From a virus (lineage: Duplodnaviria; Caudoviricetes), in IMG/VR virus record IMGVR_UViG_2875555210_000001: a stretch of DNA of 64,000 bases; one strand, given 5' to 3'. The stretch's first letter is position 1, and each line of letters starts with the position of its first letter. A model generated the notes under the pieces. That model worked only from the letters and a program-made list of their open reading frames with translations, made no database searches and had not been told where the DNA came from. A program made the translations under genes and the position numbers. Below are positions 1 to 64,000 of the stretch, in pieces.

Positions 1-375
1 ATGAGCATCGAGTCACCCAGCTTCATCCAGGCGCTACAAGAGGCCATCCGGCGTGACACGTCCGTACCTGCGCTACGCGAGGCAGACGACGCCCTCCGGC
101 GATACCGGGAAGCGTTGAACGACTGGCAGCGCACTCCCGGCGTCTGGCGGCAGGCCGAATACATGCAGCACGAGCGCAAGTACGACCAGCTCGCCGCCGA
201 CCTCAACCGCCTAGAACTCAACTGGTCCTCTGCTTTGACCCGCCAAAAGCTTTACGTCCCGTTCTATCGGCGCGTATCGCCTACTCAGCTCATCGTCGGC
301 GGTATCGTCGCGGCTGTGGTGCTAACCCTGTTCGTCCTGTTCATTGTCCAGTTAGCGACTAATCCGCTCAGGTGA
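1..375 (+). CDS. membrane protein, hypothetical
   Basis: 124 aa ORF with C-terminal hydrophobic helix LIVGGIVAAVVLTLFVLFIV; start is at the window edge. Confidence 0.65.
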   Translation: MSIESPSFIQALQEAIRRDTSVPALREADDALRRYREALNDWQRTPGVWRQAEYMQHERKYDQLAADLNRLELNWSSALTRQKLYVPFYRRVSPTQLIVGGIVAAVVLTLFVLFIVQLATNPLR

Positions 376-451
376 AGTTGACGGATAATGATTAAGGTGC
401 TTACTGTGTACGCAGCACATACCCGAAACACGAAAATGAAGGGGTACCGAA

Positions 452-922
452 ATGGGTAAGCGGGTAACCGTCACACTGTTCGATGACTACGAGCCGGAGC
501 TGGAAGCCGAGGTCGAACGCGACTTCGGCGTCGGAGGAGTCAACTACCACCTGGACCTGTCCGAGAAGAACGCTAAGCAGTTCGACAAGGACATGGCGAA
601 GTGGCTGGAAGTGGCTTCACGCGTCGGCAAAGAAACCGGACGCAAGCGCTCTAGCAGCAAGAACACGTTCTCCGGCGGAGAACCCGGCCTGCCACTCGCC
701 GAAATCCGGCGGTTTGCACAGGCCAGCGGGATCGAGGTCTCTGACCGTGGCCGCGTGTCCGCAGAGGTTGTGCGGGCATGGAAAGCCGCAGGCTCGCCGG
801 TCGGCGAAGAAATCGACAAACTCGAGAAGGCCGCGCCAGCTAAGAAAGCCGCGCCAGCTAAGAAAGCTGCACCGGCACCGAAGAAAGACGACCCGCAGTT
901 TTCAGCCGCCGGGCAGGCTTAA
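452..922 (+). CDS. lsr2: Lsr2-like DNA-bridging protein
   Basis: Lsr2 dimerisation region (VTVTLFDD..FGVGGVNYHLDLSEKNA) and DNA-binding region (IRRFAQASGIEVSDRGRVSAEV); AKKAAP repeat tail; AAGGGG RBS. Confidence 0.9.
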   Translation: MGKRVTVTLFDDYEPELEAEVERDFGVGGVNYHLDLSEKNAKQFDKDMAKWLEVASRVGKETGRKRSSSKNTFSGGEPGLPLAEIRRFAQASGIEVSDRGRVSAEVVRAWKAAGSPVGEEIDKLEKAAPAKKAAPAKKAAPAPKKDDPQFSAAGQA

Positions 923-1008
923 CGGCAACACGGACCGCTGGCCCCGGCTTGGCCGCTCTCTTGGGAGGGGGAGCGCCAACCGGGGTTAGCTTTGTTTAAG
1001 GGGGGAAT

Positions 1009-1755
1009 ATGGCTGAGATAAGGCCATTGATCATTGGCGAGATTGGATCGTTTGCCCACGGCCTAAACCGTGAGGACTCCGACCATGACTACATCGGCAT
1101 CTACGCCGATCCGCCAGAAGCGCTAATCGGCCTTAAGCCGCAGGTCGGAGCTGTGCGTCGGCGCGACAAGCCCGAAGGCGTTAAGAGTGAGGCCGGGGAC
1201 TCCGAGACGCAGTTTTACGGTCTGCGTAAATATGTGAGCCTCGTTTGCCAGGGCAACCCTACGGTTATGACCCTGCTGTTCACCCCTAACCTGATCTTCC
1301 CTGACATGATCAGGCTGCAAGAGAACCGGCACCTATTCCTAAGCAAGCGGCTAGCTGCCCGGCACATGGGATACGCAGACTCAATGAGTGCCCGGCTAAC
1401 CGGCGAACGTGCGCCGCGCACCAACCGGCCCGAGCTAATCGAGGCACACGGCTACGACACTAAGGCCGCATTCCACGCGCTCCGTCTGCTCATGCAGGGC
1501 CACGAAATGCTGGTCCACCAGGAAATGCAGATGCCAATGATGGAGCTTAGGCGGGACTACCTGCTCAGCATCCGCAACGGCGAGGTCGCCCAGGAGCAAG
1601 TGCTAGACGACATCGCGGACTGGCGGGCCATGATCCAACGCGCTGAGCAGACGACTTCCTTGCCAGACGAACCTAACCGGGCCAAGATCGACCAATGGTT
1701 AATCGACACGCACGCGCAGTCGTGGGGCTTGCAGCCCTTGCGTTCAGCGTCCTAG
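1009..1755 (+). CDS. DNA pol-beta superfamily nucleotidyltransferase (RlaP/YcgL-like)
   Basis: GSFAHGLNREDSDHDYIG (GS-x-DxD) motif, GNPT motif, YDTKAAFHALRLL helix. Confidence 0.8.
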   Translation: MAEIRPLIIGEIGSFAHGLNREDSDHDYIGIYADPPEALIGLKPQVGAVRRRDKPEGVKSEAGDSETQFYGLRKYVSLVCQGNPTVMTLLFTPNLIFPDMIRLQENRHLFLSKRLAARHMGYADSMSARLTGERAPRTNRPELIEAHGYDTKAAFHALRLLMQGHEMLVHQEMQMPMMELRRDYLLSIRNGEVAQEQVLDDIADWRAMIQRAEQTTSLPDEPNRAKIDQWLIDTHAQSWGLQPLRSAS

Positions 1756-2036
1756 CCGCGCCGCAAGCCGCCGCCGCGCCGCAGGACGACTACGAGTTCT
1801 GCACCTACCTAACGGACCAGACGGGGCGCAACGTCAACTGCAACATGGCCGTGCCAATCGCTAAGTCACGTTGCGCCCAACTGTCGGACGGCGCAACGTG
1901 GCCCGACATCGTGGCCGACGACACCAACCTCCTAGGGGACAAGGCCCTCGCGGTCGGCATCCTTAGCGGCGCGGTCGCCTTCTACTGCCCCGAGCATGAG
2001 CCTGCTATTTACGCGACAGGAGTCCAAGTGTCATGA
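1695..2036 (+). CDS. secreted DUF732-like protein
   Basis: Signal peptide ending AAAA-P; Cys residues and the A..YCP motif. Confidence 0.65.
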   Translation: MVNRHARAVVGLAALAFSVLAAPQAAAAPQDDYEFCTYLTDQTGRNVNCNMAVPIAKSRCAQLSDGATWPDIVADDTNLLGDKALAVGILSGAVAFYCPEHEPAIYATGVQVS

Positions 2037-2296
2037 GTGAGTTCGCCGTCTGGCTGGCTATCGCCGTGGTGGTAGTCCTGGTGGTCAAAGTCCTGTGGCC
2101 GCTTCTGCTGGGCGTAACGCTCGTGTGGCTGGCTTACCTCACCGCGCGCAAGATCATCGCGCGGCAGGACGCTCAGGCGGCAGAACGGGCCAAGCAAGAC
2201 CAGGCGCTCATTGAGCGGGCCGACTGGCAACACGAACGGACCCTGGCCGGATTCGAGGACGGCACGTACGGCAAGTTCCCACCGGCCAAGCTCTAG
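2033..2296 (+). CDS. membrane protein
   Basis: Hydrophobic N-terminus; ATGA overlap with the upstream gene. Confidence 0.7.
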   Translation: MSEFAVWLAIAVVVVLVVKVLWPLLLGVTLVWLAYLTARKIIARQDAQAAERAKQDQALIERADWQHERTLAGFEDGTYGKFPPAKL

Positions 2297-2308
2297 AAAC
2301 ACAAAAAG

Positions 2309-2359
2309 ACGGGCACCCGCGCTCAACCCCAGGGGAAAGAGGGGAGCGCGAGTGCCCGA
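2309..2359. terminator. bidirectional hairpin between convergent operons
   Basis: GGGCACCCGCGCTC...GAGCGCGAGTGCCC stem, with an A-tract on the left. Confidence 0.65.
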
Positions 2360-2365
2360 GTCTAT

Positions 2366-2632
2366 TTAAGCCGCCAATGGCGTCTGTTCCTGCCGTAGTT
2401 CCTTAAGTCGCTTAATGTCGTCATGGCGGTAACCACTCCACGTCCACGTAGCGCCATCGCCACAATCCACAATCACGATTGGGAATGACGTGTGACCATC
2501 CGCCCTGAACTTCTCGATCTGTGCATCAGAAGCGACTACCGCCGTAAACGGAATAGCCTGCTTCTTAAAGGCCAGCTTCGTTGCCATGCAGCTTGTGCAA
2601 GCGGTCTCCGGTGAGTAAACCGTTACTTCCAA
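2366..2632 (-). CDS. NrdH-like glutaredoxin
   Basis: VTVYS..CTSC..TK and SFPIV...WSGYR, typical of NrdH-redoxins. Confidence 0.8.
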
Positions 2633-3045
2633 ATGTCCAATTCCTTATCTAGTCCACGCTCGCGCATCCAGCGGTCGCGGAACTCAAGGAATGACACATG
2701 CGGTTCAAACACCCAACCAAGTGCCGCCGCCTTAAGCTCATGCCTGCGATGCCACTCCGTGTCAGCCAACACGTACGCGAAATAACACTGATCGCGGTAA
2801 AGCAGACGCGTAACCCGCTCATCCAGGTACGCAATCCGCTTCCGCATGTCGTCTGATTCAGCTTTGTTAATAGCGCGCTGAGCGCGGAGGAACCTACCCA
2901 CCGGCCCTAGCGCCCTACTAAACGACTCAAAGGTGCCCGCCAGGAAACGAACGATCATATAAACGCCGAACACTAAGCTGGCAATAACTGCAAGCTCAGG
3001 CCAGTTAGTGACCAGCACCCCAATCCACTCGCCCGTCTCCGGCAT
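2623..3045 (-). CDS. lysis-cassette membrane protein
   Basis: N-terminal TM helix followed by a coiled coil; lies downstream of the holin. Confidence 0.65.
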
Positions 3046-3047
3046 CG

Positions 3048-3302
3048 CTATGACTTCTCAATAAAAGGTGGGTACTCGACAGGCGGGTCAATCACGTCCA
3101 GCCCATCAATTACCGCAGCCACATTGGGCTTAGCGAGGTAGACGCTCACACCCGTCAGGAAGGCCGTCACAGTCGCCACTACAGCCGCAACACCTACCGG
3201 TAGACCGGCCACAGGCAACGCCACTAGCAGTACCAACAGGGCAGCCGCGAACCCCGCAATTGACTTCCGAATCTCGCTTGGCTTGTGCCCGAGAATCTTC
3301 AT
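3048..3302 (-). CDS. holin
   Basis: 84 aa, two TM helices, inside the lysis cassette. Confidence 0.7.
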   Translation of the reverse strand: MKILGHKPSEIRKSIAGFAAALLVLLVALPVAGLPVGVAAVVATVTAFLTGVSVYLAKPNVAAVIDGLDVIDPPVEYPPFIEKS

Positions 3303-3769
3303 TACTCACCGTCCTTCACGTCCTTAGTGTCATCACCCTTAGGCCCCGGCTTAGGCGCATTCTTCGCCTGCGCGTTCTGCGCCCGTACAAGAGCCTTAAC
3401 GTCGGCATTCGACGCCATAAAGGCCGCTGGCTTTGGTGCCAGCTCCTTAAGCGCCTCCAACACCTGCGTTAGCCTGTCGCCACCGATATCCCGAACGTCC
3501 GCGTCCACATTGAAAGCCGCCAGAGGATGCAACCGCTGACCCGAAAGGGCCGACGTAACTGCACCCACCGTGTGAACCCACGAGTCCTTATTGACCGCGA
3601 CCTTCACAACGATCTTCTTTAGCTGGCCCCGGTCCGCTGCGTGCTTAGCCCACGCGTAGTTCCGGCGGAAATGCCGATCCACGCGGCCTCCGCGCACAGC
3701 AAGTAGCGCAACCTCGTCACCCTCAAACGTGTCGTCCAACACCGGCACTTGCTCGTCATAAATCAACAA
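3302..3769 (-). CDS. hypothetical protein
   Basis: TTG start after AAGGGG RBS, just downstream of the lysin B stop; in frame with the track ORF 3302..3979. Confidence 0.6.
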   Translation of the reverse strand: MLIYDEQVPVLDDTFEGDEVALLAVRGGRVDRHFRRNYAWAKHAADRGQLKKIVVKVAVNKDSWVHTVGAVTSALSGQRLHPLAAFNVDADVRDIGGDRLTQVLEALKELAPKPAAFMASNADVKALVRAQNAQAKNAPKPGPKGDDTKDVKDGE

Positions 3770-3773
3770 TGGA

Positions 3774-4745
3774 TTACCCCTTAATGCTTCGTAAATGATT
3801 GATTGCGTGCTGCAAATACGTGGTACCTGGCGTGGCCTGACGAATGTGATACTCCACATGCGCAGCCGTCCGCGTACCCGCGAACCTAAGCCCCAGCACG
3901 ATTGCCTTAACAAGAGCCGGAGTCTCCGCAGCCGGGTTAGCCAAAAGCTCCCAAATCTGCCACACCAGCTTCGGCGCACCCTTAAGCGGGTCCATCACCA
4001 CGGCATAGATTGAGGACATTTCCTCTCCCCCAGCGCCCGTAGGCGTGGCCGCGTAAATGTCGTCAGGGTCCGCGTACTCATTCCAGTTCGGCGGCGTCAC
4101 CTTAAGCTGTTCCGACGCGATACCGCGCCCGCCAGGATCGCGCCCACCAGGGAACGACACCCCGCCTTGCCGCATCGGGTTACCGATCATGGAGCCGCCC
4201 AGCAGATCGCCCTTACGGTGCGACAGGCTGCCGAACAGAATCTCAATCAGCACCAGCGAGCACACGATTGCGCCCTGGCTGTAACCACACAGCGCGAACT
4301 TCCGGCCCGGCCTCATCTTGTTAATCAGGTCGATAAGCTCACGCACGCCCACATCGACACTCGCCCCCATCGGGAACGCTGCCGCCGGATAGTTGACCGG
4401 CTGCCAGTAGTAGACGCCCGCCAGCGCGCGAGCAACATCCGCCGGGTAACCCGACCACATGTCCGCGAACGTCCCGCTAACCGTGAACAGAACTGGCAGC
4501 TCCTCGGCGGGTGGAGTCGCAATCAACCCCAGCGCCGCCAAGTCGCCATCGCTAACAATGCCGTCCTGTACCTGATTAGTGCGCCGCTCGTACTCCTGCT
4601 GAACGTCACGGTCCGGATAACCGAAATAGCCGTCGACCCTAAGCGGAGTTCCATCCTTCTCGCGCGAGTAGGACGAAAACCGCTTATTCATCGTCCGGAC
4701 CCACTGATTAACTAGCTCGCCCTGCGAGCCAACCTGTAGCGGCAT
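3774..4745 (-). CDS. lysB: lysin B (cutinase-like mycolylarabinogalactan esterase)
   Basis: GYSQG nucleophile motif, GNPMR, N-terminal PG-binding-like domain. Confidence 0.9.
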   Translation of the reverse strand: MPLQVGSQGELVNQWVRTMNKRFSSYSREKDGTPLRVDGYFGYPDRDVQQEYERRTNQVQDGIVSDGDLAALGLIATPPAEELPVLFTVSGTFADMWSGYPADVARALAGVYYWQPVNYPAAAFPMGASVDVGVRELIDLINKMRPGRKFALCGYSQGAIVCSLVLIEILFGSLSHRKGDLLGGSMIGNPMRQGGVSFPGGRDPGGRGIASEQLKVTPPNWNEYADPDDIYAATPTGAGGEEMSSIYAVVMDPLKGAPKLVWQIWELLANPAAETPALVKAIVLGLRFAGTRTAAHVEYHIRQATPGTTYLQHAINHLRSIKG

Positions 4746-5707
4746 TAGGCCGCCTCTAGACGCTTCTTAACCTCGGCAATAGCATCGACCAGTGAAAGGT
4801 TCTCGCCCTTAGCGTTCTTCCCTAGCTGTGCCCAGCCCTTGCCATCCGGACCGCGCAACTGCTCCCAGATATCGTTAATGACCTGACGGTCAGTCCAATC
4901 CTCTGGCAGATTCGCCACCTTTACCTCACTCTCAGTCTTAAGGCCGTACTTAAAGCCGTGCTTCACCATCGCGTTCAGCGTGATAGGCCCGACAATGCCG
5001 TCAGCCAGAACACCAACCCGCTTCTGAAACTCGACAACCACAGCCTTAGTCGCCGGTCCGAAATCGCCGTCGACCTCAAGCCGGGAATAGCTCTTAAAGT
5101 TGTCGTTAAAGAACTGCTGCAAACGCGTCACCCGGTCGCCCGAGTCGCCCTCTTCCGCGTAAATGTCATCCACGCCCGCCGGAGGATCAATAACCCCGCC
5201 GCCGCCAGACCAGATACCGAGATATCCGTTCTGCAACTTGGTAGCGAAAGCCGCGTTCCGCGCGTCACCCTCGCCGTAGTTAAGCTGGAAGTGCATCGGG
5301 TCCTTAGGTGAGTTCCAGTCCTGGCCCCACCAGATCGTCCCCTCAAACAGCTTTAGGCCCTCACGGACCTTGTTAATCTCTGCCTGAGTGAACCCCGAGT
5401 ACGACACCCGAAAGGCGTGGTCCGACCAGTTAAGGTCAACAGCCGTACCTGACAGGTGGTTAGAGTTCGCCACGTCATTAGTCGGCGTCCACGCGCCCTC
5501 ATCACTGAAACCGCGAGCGTTATTCAACGACTCAACATTGCGGTGAAACCACGCCACCCAAGCCTTAAGGATCAGGTTCGCAATACCCTTCCGGATAGGC
5601 AGCACCAGCGAAGTGCCCGGCACCGCCCCCCGGTCAAGCTCGTTGGCGTCACACATGCGCCAACCGTTCTCCGAATACCAGTTTCCATACCTGCTAACAA
5701 AAGCCAT
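4745..5707 (-). CDS. lysA: lysin A (M15 peptidase plus peptidoglycan-binding domain)
   Basis: SENGW, SNHLSGTAVDLN and DPMHFQ (M15); DGDFGPAT..DGIVGP (PG-binding). Confidence 0.9.
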   Translation of the reverse strand: MAFVSRYGNWYSENGWRMCDANELDRGAVPGTSLVLPIRKGIANLILKAWVAWFHRNVESLNNARGFSDEGAWTPTNDVANSNHLSGTAVDLNWSDHAFRVSYSGFTQAEINKVREGLKLFEGTIWWGQDWNSPKDPMHFQLNYGEGDARNAAFATKLQNGYLGIWSGGGGVIDPPAGVDDIYAEEGDSGDRVTRLQQFFNDNFKSYSRLEVDGDFGPATKAVVVEFQKRVGVLADGIVGPITLNAMVKHGFKYGLKTESEVKVANLPEDWTDRQVINDIWEQLRGPDGKGWAQLGKNAKGENLSLVDAIAEVKKRLEAA

Positions 5708-5710
5708 CTG

Positions 5711-6652
5711 CTAAATACCGTCCTTAGCCCACCAGTCGTAGAAACACGCGCCACGAGCAGCCAGAGACGAAATCCAAGAGAACCCCGTATAGCGGAAGCC
5801 ATCACCAATAGGCAGAGACTCGCTCTCATCGGTCCACGTCAAAACCGGCGTAGTCCCGTTATTCCGGAACGCCGTAATCTGCCGTGCAGCGTGATTGAAC
5901 TTGATCAGCGCGTTATTGCCGTTGTCCGAGTTCGCGTTAACACTGGCCTTAACCTCGTAGTCGTCGCCCTGAGGCGAATGCCCAACCACGATGTGCCACT
6001 TATTGTTAGAAATGCCCGTCTCGAACTGGACCCCAAGCCATGAAGTCATGTTGTAGTCAGACGCCAGAACGACCGTCGACTTACCCGCACCCGCGTTAAC
6101 GATGTTTACGTTTACGGTCACCGAATCCAAGTTCAGCGGCGCAAACCACAACACCGACGCCCGGTCAAAGAAAATGAAGTCCGGACCGATAGCGCGCTTA
6201 GGATGCAGCGAAATCCAGTCGTCGTAGATCGCAGCCTTGCCGCCAACCTTGCGCCACCGAGGCCCAAGGATCGTCCGCTGCATATCGTCCGCGTAAAGCA
6301 GCGCCGTATCCGAAACGTCAGTCGCAGGCGCATCCGGAAACCGGACCTCCCGCCGCGTGACCGTCCCATAACGAACCATCACCGGCACACCGGTCTCATC
6401 CGGCGTTACGAACAGCTCAAACCCCGCACCATGCGGAATGAACTCAATCTCAGTCGGCTCAGCCTCAAACAGCAGCAACTCCGGCTTAACCGACCCCTCA
6501 AGGGTTGCGATTACCGCGCCAGTCGACTCGTAGAAAACCACGTAAGCGGTGCCCGACTCCGGCCAGTAATCGCCCGGCTTACCGCGCAATTCGTACTTAA
6601 ATCCCGACCCCCGCGACATGGGGATCGTGCTCAATACAGCTTCGTGCTTCAC
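5711..6652 (-). CDS. minor tail protein
   Basis: 313 aa at the end of the tail module; beta-rich C-terminal domain. Confidence 0.65.
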   Translation of the reverse strand: MKHEAVLSTIPMSRGSGFKYELRGKPGDYWPESGTAYVVFYESTGAVIATLEGSVKPELLLFEAEPTEIEFIPHGAGFELFVTPDETGVPVMVRYGTVTRREVRFPDAPATDVSDTALLYADDMQRTILGPRWRKVGGKAAIYDDWISLHPKRAIGPDFIFFDRASVLWFAPLNLDSVTVNVNIVNAGAGKSTVVLASDYNMTSWLGVQFETGISNNKWHIVVGHSPQGDDYEVKASVNANSDNGNNALIKFNHAARQITAFRNNGTTPVLTWTDESESLPIGDGFRYTGFSWISSLAARGACFYDWWAKDGI

Positions 6653-6802
6653 CTAGAGCACCCGCCCTAGGTGAAACCGCACGAAAGCCTCGGAAGCCGC
6701 CAGCCAATTCCAAAGCCAATGCTTGAAAGTGGGATGGTCAACACTGCGGTCGCCGCAGGCAACGCAGCGAACCTCCGGCTCCCCCGCGTGATCCATAATC
6801 AT
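6653..6802 (-). CDS. small hypothetical protein (49 aa)
   Basis: MIMDHAGEPEVRCVACGD...; GAGGGG RBS; fills the gap exactly; not in the ORF track. Confidence 0.55.
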   Translation of the reverse strand: MIMDHAGEPEVRCVACGDRSVDHPTFKHWLWNWLAASEAFVRFHLGRVL

Positions 6803-6833
6803 TGGACCCCCTCTATTTAGTTGTTAAGCGGCC

Positions 6834-9122
6834 TTAGCGCACCGCCACCGCCTTAGGTACCGGCGCGACCTGAACCCACCTATCGGCAGGGGCCACCAGC
6901 ACGGACCTATCCGAATCGCCAACCACAACCACGCGCTCAACCTCAGGCACACCAACAATGCGGTACTCGCCCCCAGCGCTAATCAGGCGCAGCTCGCCCT
7001 TAACCTCCACTAAGCGCGGATTCTCAGGCACAACCGCGTGCCGATCATGGAAAGGCACCACCACAATTTCGCGGACTGAGCCGAAGTAAACCGACGCGTT
7101 AGCGACCAGCTCCAAAATGGCATCAATGCCGAAGCTCGCGGACAGCTCGCCGTCCGTGACAGCACTAAGCGACAGGTTCGCGTCCACATACTGCGTCCGC
7201 TGCATCGCCGCCGTAGTCGTCACAACCACAGCCAGCCCCGAGCCAGCGACCGGCCCCGACGAAGCGTCTGCCGTGCCGATTACCGCCACAGCCAAGTCCG
7301 CATCCGTAAGAGCGTCCCGCTCCGCGACCGCGACGAACGTTGCGTTAACCACCAGGTTCGCCCGCACCGCGCCCTCGTAAAGCATCGCCGCCGTAGGCGA
7401 CACGATGACCTCAAGATCAGCGCCCACGTCCTGGCCCTGCGACATTTCGCCCGAAGGCGTAACCCCGACCGCTAGCGACCCGCCAATCCCCTGCAACTGG
7501 GAAAGTTCCGCCCACATGTCAGCGACCACCGGCAACTCCGCGTCGGCCACACTGAACTCCGTAACGTCAGCCCAGGTGTCCGCAGTGAGGGACAGCACCG
7601 CAATTCCGTTCAGGGTTTTCATGCCCGAAGCCGTGAAAGCCACGTCTAGGAACAAATCGGCGTTAGTCACCGCGTCATACCGGGCCACGTCATCTGGGAC
7701 GGCAGAGAGGCTAAGAGACGCCTCTATGGCTTGCCCATGCGAAACCACCGACACCGGAGCTGCGCTGATATCCAACGACGCCTGAGCAACAGCAAGCAGC
7801 GTTGCAGCCGCCTCCGTAGAAACCACCAACGCAAGCGAAGCCTGGCCGTCATAGTCGACACCGACGCGATACGCGTAGAAGAACACCCGACCGGCCCCGC
7901 CAGGGCCACCAGGCGAACCAGTGCCGAACAGGACACCGCCGCCACCCTCGCCACCGCCGCCGGGAGCATTACCCGTCGTACCGGTGCCGCTTGGGTTGCT
8001 CGATGTGCCAGCCTGCGCACCACCCGTATACGTCTGCCCGTTAAAGACCCGGTTACCCGGCGACTTGCCATACGTTGTGCTGCCACCGGCAGGGTTAGTG
8101 CCCGAACCGCCCGACCCTCCGGCAGCGGAAACGCTTAGCCCAGAAGCTACGGCGGTCGACGCATTGCCACCACCACCGGAGCCGTTACCTGAACCGCCAG
8201 CCGTACCGCCAGTACCGACAACACCCGTAATCTGCGTGACACCCGACGGGATATCAACACCGCGCTTAACCGTCAACGACTGCCACGTACCGGCGCTACC
8301 GCCCTGGCCATCGCCGTTACCAACGTTAGCGCCGCCAGCACCACCGCCACCGCCACCAATCGCAATGACATCGACATGGGTAGCCCACGACGGAATGTCA
8401 TACGTATAAGCGCCCGTAGTCGAGAACGTCGCTAACTCGCCAGGGTTCTCCGGCTCGCCGCCCTCCGCAGGCAATAGGCGAACCGCAGCCGCCGCATACT
8501 GGTCACCCGAAGTGGTACGCGTCCCACTGAACGCAACCAACGACGCACCCGGCGCATCGCCGAAAACTCCGTAAGCACCGCCGCCAGAATCAGTAGCGTT
8601 AACAATCTGCCGCTGCGTGCCACCGCCGGTAGCCGACCAACTGGTAACCGTGCCCAAGAGAGTCACGAAAGCCTGAGCGACAACCTCACCCACCGCTGCC
8701 GAGACCGTCATTCCCAGCCCGGCCCCCGAGCCAGTCCCGTAAGTCGCAGTCGCGGCCCCGAAGCTCGCCACCCCGGTATACGACATAGCCGCCGCTCGCA
8801 GCGACCACGTGATATTTGTCTTAGAGAACGCGACAGTCTGCACGCCAGTAGGCGGGTTAAGCATCCCGAAGAACGCCACGCCGCCGAAAGTGCCTGCGTT
8901 AGTACCGATATGGCCCAACAGCGTCATAGCCGAACCGCCGTAGGTACAGGTCAAGCCCTCTGAGTCGCCATTGCCCCAAGGCTGTTCATTGCTTGGCCCG
9001 CACCCGCCGACGACCATAACGATTACAGCCCGGTTAGAGCCGTTAGCCGTATGCGTAACAGAAGCGGTCCGCCCAGAAGTGGCGATGTTCCCAACAGTGG
9101 CCGCGTTGAACGCGATAGCCAT
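6834..9122 (-). CDS. minor tail protein with glycine-rich domain
   Basis: 762 aa; GGGGGGAGG glycine-rich region; tail module position. Confidence 0.8.
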   Translation of the reverse strand: MAIAFNAATVGNIATSGRTASVTHTANGSNRAVIVMVVGGCGPSNEQPWGNGDSEGLTCTYGGSAMTLLGHIGTNAGTFGGVAFFGMLNPPTGVQTVAFSKTNITWSLRAAAMSYTGVASFGAATATYGTGSGAGLGMTVSAAVGEVVAQAFVTLLGTVTSWSATGGGTQRQIVNATDSGGGAYGVFGDAPGASLVAFSGTRTTSGDQYAAAAVRLLPAEGGEPENPGELATFSTTGAYTYDIPSWATHVDVIAIGGGGGGAGGANVGNGDGQGGSAGTWQSLTVKRGVDIPSGVTQITGVVGTGGTAGGSGNGSGGGGNASTAVASGLSVSAAGGSGGSGTNPAGGSTTYGKSPGNRVFNGQTYTGGAQAGTSSNPSGTGTTGNAPGGGGEGGGGVLFGTGSPGGPGGAGRVFFYAYRVGVDYDGQASLALVVSTEAAATLLAVAQASLDISAAPVSVVSHGQAIEASLSLSAVPDDVARYDAVTNADLFLDVAFTASGMKTLNGIAVLSLTADTWADVTEFSVADAELPVVADMWAELSQLQGIGGSLAVGVTPSGEMSQGQDVGADLEVIVSPTAAMLYEGAVRANLVVNATFVAVAERDALTDADLAVAVIGTADASSGPVAGSGLAVVVTTTAAMQRTQYVDANLSLSAVTDGELSASFGIDAILELVANASVYFGSVREIVVVPFHDRHAVVPENPRLVEVKGELRLISAGGEYRIVGVPEVERVVVVGDSDRSVLVAPADRWVQVAPVPKAVAVR

Positions 9123-9509
9123 TTAAGCCGCCAAAGCGCCCAGCGACAGCCCGCACGTAGTAAGCGTCAACGTGTCGCCCGACTGCACGTTCTTAGACGC
9201 AGCCAGCACCGCAGACCACAGAAAGTTCCCACCAGTCGACGCGTCCCACACGCTGATATGCGTAATCGTCTCCGTGGCCGTCATCGTCCACGATGGGTTA
9301 GTGCCCGTAAGCGCGATAGCGCCAGAAGCCGGAGCCGCGAAAGTCGCAAGCGCCCGCGTCGTTACCGCCGAAAGGTTAGCCGTTCCAGCCCCGCCAGGAT
9401 CGCCCTTATGTAGCTGAATATAAATGCCAGTAGGCGCAGTGAAAGCCGTACCCCGCAGGATGCCAAGCCACTTATTCGCCAGGTTGACCGTGTGAATCCC
9501 GACCGTCAT
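9123..9509 (-). CDS. minor tail protein
   Basis: YIQLHKGDPG..ITHISVWDASTGGNFL, a common actinophage tail fibre-type domain. Confidence 0.75.
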   Translation of the reverse strand: MTVGIHTVNLANKWLGILRGTAFTAPTGIYIQLHKGDPGGAGTANLSAVTTRALATFAAPASGAIALTGTNPSWTMTATETITHISVWDASTGGNFLWSAVLAASKNVQSGDTLTLTTCGLSLGALAA

Positions 9510-9593
9510 TACCGTCCTCCATATTTAGTTGTGTATTAGCCGGAGTGACCTCCGCAGTGGCATAAGCCACCAGAGTGAAAACCGGGTTCGTCA

Positions 9594-9869
9594 CTACTTC
9601 TCCTTAATCTCAATCGTGATCGACCGGTCACCCTCGCGCCCGCCATTAGTAACCACATGCACGCTAATGTCGTAACGCTGGCCCGCAGCGCCACCAGAAA
9701 CCCAAATGGTCGTAGAACTAACCGTGAAAGACGTGGAATCAACCGTGATCCCAGAAGCCGGAGTAGCCGCAACTTCGGTGATCGTGTCACCCTCAGCCAG
9801 CCACTCCGACCAATCAATCGTGTAGTCCAAAACCTCATCTGGGTCTTGCGTGAACTTCTTAAGCGACAC
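9594..9869 (-). CDS. minor tail / fibre adaptor protein
   Basis: DPDEVLDYTIDWSEWL..GDTI motif. Confidence 0.7.
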   Translation of the reverse strand: MSLKKFTQDPDEVLDYTIDWSEWLAEGDTITEVAATPASGITVDSTSFTVSSTTIWVSGGAAGQRYDISVHVVTNGGREGDRSITIEIKEK

Positions 9870-10029
9870 TTAGCCCCCCTTTCTCAGCCCTCGCGCGCTT
9901 AAGGGTGGCTTCGGCAATCTGCTGACGAACCTCTGCACTCGCGGAAAGAATCGGTTCCTTAATGGACGGCTTCTGCGGCACATCATCGGGAACCGCCTCC
10001 GTGCCCTTATCCGGCACGTAAACACCCAT
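9859..10029 (-). CDS. small hypothetical protein
   Basis: ATG at 10029; fills the gap in the tail operon. Confidence 0.5.
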   Translation of the reverse strand: MGVYVPDKGTEAVPDDVPQKPSIKEPILSASAEVRQQIAEATLKRARAEKGGLSVA

Positions 10030-10034
10030 CTTGC

Positions 10035-11831
10035 TTAGTTGTCCTGAATCACCCAATTGTCTACCTGCCCCCCATTAACGCCACTAACGCGCTGAATCTG
10101 AATCTGGAAATACCGGAACTGGACACCCTTATCTAGCAAGTTGCCACTGTCGGTCCACGACAGCCCGATAGGCTGATCGTTAAGCAGAACGTTGTACGTC
10201 TTAGATGCCGGGTCATACGTAAACGTGTACCTACCCGCGTTATTGACCCTGAGCACTTGCGCGCGCACCGTCACCGTCGTGCCGATCAAAGTCTGAATAG
10301 ACACACCAGTAGTGCCAATTGCCAGCACCGCAGACACGTTGTTATTGCGACCACCAGCGCACATGAAATACACCTGGCCCGTACCGCCAAGGTTTGAAAC
10401 CTCAGCCGTTAGCTTGAACTTGTCCGTAGCCAACGGATGGATATACAAAGCCTGCTGGAAACCGTTAGTCGTCCCGCCGTACGTCAGCTTGTTAGCCGCA
10501 ATGACTAGATCGCCGTTATCCGTCTTGCTGTGGTTCCACAAGTAGCCCAGCTCAGGACGGTTAAAGTCATCTGCCCACGTCCGAGCCTCAGGGATATCGG
10601 ACTCCTCAGCCGCCAGCATCAGCCACGGCGTAATACCCGACGTGGAGATAATCGCAGCCGCCTCCGCAGCCGTGTAGGTCGTCTTATTCGTGTCCGTCGC
10701 GCTCGTGGTCTCCCACTGAATCTCCGGAACACCAGTGCCCCACGCAAGGCCACGCAAACGCGGCACGACGTTAGGGCTCGACGTGTTCTTAATCCGCAGC
10801 AGGTACCGCTCGCCCCGGCGCGCAACGATCCGGAAGTCCGTCCACTGCAACACCAGAAGCTTGCTTGAACCGGTGATGTTCGCCGAAATGTCCGTCTGCG
10901 TCAGCCGTTCCAAGCTGCCGCCCGGCTGCTCCCGGTAGACCTCGAAATAGACCGTCCCGGCAGGAACCGGCGTCGTGTCCGAGAAGATCACCATGCCGAA
11001 CTTGGAGAACACCGTATCCTCAGCCGCCGTGACGAACCCGCCCAAGCTGCCGTTCTGCTCACACGCCCAAAACGGCGCGATAGCGTAAGCGTCATCAGTC
11101 GACCCACGAATCTCATGCGAGTGCGCAGTGCCCGCCGTAGCAGGCCCCACCGTCTCCGCATAGACCGTGAAATCCGAATGCAGGATCGCCGGATACGTCA
11201 CCGCCGAAATCGGGTAAGCCGACGCCCACGCGGGTTGCCGCTGCACCGAACTCGTAGACGAAATCGTTAGGTTCTGCTGAACAATCTGATCAGTCTCAAC
11301 ACCCTCGCGGTAACCCGTAAGGATCGACACCAGATCAGCAATCCCAGCACCCACCAACGGGATACCCCGAATAGCGCCAATGATGCCTTCGATAACCGCC
11401 TGGATCGTGCTGTTAATGCCGTTAAGCGCACTCTGTAGGCCCGACACAAGCGTCTGCGGGATAGACCCGATCACCGACGCCGCGTTGTTCCACAGATCGT
11501 CCACCAGGTCAGCCAGCCAGCCCAACGCGTTACCAACGTCGGTCACGACGCCCGTAATGAAGCTCGAAAGCGTGGCTAACGTCCCATTGGCAGCGCCAGT
11601 GATGGCCTGAATGATCTGCTCAAGGAAATTGCTTAGCGTCTGAAAGCCGCCCATGATCGTGTTAAAGAAAAACGTCATGGCCGGAGACAGCGGATTACCC
11701 GCGTCCTGAATCGCCGCCCGGTGCTCAGCTTCTACGTTAGCCTGCGTCCGCTGCGCGAGCGCAGTGACCGTGTTCTGAACTACATACTTCGGGTCGTCTA
11801 GACCAGCATTACCACTAGGTAGACCCGCCAT
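10035..11831 (-). CDS. minor tail protein
   Basis: 598 aa; helical N-terminus and beta-sandwich C-terminus (WADDFNR). Confidence 0.8.
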   Translation of the reverse strand: MAGLPSGNAGLDDPKYVVQNTVTALAQRTQANVEAEHRAAIQDAGNPLSPAMTFFFNTIMGGFQTLSNFLEQIIQAITGAANGTLATLSSFITGVVTDVGNALGWLADLVDDLWNNAASVIGSIPQTLVSGLQSALNGINSTIQAVIEGIIGAIRGIPLVGAGIADLVSILTGYREGVETDQIVQQNLTISSTSSVQRQPAWASAYPISAVTYPAILHSDFTVYAETVGPATAGTAHSHEIRGSTDDAYAIAPFWACEQNGSLGGFVTAAEDTVFSKFGMVIFSDTTPVPAGTVYFEVYREQPGGSLERLTQTDISANITGSSKLLVLQWTDFRIVARRGERYLLRIKNTSSPNVVPRLRGLAWGTGVPEIQWETTSATDTNKTTYTAAEAAAIISTSGITPWLMLAAEESDIPEARTWADDFNRPELGYLWNHSKTDNGDLVIAANKLTYGGTTNGFQQALYIHPLATDKFKLTAEVSNLGGTGQVYFMCAGGRNNNVSAVLAIGTTGVSIQTLIGTTVTVRAQVLRVNNAGRYTFTYDPASKTYNVLLNDQPIGLSWTDSGNLLDKGVQFRYFQIQIQRVSGVNGGQVDNWVIQDN

Positions 11832-12312
11832 CGACCGCCTCCGCTTCCGGAGTTACCTCCCGGTCCTCGCGCTCAGCCAAACGGCTCTCCATGCGCGACC
11901 GCGCCTCATTAAGGCGCTCGATCTTGCTAAGCAAGTCCTTAGTCGCTTCCTCAAGCGCTTCCTGGTGCTTCTCGGGAGTCACCGCCGCGACCTTCGCCGC
12001 GATCTGCGGGAACTCCTCAACCGCCATCTGAGCAACATCGTCCAAAATGTCCTCAGGCTTGATATCCGTAGTGCCCCACGCCTCAAAGTTGCGCGTCGGC
12101 CCGGTCCGAGGACTAACCCACTTAGTCTGCTTATCCTCATGCCAACGGAAACCGAAATCCCAAAGCATCTGCGACAAGCCCCCGAAGCACTTAGCGGGAA
12201 TCAAAGGCTGATTCGGGTAACGCTCGCCGCGAGGGTCAGGTACCCCCGCAGCGAACGCCCACGCCGCAAACTGTTCCGGATTTTCCATGTCGCAATCGTT
12301 CTGCGATAGCAT
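11815..12312 (-). CDS. minor tail protein (DUF2744-like)
   Basis: NPEQFAAWAF...SQMLWDFGFRWH motif; synteny. Confidence 0.7.
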   Translation of the reverse strand: MLSQNDCDMENPEQFAAWAFAAGVPDPRGERYPNQPLIPAKCFGGLSQMLWDFGFRWHEDKQTKWVSPRTGPTRNFEAWGTTDIKPEDILDDVAQMAVEEFPQIAAKVAAVTPEKHQEALEEATKDLLSKIERLNEARSRMESRLAEREDREVTPEAEAVDGGST

Positions 12313-12336
12313 TACTTATCTCCCCCTAAGCTGGCG

Positions 12337-14070
12337 TTAACCCTGAACAAGGTGAACGCCAACGTTGTTAATTGCATCTAGGAACTTCTTTGAAAGCCGC
12401 GCCAGCCGCTCGCCGATGCTCATATTCCGCTGCGACTTACCAGCCTTAATGACCCACGCATACGGCTGCCCATCGCCGGAGTTATCCCACTCCGCGACCA
12501 TTTCCTCGACCTGGTTAACCCAAACGATGTCCTGCACGCCCGGCGAATCCACCGTCGTACCAATCCGGTGGCCTACATCGAAATGCAGGCCAGGAATAGC
12601 CCAGGAATCATGCAGCGCCACCAGGTGCGTCGTCTCCGACTTGCCGACCAGGAACCCGCCACGCAGTGCGCTAAGCGCAGCCAGGGACCAAGAGTTATTC
12701 TCGGCACCGGCCTGGTACAGCTCCCAGTAGTGCATCCAGCCAAGCGCGTTAGCTCGCCCAGTGTTCTTCCATTGCAGCCAGGCCGCGATGGTTCCCACCA
12801 GGAACGGCATAATCACGTCCGCCGCGATACTGCCCAAGCCGGAGAACCCAGCCAACAGGAAATAGCCAATGAGCGCGCCAGTCGTCTCAATGATCAGCTT
12901 TGCAATGGCGTCCGCCGCCGGGTTATCACCACCCACAACAACGGATACGTTCTTAGACGGACCCCACGACATATCGGACGACGTAATCGGCGTCCACTCG
13001 CTATCACGGATAACTAGCCACGGCTGCTTAGCGATAGTGCCCAACCAGCCGGACTGGTAATACTCGTCCGGATGCAGAGTCGAGTCCTCCCCGACCTGGT
13101 TAAACACGTCCTCAACGAACCCGCCGCCATACGTGATCAGGGACCGCGCGAAACCGTCAATGACCGTCCCCGATAGGAACGTGCCGTCGAAAGCGTGCGC
13201 GTTAGAGTTATCGACAACCTCGAATACAAGCGCGCCATTCTTAACGCGCGTGCCGTCCGCAATGCCCATCAGGCCGTCTGCGACCTCGCCATCGTCCGTT
13301 AGGACTCGGCGGTAATTCATCGTGAGCTGGCAATCGTCCAGCGCATCAGCGATAACCGCGTCCACCGGATTCATACGTGCAGACAGGAACGTCCACATAG
13401 ACGAGTCGTCCACCAGCCACGGCGAACCCTTGATATGAACCTGCCAATCGGACCAATCAAGAATCTGGTCCCACTCCTCAGGATCAAACGGGTCGTCTGG
13501 CAATTCCCAAAGGTTCCCCTCGACCCTTAGCAGGTTAAGGAGAATAAGCATCGAGATAGCCCACTTACTAGGGCCAGCCAGCATGAACATGCGTGGAAAC
13601 TGAAATACCGGAATCGGCAGGAACGGATTAGGAGGACACAGCAGGTATTGCAAATACGTCAGGTCATCCTGGAACGTCATTTCAAAATACTTTGCGCCGT
13701 CCTCAGTGGTCTTAATGTTCCACTTATCCAGCAACCCAGACCAGCGCTTAGCGCCACCGTAAAAATCAACCGTGATCATTACGTTCTTCTGGTAACGCTC
13801 ATCCTGCGGCAACCGCTTAAGGAACAGAGCGATGTAATGATCGTCTCGAATTTGCAACACGCCCTGCGTGGCCGTGTTGTTCTTAAATGGGAACGAACCC
13901 TTAATGGTGTCCGTAAAGTCGACCCGCCCGACACAGACAGCGCCATGACTATTCTCAGGATCGTTAATCCAAATACGGATTAGCGGGTGCGCCTTCCGCA
14001 TCGACTCGTGCCGACCACGGTAGTAATCGCAAGACTTGTCAATATCCCAAAGGTCACTGTCCTGCCACAT
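12337..14070 (-). CDS. minor tail protein (baseplate hub)
   Basis: 577 aa, second gene after the tape measure; PNPFLP..FQFP motif. Confidence 0.85.
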   Translation of the reverse strand: MWQDSDLWDIDKSCDYYRGRHESMRKAHPLIRIWINDPENSHGAVCVGRVDFTDTIKGSFPFKNNTATQGVLQIRDDHYIALFLKRLPQDERYQKNVMITVDFYGGAKRWSGLLDKWNIKTTEDGAKYFEMTFQDDLTYLQYLLCPPNPFLPIPVFQFPRMFMLAGPSKWAISMLILLNLLRVEGNLWELPDDPFDPEEWDQILDWSDWQVHIKGSPWLVDDSSMWTFLSARMNPVDAVIADALDDCQLTMNYRRVLTDDGEVADGLMGIADGTRVKNGALVFEVVDNSNAHAFDGTFLSGTVIDGFARSLITYGGGFVEDVFNQVGEDSTLHPDEYYQSGWLGTIAKQPWLVIRDSEWTPITSSDMSWGPSKNVSVVVGGDNPAADAIAKLIIETTGALIGYFLLAGFSGLGSIAADVIMPFLVGTIAAWLQWKNTGRANALGWMHYWELYQAGAENNSWSLAALSALRGGFLVGKSETTHLVALHDSWAIPGLHFDVGHRIGTTVDSPGVQDIVWVNQVEEMVAEWDNSGDGQPYAWVIKAGKSQRNMSIGERLARLSKKFLDAINNVGVHLVQG

Positions 14071-14985
14071 TTAGTACCCCGTCCGAATCACATGCGGACG
14101 CGACCACGGACGCGAATACCACTTAGGGACAGTTAGCTTGAAAGCGCCGCCGTTCTCAGAACCCGGCTCAGTCGGCTTAGCCTTGAACCCGACCGGCAGC
14201 TCTCCGCTCTTACCCGGCATCAGCGGGTACAGCAGATCGTTGCCCTTCCACCTGTGCTGAACAGGCGCGTCGTTAGCGGCCACAATCGTCTGGACGCGCG
14301 GGTCTGAATCAACCGTGATGCTCTCGCCCTGCTTAAGCTCAGGCAGCACCAGCGTTCGGCCACGGTCCATTTCGCCGCGCGCAAACATGTCGTTTTCCCA
14401 CGAGAAGTCAGGAATGGTCCACGTACCAGGCGCAGTGAACGTCCACCGCAGCCACACCGGCACATCGCCGTTATTGGCGACAAACACCGTCGTGCGGTCC
14501 GCAAGGTTCGGCGTTTTCCAAATGAAAACGTCCGGCTCGCTCACCCAATACGGGAACTCAGCGACCGTCGTCATCATCACTTCGCAGTCGCCCGTAAGGA
14601 ACGGGTCTTTCGCGCCGTACGCCTTAGGTTCCTCTAGAAGCCGAAGCTTAAGGTTCCTAATGCCATCGGAAGTTTCGACAGTTAGCGTGCATTCCTGGTC
14701 GTAATCCCATGCCCATCGCCAACGGGAATCGACCGTGGCCCACGTATCGGGGTCCCATCCCTCATGCCCAACCTGGACAGAGAAAATGACCTCGCGCCGA
14801 CGCACACGCTTACCGGCGTACTGCTCACCAAAAGGGCCGGGCGTCCACAAAGTCTTAACCGGCGCATCAATAAGATTCTGGACATTCGGGGAAAGGGTTA
14901 CGCCCTCTCGACCCGCGCCAGCGCCCGACAAGCACCAGGTAGAACCATCCCGACCCGTCAAAGTAATCTTGACGTAATCGCTCAC
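14071..14985 (-). CDS. minor tail protein (distal tail-like)
   Basis: First gene after the tape measure; ends WYSRPW. Confidence 0.85.
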   Translation of the reverse strand: MSDYVKITLTGRDGSTWCLSGAGAGREGVTLSPNVQNLIDAPVKTLWTPGPFGEQYAGKRVRRREVIFSVQVGHEGWDPDTWATVDSRWRWAWDYDQECTLTVETSDGIRNLKLRLLEEPKAYGAKDPFLTGDCEVMMTTVAEFPYWVSEPDVFIWKTPNLADRTTVFVANNGDVPVWLRWTFTAPGTWTIPDFSWENDMFARGEMDRGRTLVLPELKQGESITVDSDPRVQTIVAANDAPVQHRWKGNDLLYPLMPGKSGELPVGFKAKPTEPGSENGGAFKLTVPKWYSRPWSRPHVIRTGY

Positions 14986-15073
14986 TATTCAGTTGTCTTT
15001 CTAACGGGAAAGCCCCGCCCGGCCACCGGAGTAGTACCGGCATTCGAGCGGGGCTAACCCGTCGTTAGAGTGT

Positions 15074-18000
15074 TTACTTCATCGGCAGGAATGGAGCCTG
15101 CGTCTGAGCTTCACGCCTCTGCTGACCCTGATAGAACTGGTCATAAGAAGCCGTGTGGATATCGCCGTAGTTGTTAACCACAGCCGGTCCCCCTAGACCG
15201 CCACCCTGAGGCTGCTGAGGAAGCACCGGAGCGCCATACGCGTTAGGTGACGAACCACCAGACAGCGTGCCCACCAGCAAGCTCGACAGAATGTTGACAG
15301 CGCCGCTAGCGACCTGCCCCGCAATCTGCGCGCCAGCCTGAATACCGGCACCAGCCGCACCACCGGCAGCACCAGCTCCCGGCGCAGCCGCACCCGCCGC
15401 GCCAGCGCCCATAGACGCTGCCGTGGCAATCAAGCTGCCCACATGCGTAAACCCTGACTGAATACCCTTGCTCAAGGCAGGGTTGTTGTGGTCAAGGTTC
15501 GTCGGCGCAGCCCCCGCAACAGAACGCGGATCAACGCCCGGCGTAGCACCCTCCGGCGCAGCCGCACCCGGCAACTGCCCGCTCGGCCCGGCGTTAGTGC
15601 CAGACAGCGCGCTACCAAGCCCACCAAGCGCCTGCTCTGCCGTCTCCGTAGGGACAACAGGCTCAACCGGTGGAGGAGGCACAGCCGGATCGGCAGGCGC
15701 ACCATTCGGCGCAGCCGTCGCAACTGGCGGCGGTGGAGCTGGCTGAGGCGTCGGCAACGGCGTCACCGGAGGCAACGGCATACCACCCGGCGCGAAGCCC
15801 GGCAGCATCGACGGATCAATCCGCCCCGAGTTAATAGCCTCAAAGAAGCCCCGACCGTACTTAGCGACCGAATCCGCACGCGTGATGAACTCGCCGTTAC
15901 TAACTCGCGCAAGCATCGAATCTGAGCGGCCCGTACCGGCACCACTCAGGAACCCTCCACTAGCGAAGCCAGGCAACGGGAAGTACGCCCAGTTCGTGAA
16001 CTGCGGATCGTTGTAACCCGAAGCCCCCGACCCAACCGCAATCGGCTTCCCATACGTGCTCGACTCAATGTTCCGGCCATCAGGCAGCGTTGCCGCCGTA
16101 TGCGAAGCATTCCAGCCAATCCGGTAAGTTCCCGGTGGAGCCTGCGACGGATCAGCGATAAGCACGCCACCCTTAGCTGGAATGGCCTGCGCGAACCCGC
16201 CAGTACCACCCGTACGACCCGCGAACGGCTTACCGTTAAGCGCGTCGGCAACGTACATCACCAGACCTGAACAGTCCGTGCCGTCAAGACCCGAACCACC
16301 CCACACGTAAGGCTTACCCGCCATCAACTCAGCCATATTCGACGCACGCTGAGCAGCCGGAGATACCGACCCACTATTGAGCGTTCCGACAAATGGATTC
16401 TGAGCCTGCAAATCGGTCGGGTAACCGTCAATGATCTGCTGAACCTGAGGATCAGCATCACGAGGCTTATTCTGATCGTCCTTACTTCCGGTTAGCCCCG
16501 TAAAGATGCGCTTACCGATATTGAAGTACGTCGGATCAATGCCAAAGAAGCCCAGCACCGCGCTAAGCAGAATCTCACCGATCTGCTCCAAGATGCCTAC
16601 CGGCTGCAACTCCTTAGGTAGACCGGCCAATCCCATCGGGTCATTAGCACTAGGCGTCAGACCTGGATTCGGGACACTGCCCGGCATACCCGCCTGAGGC
16701 GTAAGCCCCGGCAGAGCCAAACCAGCAACAGTCGGCGTCGACCCCGGCGCAGCACCCGTCAAATGCGGGATGCCGTTGCCCGGCCCCGGCGAACCGCCCA
16801 GGCCGTGAGCCGGATACGCAGGCGAACGCGGATCAGTCGGCGGCACATTAGGCCCGCTCGACTCCCCCTTGTCGCCATCGACACCCGGCTTAAGTGGACG
16901 CTGAGTCGCTGACGCTGGCGCAGCACCATACTTGCCGGTAGACGGATCGAAGAGACCAGGATTCGCAAGGTCCGGAATCGGAATGACCGGCTTAGGCAGC
17001 ATGTCCAACGGCGTCGGCGCGTCAAACGCACCAGGCGGCGCAGGCGGAACCGGAGCCAACGGCTTAGGCGCAAACCCACTGATCGGCAACGGAACTGGAT
17101 CAAACGGGCTGCCGACCAGACCGCCACCGTCGAAACCGGGCAGCATGGACGGATCAATCTCGCCCTTGTTGAGAGCGTGAAAGAACTCCTGTCCGTACTT
17201 GGCCACCGAATCGGCCCGAGTGATGAACTCGCCGTTAGACACCCGCGCCAGAATCGAGTCACTACGACCCGTGCCCGGCCCGCTTAGCATTCCACCCGTA
17301 GCCGCCGTAGGCGCAGGCTGCAAGTACATGCCCGCGCGGTCAGCGTCAAGGTGAATCACCGTGCCGTCAGCCAGCTCCTCGAACCGGCCACCGTTCTTAC
17401 GAATGTTCTCAACTAGGTCCGGATGGTTGCGCTGGATATCGCCGAAGCGCATATCGACGCGCACGCCCGCCGCGCCCTGGCCCCCAGGCTCGTAGTACGG
17501 CGAAGGGCTGCCAAGACCCGCGAACGGGTTAGGCGTGCCCGGCTTGAACTGCGCCCGGCCCGTAACCGCCTCGTTGTTCGACCGCACTTCCGCGCCAACC
17601 TGCAACGCATGGTTGGTGTCGTCCATGACGAACCGGCTGATATTCGCGCCCGCACGAGCACGCTGAGACAGACCCGGCGTGTCATCGTTACGCGACCCCG
17701 GCAGCCACGACAACGGATTGTTGTAGCCATACAGCAGATCGCTAAGCGAGAACGAAGCCCCCGACTTCTCAAACAGCTCCCGAGCCTGATTATCACCCGT
17801 AAGCGCCCGAGCCAGAACATCATTGTTGATCTGAGCTTCCGGCTTACGCTGCTTATTCAGCAGGTTAAGGAAATTCGCGTCATCCTCACCAACGAACGAA
17901 GCCAAAGGCTTAGAGTTCAGCTCGTCAAGGATCGCCTTACGCGCCGTCCCGATAACCTGGTCACGTGCAGCCTGATTCGTCGGCGTCAACGCCTGCCCGA

Positions 18001-20179
18001 ACAGCTCCCGGTTAATGTTGAACTCACTCTGAGCCAACCCCGGCAGATCACGCGGCTTAGCATCCGACTCGTTAGGATCAACGAAACCACCAGCCCGGCC
18101 CAACTTCTCAGCCAAACCCTGCTGCGTCAACGACCCCGACAGCGCATCCATTTCGCCGCGCAACCGCGCAACCATGTCCGCGTGGTAAGCAGTCGACTCA
18201 GCGGCCTCCTGCTGCGCATTCACGTACTGGTTGAGCAACAGTGCAGCCACCGCGCTCACGCCCACAGCGATAGGCCCACCAACAGCCATCAAGCTACTGA
18301 AACGCGAAGCCTTACCGTTAGCGCCGGAACTACCGTTACCAAACGCGTTCGACACCAGGTCAAGCGCCTTCGTGAGGCCGTCTATCCCAGTCTTAACGCC
18401 CGTTAGGATCGGCTGGATAGTCCGCCAGCCAAGCCACGCATACAGGATCGTCTGAATTAGCGCCGGATGGTTCTTAAGTAGAGTCGCCGCCGTATTTAGG
18501 AACGGCAACAGCATGTTGGCCCACCGCTGAGCCGCATCCTGAACATTCTTGAGAATGCCCGGAATCTGCTCCAACGTCGGACGCCACTTCTGGAACTCAG
18601 CACGCGCCTCGTAGAAAAAGTCCTTAAGCTTCTTTTGCCCCTCGGCACTCTTAAGGAAATCCGCCAGACGCTTAGTGCCATCGCTAAGCAAGTCAAGTAG
18701 GCCGCGGCCTCCCGTACCGGTGAACGCCTCACTGACAGAGTTCATGATCGAACCGATATTCAGCAGAGTGTTACCCAGATCGGTTAGCGCCTTAAGGCCC
18801 GAGTCGATCCACTTATCAAGACGGCCATCGTCGTCAGCCGCAGACACGAAGTTCTCAAACCGCGTCATCACGTCACCAAAGGCGTCCGCTAGACGTGGCA
18901 GCGAATCAGAGCTAGCCGCCGTTAGGCGCAGCACCCCACCCACCAACGGATCAATAGCCCGAGTGAGTAGGTTCTGCGCGTCCTCCGTGTTACCGAACAG
19001 GCGCTCTAGGAATCCCTGATTCTTGCTATCGCCTAGTGAGGAGATAGCCGCGCGCAGGTTGCCGTTAATGGCCCCTGCAATGCCCGTCAAGCCACGTTCA
19101 AGCAACGGCAGGCCCGTACCCGCCAAGCCCTGGATATCGGACCCCAGATTGGCGAATAGTCGATCCTGCACAGCCATACGTAGGTCCAGCCACGCACCAC
19201 TGAGCGACCGCACCCGATTAACAAAGTCCTGAGCATTCGGAGACAGGTTGCCCATAGCGTCCACGAGCTTTTTGACCGCAGTAGAGCCGTCCGCAGCCTG
19301 CTCAAGCGCCGAAGTCAAACGCTCCGTCGCCGCGACCACCGCGTCACTGCCCTGGACGCCCTTAGCGTTAGCCTCGGCTACGTCCTCTTGTAGTCGCAGA
19401 TTCCGCCGACGAGTCTCCGTAAGCTGGCCCTCAGCCCTGCGAATACCAAGCTGATCCTTCTGCATCTGCCACGCCGACTTGCCAACCTTGTCGTTAGCCT
19501 CGGCCATCGCCTCTTGCAGGTTCATCATCGCTTCGGCTTCATCCAGCGGAGCGTCACGCATCTGCGCGTTCAAATCCTCAAGATTCCGGCGAGCATCCCG
19601 AATGGCGTTATTAAGATCGCGCGTCGAATCCCGCACCGCGCGGTTAGCGTCACGCTGCTGACGCGCAGACTCCACCGCGCTCTGCTGAGCCTGAGACTGC
19701 GCCTTGAACGCGTCCGCCAGGCCACGAGAGCCGACCATCGCCGCCCCGAAAGACGACGCCAAACCGCCAACAATGCCCGGCAGAACCAAAGACGACTGCG
19801 CCAACTGCACGATTGACGTATTCAGCGACCCCAGAATCAAACCGAGCTGCGAAAGCTGCGCCATCCCGGCCACCGCAATGTTCAGGGTCAAACCACGCCG
19901 CGTCTGATCCTTTAGGTCAGTGACCTTCCGCTTAATCGACGTGATCTGGTGCGTAACCTGCTGTTCCTCAATCCGAAGTCGGATCGGGTCACGTTCGGCA
20001 GCCTGCTTAGCCGACTCAATCTCAGCCAGCATTTCAGCGGTCTTTGCCTCAACCTTGACCTCGACAGACTCGCGCACCGTCTGTAGTTGTGTCCGTAGCT
20101 TCTGGTGGAAACTATTGGCACCCTTCCCAAGCGTGGGCACCATAAGTACCCCCGCTTGGGCGGCAATATATTCAGCCAC
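15074..20179 (-). CDS. tape measure protein
   Basis: 1701 aa, Ala/Gly-rich helical; follows the tail chaperones; contains an NlpC/P60-like motif. Confidence 0.95.
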   Translation of the reverse strand: MAEYIAAQAGVLMVPTLGKGANSFHQKLRTQLQTVRESVEVKVEAKTAEMLAEIESAKQAAERDPIRLRIEEQQVTHQITSIKRKVTDLKDQTRRGLTLNIAVAGMAQLSQLGLILGSLNTSIVQLAQSSLVLPGIVGGLASSFGAAMVGSRGLADAFKAQSQAQQSAVESARQQRDANRAVRDSTRDLNNAIRDARRNLEDLNAQMRDAPLDEAEAMMNLQEAMAEANDKVGKSAWQMQKDQLGIRRAEGQLTETRRRNLRLQEDVAEANAKGVQGSDAVVAATERLTSALEQAADGSTAVKKLVDAMGNLSPNAQDFVNRVRSLSGAWLDLRMAVQDRLFANLGSDIQGLAGTGLPLLERGLTGIAGAINGNLRAAISSLGDSKNQGFLERLFGNTEDAQNLLTRAIDPLVGGVLRLTAASSDSLPRLADAFGDVMTRFENFVSAADDDGRLDKWIDSGLKALTDLGNTLLNIGSIMNSVSEAFTGTGGRGLLDLLSDGTKRLADFLKSAEGQKKLKDFFYEARAEFQKWRPTLEQIPGILKNVQDAAQRWANMLLPFLNTAATLLKNHPALIQTILYAWLGWRTIQPILTGVKTGIDGLTKALDLVSNAFGNGSSGANGKASRFSSLMAVGGPIAVGVSAVAALLLNQYVNAQQEAAESTAYHADMVARLRGEMDALSGSLTQQGLAEKLGRAGGFVDPNESDAKPRDLPGLAQSEFNINRELFGQALTPTNQAARDQVIGTARKAILDELNSKPLASFVGEDDANFLNLLNKQRKPEAQINNDVLARALTGDNQARELFEKSGASFSLSDLLYGYNNPLSWLPGSRNDDTPGLSQRARAGANISRFVMDDTNHALQVGAEVRSNNEAVTGRAQFKPGTPNPFAGLGSPSPYYEPGGQGAAGVRVDMRFGDIQRNHPDLVENIRKNGGRFEELADGTVIHLDADRAGMYLQPAPTAATGGMLSGPGTGRSDSILARVSNGEFITRADSVAKYGQEFFHALNKGEIDPSMLPGFDGGGLVGSPFDPVPLPISGFAPKPLAPVPPAPPGAFDAPTPLDMLPKPVIPIPDLANPGLFDPSTGKYGAAPASATQRPLKPGVDGDKGESSGPNVPPTDPRSPAYPAHGLGGSPGPGNGIPHLTGAAPGSTPTVAGLALPGLTPQAGMPGSVPNPGLTPSANDPMGLAGLPKELQPVGILEQIGEILLSAVLGFFGIDPTYFNIGKRIFTGLTGSKDDQNKPRDADPQVQQIIDGYPTDLQAQNPFVGTLNSGSVSPAAQRASNMAELMAGKPYVWGGSGLDGTDCSGLVMYVADALNGKPFAGRTGGTGGFAQAIPAKGGVLIADPSQAPPGTYRIGWNASHTAATLPDGRNIESSTYGKPIAVGSGASGYNDPQFTNWAYFPLPGFASGGFLSGAGTGRSDSMLARVSNGEFITRADSVAKYGRGFFEAINSGRIDPSMLPGFAPGGMPLPPVTPLPTPQPAPPPPVATAAPNGAPADPAVPPPPVEPVVPTETAEQALGGLGSALSGTNAGPSGQLPGAAAPEGATPGVDPRSVAGAAPTNLDHNNPALSKGIQSGFTHVGSLIATAASMGAGAAGAAAPGAGAAGGAAGAGIQAGAQIAGQVASGAVNILSSLLVGTLSGGSSPNAYGAPVLPQQPQGGGLGGPAVVNNYGDIHTASYDQFYQGQQRREAQTQAPFLPMK

Positions 20180-20208
20180 AGTGCCCCCTCTATTAAGTTG
20201 TTATTCAG

Positions 20209-21038
20209 TTATAATTTGACCCACTTAGCCTTAGCCGACTCAACGCCACGCGCCATAGCCGCCTCTAGCCCAGTGTTAACCTTCTGCTCCTTACGGCGCT
20301 TCCGTTCCTTTTCAGCCGGAAGCTCAGGACGCGGATAAGGCTTAAAGTCGTCCGCATTGCGCACCCGACCGGCCTGCACCTGATCGGCGATGTAGAACAA
20401 AGCGTCCAGCTCAGCCGTCCAACCAAACAGCGGCGGCTTACTAGCCTTCCAATCTTCATCCTTAGCGCTAGCTTGCAGCTCAATTACGTCAGGGTCTTGC
20501 AAGTACATTGCCTGCGTGTAAGAGCCACGGATTTGCAGCAGAGTTTCGTAGAACATGATGAACTGATCCCAGTTCCGACGTGACGCATAACGAGCGCCCA
20601 TATCGCTCCCGTACCGCTCCTGGCAATACCCGCACCGGCACGGCGCTGCGAAGTAGTCAAGGGCATTGACGTGCAAGATCGTTTGGAAATCCCAACAGAT
20701 CGCACGCCAATACCGCTCAACAATGTCCGCAGCGTAGATTACTTTCCCGAGTCCTTATCCCCGAAAAAGTGCTCGTTGTACTTAGCCATAAACGCGTTCC
20801 ACACCTGCACAGGCTGAGGATCGAACAGCTCCATAGCGCGGTCATAGTCATCGCCGAAGATGATGCGCTGAGCCTCTTCCTCGGTCGTGGCCTTGATCAG
20901 CGCATTCGCCTGCTTCTTAGTCGGGTTCTTAACAACCAGACCAGGCGCAACAGGCAGCGGATCAGGCACCCGCACCGACGCAATCAGATCAGCAAACACA
21001 GTCCCGACCAGCTCGTCCAGCACCTTGTTTTCTTCCAT
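20209..21038 (-). CDS. tail assembly chaperone, -1 frameshift extended form
   Basis: Slippery GGGAAAG just before the stop; the -1 frame is open (VIYAADIVERYW...) into ORF 20209..20676. Confidence 0.85.
20739..21038 (-). CDS. tail assembly chaperone
   Basis: 99 aa between major tail and tape measure. Confidence 0.9.
   Translation of the reverse strand: MEENKVLDELVGTVFADLIASVRVPDPLPVAPGLVVKNPTKKQANALIKATTEEEAQRIIFGDDYDRAMELFDPQPVQVWNAFMAKYNEHFFGDKDSGK
20742..20748 (-). other. programmed -1 ribosomal frameshift site GGGAAAG
   Basis: Reads TCG GGA AAG TAA; the same heptamer as the lambda G/GT frameshift. Confidence 0.85.
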
Positions 21039-21073
21039 AAGATTCTTTCCCCCTTAGATAATTCAGACAACAA

Positions 21074-21117
21074 AGGGAGAGGGGAGCGAACCTAAGCCCG
21101 CTCCCCTCATTCCCCCC
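21074..21117 (-). terminator. hairpin downstream of major tail gene
   Basis: GAGGGGAGCG...CGCTCCCCTC inverted repeat, followed by T-rich sequence on the minus strand. Confidence 0.6.
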
Positions 21118-21126
21118 AAACTGCGA

Positions 21127-22029
21127 CTAAGCAGTAATGGTCACCGTGGCCGTAGCCGTCAGAGACCCCTTCTTAGCCGTGATCGTCGCGGTACCAGCCG
21201 CAACACCGGTCACCAGACCGTTAGCCGAAACGCTCGCCTTAAGCGGATCGCTCGACTCAAAGGTGCAATCCGGCGTGTAGTTAATGCCGTTGTCACCCTC
21301 AACCAGAAGCTGAGCCGTATGGCTCGCGCCCGTAGCCACCGTGACAGTCGGAGCGTTAGGCGTAATCGTCAGAGCGGTCAGCGCCCGGCCAAAGCCAGCC
21401 GTAGCCACAATGTCGCGCCAGCCCGGCCCCGCGAAGCCCTGAGCCACCGAGTAGCCCACAACATCGTCACGGAACGCCTTAAGCGTCGGCTTGTACTCAA
21501 TAACGTTGTCGTCGTTGAGCGTCTGGTTATCAACCCGATCCAGCTTCACCTTCGGCATCAGCCAGTAGACCCAAACCTCACGGTCGTTACGGTCATCCAG
21601 GCCAACCAGGATCGCCCGGTAGTAGATGTTCTTCGGCACCTTAGGCGCTTCCAGAACAATGCCGCCGAACTCAGAAGGCTCGATGTCCGTGAAGTCCTGA
21701 GTCCAGATCAGCTCAAGCACGTTGCGCTGGTTCTGGTACATCGAGAAATCGAACGTCGTGGTCCGCTTGTTGATAATCGTGCGGATAGGCTCAGGCTCGC
21801 CGTAAGCCTCAATATCCTTCGAGTCGAACTCGTTACCGAGCGTAAGACCCGCCTGCTTCTGGAAATGGCCCACAGACTTGTAGCCAGCAGGAATTTCCAG
21901 CGACCCGTCAACGGCAGACTCAAGCGTTAGCGCAGGAGTAGCCGAATACGGAGCCAGAAGCACGGTAAGGTTCAGAGGCGCAATCGCTAGGTCGGCCTGC
22001 GCGTCCTTAATCGTGTAAAAATCCGTCAT
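21127..22029 (-). CDS. major tail protein with C-terminal Ig-like (Big2) domain
   Basis: Synteny; C-terminal SSDP..ASVSANGLVTGVAAGTATITA. Confidence 0.9.
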   Translation of the reverse strand: MTDFYTIKDAQADLAIAPLNLTVLLAPYSATPALTLESAVDGSLEIPAGYKSVGHFQKQAGLTLGNEFDSKDIEAYGEPEPIRTIINKRTTTFDFSMYQNQRNVLELIWTQDFTDIEPSEFGGIVLEAPKVPKNIYYRAILVGLDDRNDREVWVYWLMPKVKLDRVDNQTLNDDNVIEYKPTLKAFRDDVVGYSVAQGFAGPGWRDIVATAGFGRALTALTITPNAPTVTVATGASHTAQLLVEGDNGINYTPDCTFESSDPLKASVSANGLVTGVAAGTATITAKKGSLTATATVTITA

Positions 22030-22056
22030 ATTAAGTTGTCCTTATTCAATTATTCG

Positions 22057-22560
22057 CTAAGGGCTACCCGTCAGCCCATGCCACAAGGCATAAAGAAACT
22101 GCTTGTAGTTCTTAGCGGTTTTCATCGACACAGAAACTTGGAACGTCGCCGTGACAACGCGGTTGTCGATCCTCTGATTCGGTGTTAGCAATTGCGGCCC
22201 GGCCACTTCTTTATCGCAGCGAATCTGCGCCGTGTACCCGTCAGCCATCTTGAACTTGTCCCCCTGCATCGGCAGCAGGATCGAACGGACAAAGTTCATA
22301 AGCTCCCACGAATCATCGCGCGAGCCAGTAACGGCCATGACCTGCAACTGGCACTCATCCTTACGGGCGTCCCAGTCGACCTGGCCCCCCGGCATCCGGA
22401 AGAACCACAACGTAGGGTCAGGGTCCGCATTATCAAGCCAGTCGTCAGGCAACCAACACCCCGACTCATAATTCGGCAGTAGTTTCGTGAAAATGTCGAT
22501 AAACAGGTTCTCGATGTTTACGAAATTATTTTCGTACCAATCCGGCAGAACCAAAGACAT
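22057..22560 (-). CDS. tail terminator
   Basis: Immediately upstream of major tail; typical size. Confidence 0.7.
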   Translation of the reverse strand: MSLVLPDWYENNFVNIENLFIDIFTKLLPNYESGCWLPDDWLDNADPDPTLWFFRMPGGQVDWDARKDECQLQVMAVTGSRDDSWELMNFVRSILLPMQGDKFKMADGYTAQIRCDKEVAGPQLLTPNQRIDNRVVTATFQVSVSMKTAKNYKQFLYALWHGLTGSP

Positions 22561-22569
22561 AAGCCCCCC

Positions 22570-23001
22570 TTAAGCGCCGTTCTTCGCCTTAACGACAGCC
22601 ACGGCTTTCTTCAAATCCTTATGCGCAGGGAAGTCCCAACCCGAAGGCGGATTACCACCGTCGCCGTGCTCATGAAGAACGCCGTAAAAGAACAGGTCGC
22701 CAGGATTAGGGTTACGTGGACTGTGCCAAGTCGACACAGCCGTCTCGCCGCCAACAGTGACGTGCGAAACCCAGCGGTCATTCTTCTTACCGCCAATGAT
22801 CGTTTCAGCACCGGCAGACGACATAAGCTTTCCGGACCGCTTAGCAACACCCGCCCGATAGGCAAGCACGACCTCCTGGCCGATAATGCCCATGAGCAGT
22901 TCCATCTCTGGACCAAGCAGCAGTTTCGCCAAACCAGGGTTAGGGACCGGAATGTGAATGTCAGTAAGCCTGTGACCAATCGTTGTGCCAGCCGCAGGCA
23001 T
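22570..23001 (-). CDS. neck/head-tail connector protein
   Basis: Synteny; KRSGKL..S and Y..HEHG motifs. Confidence 0.6.
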   Translation of the reverse strand: MPAAGTTIGHRLTDIHIPVPNPGLAKLLLGPEMELLMGIIGQEVVLAYRAGVAKRSGKLMSSAGAETIIGGKKNDRWVSHVTVGGETAVSTWHSPRNPNPGDLFFYGVLHEHGDGGNPPSGWDFPAHKDLKKAVAVVKAKNGA

Positions 23002-23339
23002 TACCCATTCACCGCCTCCACCTGAAACACCACATAGCCGAAGTCGTACCCATCAAAGGCGTGCCCCTGATCCCACATCGAATGACCAACGACGGTGTAA
23101 ACCTCGCCGTTGCCACGCTCGATGCGATCCCGAGCCTTAACGTCCGCGCCCCGCTTCACATACAGCTCCGCAGTCAGGCTCGAACTCTCCCCCTTGAAAT
23201 TCTGCTTCCGGCCAAACTTATTGGTGCTGGTCCCCGGCCCCCACGCAAAAATGCCCTTAACCGTGCCGTGAACCTCTTTGTTCGGATTGCCGTACTTATC
23301 CGTATCGCCCCGGCGAACGGTTAAAGTCTCCTCGTTCAC
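23001..23339 (-). CDS. head-to-tail stopper
   Basis: DKYGNP..DVKARDRI..Y.VVG motif. Confidence 0.75.
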   Translation of the reverse strand: MNEETLTVRRGDTDKYGNPNKEVHGTVKGIFAWGPGTSTNKFGRKQNFKGESSSLTAELYVKRGADVKARDRIERGNGEVYTVVGHSMWDQGHAFDGYDFGYVVFQVEAVNG

Positions 23340-23800
23340 CAGGGCACCACGTCTCCGTAACCGTCGTCCTCGCTACAGAACGGGAACATGCTGCCCCCGT
23401 ATCGGATAAAGGCCGTCTTACCGGCCCAAGGCCGTCCTTCCTCGCCGCGAGAAGTGCTCACCGTCTGTAGACCCCCCGACCGCTTAAAGCGCTTAAGGAT
23501 CGCCATTTCAGCCGGGTAAAAGAACCCGTCCGGTGGCTGGGAATACTGGACGCTGAACGGACCCATCTGCCGCGAAATCACGCGGTCAGGGTTCTTAAGC
23601 TCCCGGCGGGACGCCTGCAACACAACAGCCCGCACATCATCAGGAACGTCGGCGGGGGCGTCGGGCCACGCTCGACCCGACACCACCCGCGCCCACGAAG
23701 AAACGATGTCTAGAACAAGCTTGGCCTGCTCTAGCTCATCGCCTTCAAACGTCTGAGACATGAGGGTCTGCAAGTCCTCAATGGACGCTAGACCCGCCAT
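23336..23800 (-). CDS. head-to-tail adaptor
   Basis: LASIEDL...NPD....QMGPFS motif; follows the capsid gene. Confidence 0.8.
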   Translation of the reverse strand: MAGLASIEDLQTLMSQTFEGDELEQAKLVLDIVSSWARVVSGRAWPDAPADVPDDVRAVVLQASRRELKNPDRVISRQMGPFSVQYSQPPDGFFYPAEMAILKRFKRSGGLQTVSTSRGEEGRPWAGKTAFIRYGGSMFPFCSEDDGYGDVVPW

Positions 23801-23811
23801 AAGAGCCTCGA

Positions 23812-24960
23812 CTAAGGAACGGTGACCGTAGCGGTAGCCGTCTTAGCCGCACCACCCTGAGGCGGAACGTAAGAGGCCGTGATCACCGACGTACCAGCCG
23901 CAACACCCGTCACCAGGCCAGAAGCCGAAACGGTCGCGTTGCTGGCCGTGGCCGACTGGAACGTGCAGCGAGCCGTCACGTCCGTGCCGTTGTCGTCACG
24001 CACCTTGAGCTTCCGCGTACCCGTCCGAGTCGCAAGCGCGAAGTCGCCACCCACAATCGAGATACCCGAAGCGGTTAGCTGTAGCTCCACAGCGCGGACG
24101 AACGACCCGTCGACCTCAGTCACAACCTTGCGGCCAGTGAACACGTCAAGCAGGGTCCGGTCCCCAAGCTGGCTGTAGTCGTAGTCAGCCAGCCAACGCA
24201 GAGCCACGTTGTTAGCCGAGAACGAAGCACCAGCCTTAGCGCCCTCAGGCACAACCGGAGTCCGGTAAGCCAGGATGAAGGCCGTACGGTGCCACAGATA
24301 AGCCTTATCCGGAGCGATAGCCAGCGAACGAACCACGTTCATGCCAGCCAGACGACCCACATGGGCCTCACGCAGAGCCGAGTTGGCCTGATCGCCAGAC
24401 CAATCAGCATGACGGAACTGCTTATCCTTAGCCAGAGCCGCAGCCACAGCAGACCCGACCACCAGGACACGGCCATCGGTAGGCACGAATGCCTCACCCA
24501 TGCGCTGGTCAGCCGTGATGAACGACGGAACCGTATCCGACGGATCAATCAGAATCGTCTCCTCATACGGAGCGCCCTCGATCAGCTCAGCAATGTAATC
24601 CTCAAGCTCGAAAGCAACAGCCGAGACCTGCGGCACAAGCACCTGCGACGTGTAGTCGCGGATATCCAACGTGCGCTGCTCGTCCGTGAACTTAAGCGCG
24701 GCGTAGATGTGCTTATCCAGCGTCACGCCGAATGAATGCTCAACCAGCTCAGAAGCGACGACCGTACGGTCCGTATCGCGCAGGTCTCGCCGGTTAGCCG
24801 TGGTGATGGCAGGAACGCGCACGGTAATCGTGTCATTCTTAGAACCACCGAAATTGGTCAGCGGGTTAGTCCACACCAGGCCAGGTAGAACGATCTCGCG
24901 CTGTAGCTGCTTAACGCCAATCTCAGCGACGAGTTCCGGCTTCACGAAAATGTGTGCCAT
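23812..24960 (-). CDS. major capsid protein with C-terminal Ig-like domain
   Basis: 382 aa after scaffold; DTITVRVP; C-terminal ATVSASGLVTGVAAGTSVITA. Confidence 0.9.
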   Translation of the reverse strand: MAHIFVKPELVAEIGVKQLQREIVLPGLVWTNPLTNFGGSKNDTITVRVPAITTANRRDLRDTDRTVVASELVEHSFGVTLDKHIYAALKFTDEQRTLDIRDYTSQVLVPQVSAVAFELEDYIAELIEGAPYEETILIDPSDTVPSFITADQRMGEAFVPTDGRVLVVGSAVAAALAKDKQFRHADWSGDQANSALREAHVGRLAGMNVVRSLAIAPDKAYLWHRTAFILAYRTPVVPEGAKAGASFSANNVALRWLADYDYSQLGDRTLLDVFTGRKVVTEVDGSFVRAVELQLTASGISIVGGDFALATRTGTRKLKVRDDNGTDVTARCTFQSATASNATVSASGLVTGVAAGTSVITASYVPPQGGAAKTATATVTVP

Positions 24961-25002
24961 ATGTTTCTCCTATTAATTTGTTATTAAGTTATTGACTGCT
25001 AA

Positions 25003-25602
25003 TTAAGCGCTGCCGCGAGGAATATCCTTAAGAATGTCGTCGGCACTAAGCTCCAAACCATCGTCCGACTGATCACCAGTCGACGTGAAAGTCATGCGAG
25101 CCTTAGGGGACTGAGTAGGCGGCTTCTTCTTATCGCCGTCCTCGTCCTTCTCGACCTTCTGTTCGCTCTTTGGCAAGCCCTCTAGAAGATCCTCAATGTC
25201 TGCGCGAATATCTTCCTCAGAATCTCCCTGAACCCGCTTAGCGAGCTTCTTAGGCAGACCCATTTCATCCGCAATATCGCGTACCAACTCATTCCGTTCA
25301 GCCTTAGTCAGCTTCTCGGTCAGCTTGGTTAGCTCACCCTCGGCCTTCTCGGCACGGCGAGTCAGCTTCTCGATATCCGACCCCTTCTCAGCCTCAAGCT
25401 TGTCGAACTGCTCGGCCTTGGTCTTAAAGTCCTCAAAGCCTTCGTACTTCTTCCGCTCACGCGCCACCCGGCGCGCAACAGCCTTATCGAACTCATCCTG
25501 AGAGGTAATCGCCTTAAACGTGCTCTCAGACTTCTCAACGGGATCGCCGCCAGTAGGATCGGTCTCGACAGGATCATTGTTGTCAGGGTCAATATCAGAC
25601 AT
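25003..25602 (-). CDS. scaffolding protein
   Basis: Acidic coiled coil with the ITSQDEFDKAVARRVARE motif. Confidence 0.85.
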   Translation of the reverse strand: MSDIDPDNNDPVETDPTGGDPVEKSESTFKAITSQDEFDKAVARRVARERKKYEGFEDFKTKAEQFDKLEAEKGSDIEKLTRRAEKAEGELTKLTEKLTKAERNELVRDIADEMGLPKKLAKRVQGDSEEDIRADIEDLLEGLPKSEQKVEKDEDGDKKKPPTQSPKARMTFTSTGDQSDDGLELSADDILKDIPRGSA

Positions 25603-25652
25603 AGAAAATTCCTCAAAAAGCCAGTCAATAAAACGCGTGACTGTTCCGCGTC

Positions 25653-26708
25653 CTAAGCGATGCTTAGTCTCTTAATCGAATCGTCAATGAACTTGACGTT
25701 TGGCGAATCCGCCTTAAACCCGCGAGCTAGAAGTCGCTCACGGTTCTTTTGAACGTCGGCAATAATCTTCCGGCGCTCGCTTAAATCCAGCACATCTGCG
25801 CTGTAAGGTGGGGGCGGCGTATAGTTCCGGCGAAAGTTCGCCTCAGGCGACAAATACTTGCCGTCCACGTAATTGCCGTGACCATACTGTTCCCACAAAT
25901 CAAGGAAATACTTAGCGCGCTCATCCCATTTGTCTTTTTCACTAAAGACCGGTCGCATCGTGCATTGACAGTTGTCATGCACCTTCGCCGGTCCATCACC
26001 GATGAACGCGCGCCTCGTGCCCTTGTCACTATTGGAGGACCACTTAACCTCCCGAACCTTGCGATTCGAGACAGCGAAAGCGTCCTCTTTGTAGAAAACC
26101 GCACCCTGTGACGCCAAGATGGCGCAGAAGTAGCACGGATTGTTGTCGGTCTTACGCGCGTACCCGATAGCCTTACCCTGCTTTAAACGCCGGGGGGCCT
26201 CTCGCTGCACGAACTGCAAAACCTCGGAGCGACCGCCGTCAGTCGCCTTAGTGGCACCCGTCCCTTCGGACTTAGCCTTACCGGCTTCCATCGCTTCCGC
26301 CTCAGGCTTAGCGCGCGCAACTTGGCGCTTAACCTCAACCGGACCACGAACCCGCATCGCAGTTTGAATGTCCTGCACGGGAAAATTAACCGCCGCCTTC
26401 ACAGGTGGCGTAGCGTCTGGCTCACTCGCAAACAAAGCCCGCTGCACATACTCAAACGCCGCTTCGCTGGATTCATCCCAGCCCATTTTGATTTGTAGCG
26501 TGGTGGCGTGCAGCCAAGACGGAGTTGACCCGTCCAGATCGCCAAAGTTAATGATCGGCCACAGCAGGGCCAGGCCCGCCGCAGTCGTCGCCGCGATCTG
26601 CTCCTGGCGCTCGACATGCTGAGTCGCATACCAAGCGGCCAGGGCAGGAACCGCGATCAACGGAAGAGTGGCCTTGTCGTCCCTATCGTCCTGGTCGTCC
26701 TCGGCCAC
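25653..26708 (-). CDS. MuF-like minor head / capsid maturation protein
   Basis: Between portal and scaffold; PCYFCAILASQG...HDNCQC motif. Confidence 0.75.
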   Translation of the reverse strand: MAEDDQDDRDDKATLPLIAVPALAAWYATQHVERQEQIAATTAAGLALLWPIINFGDLDGSTPSWLHATTLQIKMGWDESSEAAFEYVQRALFASEPDATPPVKAAVNFPVQDIQTAMRVRGPVEVKRQVARAKPEAEAMEAGKAKSEGTGATKATDGGRSEVLQFVQREAPRRLKQGKAIGYARKTDNNPCYFCAILASQGAVFYKEDAFAVSNRKVREVKWSSNSDKGTRRAFIGDGPAKVHDNCQCTMRPVFSEKDKWDERAKYFLDLWEQYGHGNYVDGKYLSPEANFRRNYTPPPPYSADVLDLSERRKIIADVQKNRERLLARGFKADSPNVKFIDDSIKRLSIA

Positions 26709-26725
26709 CCATCCCCCTTATTCAG

Positions 26726-28381
26726 TTATGCAGCCCTACTCGACGGGTCGTTACCGTTCACCCCGCCGGACTTCTTAGGCGTCCGCTTGGACGTAGAGCT
26801 GGTCTTGCGCGCAGCCGGAGCCGCCCCACCGGCAGGCTGAGCCGGAGCCGCCTTAGCGACCTCCACAGCCTGCTTCCGCTGAGCCTCCGCATTCTGCTTA
26901 GCCAAATCCTTCTGAGCCTTAGCCTGCGCATCCTGCAACGCCTTCTGGACATCGCCCTGCGCCTCAATGACCTGCTTCTGCGTATCAACCTCAATCTCGG
27001 CTGCGAACTCGCCGCCAGGACCATTAGCCGTCCACCACAAGAGCATCTGCGTCATCTCGTCGTCGTCGTTGAAGTGCTCGCGCATCGTCTCAACGTCCGT
27101 CTTAGTAATGCCCGGAATCAGACCCCATAGGAACTCCTTAGGCATACCCAGCATCGTCGCGGCCTTGCCATAAGCGTCCACAGCCTGAGCCAGCGACCGC
27201 ACCGACGTGTCCTGCCACGACACACTGGCCGTGAAGTCACGCGCGCCCGCCGCATCACCCTCGACATGCGCCGCAAGCCGAAGCAACTGGTTATGCGCCG
27301 ACCCAAACGTCACCTGACGCTCATAAAGCTTCTGGATCGTGCCCTTAGTGGCCGCTGTAAGCGCATCTGCCGAAAGATTGGCAAGCTGCCCATTAAGAAT
27401 CCACACCGGCACCTGAGCGTTGTTAGCGAGGATTTCAACGTCCTGCGTATGCGCCGCGATAAAGCCATCAAGGCTCGTCTCCGGCAGCGTGTAGAACTTC
27501 GCCTCATGATTGCCGTGCATCAGAATGTCGTCCTGAGCCAGGATCAACTTCGCGCGCTGCTGCTCCTCCGGCGTAGCGTCCTCAGACAGGTCGTCAATGC
27601 CAGTAGCAACCTTGACCTTCCAAGAGTTGTAATGCTGAGCCAACAGACGGTCGTAATCGGTCTTGTCGATCTTCGACGCCACCGGCACCAGATACTCGAC
27701 CTCACCCATAGTGAAGCCGTCCAGGTCCATCATGTTCACGTACCGCACAAACGGGCACACGCCCACGCCGTGACGTACCTTCTTAATCGTCTGCTCGTTA
27801 GGGAAGCTCCCCGGCGACGGCATCTTAAGCTCGTAATAGAACTCGTCCGTATACAGCCGCACATACTTACCGTTAGCGGCAAGCTCTAGCGCATACCGTG
27901 GGTACTCGTCATTGATCTGATCCTCATAAAGGGCCAGCAGACGACGCGGAGACACACCACGAATCTCAGCCTGATTCTTACCGTCCCACGCCTCACCCGG
28001 CAGCACGCGCGCATACGCATACCCATAGGTCAGCGCGGCCCGGTGAATCGCAATCTGACGAGACTGCATATTGTTCGCGTTCCACGTCTGCCAAGGCCCC
28101 TTAGTGTTCTCCTTAGAACCCTCAGCCCGGTAGCCGTCCACAAACAACGCCTGAGTGAAATGAGTGACCACCAACCCCAACCACGGAGTCTTAGCGAGCT
28201 TAAGTAGCGCCCGCTTCTCAGGGTTAGCGTTCTGAATCAAATAATCTGGCTGTTCGCCGCGCGCCCAGTTAGCAATCTTGTCCAACTTGTCGCGCCGACG
28301 CACAAACTCCGGCCACAACGTATTCTCAACGAACTTCCGGACGTCACCGTCCGAGATTTCCTCGGGAAGTTCAATAGCCAT
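26726..28381 (-). CDS. portal protein
   Basis: 551 aa after terminase; HGVGVCPFVRY and NLSADAL, SPP1-like. Confidence 0.9.
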   Translation of the reverse strand: MAIELPEEISDGDVRKFVENTLWPEFVRRRDKLDKIANWARGEQPDYLIQNANPEKRALLKLAKTPWLGLVVTHFTQALFVDGYRAEGSKENTKGPWQTWNANNMQSRQIAIHRAALTYGYAYARVLPGEAWDGKNQAEIRGVSPRRLLALYEDQINDEYPRYALELAANGKYVRLYTDEFYYELKMPSPGSFPNEQTIKKVRHGVGVCPFVRYVNMMDLDGFTMGEVEYLVPVASKIDKTDYDRLLAQHYNSWKVKVATGIDDLSEDATPEEQQRAKLILAQDDILMHGNHEAKFYTLPETSLDGFIAAHTQDVEILANNAQVPVWILNGQLANLSADALTAATKGTIQKLYERQVTFGSAHNQLLRLAAHVEGDAAGARDFTASVSWQDTSVRSLAQAVDAYGKAATMLGMPKEFLWGLIPGITKTDVETMREHFNDDDEMTQMLLWWTANGPGGEFAAEIEVDTQKQVIEAQGDVQKALQDAQAKAQKDLAKQNAEAQRKQAVEVAKAAPAQPAGGAAPAARKTSSTSKRTPKKSGGVNGNDPSSRAA

Positions 28382-29950
28382 TTACACCATCCTGTACCGC
28401 TTCTTCTTAGTCATGGATTCCTCAGCCGATTCCAGGGTCAGAATCCGGTTGGCGTAAGAACACGCGACAATGCCAGTGATATCGACGTTCGTCCCTTTAC
28501 GAAGCCAGCCCCAGCCGCCGTGCTCAATCTTTCCGATTGGATACTTAGTAGCCCCGGCCAAACCAGACACAAGCGTGTCGTCGTCCAAGTGAGTCAGCTT
28601 CTCGCTAACCACATCGTCGTAAAACTTCGCAGTAGCCGCCGCAACCTCTTGAGGCGTCAGCATGTGGACCTTGTAGCCGATCTGTTCAAGCTCGGCGTAA
28701 TACGCGCCAGCTTGCGCACCAGCCTGCAAAGCGACCGCCCTAGGGGGCGTGCTTGAGCTGATAAGCCGCTGCATCGTCGGGATAATCCAGTTAGTGCCCT
28801 CGTCGGCCACCAGAACCTCAACATGAGACCGGCCATCCGGACGCTTACCCGCCAGCGCAATAGAACCCCAAGCGCGGTCCGGAGCCACGTCCACACAGGC
28901 GACCGTCCACTCGACTTCCACCGAAGGCTGTTCACCGTTAGGCAGATCGTCAATCTTGCAGGCTTCCCAACTGTCCATCGGGATCACGGAGTTAACGCGG
29001 GGGTCATCCCACATGCCCATGTGCTCGCGGGCGAACTCAACAAAGTCCATTCCCATGAACTCGGCCTCAAGGTTGCGAAGCGAGCAGAACGGAGCACCCA
29101 ACGACGCCTGAGCTACAGGCCACAGCGCGCGGTCAGTCGGATCAGCACCCTCAGGTAGCGACCACTCCGCAAAAAGCAAGTTCGGGTCAGCCTTAGCGAT
29201 ACCAACGTCCCGAAGCTTCGTGAGCATTTCGGAATCCTCGGTACCCGCCGAACTGGTAAACCACGTCTGCGGATTGCGGTTAGCACGCTGAGTCGGACCC
29301 AACGAGCCCCACTCGGCATGGGACAGGGCGTAAGCCTCGTCGCACACAACCAAGTCAATGTCACGGAAGCCACGGCCAGAATCGGGAGACCGGGCAATGT
29401 AGCGGACGAACCGCTCACCATCCAGATAGCCCTTACCGGCCTTAAGCCGGATAGACGTTTCCTCGCCACCATTCTTAGGCCGCATACACATGTCGGCCAG
29501 GTCTTGGTAGTTCTCAATCCGGTTCCGGAGCGTCTGCCAAGACAGGGTTGCCGTCTTAGCCTGCTGCGCCGTGTGGAAAATCTTCTCGTTCAGCTCGAAT
29601 AGGCCGAACAGCTCCCGCGCCTCAAGCAGCTCGGTCTTGCCCTGCTGCCTCACAACGATCAGGCCGACGCGCCGCGCCGACCACAGGCCATCAATCGTCT
29701 CGCCCAGCGAGTGCCTAAACAGCGCCTCTTGCCAGGGCAATAGGTTGTAGCCGAAGTTCTCGACAAAATCGACACCATCGTCGGCCATCGACGTAAAGAA
29801 CGTCGGATAGTTGCTTAGACGAGGCTTCTGATTACCGGAAAGCTCCGGCCACTTCTCGGAAGGGTCCGCAATATCGGCGAATACTTGCGCCTCAAGCCGC
29901 GCCTGGTCGACCTCTTCCTCCGACAACGGCTCTGCGACCGTCATAGGCAT
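28382..29950 (-). CDS. terL: terminase large subunit
   Basis: LLPWQ Q-motif, RQQGKT Walker A, VVCDEA Walker B, TSSAG. Confidence 0.95.
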   Translation of the reverse strand: MPMTVAEPLSEEEVDQARLEAQVFADIADPSEKWPELSGNQKPRLSNYPTFFTSMADDGVDFVENFGYNLLPWQEALFRHSLGETIDGLWSARRVGLIVVRQQGKTELLEARELFGLFELNEKIFHTAQQAKTATLSWQTLRNRIENYQDLADMCMRPKNGGEETSIRLKAGKGYLDGERFVRYIARSPDSGRGFRDIDLVVCDEAYALSHAEWGSLGPTQRANRNPQTWFTSSAGTEDSEMLTKLRDVGIAKADPNLLFAEWSLPEGADPTDRALWPVAQASLGAPFCSLRNLEAEFMGMDFVEFAREHMGMWDDPRVNSVIPMDSWEACKIDDLPNGEQPSVEVEWTVACVDVAPDRAWGSIALAGKRPDGRSHVEVLVADEGTNWIIPTMQRLISSSTPPRAVALQAGAQAGAYYAELEQIGYKVHMLTPQEVAAATAKFYDDVVSEKLTHLDDDTLVSGLAGATKYPIGKIEHGGWGWLRKGTNVDITGIVACSYANRILTLESAEESMTKKKRYRMV

Positions 29951-30153
29951 TAGTCATCACCAAATCCAATCTCTAGAGAATCAATAACGTCAGCCACAGC
30001 CGCACGCTTAAGCATGTATTCGTATTCGACGCGCTCACCGTCGGCCTCACGTGCCCATTGGCGCTTCTCAGCCGCCCTAGTGCCCGTCCACTCGTCGCAG
30101 CAGGGACAAACAACCCCGCGCCCAGACCGAATGGACTGCATCATCCCCGGCAC
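29950..30153 (-). CDS. small Cys-containing hypothetical protein
   Basis: 67 aa with CPCC; overlaps both terminase genes by one base. Confidence 0.6.
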   Translation of the reverse strand: MPGMMQSIRSGRGVVCPCCDEWTGTRAAEKRQWAREADGERVEYEYMLKRAAVADVIDSLEIGFGDD

Positions 30154-30542
30154 TAGCTCGCCTTCTCAGCGGCCTTCGCGGCACGCTCCGCACGCCTCTT
30201 CGCCAGCTCATCCCACTTCGACTCACCGACCTTCGGCTTAGGCAACTCGCCCAGCCCCATCTTGCCCAGAATGTTCGCCAAAGCCGTGTACTGCTGACGA
30301 TGCTCAGAGATAAGTGGGTTAATCACTTCATCGCCCCGCTGGTTATACGAAAGCAGCCGACCGCCAATCTCGGTATCAAGCTGATCCAGCCTGTCCGCAA
30401 TACGGCAAGCATTGACCAGAAGCACCCGAGTGGCAGCGTCAAGTTCCCTATCAGCAGTAATGCTGACCCACAGCGTTTCCCCAGCCTCCATAAGGCCCGC
30501 CGGAACAGCGCTTTTAGCCGGTGCCCGCTTACGTGGTGGCAT
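30153..30542 (-). CDS. terS: terminase small subunit
   Basis: GETLW..ACRIADRLDQL..NPLISEHRQ..DELAKRRAER (P27-like). Confidence 0.85.
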   Translation of the reverse strand: MPPRKRAPAKSAVPAGLMEAGETLWVSITADRELDAATRVLLVNACRIADRLDQLDTEIGGRLLSYNQRGDEVINPLISEHRQQYTALANILGKMGLGELPKPKVGESKWDELAKRRAERAAKAAEKAS

Positions 30543-30550
30543 AAATCCCC

Positions 30551-30928
30551 CTACCCGTACTTCTTAAAGAGTTCCTTCATCGCTTTACGCTTATTCTTGC
30601 TGGCAGTGCCGAAATAATCGCTCGTGTGCATACCGTTCTTGCGGACAGCCGCATCAGCAATCCGGCCCTTAGTGCGCGGCCTATCCGTGTACTGCACGCC
30701 GATAGACACATCACCCTTCGTGAACGTCCCGTACATGTGCCGAGTAGCGCCCGAAGGGCTGCTAGTCATCAGCTTTTCCGAGTATTCCCAGCCCTCTTTA
30801 GCGCCCAACTGCTGCGCATACTCCATCGCGTTGCGCGGTTTCGCCTGGTAGACGTCCCTAGAGGCTTTCCTAGACGAACGATCACGCCCGCCGTAGTTCC
30901 GAGCGTGCGGAGCGCCACGACCGCCCAT
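30551..30928 (-). CDS. gene 1; basic MGGRG-leader protein
   Basis: AGGAGG RBS; begins MGGRG; first gene after cos. Confidence 0.8.
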   Translation of the reverse strand: MGGRGAPHARNYGGRDRSSRKASRDVYQAKPRNAMEYAQQLGAKEGWEYSEKLMTSSPSGATRHMYGTFTKGDVSIGVQYTDRPRTKGRIADAAVRKNGMHTSDYFGTASKNKRKAMKELFKKYG

Positions 30929-31018
30929 AGTGACCTCCTAAGTGGGTGCGACCTGCTGTTTTGTCGCACTTTCCAGGGCTTTTAACGGTTCTTAATCGCC
31001 AGAGAGAGAAGAAACGCT

Positions 31019-31028
31019 GGCTGATCGA
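31019..31028 (-). other. candidate cos site (joined 10-nt 3' cohesive ends TCGATCAGCC)
   Basis: Matches my recollection of the Cluster L overhang; lies about 90 nt upstream of gene 1 at the junction with the non-coding right end. Confidence 0.75.
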
Positions 31029-31256
31029 GGAGGGGACCGCGACTCGAAAATCGACACCCCCCAGGGGGGTCAAGTCTCTGACCTGCGGTTTCTCTGTTAG
31101 CTGGCAGAGGCCGGCTCAGGCTAAGGTCACCCTTAGTCACACGCTTTGGCCTTAGCTCGTACCCTCTGACCTGCGCATATGTCGCTATGATCGAAACAAT
31201 GGCTTAGGCTGGGCCAGCAAACATGTGCTGATCGTTTGCTACGTCGAGGGTCGGGC

Positions 31257-31286
31257 ATGGTACACCCTGTGTACGGTCCATGTCAA
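31257..31286 (-). promoter_or_regulatory. SigA-like promoter with GTAC-N7-GTAC box
   Basis: TTGACA-N18-TACCAT, pointing across cos toward gene 1 and terminase. Confidence 0.65.
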
Positions 31287-31289
31287 CAC

Positions 31290-31710
31290 TATTGGTGTGT
31301 CGTGTTTGTGCATGTCGCCCTGTGGCTAACGTGTCCTTAGGCGTGGCCTTAGTCATGCGTTAGCGCTGTGCCCTGTGGGCTGTGTAGCGCTGTGCGTAGT
31401 GCTGCCCTGTGCGATGGCTTAGGTATGTGCCTTGGGTGTGGCTGTGTGCCCTGTGGGCTAGCGCTTAGGGCGTGCCCTGTGTGTTGGGCGCTCTGGCCGC
31501 TGTGTGTGTGGCCGTGCCCTGTGTGTGGGAATGGCGCTGTGTGGCGCTGTGCGCTGTGCTGTGCCGTGTGCCCTAGCGGCTTGTGTGTCCGCACTGTGTT
31601 AGTGGCTGTGTGTGGCTGTGAGGCTGTGTTGTGCGTGCCCTGGCCGCGTGGCTGTGTGGGCTGTGCGCTGTGTGGTGCGGCTGGCGCTGTGCGTATGGCC
31701 GCTGTGTTCT
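31290..31710. repeat. TG-rich low-complexity tract
   Basis: Repeated GTGCCCTGTG/GCTGTG units; plus strand strongly depleted of A. Confidence 0.8.
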
Positions 31711-31748
31711 GAAAAGCTGCTCGGTTCTAACCCTCACCTACGCGCATG

Positions 31749-31777
31749 TTGCGCCTTACGTACACGGCGCGTACTGT
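31749..31777 (+). promoter_or_regulatory. promoter with GTAC-N7-GTAC box
   Basis: TTGCGC-N17-TACTGT. Confidence 0.6.
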
Positions 31778-31821
31778 GTCGCTTGTCAGTCACCACAACC
31801 ACCTACCGAAGGGTCACCACA

Positions 31822-32193
31822 ATGAGCACCTACATTGATCAGCTTCTGGACACTGTTACCGATATCGAAGCTGAGCGCGCTAGCCAGTACGCAGAGCACG
31901 ACGTAGACGACACCAGCGCCGACGACATTGCAGACATGCACGATTGGGCAGCTAAGGCAGAAGCTGAGCGCGCGTTTGCAAGGCTTATGCAGCGTGCCCA
32001 CGGCTTGATTGACCGCGCTTACATGTCCAGCAAGGTTGGCTATGCGCAGAGCGCCATTGCTACGGCTCAGCGTGCCCTCACGGTCACTACCGACGCTTAC
32101 GCAGTGGGTGAGGCTAACCACTTGATCGGCGAAGCAACACGGTTGATTGACCGTCTCAACAACAACTATGCAGCGGCTAAGGGCCGGTACTAA
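31822..32193 (+). CDS. hypothetical protein
   Basis: ATG after GAAGGG; MSTYIDQLLD... Confidence 0.7.
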   Translation: MSTYIDQLLDTVTDIEAERASQYAEHDVDDTSADDIADMHDWAAKAEAERAFARLMQRAHGLIDRAYMSSKVGYAQSAIATAQRALTVTTDAYAVGEANHLIGEATRLIDRLNNNYAAAKGRY

Positions 32194-32276
32194 GCCAGCG
32201 TTGCCCGGCCCGGTATGGCTCACAGCCTGCCTGGCCGGTCCCTTACCAGCACTTACCTACAAAAGGAGACACAACA

Positions 32277-32435
32277 ATGGACCCGAACGCGACATTGCGG
32301 GAATTGCGCGAAATGATTGGCGACAGTGACCCGCATAGCGCAGCACGTTCGCGCCGATACGCGGAATTGATCGAATCGCTAGACGATTGGCTCTCAAGTG
32401 GTGGCTTTCTGCCGAGCGACTGGAATAGGGGATAG
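32277..32435 (+). CDS. small hypothetical protein (MDPNATL...GGFLP.DW type)
   Basis: AAGGAG RBS; 52 aa; not in the ORF track. Confidence 0.7.
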   Translation: MDPNATLRELREMIGDSDPHSAARSRRYAELIESLDDWLSSGGFLPSDWNRG

Positions 32436-32441
32436 CGCACC

Positions 32442-32681
32442 ATGAACACGCAAACGATCAACGTCACCACAGAACGCAGCATGACGCGGGCCGGAGTAAT
32501 GCGCCTGGCCGCGCTGGTCACGTTTGGCGCTGGCCTGGCCGCGCTGGCGCTGTACTGGCCGCACGCGGACACGCTGAGCGCTCCCGTACTGCGCTGCACA
32601 GTGACCAATGTGGACGGTCACGTGTACCTAGACGATTGCGACACGTACAGCGACAACGTGACGGGGGAACGCCATGCGTAG
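32442..32681 (+). CDS. membrane/secreted hypothetical protein
   Basis: 79 aa, one TM helix, two Cys. Confidence 0.55.
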   Translation: MNTQTINVTTERSMTRAGVMRLAALVTFGAGLAALALYWPHADTLSAPVLRCTVTNVDGHVYLDDCDTYSDNVTGERHA

Positions 32682-32794
32682 TTTCATCCCGGTTTGGCAC
32701 GGTTGCATGACACATAACGCCAACCATTGCGCAGACTGCCGCACGTGCGACTGTCTCAGGGACAAACCGCGCTAGCCGCGCTCCCCTGGCTTAG

Positions 32795-32827
32795 GACCCG
32801 TTACCCGGTTGGGTAGCGGGTTCTTTA
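32795..32827 (+). terminator. intrinsic terminator
   Basis: ACCCGTTACCC-GGTT-GGGTAGCGGGT followed by TCTTT. Confidence 0.65.
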
Positions 32828-32988
32828 CGTTGTGGCCTGGCCGCTGAGCGCCAGGCGTAGCCGGACACGAACCAAGCAGCTCCGTCGTGGCTGCCCTGGC
32901 CGCTGGCCTAGTGCCACCTAAGGCCACGTAGTGACACACAGGGACACACAGCCTGATCAGGCACTTTATGCGCGTTGTACTTAATCGT

Positions 32989-33017
32989 TTGCAAACATCG
33001 TATGTGCTGTGTAACTT
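32989..33017 (+). promoter_or_regulatory. promoter with degenerate GTAY-N7-GTA box
   Basis: TTGCAA-N17-TAACTT. Confidence 0.55.
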
Positions 33018-33076
33018 GTCTCTTGTCACCACAACCTAGCCGGACCAACCAACCGGCCCGCGAAAGGACTACCGAT

Positions 33077-34318
33077 ATGACTGCCACCCTGACCAAGCTT
33101 TCACAGCGGACGCTGCGCACAGGCTGCCCCAAGTGCAAAAACGAGGGACCGTTCTACCTTGCTTCTGACGAGAACGGCGCAGAGCACTTGGTTATCAAGA
33201 ATGCTTTGACCAAAGCTGCCGCACAGGGCGAAACCATTGCCGCACAGTTCCAGCACGTGTGCGTCGAAACGTTCGGCACTAACGAGGGCAACGGTGACGC
33301 TACCGGCGGTAGCACTACCGAGACCGGGCGCAACATTCTTACCGACACTCAGGGGAGCGTGCCGACGCAGGGGACCGCTACCGAGACTGTGCCCACGACT
33401 GGCGCTAACGGTGCCGACGCTGGCGAAATGGACGCGTTGCGCGAACTGCTGCTTAAGGTGCTCGGTAAGCAGCAGCTTGACGAGACCCAGATTGAGGCGA
33501 TCATTTCGCGCAAGATGGAAGAGTTCGTTTACCCGACGCGGACGTATGTCCAGACCGAGACCGAGACCCGCGAGATTGAGGGTGTCACTCATAAGCAGTT
33601 CGGCGACATTCTCGATGCCATCGCTAGCGGTGAAAACGTGCAGTTGGTCGGCGGCCCCGGTGTCGGTAAGACTCACGTGTGTGAGCAGGTGGCAGAAGCG
33701 CTTAGCCGTGAGTTCTACGTGGTCAACTTTCACTTGCAGAGCACGGCGTCGGAACTCAAGGGCTACATGTCCGCTACGGGCGAGTACGTGCCCACGGCGG
33801 TTTACGATTGGGCGACTAACCCTGAGGGTGGCGTGCTGCTCTGCGATGAAGTGGACCGGGCGCACGCGGGTATCCTGGCTGGCCTCAACTCCATCCTGTC
33901 TAACCGTTTCCTTGCGCTCCCCAACCGTGAGATTGTCCGTCTCAATGACAACCACGTGATTCTGGCCGCTACCAACACTTGGGGTATGGGTCCCACGTGG
34001 GAATACCCGGCAGCTCAGAAATTCAGCGCTGAGTTCATGGACCGGTTCATCGCAATGGAAATTGAGATTGATACCGATATCGAAATGGCAGCCGCTATGG
34101 CTAAGGGCGCTCCGGTTGACGTGACCAAGCGTGCAGTTGCCTACGTGCAGCGCGTTCGGGAGAACGTTAAGCGTGAGGCTGTGACCGGGGTGGTTATCTC
34201 GCCTCGTGCGTCTCAGAAGATGGCCGCGCTTCTGGCGCGTAACGTCGATTGGGATAAGGCAGTCGCTTGGTCGCTGCGTAAGGGCATGGATGAAGCTACG
34301 TGGCGTAAGGTGGCCTAG
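33077..34318 (+). CDS. MoxR/CbbQ/CobS-like AAA+ ATPase
   Basis: GGPGVGKT Walker A, LLCDEVD Walker B, AATNT sensor, DRF; AAAGGA RBS. Confidence 0.9.
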   Translation: MTATLTKLSQRTLRTGCPKCKNEGPFYLASDENGAEHLVIKNALTKAAAQGETIAAQFQHVCVETFGTNEGNGDATGGSTTETGRNILTDTQGSVPTQGTATETVPTTGANGADAGEMDALRELLLKVLGKQQLDETQIEAIISRKMEEFVYPTRTYVQTETETREIEGVTHKQFGDILDAIASGENVQLVGGPGVGKTHVCEQVAEALSREFYVVNFHLQSTASELKGYMSATGEYVPTAVYDWATNPEGGVLLCDEVDRAHAGILAGLNSILSNRFLALPNREIVRLNDNHVILAATNTWGMGPTWEYPAAQKFSAEFMDRFIAMEIEIDTDIEMAAAMAKGAPVDVTKRAVAYVQRVRENVKREAVTGVVISPRASQKMAALLARNVDWDKAVAWSLRKGMDEATWRKVA

Positions 34319-34332
34319 CCACTAGCCCACAG

Positions 34333-34371
34333 GGGACCGGTTACCGCTCTGGTAGCCGGTCCCTTTGCTTT
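34333..34371 (+). terminator. intrinsic terminator
   Basis: GGGACCGGTTACC-GCTCT-GGTAGCCGGTCCC followed by TTTGCTTT. Confidence 0.75.
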
Positions 34372-34447
34372 GCGCCTAAGCACGCCTTAGCGCGTGCCAG
34401 CCAGCATGACGGAGCTGCTTGGTTCCGGCCCCTGGCCGCGTACGCGG

Positions 34448-34477
34448 TTGCGTCACCACGTACACGTGCTGTACCTT
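34448..34477 (+). promoter_or_regulatory. promoter with GTAC-N7-GTAC box
   Basis: TTGCGT-N18-TACCTT. Confidence 0.6.
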
Positions 34478-34520
34478 GACCCGTAGCAGGTCACCACGGC
34501 CCAAACGGGAGGATTGAAAA

Positions 34521-35369
34521 ATGCAGGTCACCAAACCGGGCAACATTATCCAACACAGCTACGCCAGCCTTGCAGAGTTCGCCGAATACCAGCGCTCCCA
34601 CAAGCACTACAACATGGGCAAGCGCAGCGCAGCGGCTAACCGTGAGTTCTCCGGCGTGGCCAGCATTAACGAGGCGTGCGACAAAGCACTAGCCGGACTG
34701 CCAGAAGATGGCGTTAAGGTTCTGGACACGTCACGGTCCCTTACCGATAGCGCCATGCGGCAAGTGTCCGCGTACGACATGGAAAGCACGTACGACGTAG
34801 CCGGTTCATACGTCGATATGGGACGGTTCGTTACCGGTGAACCTGAGTGCATGATTCAAACCACGTTCGATGAAGTGCCCGTTACCCGTCCCGTCGTGAC
34901 CATCGTTAGCAATATCAACGCGTCCGGCGGTATCGGCAAGGACGAACTACGGGACCGTGGTCGGTTGATCGTGGCACTGATCAAGGCAGTTGAAACGTCG
35001 GGCCGGTCCACTGAGCTTTGGACGGACTCAACCAACCAAGCGCGTAAGGGCTACGAGACGATTGACGAGTATTACCGGATCAGCGTCAAGATCAAGGCTG
35101 CCAGCCAGCCGCTAGACATGGGCGCTGTGATGTACGCGTTTACAGACCCGTCCATGCTGCGTGTTCTCAAGTTCAACGCCATGCACGCGCTACCCGCGTC
35201 GGAGCAACGTAAGTACAACGTCGGTAGCGGCTACGGGTACGTGGTTAAGGAATCTGTGTGCGTCCCTGAGACCTACGGTGACGGGGCGGTTTACTTGCCA
35301 GCCGTGCGCTTGGGCGACAACGCAGAAGAGACCGTTAAGCAGGTTCTACGGGACTTAGGTATCGGCTAG
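34521..35369 (+). CDS. VWA-like partner of AAA ATPase (paralog 1)
   Basis: DVAGSYVDMGRFVTGEPECM, then a beta strand and K...PLD motif; GGGAGG RBS. Confidence 0.65.
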   Translation: MQVTKPGNIIQHSYASLAEFAEYQRSHKHYNMGKRSAAANREFSGVASINEACDKALAGLPEDGVKVLDTSRSLTDSAMRQVSAYDMESTYDVAGSYVDMGRFVTGEPECMIQTTFDEVPVTRPVVTIVSNINASGGIGKDELRDRGRLIVALIKAVETSGRSTELWTDSTNQARKGYETIDEYYRISVKIKAASQPLDMGAVMYAFTDPSMLRVLKFNAMHALPASEQRKYNVGSGYGYVVKESVCVPETYGDGAVYLPAVRLGDNAEETVKQVLRDLGIG

Positions 35370-35385
35370 CCGGTACCGGTCCACT

Positions 35386-35420
35386 AAGCGCCAGGGGAGC
35401 AAGTGCCCTGGCGCTTTTTT
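35386..35420 (+). terminator. intrinsic terminator
   Basis: AAGCGCCAGGG...CCCTGGCGCTTTTTT. Confidence 0.75.
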
Positions 35421-36050
35421 CGTGCCCTGGCTGGCGCGTCCCCTAAGCGCCCCTAGCGCGTTCTAGGGCACCCGTTACCCTAACCGGCCCCTAAAAGTCT
35501 GCCAGCGTTGAATCTAGCGGCCATTCTGGCGCGCTCCCGGCTGGCTTAGTTATTCCCCGGCGCGGTACCCGTCCCCCGGCTGGCGCTGGCACGCTCCCCC
35601 GGTCCGTCGCCCTGGCCGCGTACCCGGCTGGCTTATCCGGTCCCCTGGCCGCTGGCGCTAAGCAACCTAAGCGCGCTTAGCCGTAAGGCACGTTCACCAG
35701 AGCTGGCACAAGTCGGACTAGCGGTTACCGCTAACTAGTTCGCAAGCCTAAGGGTTTGGCCGAAAAAAGTTTCGTTTGCCTAAGTAAATGGGCCGAACGG
35801 GTGTTCGATCGCTTAGCGGGCAAATCGCTCATCCGTTCGAGGCTGCTGCTCGGTTCCCACCCGGCCTAACCCCTGCTGCGTACCCGCTGACCAGGGCCGA
35901 CCTAAGCCTAAGGCCGCCCCAGCCGTGGGGGCTGCTCGGTTCTCCACCGCCCCCGCCCGCCTGACCAGGCCAAACGCCCAGCCGGGGCCGGGGGGAAGAA
36001 TTGGCATAATTGCAAAATTGGAAAATTGCGGAATTGAGAAAATTGGAAAA

Positions 36051-36533
36051 TCAGCGCTTCGCGCGATCCACCCAGTACGCAGTCAACATTGCCGCATTCA
36101 CAGCCGCCAACGCGGGAGCACTACCCGCCTGCGTCACCGTGGACGACACAGCCATAGCCGTCTTGATAAACCGCACCAGAGACCAGTACGCACCACGTGA
36201 GTACGCCTGAGCCGCACCGCGCCCGTACTTGCGCTCATACGCGATCACAGCCGCCTTATGTGCCGCGAGCAACTTAGCCGCATCCGCTGGCTTAATGACC
36301 TTGCTCTCATCGCGCCCAATGCGCGGTATCCGCTTGCCCTCAGCGTTAGCGCCGTTCACAAAGTGTTCCTTGTCGGACCCCGTAAGGCCCAGAGCATCAG
36401 CCGCCGCGTTCGGGTCACTGTGCTTCTCGGCAGAAGCATCCACAGCAGGCCGCTTATCGACAGTTAGATCACTGTCACCGCCCTTACTGCCACCCTTACC
36501 ACCGCCGGTACCGCCGCCACCGCGACCACCCAT
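36051..36533 (-). CDS. MGGRG-leader protein
   Basis: AAGGGGG RBS then MGGRGGGGTGGGKGGSKGG; 160 aa; isolated on the opposite strand to its neighbours. Confidence 0.75.
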   Translation of the reverse strand: MGGRGGGGTGGGKGGSKGGDSDLTVDKRPAVDASAEKHSDPNAAADALGLTGSDKEHFVNGANAEGKRIPRIGRDESKVIKPADAAKLLAAHKAAVIAYERKYGRGAAQAYSRGAYWSLVRFIKTAMAVSSTVTQAGSAPALAAVNAAMLTAYWVDRAKR

Positions 36534-36557
36534 GCTTAACCCCCTTAGTAAGAACAT

Positions 36558-36585
36558 TTGACACTCGGTACAGGGCATGTATTGT
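36558..36585 (+). promoter_or_regulatory. promoter with GTAC-N7-GTAT box (leaderless transcript)
   Basis: TTGACA-N16-TATTGT; ATG 7 nt downstream. Confidence 0.65.
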
Positions 36586-36592
36586 GAGGTCC

Positions 36593-36808
36593 ATGAGCAA
36601 CAGCCGAGTGAAGTGGGTCAGCCCCACCGGATTCACTGTCATGTACGAACACGAGGACGGCAGCGTGAGCTACGACTTCCCGACCGAGCGTCACCCGCAG
36701 CTCCCCCGCGAGGACACGTCCAACAAGGGCAAGTTCGGCCTCAAGGGCGCGGTCCAGGCCGTGATGGCTGACGAGGACGCCGCCGACGCACTAGCGATGG
36801 CGAGCTGA
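36593..36808 (+). CDS. hypothetical protein
   Basis: ATG at the predicted transcription start. Confidence 0.6.
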   Translation: MSNSRVKWVSPTGFTVMYEHEDGSVSYDFPTERHPQLPREDTSNKGKFGLKGAVQAVMADEDAADALAMAS

Positions 36809-36809
36809 C

Positions 36810-37088
36810 ATGCCCACACAGACCCGACACACCTACGACATAGGCGACCTGGTACGCGAGCGTGCCACCGCTAAGGACTGGGAACTGATCTTTGACAACG
36901 GCAAGGTCGTTGTCTACGAGAAGCCCGGCAGATACGGCGGCATGTTCGAGCTGGAAGTCCGATTCGACCGCGATGGCCGCATCGAGTGGGCAGAGAAACG
37001 TAAGGACGGCGAGTGGACCAGCCGTATGCACGTAATGGACGACTTCGGCACCACTGACGTGCAGATCGAAACTCTGCGACTGTTCTAA
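36810..37088 (+). CDS. hypothetical protein
   Basis: 92 aa, tightly packed in operon. Confidence 0.65.
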   Translation: MPTQTRHTYDIGDLVRERATAKDWELIFDNGKVVVYEKPGRYGGMFELEVRFDRDGRIEWAEKRKDGEWTSRMHVMDDFGTTDVQIETLRLF

Positions 37089-37100
37089 GGACACGTAAAC

Positions 37101-37364
37101 ATGAGCGCATTCACAAAATGGATTGACACGTTCCTAGACGAGAAGGACGTGAACCTTGACCACACGTTCGTCATCGAAACACCCGGCCACCAGTGGGAAT
37201 CGCACCTGATCCCCGTAGCCGTCGTGGTAGAGGTAGCCAAGAGCGTGTCCGCGTCCGAGCAGCTACAGATCAAGAACACGCTGGTCAGGCTCGACGCGTG
37301 CAACCAGCCGGTGCTCCCCTACTTCGAGCACCTAGCTAAAGCTCTCGCAGAAGCCGTGGACTAG
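37101..37364 (+). CDS. hypothetical protein
   Basis: 87 aa; AAGGA RBS. Confidence 0.7.
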   Translation: MSAFTKWIDTFLDEKDVNLDHTFVIETPGHQWESHLIPVAVVVEVAKSVSASEQLQIKNTLVRLDACNQPVLPYFEHLAKALAEAVD

Positions 37365-37451
37365 CGTCTACCGGTGTAACTTGGTGGGCGGGTCTGGTTA
37401 TCACATAACCGGGTCCGCCCACACGCATTTCAAGCTAAGGAATGAATAAGG

Positions 37452-37646
37452 GTGCCTAGCTTTCTCCCAGACATACCCGACAGCGCCGCAGCACTCATGC
37501 TCCGACAGGAACGACAACGCTTGACGCAAGAGCGCATTCGCCTAGTGCGCGAGATTGAGCACAACCAGCACCGCATCGACGCAATCGACGCGCGTCTAAG
37601 GGAGGTTAACGATGGAGAGCGTGTACTCTCCGAGCATGGTTTCTGA
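37452..37646 (+). CDS. coiled-coil hypothetical protein
   Basis: 64 aa. Confidence 0.55.
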   Translation: MPSFLPDIPDSAAALMLRQERQRLTQERIRLVREIEHNQHRIDAIDARLREVNDGERVLSEHGF

Positions 37647-37845
37647 CGCCACACTAATTGCCATCGCTGCCCGCACCGAGGCGATAGTTGCTGAGACCGT
37701 GGCACTTTACGACGCCATACGGGACGCTAAAGAAACGGGCTATTCATATAACGAGCTAGAAGCGGCGACTAAGTTTACGCGTGGCACATTGCAAAACATT
37801 GCAGCAGGTAAAAACCCGCGACTTTCAGTAGAAGATCGGTGTTGA
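37636..37845 (+). CDS. small HTH-like protein
   Basis: GYSYNELEAATKFTRGTLQNI resembles a helix-turn-helix. Confidence 0.55.
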   Translation: MVSDATLIAIAARTEAIVAETVALYDAIRDAKETGYSYNELEAATKFTRGTLQNIAAGKNPRLSVEDRC

Positions 37846-37870
37846 CACAGCCGTACTAGCCGTGTACCGT
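37842..37870 (+). promoter_or_regulatory. promoter with GTAC-N7-GTAC box (leaderless transcript)
   Basis: TTGACA-N17-TACCGT; ATG at 37878. Confidence 0.7.
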
Positions 37871-37877
37871 GAGTGAC

Positions 37878-38252
37878 ATGAGCAACGACAGCAGCCCACG
37901 CGCCCTGGTCCTCCATCCCCACGGAGCGCATTGGTTCATGGAAGCGCCACACGCCCATGAGCTGACAGCCATGCAGAACGCAGTGGGCGGCAACATCGAA
38001 GCCGTGTACGGGTGGAGTAGCCCCGACGCGGAAGTGTTCGACGTGACGTTCTTTTGCCACGACGAAGGTAGAATCTTGAATCAGCCGGTGAACTGGCAGG
38101 CAACGACGCTGTGGTGGCGCACGAACCCTGCTATGCCCGGCGTCGACCACCTGCGCGGAGTGGTTGTGGTGACCGGTGGCGCAGACGAGGACGGGAACAC
38201 CCTGCCCGTCCCCGATACGGTGGTCGAAATGTTGGAGCGGGCGGGGGAGTAA
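37878..38252 (+). CDS. DUF3846-like protein
   Basis: LTAMQNAVGGNIEAV...DEGR....N..AT...LRGVVVVTG. Confidence 0.7.
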   Translation: MSNDSSPRALVLHPHGAHWFMEAPHAHELTAMQNAVGGNIEAVYGWSSPDAEVFDVTFFCHDEGRILNQPVNWQATTLWWRTNPAMPGVDHLRGVVVVTGGADEDGNTLPVPDTVVEMLERAGE

Positions 38253-38348
38253 TCCCCCGCCCGTCTCCCATTCATCAAACTTCTCTGTCTTTAGCCTCTT
38301 TCGCTAAAGCATCCTAAATTTACTAAACCTCAAAGGGGTGGCTTAATC

Positions 38349-39200
38349 ATGCGTATGCAACGTTACGAGGACAAGGAACGTAGCCTCAAGCGGAGCGTTA
38401 TCACGTTCGATTCGTTCGATGAGCTGCTAACCCATAACCGCGAAGGTACAGACCACCGGTCTAAGCACATGGACGACCCGTCGTTCTACGGCGTTAAGGA
38501 CATGAAGGAAGCTGACCAGCTCGGCCAGAAGGGTTTGCCCAAAGCTGGTATCGAGGCGATCAACATTGCAGAGCACAAAGTGGCCCTGCTAGCGGGCGAT
38601 CTGTACCGGCCCGCGTACAACGAGTACCACGACACTGCCGGGGCATTCGTGGACATGGGGCGCTACATGGAAGGTGAGCCGGAGTGCATGGTCGACTTCA
38701 CGCCGACCGAGGAACCCGGCCAGAATAAGATTGTCGCGCTCATCCTTAACATCACCTACAACTGGGCGATTAGCGCTAAGGCGATTAAGGAGAACGGCCA
38801 GGCAATGTTTGCTCTGGTTGAAGCTATCGAAACCGCTGGGATGCAGGCCGAAATCTGGGTCGACATGTACGTGCGTGGTTTCGGTAGCGAATACCGTGCC
38901 CGTACCGCTGTGCGGCTTAAGAAAGCGGGTGAGGCATTCGACGTGTCCATGTTCATGTACGCGCTGACCCACAACTCATTCCTTCGCGCTCACCTGTTCA
39001 ACGCGATGCACTCCCACGATTCCGACGTGCGCGATGCCTGCGGTATCCACCCGTCCGGCGGGTACGGCTCGTGCATCAACAACGCACAGGACATGGAGGA
39101 CTTTCCTCCGTACTCGATTTACATTCCTTGCATTTCCAGCGACTCGCAGGCCGGTAAGTTCGTACCTGCCGTGCTGCGCCAGCTCGGCCTCATGAAGTAG
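38349..39200 (+). CDS. VWA-like protein (paralog 2)
   Basis: DTAGAFVDMGRYMEGEPECM; colinear similarity to 34521..35369. Confidence 0.65.
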   Translation: MRMQRYEDKERSLKRSVITFDSFDELLTHNREGTDHRSKHMDDPSFYGVKDMKEADQLGQKGLPKAGIEAINIAEHKVALLAGDLYRPAYNEYHDTAGAFVDMGRYMEGEPECMVDFTPTEEPGQNKIVALILNITYNWAISAKAIKENGQAMFALVEAIETAGMQAEIWVDMYVRGFGSEYRARTAVRLKKAGEAFDVSMFMYALTHNSFLRAHLFNAMHSHDSDVRDACGIHPSGGYGSCINNAQDMEDFPPYSIYIPCISSDSQAGKFVPAVLRQLGLMK

Positions 39201-39228
39201 AAATGTCACAGTGACGGAAGGTGTCGCA

Positions 39229-39474
39229 ATGCCTGAGTGTGTAGATCACAACCACGTTGACGAACTGGGAGCCTGCGAGGGTGCAGTGAGCCTCTACGCG
39301 TCCCTCTCCGGATCGGGAGAGTCGTACCCGCGCTGTGAGCGCCACTACCGGCTGTACGTCGAACGTCTGCAACCGCAGATTGACGCTATCCGCCGGAACT
39401 ACCCCGACACCGACCAGCCGCCAAGCTGGTTTGACCCGACCTATGCCGGAGAACGCTGGAATGAAGATGATTAA
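39229..39474 (+). CDS. Cys-containing hypothetical protein
   Basis: RCERH..PSWFDPTYAGERW. Confidence 0.6.
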   Translation: MPECVDHNHVDELGACEGAVSLYASLSGSGESYPRCERHYRLYVERLQPQIDAIRRNYPDTDQPPSWFDPTYAGERWNEDD

Positions 39475-39628
39475 CAAGTGGCGTCCGCGCCTCGTTAAGG
39501 CGACCTTGGGGCAGTTCTTTACCGCCATGTCCCAAGCGTCTAACACTCAGTCAGACGAGAAGCTGTTTATGGTGACAATGGGGCCGTTTATGTTCGTAGG
39601 CCCCGGCGAGAGGCGTGCATGGAAATGA
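39461..39628 (+). CDS. small hypothetical protein
   Basis: Fills the operon gap. Confidence 0.4.
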   Translation: MKMINKWRPRLVKATLGQFFTAMSQASNTQSDEKLFMVTMGPFMFVGPGERRAWK

Positions 39629-40188
39629 GCGACGACAACGTTGACATTCGCATTGAACTGCCGCTGCCTATCGACATTACCGGCACGCTCATAAACGTTA
39701 TCGGGCTAACCTGGCCGCACGCCGTCATCAAGGACGACGGCAACGATAAAGGCTGGCGTTCCGATAACCGGCTAGTCCTCAGCATTCCACCGGAGGACCG
39801 GCATAAGAGCGCTAAGAAGGCCGAGAAGTACGCCAAGGTCAAGGCACACCTGAAAGCCGAAACCGACGCGATGATTAGCGAGCTGGACCCCAACGCATTC
39901 AGCTTGGGCCTGCCAGCTTGGCTAGCCGATCAGTTCGTGGCAATCGCTAAGGTCTGGCACGCCCAGTACCCCGAGGGCACCAACTACCTGGAATCCACGC
40001 TGCGCGAGAAGGACACTAACCAAGAGTGGGTGTTCTACGTCGCCAAGGCTAAGGACCGGACCCCACACGCGCTCCGTCAGGTCGCAGAGAATAAGCTAGA
40101 GAAACTTAAAGCGTTAGCGCTTGACGCTAAGGCAGAGAATGAGCGGCTTACCCCCGACGAAATTCTCGCCATTATAGGTGTTGACTAG
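39619..40188 (+). CDS. hypothetical protein
   Basis: 189 aa ORF. Confidence 0.7.
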   Translation: MEMSDDNVDIRIELPLPIDITGTLINVIGLTWPHAVIKDDGNDKGWRSDNRLVLSIPPEDRHKSAKKAEKYAKVKAHLKAETDAMISELDPNAFSLGLPAWLADQFVAIAKVWHAQYPEGTNYLESTLREKDTNQEWVFYVAKAKDRTPHALRQVAENKLEKLKALALDAKAENERLTPDEILAIIGVD

Positions 40189-40209
40189 TCAGTATACGGC
40201 CTGTACGGT
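40181..40209 (+). promoter_or_regulatory. promoter with GTAT-N7-GTAC box (leaderless transcript)
   Basis: TTGACT-N17-TACGGT; ATG at 40216. Confidence 0.7.
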
Positions 40210-40215
40210 AAACGC

Positions 40216-40650
40216 ATGAGCGATATCAACCGGCCCGCACCGAACCCCTGCGCCTCATGCCCATACCGGCGCGACGTGCCAAGCGGCATCTGGGCCGAAC
40301 AGGAATACGTCAAGCTCCCCCAGTACGACGCTGACATGCCTTACCAGCCGACCGGACTGTTCCAGTGCCACCAGAACGAACGGAACGACCCGCACGCCCG
40401 GCTCTGCGCCGGTTGGGTCGGAACCCACGGCCCCGACAACCTGCTAGCACTGCGCCTGGCATCCGCGTTCGGGTCCATGTCGCACGAGGAGCTGGACGCG
40501 ACATTCGACTACAGCAGCCCCGTCCCACTCTTCGCCAGCGGGCACGAAGCCGCAGAGCACGGCGTGCGTGATATCGACGCGCCTGACGAGGACGCAGAGC
40601 GAGCAATCGCCAAGATCGCTAAGCGCCGCAACGACGTAAGGATGAGCTAA
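40216..40650 (+). CDS. DUF6283-like Cys-rich protein
   Basis: PCASCPYRRDVPSGIW...FQCH...CAGW. Confidence 0.65.
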   Translation: MSDINRPAPNPCASCPYRRDVPSGIWAEQEYVKLPQYDADMPYQPTGLFQCHQNERNDPHARLCAGWVGTHGPDNLLALRLASAFGSMSHEELDATFDYSSPVPLFASGHEAAEHGVRDIDAPDEDAERAIAKIAKRRNDVRMS

Positions 40651-40652
40651 CT

Positions 40653-40985
40653 ATGGCACCGATCTATGATCGACTCAATTCAGTCGCGCTATCTCTGCAT
40701 TTCGGATGCGACGAAGAAAGCACCGCAGCGAAGAATCAGCAGGACATCGCCGAAATGGCATACGACGTGATCAGAGACTTATGGGGTTACGACGTAAGCG
40801 ACGAACACGCCTTCATAAAGGCAATAATGGACACGTTCGACATGTATGGATACCCCGACCTTGAGTCACTTAAGGGTATATCTGAAATGTCGGCGCTGGA
40901 CATGGCCGATTACATCTTGCAACTGCTACCCACCGATGCGCTCACGCCGAAGCGGTCTGATACACTATGCGCCGCGCCCCTATAG
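40653..40985 (+). CDS. hypothetical protein
   Basis: 110 aa acidic ORF; its stop overlaps the 5' end of tRNA-Lys. Confidence 0.55.
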   Translation: MAPIYDRLNSVALSLHFGCDEESTAAKNQQDIAEMAYDVIRDLWGYDVSDEHAFIKAIMDTFDMYGYPDLESLKGISEMSALDMADYILQLLPTDALTPKRSDTLCAAPL

Positions 40986-41048
40986 CTCAGTTGGTAGAGC
41001 AGGAGACTTTTAATCTTCGGGTCCTAGGTTCGATCCCTAGTGGGGGCA
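40976..41048 (+). tRNA. tRNA-Lys(TTT)
   Basis: GCCCCTA/TGGGGGC acceptor, CT-TTT-AA loop, TTCGATC T-loop. Confidence 0.9.
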
Positions 41049-41051
41049 CCC

Positions 41052-41243
41052 ATGCAGCGCCCTAGAGGCCAATTCCTCATTACCCTCGTCGTCACAACAG
41101 ACCTGGACGAGTGGATAGAGGACTTTAAGCTAGTCGGCCCCTTATCCGCTAAGGCATTCATACGCGGACTCGCCGCCGAAGCGGTACAGCACGAAATCGA
41201 GAAGCACGGCTACAAGGCCACTATCGAACTTAAGCGGCCATAA
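41052..41243 (+). CDS. hypothetical protein
   Basis: 63 aa between two tRNAs. Confidence 0.5.
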   Translation: MQRPRGQFLITLVVTTDLDEWIEDFKLVGPLSAKAFIRGLAAEAVQHEIEKHGYKATIELKRP

Positions 41244-41245
41244 AG

Positions 41246-41318
41246 CTCCAACGGGTGGACTCGAACCACCAACCACGCGATTAACAGTCGCGCGCTCTGC
41301 CAATTGAGCTACGGAGGA
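41246..41318 (-). tRNA. tRNA-Asn(GTT), two acceptor mismatches
   Basis: TCCTCCG/CGTTGGA acceptor, CT-GTT-AA, TTCGAGT. Confidence 0.8.
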
Positions 41319-41324
41319 ATAAAC

Positions 41325-41465
41325 ATGTGGACCGTCTGGATGAAAGACGCCATAGACGACGACCGGATCGTGCTAAGCGACATAAGTCACTACCACGCGG
41401 ACCGGCTCATGCACAACCTGTTGGGCATCATGCCTGACGCCAATGTATGGATGGAGGAAGAATGA
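41325..41465 (+). CDS. small hypothetical protein
   Basis: GGAGGA RBS; MWTVWMKD..., 46 aa. Confidence 0.5.
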   Translation: MWTVWMKDAIDDDRIVLSDISHYHADRLMHNLLGIMPDANVWMEEE

Positions 41466-41611
41466 GCAGCAACCACGACCACGACGACATCGAACCCGGC
41501 TGGGCTGGCCTAGGCCGTTTCCTGTGGCCCGTAGGCGTCTACTTCAAGCTCAAGGGCTGGCTCATGAGCAAGGGCATCATCAAGCCCAACAACTGGGACG
41601 ATGGCCGCTAA
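41462..41611 (+). CDS. small hypothetical protein
   Basis: GGAGG RBS; ATGA overlap; 49 aa. Confidence 0.5.
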   Translation: MSSNHDHDDIEPGWAGLGRFLWPVGVYFKLKGWLMSKGIIKPNNWDDGR

Positions 41612-41687
41612 CTCATGGTGTCTTGCGATATGCCCTGCCTGCTTACGCACTTACCTAGTGCTGCCGGTAGGGCATACCTGCGAAACG

Positions 41688-41759
41688 AGCCGCCACCCAG
41701 AATCGAACTGGGATAAGTCGGATTTGCAGTCCGACGCCTAACCACTCAGCCATGACGGC
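41688..41759 (-). tRNA. tRNA-Cys(GCA)
   Basis: GCCGTCA/TGGCGGC acceptor, U73, CT-GCA-AA. Confidence 0.88.
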
Positions 41760-41760
41760 A

Positions 41761-42111
41761 CTACCGCTTCTTCCGGCGCTTACCCTCATAGTGCCGGAAG
41801 TTTGCGTTACTAAGCTCCTCCACCCTCACCCGAACATGACCCGACCACGGATCACGCTCAACCGCAGACTTCGGAACCTCCACAGCCACAACATTCTGGC
41901 CGTAACCCTCCTGGCCCTTAGCCGTCTTACTAAAGAACCCATACTGCGAGTTCTCATCCCGATAAGACTTATCCATGCCAGGCCGGAACTGAGGACGAAA
42001 CCCACCATCCACAATCGCGCGAGCCGCATCCGCAGAAGTCCGGTGATACAACGTCACCGTGGACGACCTGGCGCTCACCGGGCCACCGCCACCACCACCG
42101 CGACCGCCCAT
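41761..42111 (-). CDS. MGGRG-leader protein with ADP-ribosyltransferase-like motif
   Basis: GGGGG RBS just after the DUF4417 stop; MGGRGGGGGG then TLYHRTSADAARAIVDGGFRP. Confidence 0.7.
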   Translation of the reverse strand: MGGRGGGGGGPVSARSSTVTLYHRTSADAARAIVDGGFRPQFRPGMDKSYRDENSQYGFFSKTAKGQEGYGQNVVAVEVPKSAVERDPWSGHVRVRVEELSNANFRHYEGKRRKKR

Positions 42112-42121
42112 GTGGCACCCC

Positions 42122-42811
42122 CTAAGCGTTAACCGCCTTACGGCGCTCATCCCAGAACGTCGGGAACTCCCGCACAGGTGGCAGGTCCAAACCCTCCACA
42201 TGCACAAGCCGCCCGTAGCTAAGCAAAATCGCCGGCTCAAGGCGCTCGACCATCGCGGCCAGGCCCTCACGGAACAGCGCTTGATCCTCCGGCTTCGCCC
42301 GCACGCCGACCGCAGACACAGCCACAGGCCCGCCACGAGGCAGACCCTCGAAGCAGAAGTCGAACGTGTCTGAGCGTGCCCAGCAGGCCGTAGGAATGAC
42401 GTTCACGCCGTGGCTCTGCCAGTACGCGCCACACCAACGGGACCGGTACACGTTCCACAACTGCGCTGCACGCGGCATATCGCGCCACAAACTGAAATCT
42501 GGCGTCAGGGCACCGCCGACCGCTGTAACTCGCCCCAGCGTCCTCTCAGGGCTCGTAAACGCCGTCTCAAAACGGTAGTCGTCCAAAAAAAAGTGGATCG
42601 CCCCGTTCTCCCGAGCTGCACGCTCCCGCTGACGCGGCAGATGCCACGCCCCCAGGTAATCGGGCACCCAATCGCAACGCTCAAGATCAGGGAAACCAAA
42701 CGGATTGCTCGACGGGAAGATCGCACGCAGATTCAACGCGTCCATCTTCGCCGGAGCCTCCGACCAATACTTAGATGACCTCGTGCCGTAAAGGCTAAGC
42801 ACCTTAGACAC
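42122..42811 (-). CDS. DUF4417-like protein
   Basis: HFFLDDYRFE..TPDFSLWRDMP...WNVYRSRW.G.YWQ..GVNVIPT..W...FCFEGLP. Confidence 0.8.
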   Translation of the reverse strand: MSKVLSLYGTRSSKYWSEAPAKMDALNLRAIFPSSNPFGFPDLERCDWVPDYLGAWHLPRQRERAARENGAIHFFLDDYRFETAFTSPERTLGRVTAVGGALTPDFSLWRDMPRAAQLWNVYRSRWCGAYWQSHGVNVIPTACWARSDTFDFCFEGLPRGGPVAVSAVGVRAKPEDQALFREGLAAMVERLEPAILLSYGRLVHVEGLDLPPVREFPTFWDERRKAVNA

Positions 42812-42853
42812 GGACCACCCCCAAGTAAGTCAGCATGAGTACGTTTTCATGAG

Positions 42854-42942
42854 CGGAGAGCAGAGGGATCGAACCCCAAGCTCCATAACGGCTACCCGGC
42901 TTTCAAGGCCGGTCGCGGGCCACCCCCGCTGCATTACTCTCC
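42854..42942 (-). tRNA. tRNA-Ser(TGA), non-canonical fold
   Basis: CCGGC-CTTGAAA-GCCGG, long variable arm, G73, TTCGATC. Confidence 0.75.
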
Positions 42943-42943
42943 G

Positions 42944-43019
42944 TGGTACCCCGTACAGGACTTGAACCTGTGACCCGCCGATTAAGAGTCGGCTGCTCTA
43001 CCAACTGAGCTAACGAGGC
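42944..43019 (-). tRNA. tRNA-Lys(CTT)
   Basis: Canonical cloverleaf with encoded CCA. Confidence 0.92.
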
Positions 43020-43022
43020 AAG

Positions 43023-43089
43023 GCGTAGTCAATGCACCGCCACGCTTCCCCGTAGGGGGACAGGCCCGCCGCCTGGTCACCGACTACGC
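43023..43089 (-). ncRNA. putative structured small RNA inside tRNA cluster
   Basis: 9-bp closing stem GCGTAGTCG/TGACTACGC enclosing hairpins CAGGC/GCCTG and TCCCC/GGGGA. Confidence 0.4.
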
Positions 43090-43130
43090 ATAAGTGACCG
43101 CAGCTTTCAAAGTCCTAGCGATGCAAAGAG

Positions 43131-43204
43131 TGTGCTAGACAGGAATCGAACCCGCGAAATCCTGATTGGAAGTCAGGCACCCAGCCAACATGGGTTACTA
43201 GCAC
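43131..43204 (-). tRNA. tRNA-Gly(TCC), atypical identity elements
   Basis: GTGCTAG/CTAGCAC acceptor, A73, CT-TCC-AA. Confidence 0.8.
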
Positions 43205-43271
43205 GAGAGCTGGCAGTTGTTTAACGTCGCACCAGCAGACGAGTACAGCAGCTCCGTACGCGAGCCGCCCG

Positions 43272-43346
43272 CTGACCACCCCGGAATCGAACCTGGAACC
43301 TCCGGAGTCAGATTCCGGCGCAACTGCCTAATTGTGCTAGCGGTCA
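43272..43346 (-). tRNA. tRNA-Gln(CTG)
   Basis: TGACCGC/GTGGTCA (U1-A72), AT-CTG-AC loop. Confidence 0.82.
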
Positions 43347-43347
43347 A

Positions 43348-43421
43348 TGGCGACAGGCCGGGACTTGCACCCGAATCACCCGAGTCACAGTCGGGGGCTT
43401 TGCTACTTAAGCTACCTCGCG
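43348..43421 (-). tRNA. tRNA-His(GTG), degenerate
   Basis: CCCGA-CTGTGAC-TCGGG; T-loop TGCAAGT; imperfect acceptor. Confidence 0.6.
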
Positions 43422-43495
43422 TGGCCCCCGCGAGACTCGAACTCGCACTGACAGGTACCTAAAACCTGTGCCTCTGCCAATTGGGCTAGAGGGCC
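43422..43495 (-). tRNA. tRNA-Leu(TAG), short variable arm
   Basis: GGCCCTC/GGGGGCC acceptor, A73, TT-TAG-GT, 74 nt. Confidence 0.85.
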
Positions 43496-43508
43496 GATAA
43501 AATCTGCC

Positions 43509-43700
43509 TTACGTCAACCTGACACGGATGCCCCACACCGCTAAGCAGTGCTTGGGACCGGGTGGGTAGATCGTCAGCACGCGATCCCATTGCTCGCGGG
43601 TTAGGTGCAGGTAGCCGTCGTGATACGCGGGGTGATCAGGTACCCATGTCCACGGCTTCTCCAACTCGCCTGCGGCCACGATCTGGTCAACGATGTCCAT
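43509..43700 (-). CDS. hypothetical protein
   Basis: GGAGGA RBS; MDIVDQI... Confidence 0.55.
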   Translation of the reverse strand: MDIVDQIVAAGELEKPWTWVPDHPAYHDGYLHLTREQWDRVLTIYPPGPKHCLAVWGIRVRLT

Positions 43701-43725
43701 TCGTTCCTCCACCGCTAATTTCGCG

Positions 43726-43890
43726 CTACGTAAGGTAGTCCAGCCAGCCAGCCGGGAACGTGAACTCATGTCCGCACTCAAGCGCAACGGTAACGAGCCA
43801 GTCCCTATCCTCACGCAAAGCCTGACTAGTCACAGCTTTCAGGTCGTCGTCAGGACAGTCTGGGCAATGCTGCGACGGAAGCGTGTTCAT
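43726..43890 (-). CDS. small Zn-ribbon protein
   Basis: CPDC...CGH; 54 aa; not in the ORF track. Confidence 0.5.
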   Translation of the reverse strand: MNTLPSQHCPDCPDDDLKAVTSQALREDRDWLVTVALECGHEFTFPAGWLDYLT

Positions 43891-44246
43891 GGCTTTACCC
43901 CAACGTCCGACGCATGGCCCCCGCCCTCAGCGTTGCCATGCCACAGCCGACCAGGACGCACGTCCTCCTCGACATAAGGCGTGTCAGGGCTAATCAGCTC
44001 GCCACACACGCACTTAATCGGGTACTCGACCGGCTCAGGCTTCGTCGGAATCGCTGTAATCATCAATCCCTCATCAGCCAATGCGCTAAGGAGCGCCTGG
44101 CCTCGAGCAATGTTGTTCAGCCGATGAATGACCGCTACGACCTCCTGGTCGTAGATGCCGTACGCGGACTGGACCGGCGTCTCCCACGCGGCCATCATCG
44201 CAATGTGGCCGTACTTGGCTAGGGCGTCGTCTCTTGCTGCACTCAT
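43887..44246 (-). CDS. hypothetical protein
   Basis: ORF downstream of tRNA-Trp. Confidence 0.55.
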   Translation of the reverse strand: MSAARDDALAKYGHIAMMAAWETPVQSAYGIYDQEVVAVIHRLNNIARGQALLSALADEGLMITAIPTKPEPVEYPIKCVCGELISPDTPYVEEDVRPGRLWHGNAEGGGHASDVGVKP

Positions 44247-44279
44247 GAGCATCACCGTACACGGCATGTATGCCATTTG

Positions 44280-44352
44280 CAACCCGACCCCGACTTGAAC
44301 GGGGAACCTGCGGCTTTGGAGACCGCTGCTCTACCAATTGAGCTACCGAGCT
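44280..44352 (-). tRNA. tRNA-Trp(CCA)
   Basis: AGCTCGG/TCGGGTT acceptor, G73, CT-CCA-AA. Confidence 0.88.
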
Positions 44353-44560
44353 ATAGGGCTATACCGGAGACAGCGCCCAACCTGTTCATCTACGTGCATC
44401 ACCGCAACCAACACCAACCCCCATCGTGATGCCCGCTCTCCTAGCCGTTCAGTCGGTGGACTAACCGAAGGGGCCGCACGCCGTGAGGCGGGGTAATCCC
44501 TTTAAGCAGGTGCGGGACCGTATAATCTATCCCACCTTAAGCGGTTCGTAACCTGCATCG

Positions 44561-44634
44561 TCTGGCTGGCAGGATTTGAACCTGCAACCCCTGGCACCCA
44601 AAGCCAGCGCTCTACCAAATTGAGCTACAGCCAG
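44561..44634 (-). tRNA. tRNA-Pro(TGG)
   Basis: CTGGCTG/CAGCCAG acceptor, A73, TT-TGG-GT. Confidence 0.9.
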
Positions 44635-44698
44635 ATCGCATTGCCGGTTTGAGGATGCTCAACCCAGAGAGCATAGCCTTGGCAATGACTGTTGAAAC

Positions 44699-44851
44699 TT
44701 ACGCGTTACCGACCTTCGCGGGCTTCTTAGCCTGCTCAGGAATTTCGGCCTTAGGCCACGCCTTGCGGTCCCGAAGTTCCTGCACCCAACCAAGCTCATC
44801 CCGGCCAACCTGAATCGGATCAACCTCAACCGGATCAGAAATCAAACCCAC
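44699..44851 (-). CDS. small hypothetical protein
   Basis: GAGGAG RBS, GTG start, 50 aa. Confidence 0.55.
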   Translation of the reverse strand: MGLISDPVEVDPIQVGRDELGWVQELRDRKAWPKAEIPEQAKKPAKVGNA

Positions 44852-44870
44852 AATAATCTCCTCTATTTAG

Positions 44871-45116
44871 TTATACACGCGGAGGCCAATTCCAAAACCC
44901 CGCCTGCGGAACAGGTGACCACGGCACCCACTCATCAAAGAACAGTCCAGTCGGACTCAACACCGCCAATGACACCACCGCCGCATTACTGGACTCAGGG
45001 TCCACGTCAACCGCAGTAATGATTGCCGCACGCGGCACCAACGGATACTCACCCTCAGGCGTGCTATACGCCTGATAATGCACTACACGCCCAACCGTGG
45101 GCTTCTGCTCACTCAC
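44871..45116 (-). CDS. hypothetical protein
   Basis: KPTVGRVVHY..RAAIIT..WNWPPRV, a common phage family. Confidence 0.7.
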   Translation of the reverse strand: MSEQKPTVGRVVHYQAYSTPEGEYPLVPRAAIITAVDVDPESSNAAVVSLAVLSPTGLFFDEWVPWSPVPQAGFWNWPPRV

Positions 45117-45117
45117 G

Positions 45118-45190
45118 AGCCACCTAGCGGAGTCGAACCGCTGACCTGCGCGTTACGAAGGCGCTGCTCTACCAACTGAGCTAAGGTGGC
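45118..45190 (-). tRNA. tRNA-Thr(CGT)
   Basis: GCCACCT/AGGTGGC acceptor, TT-CGT-AA. Confidence 0.9.
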
Positions 45191-45197
45191 CTTACTG

Positions 45198-45383
45198 CTA
45201 CCCTTTCCAACGATTCTCAGTCGGCCAAGGATTGTTAATCTTCCGCTTTTTTATCCGCGACGGAACCGGGTTAGACGGCGGCGCAAGATCAGGTCGCTCG
45301 TTAATGCCCTCCGGCTCCCCACACACGCAGCAAGGATCGCACCAGTCATGGCCCGACGCGCAGCACTTAGCTTTGAACTCCAT
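45198..45383 (-). CDS. small Cys-rich protein
   Basis: CC..H.WC.PCCVC. Confidence 0.5.
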   Translation of the reverse strand: MEFKAKCCASGHDWCDPCCVCGEPEGINERPDLAPPSNPVPSRIKKRKINNPWPTENRWKG

Positions 45384-45675
45384 GAAGTCCCCCTAGCCTC
45401 AAGGGCGGGCCAGCAGTAATGCACAAAGCCCATGTCGTCTCGTATAACGACCTCGCCGCCTTCGTCATACGACAGCAGCTCACCCACCGCCGTAGCCAGC
45501 GGCTCACGGTTTAGCACCACCACCACCTGCTCACCCAGCAGGGACCGCATGTGATCAGTCCAGTTACTTTGGCGCACACTCGACATGAAACAGCTTCCCC
45601 CAACCACGCCCATACAGCTTATGGAAACGCTCAGTAGGAACGCTCTTGCCGCACGCCACGCAAGGCCGCTTGACC

Positions 45676-45930
45676 TTAGGCACGGCGCGACCATCCATCA
45701 GCTTCCATCTGGGCACGATGCGAACGCGCGTCGGCGTCGTCAAAGTTCACCGACACGCCCACTAGGTAGTGGCCCGGCTTAACCCACAGCTCAACATTCT
45801 CATTCGAGATATCAACACCAGCGTCATCGGCCACGAACTGCACAGACTCAAGCGACCGCTTCATGGCGCTGGGTGTCATATCGCTCTGGCAAGCGTGGTA
45901 AAAGAACTGCTTATCAGACGCACTCAGCAT
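45676..45930 (-). CDS. hypothetical protein
   Basis: GGGGAG RBS; MLSASDK... Confidence 0.5.
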   Translation of the reverse strand: MLSASDKQFFYHACQSDMTPSAMKRSLESVQFVADDAGVDISNENVELWVKPGHYLVGVSVNFDDADARSHRAQMEADGWSRRA

Positions 45931-46025
45931 GAAACAACTCCCCCGCGAACTCGACAACCTCATCGCCCAGCCGGATCGAATCATCACACGCCACACAACG
46001 CGCGAAAACCTCCGACGTGTAAACC

Positions 46026-46244
46026 TCACTCATTAGCGAGAATCGCCGCAACCTTCGGAGCCAACGTGAACGCATGGCCCCAATCGAGCAACTGCGAATA
46101 CGCCTCGTCCTCAAGCTCAGCGCCCCCCGGCCCCTGAGACAGGTCAACCGTATTCAGGGTGCCGTCACCGTCAATGTACTGAACGATGCGCAGCTCCCCG
46201 ACCATGATGTTGCCCTGGTCGTCGGGCGAAGAATTATCCGACAC
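46026..46244 (-). CDS. hypothetical protein
   Basis: GTG start overlapping the HNH stop. Confidence 0.55.
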   Translation of the reverse strand: MSDNSSPDDQGNIMVGELRIVQYIDGDGTLNTVDLSQGPGGAELEDEAYSQLLDWGHAFTLAPKVAAILANE

Positions 46245-46666
46245 TATGCGAACCAATCTCTCGAAGTCTTATTTCGAGGCTTAGCGTTTTTGCCGTCGCC
46301 AAGCTCCTGATTGCACTTCAAGTGCATAGGCTCAAGGTTCTTAGCAGACGCCAACAGTGGTGAATCCGGCGGCAACGACGCCACCGCGATCTTGTGGTTA
46401 GCGGACTTACCCCACGGATTGCTCTTGCGATAATGCTTAAGCTCCCGGCAATCAGGGCCACAGTCCAAAGGAATCAAGTGCGCCGTCTCCACCGTGTACT
46501 TGCTCGTATCCACGAACTGGCAGACCGGCTTAAGAGTTAGGTCAATCGCCTTACGGCAACTTGGGAGTGCGCAAATCTGAGACTGCCTCAGCACGCGGTT
46601 ACGCGCCCTAAGATAATCACGCTCAGTCTTGCCAGTCCCACCCTTCTTCCGCAGATTCCCCGGCAT
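46244..46666 (-). CDS. HNH-like endonuclease (probably packaging-associated)
   Basis: C...C, H.I, NLEPMHLKCN. Confidence 0.7.
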   Translation of the reverse strand: MPGNLRKKGGTGKTERDYLRARNRVLRQSQICALPSCRKAIDLTLKPVCQFVDTSKYTVETAHLIPLDCGPDCRELKHYRKSNPWGKSANHKIAVASLPPDSPLLASAKNLEPMHLKCNQELGDGKNAKPRNKTSRDWFA

Positions 46667-46877
46667 ACCGACATTCCCCCTTATCGTCGGGATCGCACCA
46701 CGAACAGTGCAACCCCGGCATCAAGCGGGCATGACAATCACAGTCGGTCAAACCCTCCGCTATGGCCTCCCCATGTCGACCCTTTCCACTCTTAAACTCC
46801 CGGTAACGGTTACGGTGCGGGACCGCCGCATTAGACCGGCGTAGCTCCTGCCGATACCTGGCTGCCGCCTTGCTCAC
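46623..46877 (-). CDS. hypothetical protein
   Basis: RRSNAAVPH motif plus Cys cluster. Confidence 0.45.
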   Translation of the reverse strand: MSKAAARYRQELRRSNAAVPHRNRYREFKSGKGRHGEAIAEGLTDCDCHARLMPGLHCSWCDPDDKGECRYAGESAEEGWDWQD

Positions 46878-47046
46878 GGTTCTTCTCCCAACACGAGTAA
46901 TGACCCTGCGGGCCGGACGGCTTACCGCAGAACGCGCAGTGCATACCGACACACTGCCAAGGCCCCTCCGGTGTCAGAGACATGACCCGGCAGCCGAAAT
47001 GCTCGCCGCCGGGCATGAACTCCGCATGGTCCGCGACCACGGTCAC
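46831..47046 (-). CDS. small Cys/His-rich protein
   Basis: HCAFC..GH..C. Confidence 0.5.
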   Translation of the reverse strand: MTVVADHAEFMPGGEHFGCRVMSLTPEGPWQCVGMHCAFCGKPSGPQGHYSCWEKNREQGGSQVSAGATPV

Positions 47047-47225
47047 TTAAGCCACCGCTTAGCCGCGCGATCCATATTCAGCTCCGACACGTTATTCGCC
47101 AACGTGCCCCGCCAATGACCGGGACCATCCACACCCTTAGGGGCAGGGACATACACCTGCTTATTGTCCAGCAGAGCGCCCACAATCACTTGGTGCAGCA
47201 TATTAGGCTGCGCTACAGGCTTCAT
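47043..47225 (-). CDS. hypothetical protein
   Basis: 60 aa, coupled to neighbours. Confidence 0.5.
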   Translation of the reverse strand: MKPVAQPNMLHQVIVGALLDNKQVYVPAPKGVDGPGHWRGTLANNVSELNMDRAAKRWLK

Positions 47226-48010
47226 TAAACCGGCCTCAATTCCGTCGTTCCCCGAATACGCTTACCGCGCGAAGTCGCCCCACAGTCCTTGCAGCGGTAC
47301 ATCTGATAGATACCCGCCGAAGTGACGTAAGCCTTCACGCCGTCTTTCTTCAAGTTTTCGCTATTGCACTTAACGCAACGCTCAATACCGTCATCAACCG
47401 TGTCCTCATACAAGGCCAGGTTCAGATCAGTCCGGTAAGGCAGGTGCGTCTCAAACAGACGGGCAGTCAGCTCTACGTCATGTTCGTTGTACTCGCGCAT
47501 AATCTTCTGCGCTGCGCGCTTCTCAGCCCGCGTACCGTGCCTAATATCCCACCAGAGGTCACTCCCTCCGTGGTGAACCTTGCGGTCCTTAAGGATCATG
47601 CGGGACGACCAATCGAGCTTCATGCTCATCAGCCCGCCCTTGAACCAGCGGCGCACCGTCTTAATCAAGTCAACCGACTTGTACGGCAGCGGACGGCCCA
47701 TGCCTAGGCGCAGGAACTCAGCCTCAAGCCATTGCAAGTCGAAGCGGTCCCCGTTCCACGTGACAACGATGTCGGCGCTATCCAGCGCATCCCACATCAC
47801 CTGCATCATGGTTCGGTAAGCGGCCTCGTCGTTGTCGTCCCAAGCGGCCTTGAACATCACGCGATCCTCACCGCGCCACTTAGCAGCCCAGCACAGGACA
47901 CGTGTAGGCACTTGCACCTGGTCAATGCCAATGAACTGTTTGAACAGGCCGAACGTCTCAACAATGGCGCGCTGCGTCTCAATGTCCAGGATTAGGACGC
48001 GGGCGCTCAC
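47225..48010 (-). CDS. DnaQ/RNase H-like 3'-5' exonuclease with Zn ribbon
   Basis: LDIET, WNGDRFD, YNEHDV; C-terminal CxxC pairs. Confidence 0.85.
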   Translation of the reverse strand: MSARVLILDIETQRAIVETFGLFKQFIGIDQVQVPTRVLCWAAKWRGEDRVMFKAAWDDNDEAAYRTMMQVMWDALDSADIVVTWNGDRFDLQWLEAEFLRLGMGRPLPYKSVDLIKTVRRWFKGGLMSMKLDWSSRMILKDRKVHHGGSDLWWDIRHGTRAEKRAAQKIMREYNEHDVELTARLFETHLPYRTDLNLALYEDTVDDGIERCVKCNSENLKKDGVKAYVTSAGIYQMYRCKDCGATSRGKRIRGTTELRPV

Positions 48011-48420
48011 GCGAACGCCTTAGGATGCTTAGCCAAGCTTCTGTAGTACGCATCCAGATCAACCGGATAGACAGGGTGATTAATCGTAACGTTGCGTACC
48101 TCGATAGGCTTAACCGGCATGGCGGTCTTGCTCCGGAGACGCTTAATCTCCCGGTCAAGGAACCACTTAGCCTTCTCTAGGTCCTCAATCCACTCAAGTG
48201 TGTTCTTACCCTTGTTCTTACTGGTGTCCAGCCGCGTCGACCGCGCAATGTACTGCACAGCCTGCCCGCCCGAGCTGGTCAAGTTCTCTGTAATGCTGAT
48301 CAGCTCTGCGCCGTCCGACCAGCCATCTTTGTAATGACTCGGATTGATAGCGTCACGCTTAACTGCCTTAGCGGCCTTCTCGGCGGCTAGATGCTCAAGC
48401 ACTTCCTTTGGATCGGTCAA
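48007..48420 (-). CDS. DUF3310-like protein
   Basis: INPSHYK...QYIAR...EDLEKAKWFLDREI. Confidence 0.75.
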   Translation of the reverse strand: MTDPKEVLEHLAAEKAAKAVKRDAINPSHYKDGWSDGAELISITENLTSSGGQAVQYIARSTRLDTSKNKGKNTLEWIEDLEKAKWFLDREIKRLRSKTAMPVKPIEVRNVTINHPVYPVDLDAYYRSLAKHPKAFA

Positions 48421-48655
48421 TTTTTCCCCCAAGCGCCGCGAACAGCACAGACAACCGGTGAACCGGGTCATAGCGTTCAGGCAGCGCATTAATCACATGC
48501 AAGGTAAGCACCAACGGCAGCACACGCCCACCAATTGGAAACCTCTGCAAGTAGCGGTCCCAGCCTTCACTAAGAAGCTCGCCAGGCGGTGCCGCAATCT
48601 CATACCCGACAATCGCGCAAAGTAGCACCAACCACGCATAGTCAGATGGCTTCAC
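48395..48655 (-). CDS. membrane-associated hypothetical protein
   Basis: AWLVL..YEIAAPPGELLSEG.D. Confidence 0.65.
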   Translation of the reverse strand: MKPSDYAWLVLLCAIVGYEIAAPPGELLSEGWDRYLQRFPIGGRVLPLVLTLHVINALPERYDPVHRLSVLFAALGGKIDRSKGSA

Positions 48656-48751
48656 TGCACCCCCTTAAGAGAAAGGCGGGTGCCCCGACCCCTCGCCAGG
48701 ACACCCGCCTCAGCGCAGCCAGAACCGTCACATTCGCGTGCGACGGGCGCG

Positions 48752-49165
48752 CTAAATCACTTCCGGAAGCTGAATCACCTTAGGGACGCCCTTCTCGCAA
48801 TCAAGGCAAACCCGGTGACCCGAACCCCATACCTTTGTGTTTTCTCGTGAGTACACGTGACCATTACGGCAACGGTTGACCCGCGTCAGAACTTCTGGCT
48901 CATCCTCGGTGTGCCATTTCAGATTCACCAGCCGGTTATCTGTGGGATCACCATTAAGCCACCGTGGAGCACCCCCAGGTGGACGAGGGCCGACGAACGT
49001 CAGCAAGACCAGCATGTGTACCGCCCACGGCCTCCCAGCCGCTTTAACGCGCATGCAGCCCCGCTCGTCTGCCCACTCGGACAGTTCCTTGCGAGGACCG
49101 CGAATCTTGCCCTGGTCGCTGGCCTCATACCCCTTAAGTTCTGGAATAGGAATATCAGCCCACAT
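48752..49165 (-). CDS. NUMOD4/HNH endonuclease-like protein
   Basis: YEASDQG.IR, VH.LV..TF.G, NGDPTDNRL.NL. Confidence 0.75.
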   Translation of the reverse strand: MWADIPIPELKGYEASDQGKIRGPRKELSEWADERGCMRVKAAGRPWAVHMLVLLTFVGPRPPGGAPRWLNGDPTDNRLVNLKWHTEDEPEVLTRVNRCRNGHVYSRENTKVWGSGHRVCLDCEKGVPKVIQLPEVI

Positions 49166-49212
49166 TTGGGTACAACTTTCCCCTCTTTAATTAAATCATG
49201 ACCAAGAGTTCC

Positions 49213-49551
49213 CTAGCGGGTCGCATGGAAAGTGAGCACGTCCCCGACGCGAAATAACGTCCGACCGTTAGCAGCTTTATGCCGCCTGATCTTGTCCGGA
49301 TGACGCTTAGCCCAGTTCCTCACGTCCCACTCCGAAATGCCGAACCGCTCAGACAGTTGCTTAGCGCTCAGCATTTCGTTCACGTCGATAATCGAGTTAT
49401 CAGACACCCACGGCTGCCCGTACTCTGCCATCTTCTTATCGACTACCAGGCACGCCTCTAGGTCAATATCCGCTAGGGCTGACCGGTAGTGGTCAATGAT
49501 CCTGCGGTACCGGTCGTCCTTAGTGTCCGCAGGCCACGGCCACTTAGCCAC
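49213..49551 (-). CDS. HTH DNA-binding protein
   Basis: LSAKQLSERFGISEWDVRNWA. Confidence 0.7.
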   Translation of the reverse strand: MAKWPWPADTKDDRYRRIIDHYRSALADIDLEACLVVDKKMAEYGQPWVSDNSIIDVNEMLSAKQLSERFGISEWDVRNWAKRHPDKIRRHKAANGRTLFRVGDVLTFHATR

Positions 49552-49783
49552 CGCCCGTACGCTCGTAAGCCCACCAGACCCGCAGCTCATCGAGCTTGTC
49601 GAACTTGCGACCGTAGTAATCCCAGAGCAGATGCTCACCAGGACTGAACGCCTCCGCGTGGTCCGCGTTCTGGTAGAAGATGATGCCGTCCGGACGCCCA
49701 AAGTTGTAGCGGAACACCCCGCCGTCCGGATGGCTAACCAGGGCCAAGCCGTTAGCCGACCCCGCTAGCAATGTGTAGCTCAC
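49544..49783 (-). CDS. hypothetical protein
   Basis: 79 aa; GAGGA RBS. Confidence 0.6.
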   Translation of the reverse strand: MSYTLLAGSANGLALVSHPDGGVFRYNFGRPDGIIFYQNADHAEAFSPGEHLLWDYYGRKFDKLDELRVWWAYERTGGG

Positions 49784-49889
49784 TAGTCCTCCTCGGGAGT
49801 GATTGAGAACTTGCCGCTGGCGAAGAGGTAGAGCGTGAGCGCGGCCCCAACGACCGCGCCCACGAACAACCCCGACAGGTAATTGACCA

Positions 49890-50330
49890 CTAGCCGGAAA
49901 CCACCAGCTCCCAAGAGTTCTGAATGGCCGCGTTATCGGCAGGCGTCTCCACCGACCGGTACGCAGGCTTATCCACGTCGATAAGCAGCCACTTCCCCGG
50001 CTCGAATGAGAACGCGTACACGCCCTTGCTGTTCTTACGCAGCGTCCCCACCGGATCGTGAGTCCGCACGTGGTTAATGGCGTCCAGCACGGCTTGCAGC
50101 TTCACGTCCATGTTGGCGTGGACCTGGCCGATGGCCTTACGCGCGGCCTTCGTCTCAGCGGCAGTGAGGGTCAGTACCTCACCGGTCCCCTGCTCGGTCG
50201 GCAACACCTGCGAGCGGGCCACCTCATGCGGCTGCACCGCGTGCCCAGCCTTACGGCCATTCAGCGTCAACGTGGGAGCCTTAGCAGCGTCCCGGTATGC
50301 CGCGTCAGCCGCGCTCATCCCGTACTCCAC
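49890..50330 (-). CDS. hypothetical protein
   Basis: 146 aa. Confidence 0.6.
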   Translation of the reverse strand: MEYGMSAADAAYRDAAKAPTLTLNGRKAGHAVQPHEVARSQVLPTEQGTGEVLTLTAAETKAARKAIGQVHANMDVKLQAVLDAINHVRTHDPVGTLRKNSKGVYAFSFEPGKWLLIDVDKPAYRSVETPADNAAIQNSWELVVSG

Positions 50331-51020
50331 TTAGAACCACCCCTCAATCCGGTCGACAAAGCCCAGATTGAAAGCCTCCTGAGCGGTAAGCCACACGTCC
50401 TGGCGCGTCCACAGCGCCGCGAACTGCTCGGCAGAGCACTTGCCGCCGGACCGCTCGACGTAAATCTCACCGATACGCGTATTCAGCTTCCGGTAGAACG
50501 CCATCGTGTCCTCAAGCTCACCGATCTTGCCCGCCGTCTGGCCGGACAGCTCGTGAACCATGAAGAACGACTCAGGGCCGATAACCCGCTCGTCGGCAGC
50601 CTGCACCAGCACAGTCGCCATGCTCGCGGCCAGGCCACGGACAGTCATGGTCACCTTGTGCTGCCCGCCGCCGCTCAAGCTGTAGCGCGTCAGGTTGTCA
50701 AACAAGCTCAGGCCCGCCAGCGCGGAACCGCCGCCGGAGTGAATCTCGATGTTCATGTCGCACGTCGGGTCCAGCCGGTGCCAGAACTCAAGGTGCTGCG
50801 CGCACTCAGCGACGTTCTTAGAGTCCACGCCGCCGATGAAATAGTGCTGGTGAACCATATCGTCGGTCGCCTGGAAATGACGCTCTGCGCGCTTCGCCTG
50901 CGCCGTCTGCAACTCCGCAAGTTCAGCCTTAGCCTGCGCCTCGCGCAGCTTAGCCGCCTTGAACGGGGCCTTAAACGGGTCGGTGCTCTTAATCAGAACG
51001 TCGTCTGCACCAATGCTCAC
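50331..51020 (-). CDS. ClpP-like protease
   Basis: IHSGGG, GLAASMA (Ser), FMVHE (His), WLTAQEAFNLGFVD. Confidence 0.9.
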   Translation of the reverse strand: MSIGADDVLIKSTDPFKAPFKAAKLREAQAKAELAELQTAQAKRAERHFQATDDMVHQHYFIGGVDSKNVAECAQHLEFWHRLDPTCDMNIEIHSGGGSALAGLSLFDNLTRYSLSGGGQHKVTMTVRGLAASMATVLVQAADERVIGPESFFMVHELSGQTAGKIGELEDTMAFYRKLNTRIGEIYVERSGGKCSAEQFAALWTRQDVWLTAQEAFNLGFVDRIEGWF

Positions 51021-51232
51021 TTAGTATTGCTCCAATCGCAACTCAGGCCCCGGTCGTAGAACACGCAGAACTTTTCGCCCTTGCGCGTCTTTAGGTAGCC
51101 ATCCCAATACTGGGCACCAGACTCGGCATCACCGCCGTAGGTCTGCTTATCCTGAATGTTGGAGGCGCAGCCCGACAGCCCGAAAGCTGCCAGGACTGCG
51201 ACCACCCCTGCGGCTTTACGCCACCGACTCAA
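51017..51232 (-). CDS. putative lipoprotein
   Basis: Basic N-terminus, hydrophobic stretch, LSGC lipobox. Confidence 0.6.
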   Translation of the reverse strand: MSRWRKAAGVVAVLAAFGLSGCASNIQDKQTYGGDAESGAQYWDGYLKTRKGEKFCVFYDRGLSCDWSNTK

Positions 51233-52514
51233 GGTCAACCTCTCCCTTATCCAACTGCTTAGTCTCGTGCTCAAGGAACTTCGGCGACTTCGCCTTAAAG
51301 ACGCGCGGAATCTGGCCCTCGATACGAACGCAGACACCCTCGTCAACCGTCTTACGGTCACTCAACGGCACCGGAGACTCATCGAACTCGCCCGCATCCG
51401 GAGCCTCGGCCAACCGAATGTCTAGGTAGTTGTCGGAATACTCACGAATGGCGTATTCCTCACCCTCACCGCTCGGCACCCACCTAAAGCCGGACCACAA
51501 CTGCGGCACCGTCTTAAGTTCCAGCGTCCGGCAGAAGTCCTTAACGCCTTCCCATGACAGGTCCGCGATAACACCCTTAGGGTTCACGGTCGCCACGCGG
51601 TAGACGTAAAGCTCACACTGCCCCGGCGGCAGGTCGTAGGTGTAGCCCCGCTGGATCGGCTCATCCTCGCTAACCCAGCCGATAAGCTCGCCGTAGATCA
51701 TGAAGTTCTCAGGAATCTTGCCCTCAAGCTTCTCGCCGAACTTCGCCCACAGGTCGGACTTGTAGAAGTGGTTGTTCTCCGACCGGCCCTTAACCACGTT
51801 CCGAGAGCCGTACCTGTGCTGGTACTCGGCGTCTGGCGTAGCGATGCGCAGCCACTTGTTAACAACGACCCGCTCAAACCAACCCTTGTCGCGGTTGACC
51901 GGGATATTGCCGCCGCGCCAGCTCGTGCCGTGCAACTTCTGCGTCACTACTTCATGCTTAGGGTCACGGAAGTAATGCAGGTTCCGGAACAGATGCTCCG
52001 TGTCCAGATGCTTCGGGAACAGCCGCTCATCAACCTGCTTACGCACCTTGGGCTGCCCCTGCGTGGCCTGCTTCTTACCCTTCGCCACATACTTGCGGCA
52101 GATCGTGTGGCCGTTCAGCTTGTCGAACGTATCGCCCGGCTTGAGCGTCGACACGTCGTAGCCGGTGTAGGCCAGCGACGACAACGGCATCAGCAGCGCG
52201 TCTGACTGGTGCTTACGCAGCCGGAGCGCCTTCACGCGGGCATTCGGCTCTAGGTAGCCGGTCTCGCTGGCGTCCCGGTTCAGCGTGGCCTCACGGAACA
52301 GGTTGTTTTCCCGCGCATAGTCGGCGTCAAGCTGAGTCTCGGCCATGAACAACACACGCAGCGCGCCCAGCTCGTAGCCCTCTTTCTGGGTGAGCGCCTG
52401 GTAGCCGAACATGGGCACGCCCACCAGGTTGTCGAGACCTTCCAGGAGAAGCCCCTGTGGCAACTTAACGATTGTCGCCGCGTAGTTTGCGCTCTCTGGT
52501 GCATCAAAGCTCAT
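51216..52514 (-). CDS. RNA ligase (Rnl2-like)
   Basis: TQKLHGTS motif I, IYGELIG, EGVCVR, FKAKS. Confidence 0.88.
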   Translation of the reverse strand: MSFDAPESANYAATIVKLPQGLLLEGLDNLVGVPMFGYQALTQKEGYELGALRVLFMAETQLDADYARENNLFREATLNRDASETGYLEPNARVKALRLRKHQSDALLMPLSSLAYTGYDVSTLKPGDTFDKLNGHTICRKYVAKGKKQATQGQPKVRKQVDERLFPKHLDTEHLFRNLHYFRDPKHEVVTQKLHGTSWRGGNIPVNRDKGWFERVVVNKWLRIATPDAEYQHRYGSRNVVKGRSENNHFYKSDLWAKFGEKLEGKIPENFMIYGELIGWVSEDEPIQRGYTYDLPPGQCELYVYRVATVNPKGVIADLSWEGVKDFCRTLELKTVPQLWSGFRWVPSGEGEEYAIREYSDNYLDIRLAEAPDAGEFDESPVPLSDRKTVDEGVCVRIEGQIPRVFKAKSPKFLEHETKQLDKGEVDLESVA

Positions 52515-52816
52515 CAGTAACCCCGATCTAGCTTCTCGACCCACTTAGTGGCGACAGCCGCCACCTGGATCAGTTCAACGCGAAGCTTTTCCTTGTCGCC
52601 TAAGCGAGCTTCATCAACGGCTTCTGCGACTTCCTCTAGGAGGATGTCGGTGTAGGTGCATTTCCCAACCGCAGAACGGCTCTCCGTGACCTGCTTACAG
52701 TAGTCGCCGCTTAGGATCGGATAGTCAAGATCGGCAGTGATATCAGGGTGGTTCTGCTCACCCCACTTAGCCTCCTGCCGGGCGCGCTCAGCGGCGATTT
52801 CGTCAAGCACACTCAC
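52514..52816 (-). CDS. MazG-like nucleotide pyrophosphohydrolase
   Basis: LLEEVAEA...ELIQVAAVA. Confidence 0.7.
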   Translation of the reverse strand: MSVLDEIAAERARQEAKWGEQNHPDITADLDYPILSGDYCKQVTESRSAVGKCTYTDILLEEVAEAVDEARLGDKEKLRVELIQVAAVATKWVEKLDRGY

Positions 52817-52880
52817 TTAACCCACCGCCCCTCAACACCCCACAAAATCCGGTCGATTACCTTAAGAACCTTGCGCCACG

Positions 52881-53099
52881 TCACTGCCGCCACCAGCCCT
52901 TTCCAAGTTTGTCCTGCAATTGCCGGTAAGTGGCCTCAACCCGCGTGACCTTAGTGCCATTAGGGATAGTGACCATCAAACCGTCTAAGTCGTAAATGGT
53001 GTGATTTCCGCCGGGCCGTCGAATCTCGAAATTAAGCCCTCGCACTCGCGCGGCCTTGTCGATCTTTCGCAGCACAACGGAAGTTTTCTCATGAGACAT
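52881..53099 (-). CDS. HicA-like toxin
   Basis: 72 aa basic; GGNHTIY..VTIP, a HicA dsRBD-like pattern. Confidence 0.6.
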   Translation of the reverse strand: MSHEKTSVVLRKIDKAARVRGLNFEIRRPGGNHTIYDLDGLMVTIPNGTKVTRVEATYRQLQDKLGKGWWRQ

Positions 53100-53162
53100 T
53101 TCGTATCCTTACGGGCCGGGAGGTAGGGCCAGGGTCACTAGCCCTACCTCCGGAAATTTCGC

Positions 53163-53552
53163 CTACCAGGCCGGAGCGTCGTTACTCGCGGCAGACTGAT
53201 AGCCGCCGCCACCGTTCTCCCGACGCTTACGAACGTTCTTCCCGACGAACTCGCCGTCGATTTCAAACACGGACCGCTTCTCGCCCTCGCGGGTCTCAAA
53301 CGACCGCTGCTTGAGCTTGCCGATCACCACGACCGAATCGCCCTTACGCAGAGCCTCAGCCGCACCCTCGGCCAGCTCGCGCCACACGGTGGCACGGAGG
53401 AACAGCGTCTCCCCGTCCACCCACTCATCGCCCTTCTTAACCCGAGGCGTAGAAGCCACCGAGAACTGAGCGACGGCCACGCCCGACTCAAGGAACCGCA
53501 ATTCCGGATCAGCGGTAAGGTTGCCCTGAATCGTAATTTCAGCGTTTGGCAC
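53163..53552 (-). CDS. ssb: single-stranded DNA-binding protein
   Basis: GNLTADPELRF..GVAVAQFSVASTPR. Confidence 0.95.
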   Translation of the reverse strand: MPNAEITIQGNLTADPELRFLESGVAVAQFSVASTPRVKKGDEWVDGETLFLRATVWRELAEGAAEALRKGDSVVVIGKLKQRSFETREGEKRSVFEIDGEFVGKNVRKRRENGGGGYQSAASNDAPAW

Positions 53553-54105
53553 GTTTCTCCTTTGATTTCATTTCGCAATAATCTTCGTACTGCGCTTTCG
53601 TTAAGACGTTCCCGCAATCCGCGTTAGTGCAGTAAATGCGGTCCTCGCCCACCCATCCCCCGAGAGTGGGTAAAGCGCACTCAGGACATGGGACGCGCCT
53701 CCGCTCCCACACCCTTTGCAGCCCGATAATCCCGTCAGCCTTTGAATGCACCGAACGGATATCGAGCGCCACGTCTAAGCCGTAGTTAAACGTGATTAGG
53801 TCACATACCTCGTACCCCTGCGCGCGCTGAATTACCGCGCGAATCTGGCCGATCAGATCAACGACCGTCAGGTTTAACGGAGCCTTAGGCTCTGCCGACG
53901 AACTGACTTTCGACTGCCCCACCGAACCGGGCACGTAGCCCTTATATGTTTCGAGCAAGTCGGAATAAGTCGGGAGTTCATCTAGGCACTTCTGAATGTC
54001 CTTAACGCAGCCGTCGCACAGCGGACGGAGCGACACCAACGCCGGGCCGTCCGGAGTGCGACTGACACACCTGCGCCCTGCCCGGCAGCGTTCCGCTAGT
54101 CCCAT
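53539..54105 (-). CDS. Zn-finger hypothetical protein
   Basis: Multiple CxxC motifs. Confidence 0.6.
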   Translation of the reverse strand: MGLAERCRAGRRCVSRTPDGPALVSLRPLCDGCVKDIQKCLDELPTYSDLLETYKGYVPGSVGQSKVSSSAEPKAPLNLTVVDLIGQIRAVIQRAQGYEVCDLITFNYGLDVALDIRSVHSKADGIIGLQRVWERRRVPCPECALPTLGGWVGEDRIYCTNADCGNVLTKAQYEDYCEMKSKEKRAKR

Positions 54106-54183
54106 GCGTCGATCAACCCTTCTAGGAATCCATCGAATAGGTCAGCCAGGAACCGCCGCCAGTTCCGGCGCGGCTTACGCCGC

Positions 54184-54420
54184 CTACGCATCGTGCGGAA
54201 ACTGGGACAGCCAGCGGATCAGGTCTGCTACCTCAGGGGTATCGTCCCGGTAAGGCACCAAGACGTTAATAACCTCGCCCGGCGTCTCATGCAGCGAATA
54301 CCAGACAGCATTTGAACAGCCCTGAGCGACCCTTACCGAGTGGTACTCGCCGCCGTTAGCGAACGTGAACGCGTAGTCCAACACGCCACACTTGAGCTTG
54401 ATACTGGCCTTAAGCCGCAT
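54184..54420 (-). CDS. hypothetical protein
   Basis: 78 aa; GAGGAAAG RBS. Confidence 0.55.
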   Translation of the reverse strand: MRLKASIKLKCGVLDYAFTFANGGEYHSVRVAQGCSNAVWYSLHETPGEVINVLVPYRDDTPEVADLIRWLSQFPHDA

Positions 54421-54814
54421 TGCTTTCCTCCTTAAGGATTTCCCGGCGCTCCGCTTCCGTGGTTCCGCCCCAAACGCCTTGCGTGCGGTCGAAATAGTCA
54501 GGGTGTGCGCGGTCCCAATCGAGCGCCGCGTCTAGGCACTTCCGTTTAGCCGGGCAGCCGTTGCATACGACGCGGGCCTCCGCGACCTGCTTACGCCCGC
54601 CAGCCCCCGCCTTAGGAAAGAACGGGTCGTCGTCAGCGTCGATGACAGTCCCTTTGCAGGCCGCTCCCGGCAGATCAGGAATATCCAGTTCAGGGATAAG
54701 CTTGCTGCGCACACCGCTTACATTGGTGACGGGAATGCTGAACGCACTTCCGCGATTAATCGCATTAGCGTGGAACCGCATTTCAACACCTACACGCTGG
54801 TTGACTGAATACAC
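54410..54814 (-). CDS. WhiB family transcription factor
   Basis: AAC..FFP..CNGCP....C..GVWGGTTEAERR. Confidence 0.88.
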   Translation of the reverse strand: MYSVNQRVGVEMRFHANAINRGSAFSIPVTNVSGVRSKLIPELDIPDLPGAACKGTVIDADDDPFFPKAGAGGRKQVAEARVVCNGCPAKRKCLDAALDWDRAHPDYFDRTQGVWGGTTEAERREILKEESNAA

Positions 54815-55111
54815 TTACGCAGCCTCTCCGTGAATTTCCCACTCGCTCTTACCGACGAACTCGCCGCGCTCCACAGCCAGCGCGTACCGACTGTCCGGCA
54901 CTAACCCGCCTCGGATTCCGAAGCGCAAGGTTTTGCACATGCCGTATTCCTCACGCATCGCGGCCTCTAGGCACTGCTCCCGCACGTCGCACATGGTGTT
55001 GCAGACGCGCTTAGGCGCTTCTGTCGATCCACCCTTAAGCGGGAAGAACATTTCGGGGTCAATGAACTGGCAGGTCGCAAGCTCCCGCCAGTTCGATTCC
55101 GGTTTCGCCAA
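54815..55111 (-). CDS. WhiB family transcription factor
   Basis: W...ATC..DPEMFFP..C..CDVREQCL..GIRGG. Confidence 0.88.
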   Translation of the reverse strand: MAKPESNWRELATCQFIDPEMFFPLKGGSTEAPKRVCNTMCDVREQCLEAAMREEYGMCKTLRFGIRGGLVPDSRYALAVERGEFVGKSEWEIHGEAA

Positions 55112-55478
55112 CTTCCCAAATCCTTATCTCAATCCGTGGATTTTTCGTATCCGAGTCCGTTACTGCCATCCGTGTCTGTTTGACGTACTTAGAGTTGTCG
55201 TCAGGCCAAACGTCAGCCTTCACCAATCCGTCTAAGGCACCCTTAACAAAAGGGCCAAGCGAATCGGAATCGGTAGCGCGCCGAGTGGGCGTGTACCAGA
55301 GGAATGACACGACGGACGGACCTAAGTCCTTAATGCCCGCCCGCCGTGCCAGTAGGGCCACCACGTCCCCTACCTCTTGCTTAGCCTTTCGGACCACTGC
55401 CCAATGTGCGCGCCGCTGATCGTTGGCGGTCATTGGTGGCCGTTTGAAAGGCGCTACTAGCAGGTGCTCCAAAACCAT
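55059..55478 (-). CDS. RusA-like Holliday junction resolvase
   Basis: DSDSL..KGALDGL......DD. Confidence 0.8.
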   Translation of the reverse strand: MVLEHLLVAPFKRPPMTANDQRRAHWAVVRKAKQEVGDVVALLARRAGIKDLGPSVVSFLWYTPTRRATDSDSLGPFVKGALDGLVKADVWPDDNSKYVKQTRMAVTDSDTKNPRIEIRIWEVGETGIELAGACDLPVH

Positions 55479-55631
55479 CCCCCGTTAGGGGAGGGGGAAA
55501 GTTAGTTAGATGGGTGCGCAGCACAGACCTCTCCGCTTCGATTCGGGTCTTGGGCCAGGCTTGGGGCGTCATGGGAACCATCCCGCCTTGGGATAGGGTC
55601 AACCACCCTTTAACGCACCCATCCAAGTCAT

Positions 55632-55814
55632 TTACTGAAACTCGATGCGCAATTCCTGCACTTCTGCGTTGCAGTCGCGGGTCTGAACAACCCTGTCTAG
55701 CCAGTCCAGCCCGGCAACCTCAAGCACACGCTTCTTTGCGTCGTACTTAACGACTGCGTTAGTGCCCGGCACCGGGAACGTCGCCCCGGCTGGCGTGATG
55801 CTAATGGTCGCCAT
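55632..55814 (-). CDS. hypothetical protein
   Basis: GAGGAGG RBS; 60 aa. Confidence 0.55.
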   Translation of the reverse strand: MATISITPAGATFPVPGTNAVVKYDAKKRVLEVAGLDWLDRVVQTRDCNAEVQELRIEFQ

Positions 55815-55928
55815 CAGGCCCCTCCTCGGAATAAAGCTCATCCACGTAGGTGTCCATCGCCTTGATTGCCCGCGCTAAGACAATGACCACTACGACTGCC
55901 ACGAACCCGAAGATCACCAGGCCGAGCA

Positions 55929-56855
55929 TTAGAAGTCCCCCGGCTGCACTTGCAGGCACTTAAGGCCCAGCGACCGCCACAGGTTCACAACCTGGTCCCG
56001 GTCGTCCAGCACAAAGCGCACGTTGTACTTGCCGCGAATGTTCTGGTCGAACAGGTCGTACTTGACCAGGTAATCCGGCAGCTTGTTACCGTGCTCATCC
56101 TTAGCGCCGGTAGGCCGCATGTGCAGCTCGTCGTAAGGAATGGCGTTCTTCCACAACCATTCCTGAGTCGCCACCCGGCACGAGTCGTCCCGGCCCGACA
56201 CGATCAGCACGTGGACACCGTTCGGACCGCCGTAGTAGTCCACCAGGCCGACCAGCCACCGAATCTGCTCATCAACCACGTCGGTGTGGACCTGCGTGTA
56301 GTCGAACGGCGACCGGCCCGCCATGTGCGCCACCGTGCCGTCGATATCAACGATGATGGCCTCCGGCAGACCCTCAATCCACTCGACCGGCTTAGGGTCG
56401 AACGACGGGGGAGCCTGAATATTCGGCCAGTTCTTAATCGGGTGACGCTTAGCCATCCGGTTAATCACTTCGGCACCCACCGAGCGCTCGCCAGCCTCGC
56501 CGCGCTTAAAGTCCCGCACGATGCAGTACGAAGCGGGAGTGAGCACGTCGACACGCTCGAAATTCGCGCCGTACATGCTCGCCATCTTCGCCCACTTACG
56601 CAGATAAGACGGCTCCAAGTGGGTAGCGTCGACCACCACGGAGATACCGGCCTTAAGCAGTGCGCTAACCTGCGCACGCTCAACTACCGTTACCTCATCC
56701 TCGCGCTCTTTCACGCCCGAGAAATACGTGCCATGAAGCATGTAGCGCAGATCGTCGCGGCATACAACAACCGCGCCGTTCTCATCAGCGATTTCACGCG
56801 CCCTGGTGGACTTACCAGAGCCGGGGTAACCCCGCATCGCCCATAAGGTCGTCAT
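55929..56855 (-). CDS. pnk: polynucleotide 5'-kinase/3'-phosphatase
   Basis: GYPGSGKST P-loop plus HAD DIDGT, SGR, DDR. Confidence 0.92.
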   Translation of the reverse strand: MTTLWAMRGYPGSGKSTRAREIADENGAVVVCRDDLRYMLHGTYFSGVKEREDEVTVVERAQVSALLKAGISVVVDATHLEPSYLRKWAKMASMYGANFERVDVLTPASYCIVRDFKRGEAGERSVGAEVINRMAKRHPIKNWPNIQAPPSFDPKPVEWIEGLPEAIIVDIDGTVAHMAGRSPFDYTQVHTDVVDEQIRWLVGLVDYYGGPNGVHVLIVSGRDDSCRVATQEWLWKNAIPYDELHMRPTGAKDEHGNKLPDYLVKYDLFDQNIRGKYNVRFVLDDRDQVVNLWRSLGLKCLQVQPGDF

Positions 56856-56883
56856 TCCGACCCCCTCTCTTGCTCGCTTTCAA

Positions 56884-56898
56884 GTACAACACGTGTAC
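56884..56898. promoter_or_regulatory. GTAC-N7-GTAC box upstream of pnk
   Basis: GTACAACACGTGTAC in an intergenic gap. Confidence 0.5.
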
Positions 56899-56941
56899 TC
56901 CGGAAACATGCGAAAGTGTCCGAAAAGTCGGACACCCTCAC

Positions 56942-58426
56942 CTACCTCTGACGCGCTAGAACGTCTCTGACCTGCGCAAACGACTGCCGGCCTAGGAACT
57001 TTCCGTTCTCCCACACAGGACGGAGCAAGCTCGCCTTCTCGTCCTCAATCGTGGCGTTCTGCTTGAGCGCCAGATCGCCCCAGATGTTCTCCAACACCGA
57101 CAACCGGCCCGTAGCGGACTTCTTGGTCCCGTCGTCGGTCACCGGATTCTTGAGCAGGTTGTAACCCTTGCCGTCGACCTCAGCCCACGTCGCTTTCATC
57201 GCGGACCCGAACGTGTCGCGGGTGTTGTACTGGTACGTGTACGACCCGACGCCAAACACCACGTTGGACGACGCGTAGCCCAGCTTCTCCATACGCGCAG
57301 TGATGCTCGCAGCGCGCTCAACCGTGATTGAGTCGCCGTAAATCACACCGACGTGCGGATCAAGCTCAATGAACCCGGCAGCGTTTTTCTTGCCGCCGAA
57401 GTGCTCGTAGAGCAGCCCCAGCACGCCCATCCACTCGTTAGAGGAAACTGGCGCGTCTGTATCGCCACAAATGATCTTCTCTGGATCGCCAGAGTCGGGC
57501 CGGATCACCAGCTTGCCGTCCCGCGCCATGATTTCCTTGCGCAGGGTCGGCAAATAAGTATTCAGCACGCGCCAAAGATCGAACGTGTCACTGACAACGC
57601 TAACGATGCCGGACGGGTACAGGTCCAGCAGCCGCTTAAACGTCTCAAGCTCCCCGACCGTCTCAATGCCGGTACACATAACCGAATGCTCGGTAGCCGG
57701 AACTGACCCCGCCACGTAATCGCCGCCGTAGTAGCGGTCGATCCAATCCAGCGACACCAGCGAGTCCGTACCGGTAAAGCTCAGCAGATGAGCCGCGCCC
57801 GACGCCGCCGCGCTCTCATGCGACGACATGCCCCGGTATGAGAAGTCATGGCACTGCCAGTCGACGCCCGCCAGGTCCGCACCGGTCCGCAGAGCCGCGC
57901 TCTCAAGCACCCGCCGGTACTGCTTAGCGATGGTCGCGCTCGTGCTGGCCTGCCACACCCCGGCGCTAAGGCCGGTCTCGATGTAGTTGGTCAGCCAGTA
58001 GAACGACTCGTGGGTGTTCTCCACCGTGAACGACGGCACCCCGATAGGCACTAGCGTCCCCTCAGGCACCGCGCAGAACCGCAGCGGCAGGAACCCCAGC
58101 CCATGCAACTGCCGAATATGGTCCGACCCAATCGAGTGGGCTACATCCGGCCCGAGAATCTGAGCAACGCGCTCCTCGTAAAGCGCTGCAACCTCATTCT
58201 CCTTAGCCGCGAAGAACGGTTCGAAAGCCTCCATCAGGTGCTTAGCGATGTAAGCCTGCAACCCGAAATGGACGACCTTATCGACGCCCGGCAGCCGAGA
58301 CTTGCGGTTGGTGTAATTGGAGTAGACCCGCGTCACGTCGCCGCTAAGCGCGTACTGGTCGACGTGGCCCAGCTTGTACGCGTCCGTCTCGAATAGCGCC
58401 GCGACCGGCGCAAATTTCGTGCTCAC
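56942..58426 (-). CDS. nicotinamide phosphoribosyltransferase-like (Nampt; probable Namat)
   Basis: TDAYKLGH, HDFSYRG, PATEHSVM, SVVSDT, IRPDSGDP, YGDSIT, KKSATG. Confidence 0.92.
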   Translation of the reverse strand: MSTKFAPVAALFETDAYKLGHVDQYALSGDVTRVYSNYTNRKSRLPGVDKVVHFGLQAYIAKHLMEAFEPFFAAKENEVAALYEERVAQILGPDVAHSIGSDHIRQLHGLGFLPLRFCAVPEGTLVPIGVPSFTVENTHESFYWLTNYIETGLSAGVWQASTSATIAKQYRRVLESAALRTGADLAGVDWQCHDFSYRGMSSHESAAASGAAHLLSFTGTDSLVSLDWIDRYYGGDYVAGSVPATEHSVMCTGIETVGELETFKRLLDLYPSGIVSVVSDTFDLWRVLNTYLPTLRKEIMARDGKLVIRPDSGDPEKIICGDTDAPVSSNEWMGVLGLLYEHFGGKKNAAGFIELDPHVGVIYGDSITVERAASITARMEKLGYASSNVVFGVGSYTYQYNTRDTFGSAMKATWAEVDGKGYNLLKNPVTDDGTKKSATGRLSVLENIWGDLALKQNATIEDEKASLLRPVWENGKFLGRQSFAQVRDVLARQR

Positions 58427-59286
58427 CCTATCCCCTTAAGGTCAACCATTGCCTGGTGCATGTAGGTAAATGTCGGCACAATCGACGTAGCGACACCCAC
58501 TCGGTTATGGCCGGGGTGAGAGTCTGTCGTCATAATGCGCCCGTAGTAATTGCGCAGATTGGTAGCGGCCCCAGAGAAGATGCCGTGGGTAACCCACAGG
58601 TCGATATTCTCCTTAGGGAGGAACGTGTCATGCGACAGCATTAGGAAAGTGCTACCGCCGTCGCAGATATCGTCAACTACCAGGTACTTCCCACTCTTGG
58701 GCAGGTTGGGCACCTTAATTTCGTAAATCTGGCCGGTGTCAAAGTCGCGGTCCTTCTCGGCCACATACAGGTCCAGCCCGTATTCCTTAGCGACCGCCTC
58801 GGCCCGATCCCTCGCGCCCTTATCTGGCGCGATGATGCCGTCATACCGCCAGTGCCCCTGGCTCTCTAACGCCCTATTCAGCAGGGGCAGAGGATCAAGC
58901 GGACAGATGTTCCTGACCAGCCGGTTAGCGACCGGCGAATGCGGGTCAATGACAATGACGTGCTCCGCATACGCGCAGTTGTTGATCATGTCCGCATACA
59001 CCCGCAGACCGAACGGCGTCCCCCGGTCCGCGCGGGCAGCCGGAAGGTACGGCAGGAACAACACGAACGCCTGGCCCTGTTGCGCAGCGTGGTCGGCCAG
59101 CAACAGCGCGGTTACCAGGTCGTCCGTACTCGCGCCCCGAACGTCCGCAATCCACGTCACGCCCTCCAAGTCCAGAGGCGACAACATGTTCTTAAGGTGC
59201 AGCTCCCCGCCGGGGAACTTGAACGGCTCCGCAGCCGCGTTAATGGTGCCTAGTTTCTCCGCATAGACCTTTAGATGAACGGCCAC
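58423..59286 (-). CDS. ribose-phosphate pyrophosphokinase-like (probable Adps)
   Basis: FPGGE, PYLPAARADR, DPHS, APDKGA, VDDICDGGSTF, THGIFS. Confidence 0.9.
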   Translation of the reverse strand: MAVHLKVYAEKLGTINAAAEPFKFPGGELHLKNMLSPLDLEGVTWIADVRGASTDDLVTALLLADHAAQQGQAFVLFLPYLPAARADRGTPFGLRVYADMINNCAYAEHVIVIDPHSPVANRLVRNICPLDPLPLLNRALESQGHWRYDGIIAPDKGARDRAEAVAKEYGLDLYVAEKDRDFDTGQIYEIKVPNLPKSGKYLVVDDICDGGSTFLMLSHDTFLPKENIDLWVTHGIFSGAATNLRNYYGRIMTTDSHPGHNRVGVATSIVPTFTYMHQAMVDLKGIG

Positions 59287-59411
59287 TTGCCCCCCAGCCC
59301 TAGAAACTTGGAAATGTTGTAGACCAGGTGTGACTTAGCAAGCTCGTCCACGGTCTCGTCGTCCAGCACTTCCCCTATCGGGTTCTCGTAGTCCTCGTCA
59401 GAATTAGTCAC
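59271..59411 (-). CDS. small hypothetical protein
   Basis: GAGGA RBS, GTG start. Confidence 0.45.
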   Translation of the reverse strand: MTNSDEDYENPIGEVLDDETVDELAKSHLVYNISKFLGLGGKWPFI

Positions 59412-59509
59412 GCGGGTAGTCCTCCTCGTCGTCGTAACCGCCCTCGCAGCGCTCACAAGCACCGTGGCGGCATCCATAAGTCGACTGGCCGCAACCTGAA
59501 CAGCGGTCT

Positions 59510-59764
59510 CTAACTGGCGTAAACGTGCTCACTCGGGTACCTCCATTGCCCCGCCGCGAATACCTCGATTACCTGTTCACGCTCAGCCCACTTAGCGCAC
59601 TCGTTAAACACCGGACACTTGTCACACAAGAGCCGCATTTCAACGTGGTCACGCCAGCTAAGCGTTTCGACCCGACCGGTAAAACGGTCGTCGTTATCGC
59701 AAACCGCCTCGTCTTGCCAACGCAGCGGCTTACCTTCCATCAGGGCCTTAATATCAACGCTCAC
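59510..59764 (-). CDS. divergent WhiB-like protein
   Basis: WQDEAVC...CDKCPVFNECA.WA...VFAAG. Confidence 0.7.
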   Translation of the reverse strand: MSVDIKALMEGKPLRWQDEAVCDNDDRFTGRVETLSWRDHVEMRLLCDKCPVFNECAKWAEREQVIEVFAAGQWRYPSEHVYAS

Positions 59765-61026
59765 GTGATCCTCTGGTAGTGGCCCTCGAAATTCAGAGCC
59801 AGATCGCCCATTCGGCCATTCCGGTTCTTACCGATGATCATTTGGATAATGCCGGGATCGTCCTCGTCGTTATGCAACAGGAGAACCACGTCGCTATCCT
59901 GCTCAATCGCTCCCGACTCGCGGAGGTCCGCAATAGTCGGCGCACGCGGCTTACCGTCCTTAACGGGACCGCGATTCAACTGCGCACACTGGACCATCGC
60001 CACGTTAAGCTCACGCGCCGCAATCTTTAGCGACCGCGACATGTGCGACACCTGCTGCTCGCGCGAAACCTTGCTATCGGACGGCTTAACCAATTGCAGG
60101 TAGTCAACGACTACGACGCCCAGGTTTCCGATTGCCCGACAGTGAGCCACGATCTGCTCCGTGGTGATCGTTGCCCGGTCCACGACCTGTAGCGGAATGG
60201 CGTCGTTCAGCTTAATGAAATTGTCGATCTTCTCGCGGTCCGTAAGGTCCAAGTCCTTACGCATGATCTTTGAGAAGTCGACGCTCGACCCGGCAGCCAT
60301 CAACCGCGAAGTAACCTCGTCGGTCGACATTTCCAGCGTGAAGAATGCGGACGGGAAACCCCAAAAGGCTGCATTGCTCGCTAGCTGCAATGCAGCGACA
60401 CTCTTTCCGACGCCCGGCCTGGCGGCAATGGTGTAGAGCCTGCCGCGCTGTAGCCCACCGTTCAGGCGTGCATTGAGCGCTTCCCAAGGTGTCTTGATAT
60501 AGCCCTCTGCGGTTGTCTGCCAGTGTTCCCAGGACGCGATCATTTGCCCGAACTCGAGCGCCCGGTCGTCCGGCTCGTGTTCCTGGCGGAAGAACTTCTC
60601 ACCCTCCCCCATCAGGCAGGCAACGTCGTCGGTCGTCGTGGTCTCGGCGTAGGCCAGTTGCTTAAGCCGGTTGCCCAGCTCAGCCATGCGCCGGAGCTTG
60701 GCCTTGTCGAGAACCATCCGCGCGTACGCCTCGGCGTTAGTAGCAGTAGGCGTGTTCTCCATGCAGGTCAGAAGGTACGGTGCCCCGCCGATCCTGCGGA
60801 GCTGGCCGCGCGTCTCTAGTTCCTTAGCGACGGTCATTGCGTCGACAGCCTCACCGGCTGCCAGCAGGCCCATCGCCGCCGCAAAGATATCGGCGTGGAT
60901 CGGACGGTAAAAGTCCTCGACCGTGATTAACGTCGAAAGCGTGTTAAGCGCCTTAGACGACAAGAGCAGCGACCCAATAACGCACTGCTCGGCAGTCTGA
61001 TCATTAGGTGGCTGTGCCTCAGTCAA
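59761..61026 (-). CDS. dnaB: DnaB-like replicative helicase
   Basis: ARPGVGKS, VDYLQL, AQLNR, DLRESGAIEQDSD, KNRNG. Confidence 0.97.
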   Translation of the reverse strand: MTEAQPPNDQTAEQCVIGSLLLSSKALNTLSTLITVEDFYRPIHADIFAAAMGLLAAGEAVDAMTVAKELETRGQLRRIGGAPYLLTCMENTPTATNAEAYARMVLDKAKLRRMAELGNRLKQLAYAETTTTDDVACLMGEGEKFFRQEHEPDDRALEFGQMIASWEHWQTTAEGYIKTPWEALNARLNGGLQRGRLYTIAARPGVGKSVAALQLASNAAFWGFPSAFFTLEMSTDEVTSRLMAAGSSVDFSKIMRKDLDLTDREKIDNFIKLNDAIPLQVVDRATITTEQIVAHCRAIGNLGVVVVDYLQLVKPSDSKVSREQQVSHMSRSLKIAARELNVAMVQCAQLNRGPVKDGKPRAPTIADLRESGAIEQDSDVVLLLHNDEDDPGIIQMIIGKNRNGRMGDLALNFEGHYQRIT

Positions 61027-61703
61027 GCTGCAACCCTTCCACGGAGTTCATTCAGCCAATCCCGTTTAGCGCGGTCCATCCAAACCCGACGCTCACTCAC
61101 GTCAAGGCCATCCGGCGGAACGGGAGGCGAGAAGATATATCCGTAAGCCTTAAGCGGCGAAACCTGCCCCGTCTTAAGGCACTCAGTGATCGTGTTCCTA
61201 AGTGTGGCCGCGCGCTGCGCCTCTTTCTGCGCCTCACTAACCAAGCTGGGCAGAATGCCCGGCCCGAAGTCCTTAGCGAGCCAGAGGTTAAGCGCACGTT
61301 CCAAAATTTCTGGGTCGATACCCTCACGCAGCAGCTCAGCCGTCTTTTTGACTAGCTGTTGCCGGATAGCGAACGGGTGGGATTCCGGAATTACCTTCCG
61401 GACCAGCTTGCCCGCCTCGGTGTTCGGCTCAACGTCGTCGTTCCAGTGCTCGTAGTCGTTGAACTGAATGCCGATGAACTCGCCGTCCTTATCGACCCTG
61501 CGCCAAAGCCTGGCTTTCACCAGTGCGTTAGCCTCGTCGCGTGTTCCCAGCTCTAGGGCCACATCGCGCGGGACGAACCCGCCGGATCGGTTATCCCGAG
61601 TCCACGCGTTGGCTTTGACCCAAAGGCCAAGCGCAGCGTTACCGGCCTGCTTAGCCTTTGGGTGGTCCCAGAACTTCCGGTGGATTTTCCCGAAGTCGCT
61701 CAT
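61023..61703 (-). CDS. putative replication initiator / hypothetical protein
   Basis: FWDHPK...A.GLW motif; immediately upstream of dnaB. Confidence 0.55.
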   Translation of the reverse strand: MSDFGKIHRKFWDHPKAKQAGNAALGLWVKANAWTRDNRSGGFVPRDVALELGTRDEANALVKARLWRRVDKDGEFIGIQFNDYEHWNDDVEPNTEAGKLVRKVIPESHPFAIRQQLVKKTAELLREGIDPEILERALNLWLAKDFGPGILPSLVSEAQKEAQRAATLRNTITECLKTGQVSPLKAYGYIFSPPVPPDGLDVSERRVWMDRAKRDWLNELRGRVAA

Positions 61704-61933
61704 CCCAGCGGGAGGCCCCCGAAGCCGATGCCGCCGGTCGACGGGTCCAGGTGGATACCGCCGCCCAGGTCGATACCGATACCGCCCTTAGGGCTGATAA
61801 CGAAGCCTGAGCCGGAGTCGCCGGAGCTGGTGCCAGAGTCGGTGCTGATCCCGTTCTCAGCGCTCGGCTGGCACGCGGTCATAGCTAAAGCCGTCCCGAA
61901 TGCTGCCAGGAGCACCTTGAGGTTTCTCGACAT
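61700..61933 (-). CDS. putative lipoprotein
   Basis: MTAC lipobox; Gly-rich GIDLGGG tail. Confidence 0.6.
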   Translation of the reverse strand: MSRNLKVLLAAFGTALAMTACQPSAENGISTDSGTSSGDSGSGFVISPKGGIGIDLGGGIHLDPSTGGIGFGGLPLG

Positions 61934-62243
61934 GCTGAATCCCTCCATCGTTGGTTAAGAGAACCCACGTCGACCCCCGCCAAAGCAGGGGAATCTCAGC
62001 AGGGTTTTGCCAAGGGCGCACATGCCAGCCCTGCGTTTCCGCTTGGGCTGGGTGGTGCTCAATCCATCCGTGGCAGCCGGTCGTACCGTGACCGCACACC
62101 AGGACGCAGTTTTCAGCCGTCCACAAGCCGCCCTGAGAGCGTTTGAGGCGATGGTGAAGGGTGAGGTTGCCCCACCGGGTACATCGCTCACAGAAGCCCT
62201 CAGAGCGGACCTTGAGTAGACGGCGGCATTTCGCCTCAGACAA
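61857..62243 (-). CDS. HNH endonuclease
   Basis: CERC..LHHR..RSQGG....NC..VC......CH. Confidence 0.8.
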   Translation of the reverse strand: MSEAKCRRLLKVRSEGFCERCTRWGNLTLHHRLKRSQGGLWTAENCVLVCGHGTTGCHGWIEHHPAQAETQGWHVRPWQNPAEIPLLWRGSTWVLLTNDGGIQHVEKPQGAPGSIRDGFSYDRVPAER

Positions 62244-62306
62244 GGGCTAGGACGAACAGGATGAACACGACGGTCCAAACCACCGCCCACACTTGGGAGT
62301 CATCCA

Positions 62307-62666
62307 TTACCACTCACCCCTGCCTGCATTCGCATACGCCTGACGCACCGAAGCGCCCACCGAACGAATAGCGTCCAACTTCGAGCTAAGCGCCCGGTTG
62401 TTGTCCTTCGCGTACTCGTAAGCGACAGCCCACGCGTCCCGCTCATCTTCGGCGGTCATGACTTCATCAACGATGTTCGCCGCGACCTTTTTCTCAGTCT
62501 GCGGACCCTTATGGGCCATGAACGCCCGAGCGTAAGCACGCTTATATGCGCGCTCCGTTTCTAGCTTCTTCTCGTGAGAATCCCGCGCCGTGATAATCCC
62601 TGCCGAGATATCGTTAACGGTCGCTAAGATGTCCTGCTCTACGGAGACCGGATTGTACTCACTCAA
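62307..62666 (-). CDS. coiled-coil hypothetical protein
   Basis: 119 aa. Confidence 0.65.
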   Translation of the reverse strand: MSEYNPVSVEQDILATVNDISAGIITARDSHEKKLETERAYKRAYARAFMAHKGPQTEKKVAANIVDEVMTAEDERDAWAVAYEYAKDNNRALSSKLDAIRSVGASVRQAYANAGRGEW

Positions 62667-62675
62667 CGTTCCCCC

Positions 62676-62948
62676 TTACTTGACGAACTCAACCGGCAAA
62701 GGAATGCGCAAAGCCAGCGCGATAGCTACGCGGTGGTGCCCATCCCAAACCCGCTTATCGGGGCCAACCGAAACCGGTTTAGTGATTCCACCCGACGAGA
62801 CAACCTCGTCAAGCAGCGCCAAGGTACGTGCCTGGTCTGCCGTCCAGAGGTATTGCAGCTCGTTAGGCCAGCCGTGGTCGCTATCGCCGGGCTGGTAAAT
62901 GCCGATGAACGTGTCCGCATCGAACACCTGAGATTTGACATCGCTCAA
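62676..62948 (-). CDS. stand-alone ParB/Srx-like domain protein
   Basis: GITKPVSV.....WDGHHRVAIA..L. Confidence 0.65.
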   Translation of the reverse strand: MSDVKSQVFDADTFIGIYQPGDSDHGWPNELQYLWTADQARTLALLDEVVSSGGITKPVSVGPDKRVWDGHHRVAIALALRIPLPVEFVK

Positions 62949-63145
62949 AGCGCCTGCCTCGGTTCCAGATTCCAGAACCGGCGCGAGTCCCCGTAATCAA
63001 GACAGCCCTCGCACACCAGCTTGTGATCGTGCGAACCGACCGCGAACTCAGCCTCCTTAACGAAGCAAAGCTCACACGGAACCACGATGCCCTGTGGAGC
63101 GTCGACCAGCTCCACAGGGATACCTGCAATCGTGTTGTTGAACAT
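62945..63145 (-). CDS. small Zn-finger protein
   Basis: CELC...CEGC. Confidence 0.55.
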   Translation of the reverse strand: MFNNTIAGIPVELVDAPQGIVVPCELCFVKEAEFAVGSHDHKLVCEGCLDYGDSRRFWNLEPRQAL

Positions 63146-63900
63146 TAGACGGTGACCGCCCCTGTCTCTAGAAGGTTCGTAAACGCCGTGACCTCTTCGG
63201 CAGTGGCGTCCTTAAGCTCCCGACCCTTGTTGTGCTCCGCGAACTTGTTAGCGATGCCGTTCAAGTCCCAGCTCTTAGCGGTCGCCAGCTCACGCAGCTT
63301 CGCGCGGGCCGTAGCGGAATCCGCGTTCCCGACCGGCGCGGGAGGCTGCATCCGCGCGGCGGTAGCCGGAGTGGCCCGCTCATGCGACTCAGCGTCAGGG
63401 TCCGGATCGTCCGTAGGAATCATCAGCGATTGCAGCAGGAACGTCCGCAGCGCGACCGATTCGGCCTTAGTCATCGACTTATCGCCGGAGTCGGCAGCTT
63501 CGCCGTACGCCTTACCGTCGAAGTAGTCACCGGCAGGCCCATACACACGGAAACCCATTTCCACGGTCCGGTTACACATCTGACCGCCCTTAGCGGTCTG
63601 GTAACGCTCCGCGTCATGAGCGCGCGCCTGAGGAACAACCGTCACGCCATGCGCGCGCAGCGCCGGGCCAACCGCATTCATTACCGCGTCGATGCCACGG
63701 AAATTGAACTTCTGGCCCTGGTTGTACGAATCCTTGCGAATGGACTGCACGTCCCGCATGACGAGGTTCCACGCCTCAAAGACGGTGGGGACCTCGGACT
63801 TGTCCCACTGGGGAGCGTTCTTAAGCTCCTCCTCAAGGGACTCGATCTTGGCGTCGGACTCCGCTAGCGCGGTCTCCAACTCAGCTTTGGTTGCGGTCAA
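63145..63900 (-). CDS. ERF family ssDNA-annealing protein
   Basis: KDSYN...FNFRGID...GEAADSGDKS..KA.S.A.R..L..IPT.D.DPD. Confidence 0.88.
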   Translation of the reverse strand: MTATKAELETALAESDAKIESLEEELKNAPQWDKSEVPTVFEAWNLVMRDVQSIRKDSYNQGQKFNFRGIDAVMNAVGPALRAHGVTVVPQARAHDAERYQTAKGGQMCNRTVEMGFRVYGPAGDYFDGKAYGEAADSGDKSMTKAESVALRTFLLQSLMIPTDDPDPDAESHERATPATAARMQPPAPVGNADSATARAKLRELATAKSWDLNGIANKFAEHNKGRELKDATAEEVTAFTNLLETGAVTV

Positions 63901-64000
63901 CTACGCCCCGTTCTTTGCCTTGGCCCACACCACGGACTGACGACCACTCGCCAGCCGCTTACGCGCGCCGGTATCCACCACAAGCCCCTGCCGCACCAGC
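63901..64000 (-). CDS. partial CDS (3' end), winged-HTH-like
   Basis: LVRQGLVVDTGARKRLASGRQSVVW; truncated by the window edge. Confidence 0.45.
   Translation of the reverse strand, partial: LVRQGLVVDTGARKRLASGRQSVVWAKAKNGA

Follow-up and report, generated by a model that had tools for sequence, protein, structure and literature searches.

Why do three separate genes of one prophage begin with the same five residues, MGGRG, and what connects them with the DUF4417 gene that lies beside one of them? The window, a stretch of 64,000 nucleotides (IMG/VR record IMGVR_UViG_2875555210_000001), comes from a prophage that resembles Cluster L mycobacteriophages and resides in a mycobacterial host with a 6.9-Mb genome. 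We propose that the DUF4417 gene belongs with the three MGGRG genes to one functional system, widespread in phages, and we put the probability of this reading, with the steps described below, at about one half. The tag, its conservation at the level of the peptide, its two-way association with DUF4417, the diversity of its cargo and the DUF4417 fold are established here.

All three tagged genes lie on the minus strand. The first (30551..30928; 125 aa; PHROG 7082; four homologues) is phage gene 1; it starts MGGRGAPH and adjoins the joined cos ends, with the small terminase gene downstream. Its orthologue in CELFI occupies nt 68-442 of the linear genome, and the annotation of its neighbours in Bazzle and Halena was consulted. 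The second (36051..36533; 160 aa) is the only gene on its strand, its neighbours being on the opposite one, and consists of the start MGGRGGGGTGGG / MGGRGGGGTGGGKGG followed by a conserved C-terminal domain. Its match to the PHROG 6176 profile begins at residue 1, its 11 homologues start with MGGRG, MGKRG or MGRGRG, and a Pfam search returned no match. The third (41761..42111; 116 aa), which begins 10 nt past the stop of the DUF4417 gene, joins MGGRGGGGGG to an ART-like domain of ~95 aa and a KRRKKR tail. This family is found in 70 Mycobacterium phage records, and UniRef names two of seven homologues as ADP-ribosyltransferase; H23, Y57 and D87 are invariant in the alignment and E78 varies. A Pfam search gave no match here either, and the model (pLDDT 73) has weak matches to ART-superfamily folds (E >= 0.013, TM 0.32-0.54), the listed ones at E < 0.4 being Tpt1, TreTu, exotoxin A, DarT and PARPs, all of the ART fold. 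An SD-like G-run precedes each ATG by 4-7 nt, and the basic C-termini have pI values of 10.3, 9.9 and 10.3, respectively. The earlier note on this DNA had described these ORFs and their ribosome-binding sites, the isolation of the second gene, the basic C-termini, the synonymous codon differences and the spacing of the third gene from a DUF4417-like gene, and all of these descriptions are accurate.

The coincidence of starts greatly exceeds chance. With an expectation of 0.09, the window holds 5 copies of the DNA pattern ATGGGNGGNCGNGG, a number that none of 100 shuffles attained. In all six frames together, the whole 6.9-Mb genome encodes MGGRG 10 times; 5 of these, every one of them on the minus strand, lie inside the 64-kb window. 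MGGRG at 26712 and 53656 was considered as marking further tagged genes and rejected as a by-product: these are ORFs of only 9-10 codons, each running into a GTG start that lies 4 nt downstream, and the Bazzle counterpart of the 26712 site reads MGG-stop. The GTG start overlapped by the 9-codon ORF at 26712 is that of a head protein after the portal gene (25653..26708, minus strand; only Pfam match VG15, E 5e-10), annotated in relatives as a MuF-like minor capsid protein or capsid maturation protease. An alternative start for 36051..36533 lies 15 codons upstream, as annotated in CELFI, but the stretch upstream of the MG start is not conserved in DyoEdafos, and other annotators choose the MG start. 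For families 2 and 3, moreover, the MGGRG methionine is where the PHROG profiles begin. In streptococcal loci the tag ATG is the first in-frame start in 90 of 97 cases.

Comparison of sister phages suggests that the peptide is what is maintained. The window and CELFI carry MGGRG on all three families, Bazzle and Archie carry MGKRGG(D/S) on all three, and Halena carries (M/V)GRGR(G/H) on all three, with different Gly/Arg codons and unlike upstream DNA. Because the tag has switched jointly in three families, with differing codons, selection must act on the peptide, as had been suspected from the window alone. The cargo behind the tag is swappable: Archie gp1 has the same 24-aa leader as Bazzle gp1 and a different C-terminal domain. 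Family 1 is missing in Bromden, DyoEdafos and Douge, and family 2 in Bromden and Douge. The DUF4417 protein of Bazzle and Archie lies on a long branch. All 37 GGRG-type enzymes have V or I at DUF4417 residue 121, where all 20 non-GGRG-type enzymes have T, a co-variation that comprises only 2-3 independent contrasts (sign test p 0.5).

The association of DUF4417 with the tag extends well beyond mycobacteriophages. IMG/VR loci were seeded with four DUF4417 queries, ~37% identical across phyla (actinobacterial, streptococcal and gut phages), and an ORF starting MG-x-RG abuts DUF4417 in 259 of 296 loci (53/56, 78/80, 66/80 and 62/80 by seed), counts that overstate independence because the loci within each seed set are related. 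The remaining 37 loci have no canonical tag adjoining, and the neighbours of the ParB-DUF4417 gene in Gordonia phage Kabocha lack the tag. At ORF starts GGRG occurs 380 times and the same-composition permutations GGGR, GRGG and RGGG not once. In the reverse direction, DUF4417 lies 42-994 nt from 29 of 49 MGGRGG ORFs, versus 0 of 34 controls (non-ORF or Ser matches). The other 20 have no DUF4417 in the locus; some of these loci are incomplete, and some of the ORFs are probably chance GC-rich ones. In phages of Firmicutes the pair adjoins genes for terminase or head proteins; in Cluster A it adjoins cos. The co-occurrence and adjacency test called for in the earlier note is thus positive and strongly supports that note's central proposal, namely that N-terminal MGGRG is a recognition tag on swappable cargo with a functional tie to DUF4417; tag co-variation and residue 121 support it too. 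For what would happen to the tag, the possibilities raised in that note (modification, conjugation to DNA, routing into the capsid) are all candidates. The DUF4417 family itself has 2,871 representative clusters and is present in 511 deposited phage genomes, including the model phages L5 and D29; we found no published description of its pairing with the tag.

The tagged proteins are diverse. The 443 tagged ORFs fall into 52 clusters of unrelated families, among them PF03496 ARTs, PF15644 glutamine deamidases and HExxH zincin peptidases, and they are mostly small and basic (median pI 9.9; pI > 9 in 26/31). Gly2 is invariant in 31/31 cargo clusters and Arg occupies position 4 in 30/31; lineage variants include MGKRG, MGRGRG and MG(S/T)RG, with small residues after M-G-G-R-G. 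The N-terminal methionine is cleaved when residue 2 is Gly, so a free GGRG N-terminus is expected from established knowledge. In some relatives GGRG instead follows an N-terminal domain of 65-70 aa, so the system may sometimes dispense with a free N-terminus, or else these proteins would have to be cleaved in an unknown way. One relative carries a Prp-type leader, MVEMNLQYF, immediately before GGRG in the protein (leader motif as given in PMC9405229).

The presumed tag enzyme or receptor (42122..42811, minus strand; 229 aa; PHROG 940 'nuclease') matches Pfam PF14386 over residues 33-215 (E 4.3e-60; 202.8 bits, cut-off 28.9). Its AF2 model (pLDDT 93.5) is a TIM barrel, and the best 4 of 48,161 representatives are ArcTGT (Z 9.8), DpdA (9.4), QTRT2 (8.9) and TGT (7.7), aligned over 159-176 residues at rmsd 3.5-3.7; generic barrels reach Z <= 7.5, and Z 8-10 is moderate for a TIM barrel. 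In a second structure comparison (pdb_via), the best 50 entries all belong to the TGT family (Z 7.7-9.4). The fold prediction that the earlier note had called for thus places TGT and DpdA nearest, and a profile of 64 DUF4417 sequences run against all PDB sequences gave no match at E <= 1, providing no sequence link to TGT. H73, D78, D105, S107, Y122 and R123 are invariant or near-invariant polar residues (D78 invariant, D105 near-invariant). Frequent fusion of DUF4417 to ParB domains suggests a nucleic-acid substrate or DNA work.

By analogy, the closest precedent for this pairing is Cap10 of type IV CBASS. There, the QueC-like Cap9 places an N-terminal 7-deazaguanine adduct (NDG deazaguanylation) on the CD-NTase CdnD, and the TGT-family Cap10 holds the modified Gly2 N-terminus, Gly2 being essential, in an inactive complex (bioRxiv 10.1101/2025.04.06.647259). 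Both systems combine a TGT-shaped barrel with a partner whose Met-cleaved N-terminus is Gly-rich; the CBASS motif, M(G/S)G(G/S)GG, enters the base pocket. Unlike that motif, the GGRG tag has a nearly invariant Arg. The present system is encoded by a phage and not by a host defence locus, has ~50 unrelated cargo families versus one CD-NTase, and uses a barrel without detectable sequence similarity to TGTs. Its partners are ART-like proteins, deamidases, peptidases and small proteins, and no CD-NTase with the CBASS motif was among them. No QueC-like gene accompanies it in this host: QueC (PF06508) had no match in the 6.9-Mb host genome including the prophage, and the control for this search matched in 13/14 genomes. 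The nearest solved folds (PDB 1iq8, 7ui4, 6fv5 and 3unt, at Z 9.8, 9.4, 8.9 and 7.7) include DpdA, a DNA preQ0 insertase. DUF4417 differs from them in its length of only 229 aa, in lacking the CxCxxC zinc motif of TGTs, in the absence of 7-deazaguanine synthesis genes and in its linkage to tagged proteins rather than to DpdB/Que genes.

Based on gene linkage, co-variation and fold, we propose that a short N-terminal tag on unrelated, mostly small basic proteins, toxin-like enzymes among them in relatives, is bound at its GGRG N-terminus in the DUF4417 pocket, much as Cap10 holds the modified Gly2 of its partner. The outcome we favor, although the evidence is weak, is that DUF4417 acts on the cargo by marking it or by attaching it to a partner, nucleic acid being the likeliest. 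The basic cargo would then accompany the phage DNA, first into the capsid and later into the next host cell, where the ART-like protein and other cargo would act early. It is also conceivable, if doubtful, that DUF4417 is a protein-nucleic-acid transglycosylase that tethers GGRG effectors covalently to the genome, with which they would be packaged and injected. Such an enzyme would open an N-glycosidic bond in phage DNA (or RNA), like TGT and DpdA, and install the tag in place of 7-deazaguanine, attachment occurring via the invariant Arg, whose guanidinium resembles guanine, or via the free Gly alpha-amine.

Delivery of this kind has parallels among phages. The T4 capsid-targeting sequence is a longer hydrophobic/acidic peptide that is removed by the prohead protease; here the signal is GGRG at the extreme start of the protein, paired with a protein of the TGT fold. 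The analogy with T4 drawn in the earlier note is therefore functional only, because motif and machinery both differ. In both systems proteins that are unrelated and swappable, an ADP-ribosyltransferase among them, carry one short N-terminal signal (in T4, the internal proteins and Alt; introduction of PMC9503650), presumably for delivery along with the DNA. MuF-fused polymorphic toxins and polyvalent proteins of phages (PMC3482391, PMC5512222) likewise include ART, papain-like deamidase and zincin peptidase effectors encoded near packaging and head genes; the searched passages of the two papers make no mention of DUF4417 or the tag. Here, by contrast, the cargo proteins stand alone, with a tag of five residues and in many cases a Gly-rich linker, and are neither fused to MuF nor chained in giant proteins; a Pfam search of the cargo found no MuF or other Pfam domain preceding the cargo domains.

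In an alternative reading, one or other head protein (portal, scaffold, MuF-like protein or protease) would read the tag as a signal for capsid targeting or ejection, and DUF4417 would be an unrelated nucleic-acid base-exchange enzyme co-inherited in the module. Tagged genes beside terminase, portal or MuF-like genes, a Gly-rich disordered leader suited to threading, the likeness of the cargo to virion-delivered ARTs, peptidases and deamidases (PMC9503650 and PMC5512222) and the ParB fusions would all fit. We nevertheless consider this unlikely, since the tags on gene 1 and on the 36051 gene, although unlinked, change along with the divergent DUF4417 in Bazzle and Archie, residue 121 follows tag type in 57/57 enzymes, and the association is two-way across phyla although head genes differ. 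No better placed is the idea that DUF4417 performs no transfer chemistry and is a non-catalytic holder or chaperone that grips GGRG and holds toxic cargo in an inactive or soluble state within the producing cell. A single conserved partner for many swappable, often toxin-like proteins would suit such a role, as would the inactive Cap10-CdnD complex (bioRxiv 10.1101/2025.04.06.647259); retention of active-site-type polar residues by DUF4417, and the many small, basic cargo proteins without obvious toxicity, argue against it. We judge it very improbable that the tagged proteins serve counter-defence by mimicking Gly-rich N-termini targeted by QueC/TGT-type defence (type IV CBASS, Qat), with DUF4417 interfering: the tag resembles the CD-NTase motif, and Cap10 has the same fold, but the Arg of 30/31 clusters is absent from that motif, diverse enzymatic cargo fits decoys poorly and the host genome has no QueC homologue. 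Finally, a shared start that serves translation initiation at the mRNA level, or that stems from recent copying of a DNA cassette, as suggested by the SD-like TAGGGGGT/TAGGAGGT box common to the three starts in the window and by two more sites of the same 14-nt pattern that overlap GTG starts, is negligible as an explanation, given the differing codons and upstream DNA in Halena, the use of all four Gly and six Arg codons across 380 MGGRG starts, the absence of composition-matched permutations at ORF starts and the lack of excess when the DNA motif is relaxed to 3 mismatches (15 observed vs 10.4 expected).

Because enzyme and tag recur in hundreds of phages of distant bacteria, the pairing of DUF4417 with GGRG cargo looks like an undescribed phage route for handling or delivering swappable effector proteins. 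On our reading, gene starts in reference annotations, such as that of L5 gene 2, are corrected. If our proposal is right, the pair would be a simple, portable tag and enzyme to test as a means of loading phage particles or DNA with proteins, and the action of TGT folds on protein N-termini, a very recent finding, would no longer be confined to a single bacterial defence system. The function of DUF4417 would be to handle a five-residue N-terminal tag borne by dozens of phage proteins of unrelated families, many being toxin-like enzymes. A new cargo/effector system would thereby be defined for temperate phages, those that infect mycobacteria, streptococci and gut Firmicutes.

The window closely resembles the Cluster L mycobacteriophages (Faithunavirus; CELFI, Tourach and Faith1; 85-90% identity), and the forward strand of these phages corresponds to its minus strand. 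Alignments to the right-hand termini of the linear phage genomes break off near 31020 of the window, and the window sits inside a single 6.9-Mb contig, so this region is an integrated prophage with its cos ends joined, which makes the gene at 30551..30928 phage gene 1. After it come, in order, the small terminase, the large terminase, the portal and a MuF-like/VG15 head protein. The earlier note had reported three ORFs that open with the pentapeptide MGGRG, and all three were found as described on the minus strand: gene 1 (30551..30928; family 1), 36051..36533 (family 2) and 41761..42111 (family 3). All three products are basic, with pI values of 9.9-10.3.

The doubt that the true starts might lie elsewhere was answered in favor of the MGGRG methionine, with which the PHROG profiles for families 2 and 3 open; an alternative upstream start (36051..36578) is not conserved. 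The 14-nt pattern found at these starts, ATGGGNGGNCGNGG, occurs five times in the window against an expectation of 0.09, a number reached by none of 100 shuffles, and a six-frame translation of the whole genome holds ten MGGRG pentapeptides, of which the five in the window are all on the phage forward strand. Two exact matches to the pattern, at 26699-26712 and 53643-53656 on the minus strand, were considered as tagged genes and rejected: each opens an ORF of 9-10 codons that overlaps a GTG start 4 nt downstream, and we treat both as by-products. They have the 21-mer GGGGGATGGGTGGSCGAGGAC in common; at 26712 the overlapped GTG is the start of the head protein following the portal gene, and the MGGRG peptide of this site is not kept in the phage Bazzle, while at 53656 the overlapped gene starts at 53652. 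The three remaining MGGRG sites are genuine gene starts. Several reference annotations probably have wrong starts for tagged genes. L5 gene 2 (record L076) is annotated from 1305, yet at 1081 there is an MGGRG start that overlaps gene 1 at its end; IPP54_00033 (record L079) is annotated from 16335, with the MGGRG ATG at record position 16168; and CELFI gp128 (L001:5135-5662) is annotated from a start 15 codons upstream of the MGGRG methionine.

Twelve tRNA genes lie at 40976-45190 of the window, and the DUF4417 gene and the family 3 gene are flanked as a pair by tRNA-Ser(tga) at 42853-42942 and tRNA-Cys(gca) at 41687-41759, as they are in other Cluster L phages. The tagged gene at 36051..36533 is surrounded by a reverse-strand block that encodes an AAA_5/MoxR-like ATPase (32975-34318) and two paralogous DUF7192 proteins on the plus strand (34521-35369, E 1e-80, and 38349-39200, E 7e-124). 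Four RNA library runs of one study contain contigs with 90-99% similarity to segments of 35000-43000, such as a contig in run X1 that covers 42178-43000. These contigs come from related phages and are uninformative on the level, strand or timing of expression.

The conserved unit is the peptide. Homologues of families 1, 2 and 3 (4, 11 and 7 proteins, respectively) do not all start with MGGRG, and the variation is concerted within each phage. The window and CELFI carry MGGRG on all three genes; Bazzle carries MGKRGGD on gene 1, gene 115 (from a GTG start) and gene 135; and the three tags of Archie are MGKRGGD, MGKRGGD and MGKRGGS. In Halena (subcluster L1) the start codon is followed by GRGRGK, GRGRH and GRGRGS, the first four residues of which are encoded across the three genes by GGT/GGG/GGC, AGA/CGG/CGA, GGA/GGT/GGT and CGC/AGG/CGC, with upstream DNA that is unlike. 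A motif acting in DNA or mRNA is ruled out by these differing codons and upstream sequences, and relaxing the 14-mer to three mismatches, which gave 15 matches against 10.4 expected, also counts against it. The proposal that differing codons reflect selection on the peptide is thus upheld, both by the Halena codons and by the concerted switching. Archie gene 1 (L018:96-428) and Bazzle gene 1 (L003:95-469) have their first 24 residues in common (MGKRGGDNNPTGKRGRDSRKATR) and continue as unrelated sequences (110 and 124 aa). This boundary marks a recombination joint directly behind the leader, and the pair is a direct example of cargo being swapped behind it. The set of three cargo proteins is not fixed across phages: family 1 is missing from Bromden, DyoEdafos and Douge, and the first and last of these are also without family 2.

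The gene at 42122..42811 (minus strand), 10 nt from the family 3 gene, matches the Pfam family DUF4417 (PF14386), and the association of this family with the tag extends well beyond Cluster L. IMG/VR locus sets were seeded with the DUF4417 of the window, a human-gut phage, Streptococcus phage A1 and a Christensenellales phage, giving 296 loci in total, in all of which (296/296) DUF4417 was found again by tblastn. We counted ORFs of at least 50 codons in which the start codon is followed by G-x-R-G or G-R-G, and took as adjacent those starting no more than 200 nt from the DUF4417 3' end or ending no more than 250 nt upstream of DUF4417. The adjacency that the earlier note had proposed to test for was borne out in 259 of the 296 loci (53/56, 78/80, 66/80 and 62/80 by set), the loci inside one set being related to each other, and by far the most tagged ORFs begin with MGGRG exactly. 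L5, D29 and other Cluster A phages have their tagged gene at the left end of the genome, where it overlaps the 3' end of DUF4417 and encodes, in order, MG(G/K)RG, a Gly-rich linker of 70-80 residues and a variable domain. When 27 of the 37 loci without a canonical adjacent tag were inspected, 15 had a variant: MGTGGG, MSGRG, GTRG with a non-canonical start, an MGGRG ORF slightly farther off, GGGRG or GGRG behind an N-terminal domain of 65-70 aa, or a leader peptide before GGRG.

Among the ORF starts of the 296 loci, GGRG was counted directly after the start codon 42+150+97+91 = 380 times and the permutations GGGR, GRGG and RGGG 0 times each. Whole-record scans gave 1-3 tagged starts per phage and none for the reversed pattern. 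Co-occurrence also holds in the reverse direction. An IMG/VR scan for coding DNA of MGGRGG-x-G yielded 83 matches in the 80 loci examined, 49 of them starts of ORFs of at least 50 codons, and DUF4417 lay 42-994 nt away from 29 of these 49, all gut-phage relatives and thus not independent, as against 0 of 34 control matches, which encode Ser or fall in short ORFs. In the same loci (records L087, L281, L283 and others), GGRGS(L/T)KSS is also the reading of the Walker A loop in PBSX-type large terminases; this is probably a coincidence, yet it inflates naive GGRG counts. The article texts searched, among them passages of PMC3482391, PMC5512222 and PMC9503650, contain no description of the DUF4417-tag pairing, and no paper found to contain MGGRG concerns phages, judging by titles and the opening of abstracts.

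The proteins that carry the tag are diverse. The 443 tagged ORFs form 52 clusters, 33 of which have two or more members; two of the 33, a small-terminase-like MGTRGP family and a spurious ORF, were set aside as false positives of the relaxed pattern. Across the 31 clusters the consensus is M1 (31), G2 (31), G3 (28), R4 (30) and G5 (30), with G/A/S, any residue, G/S and G at the next four positions. The representatives have a median pI of 9.9, 26 of 31 exceed pI 9, and 22 of 31 carry three or more K/R among their ten C-terminal residues. Recognizable domains include ADP-ribosyltransferase (ART; PF03496) and glutamine deamidase (PF15644), each in both actinophage and gut phage, together with DUF3626 and HExxH peptidases; the SEA-PHAGES annotation of some cargo is 'VIP2-like ADP-ribosyltransferase toxin' or 'metalloprotease'. 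The remainder are mostly 70-180 aa long and of no known family. Families 1 and 2 matched no Pfam or NCBIfam model, and gene 1 had no usable ESM Atlas match. Family 3 (116 aa; H23 and Y57 invariant) found no known structure by profile or single-sequence search, and the listed matches of its fold model, at E < 0.4, are weak ones to ART-superfamily structures. A distant homologue of this ART-like cargo (29% identity, E 6e-4), ScoobyDoobyDoo gene 114 (L011:2438-3052), begins MTHRF, without the tag; in this Cluster C myovirus it lies among structural genes, with the tail sheath gene just downstream. Cluster L annotations (Bazzle, L003/L004; Halena, L005/L006) list a nicotinate ribosyltransferase and a phosphoribosyl(pyrophosphate) transferase, which resemble NAD salvage enzymes and may supply the ART-like cargo, and additionally a Ro-like protein, an RNA ligase and a polynucleotide kinase.

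DUF4417 comprises 2,871 representative clusters at E <= 0.001 and is encoded by 511 phage genomes on deposit, 385 of them from Mycobacterium, 57 from Streptococcus, 42 from Gordonia and the rest from other hosts. Cellular genomes of the host's class seldom carry it: of 401 sampled, 2 had a match, the one over the cut-off being the host genome itself. Fusions to ParB-CTPase domains are frequent, according to a preprint (bioRxiv 10.1101/2025.10.10.680097). Sequence profiles and a single-sequence search reveal no relation of DUF4417 to known structures or to tRNA-guanine transglycosylases (TGTs), and an NCBIfam search gave no match. The structure model is confident (pLDDT 93.5, pTM 0.89), and among 48,161 representative chains only archaeosine TGT, the DNA preQ0 insertase DpdA and QTRT2 reach Z >= 8, followed by bacterial TGT and then generic TIM barrels at Z <= 7.5; the Z-scores are moderate overall. 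In a second structure comparison the top 50 entries are all TGTs.

The enzyme also appears to change with the tag. We built a tree from 57 DUF4417 proteins, namely those of the window, Bazzle, Archie and Halena plus 53 from the loci of the window-seeded set that have a tagged neighbor; it requires four changes of tag state. GKRG originated at least three times, in Bazzle/Archie (branch length 1.45 changes per site), in a Cluster A clade with 11 members and in records L068/L069, and GRGR originated once. Residue 121, immediately before the near-invariant Y122-R123, is V (36) or I (1) in 37/37 GGRG-type enzymes and T in 20/20 others, and residues 142-143, beside the near-invariant W144, shift too. 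With no more than 2-3 phylogenetically independent contrasts in these data, the co-variation of enzyme residues with tag type is suggestive and not significant (sign test p 0.5). Bazzle and Archie bear directly on the arrangement in the window, as they combine a strongly divergent DUF4417 with a changed tag on all three genes, two of which lie 5-11 kb and about 65 kb from DUF4417.

Glycine at position 2 predicts removal of the initiator methionine, leaving GGRG at the N-terminus. In a single relative (L298, about 4612-4660), MVEMNLQYF directly precedes GGRGASSG. This leader fits the Prp/L27-type cleavage motif, and cleavage would re-expose GGRG; the motif, MLxx(D/N)LQ(F/L)F'A, is used by S. 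aureus phage 80alpha on capsid and scaffold proteins (PMC9405229). A domain of 65-70 aa recurs ahead of GGRG or GGGRG in proteins beside DUF4417 or ParB-DUF4417 (records L190, L221, L197, L285, L307, L309, L318 and L320), and these variants imply either that another cleavage exists or that the motif can work internally.

The closest parallel is type IV CBASS. Its Cap10 belongs to the TGT family but has been remodelled so that it binds the CD-NTase N-terminus once Met has been cleaved off; this N-terminus begins M(G/S)G(G/S)GG, and on its Gly2 the QueC-like Cap9 places 7-amido-7-deazaguanine (bioRxiv 10.1101/2025.04.06.647259). Both systems combine a TGT fold with a Gly-rich N-terminus, and Gly2 is essential in the Cap10 system. 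Unlike in type IV CBASS, the DUF4417 tag has a nearly invariant Arg and its partners are many unrelated phage proteins. The host genome, prophage included, has no match to QueC (PF06508), whereas the control was positive in 13 of 14 genomes; since this genome is 100% complete, the host is not expected to make 7-deazaguanine in the usual way. For these three reasons, membership in type IV CBASS was rejected.

We propose that the exposed GGRG N-terminus is bound by DUF4417, which would mark the cargo or couple it to another partner. The basic cargo, the ParB fusions and the transglycosylase fold point to a nucleic acid as this partner. Effector-like domains, together with gene positions beside packaging genes or cos, suggest that the cargo may be delivered together with phage DNA. 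In the boldest, hypothetical version, which is chemically plausible, the Arg guanidinium or the Gly amine would be covalently joined to C1' of a sugar, replacing a base. The dispersed three-gene arrangement is found in a phage group that is cultivable and genetically tractable.
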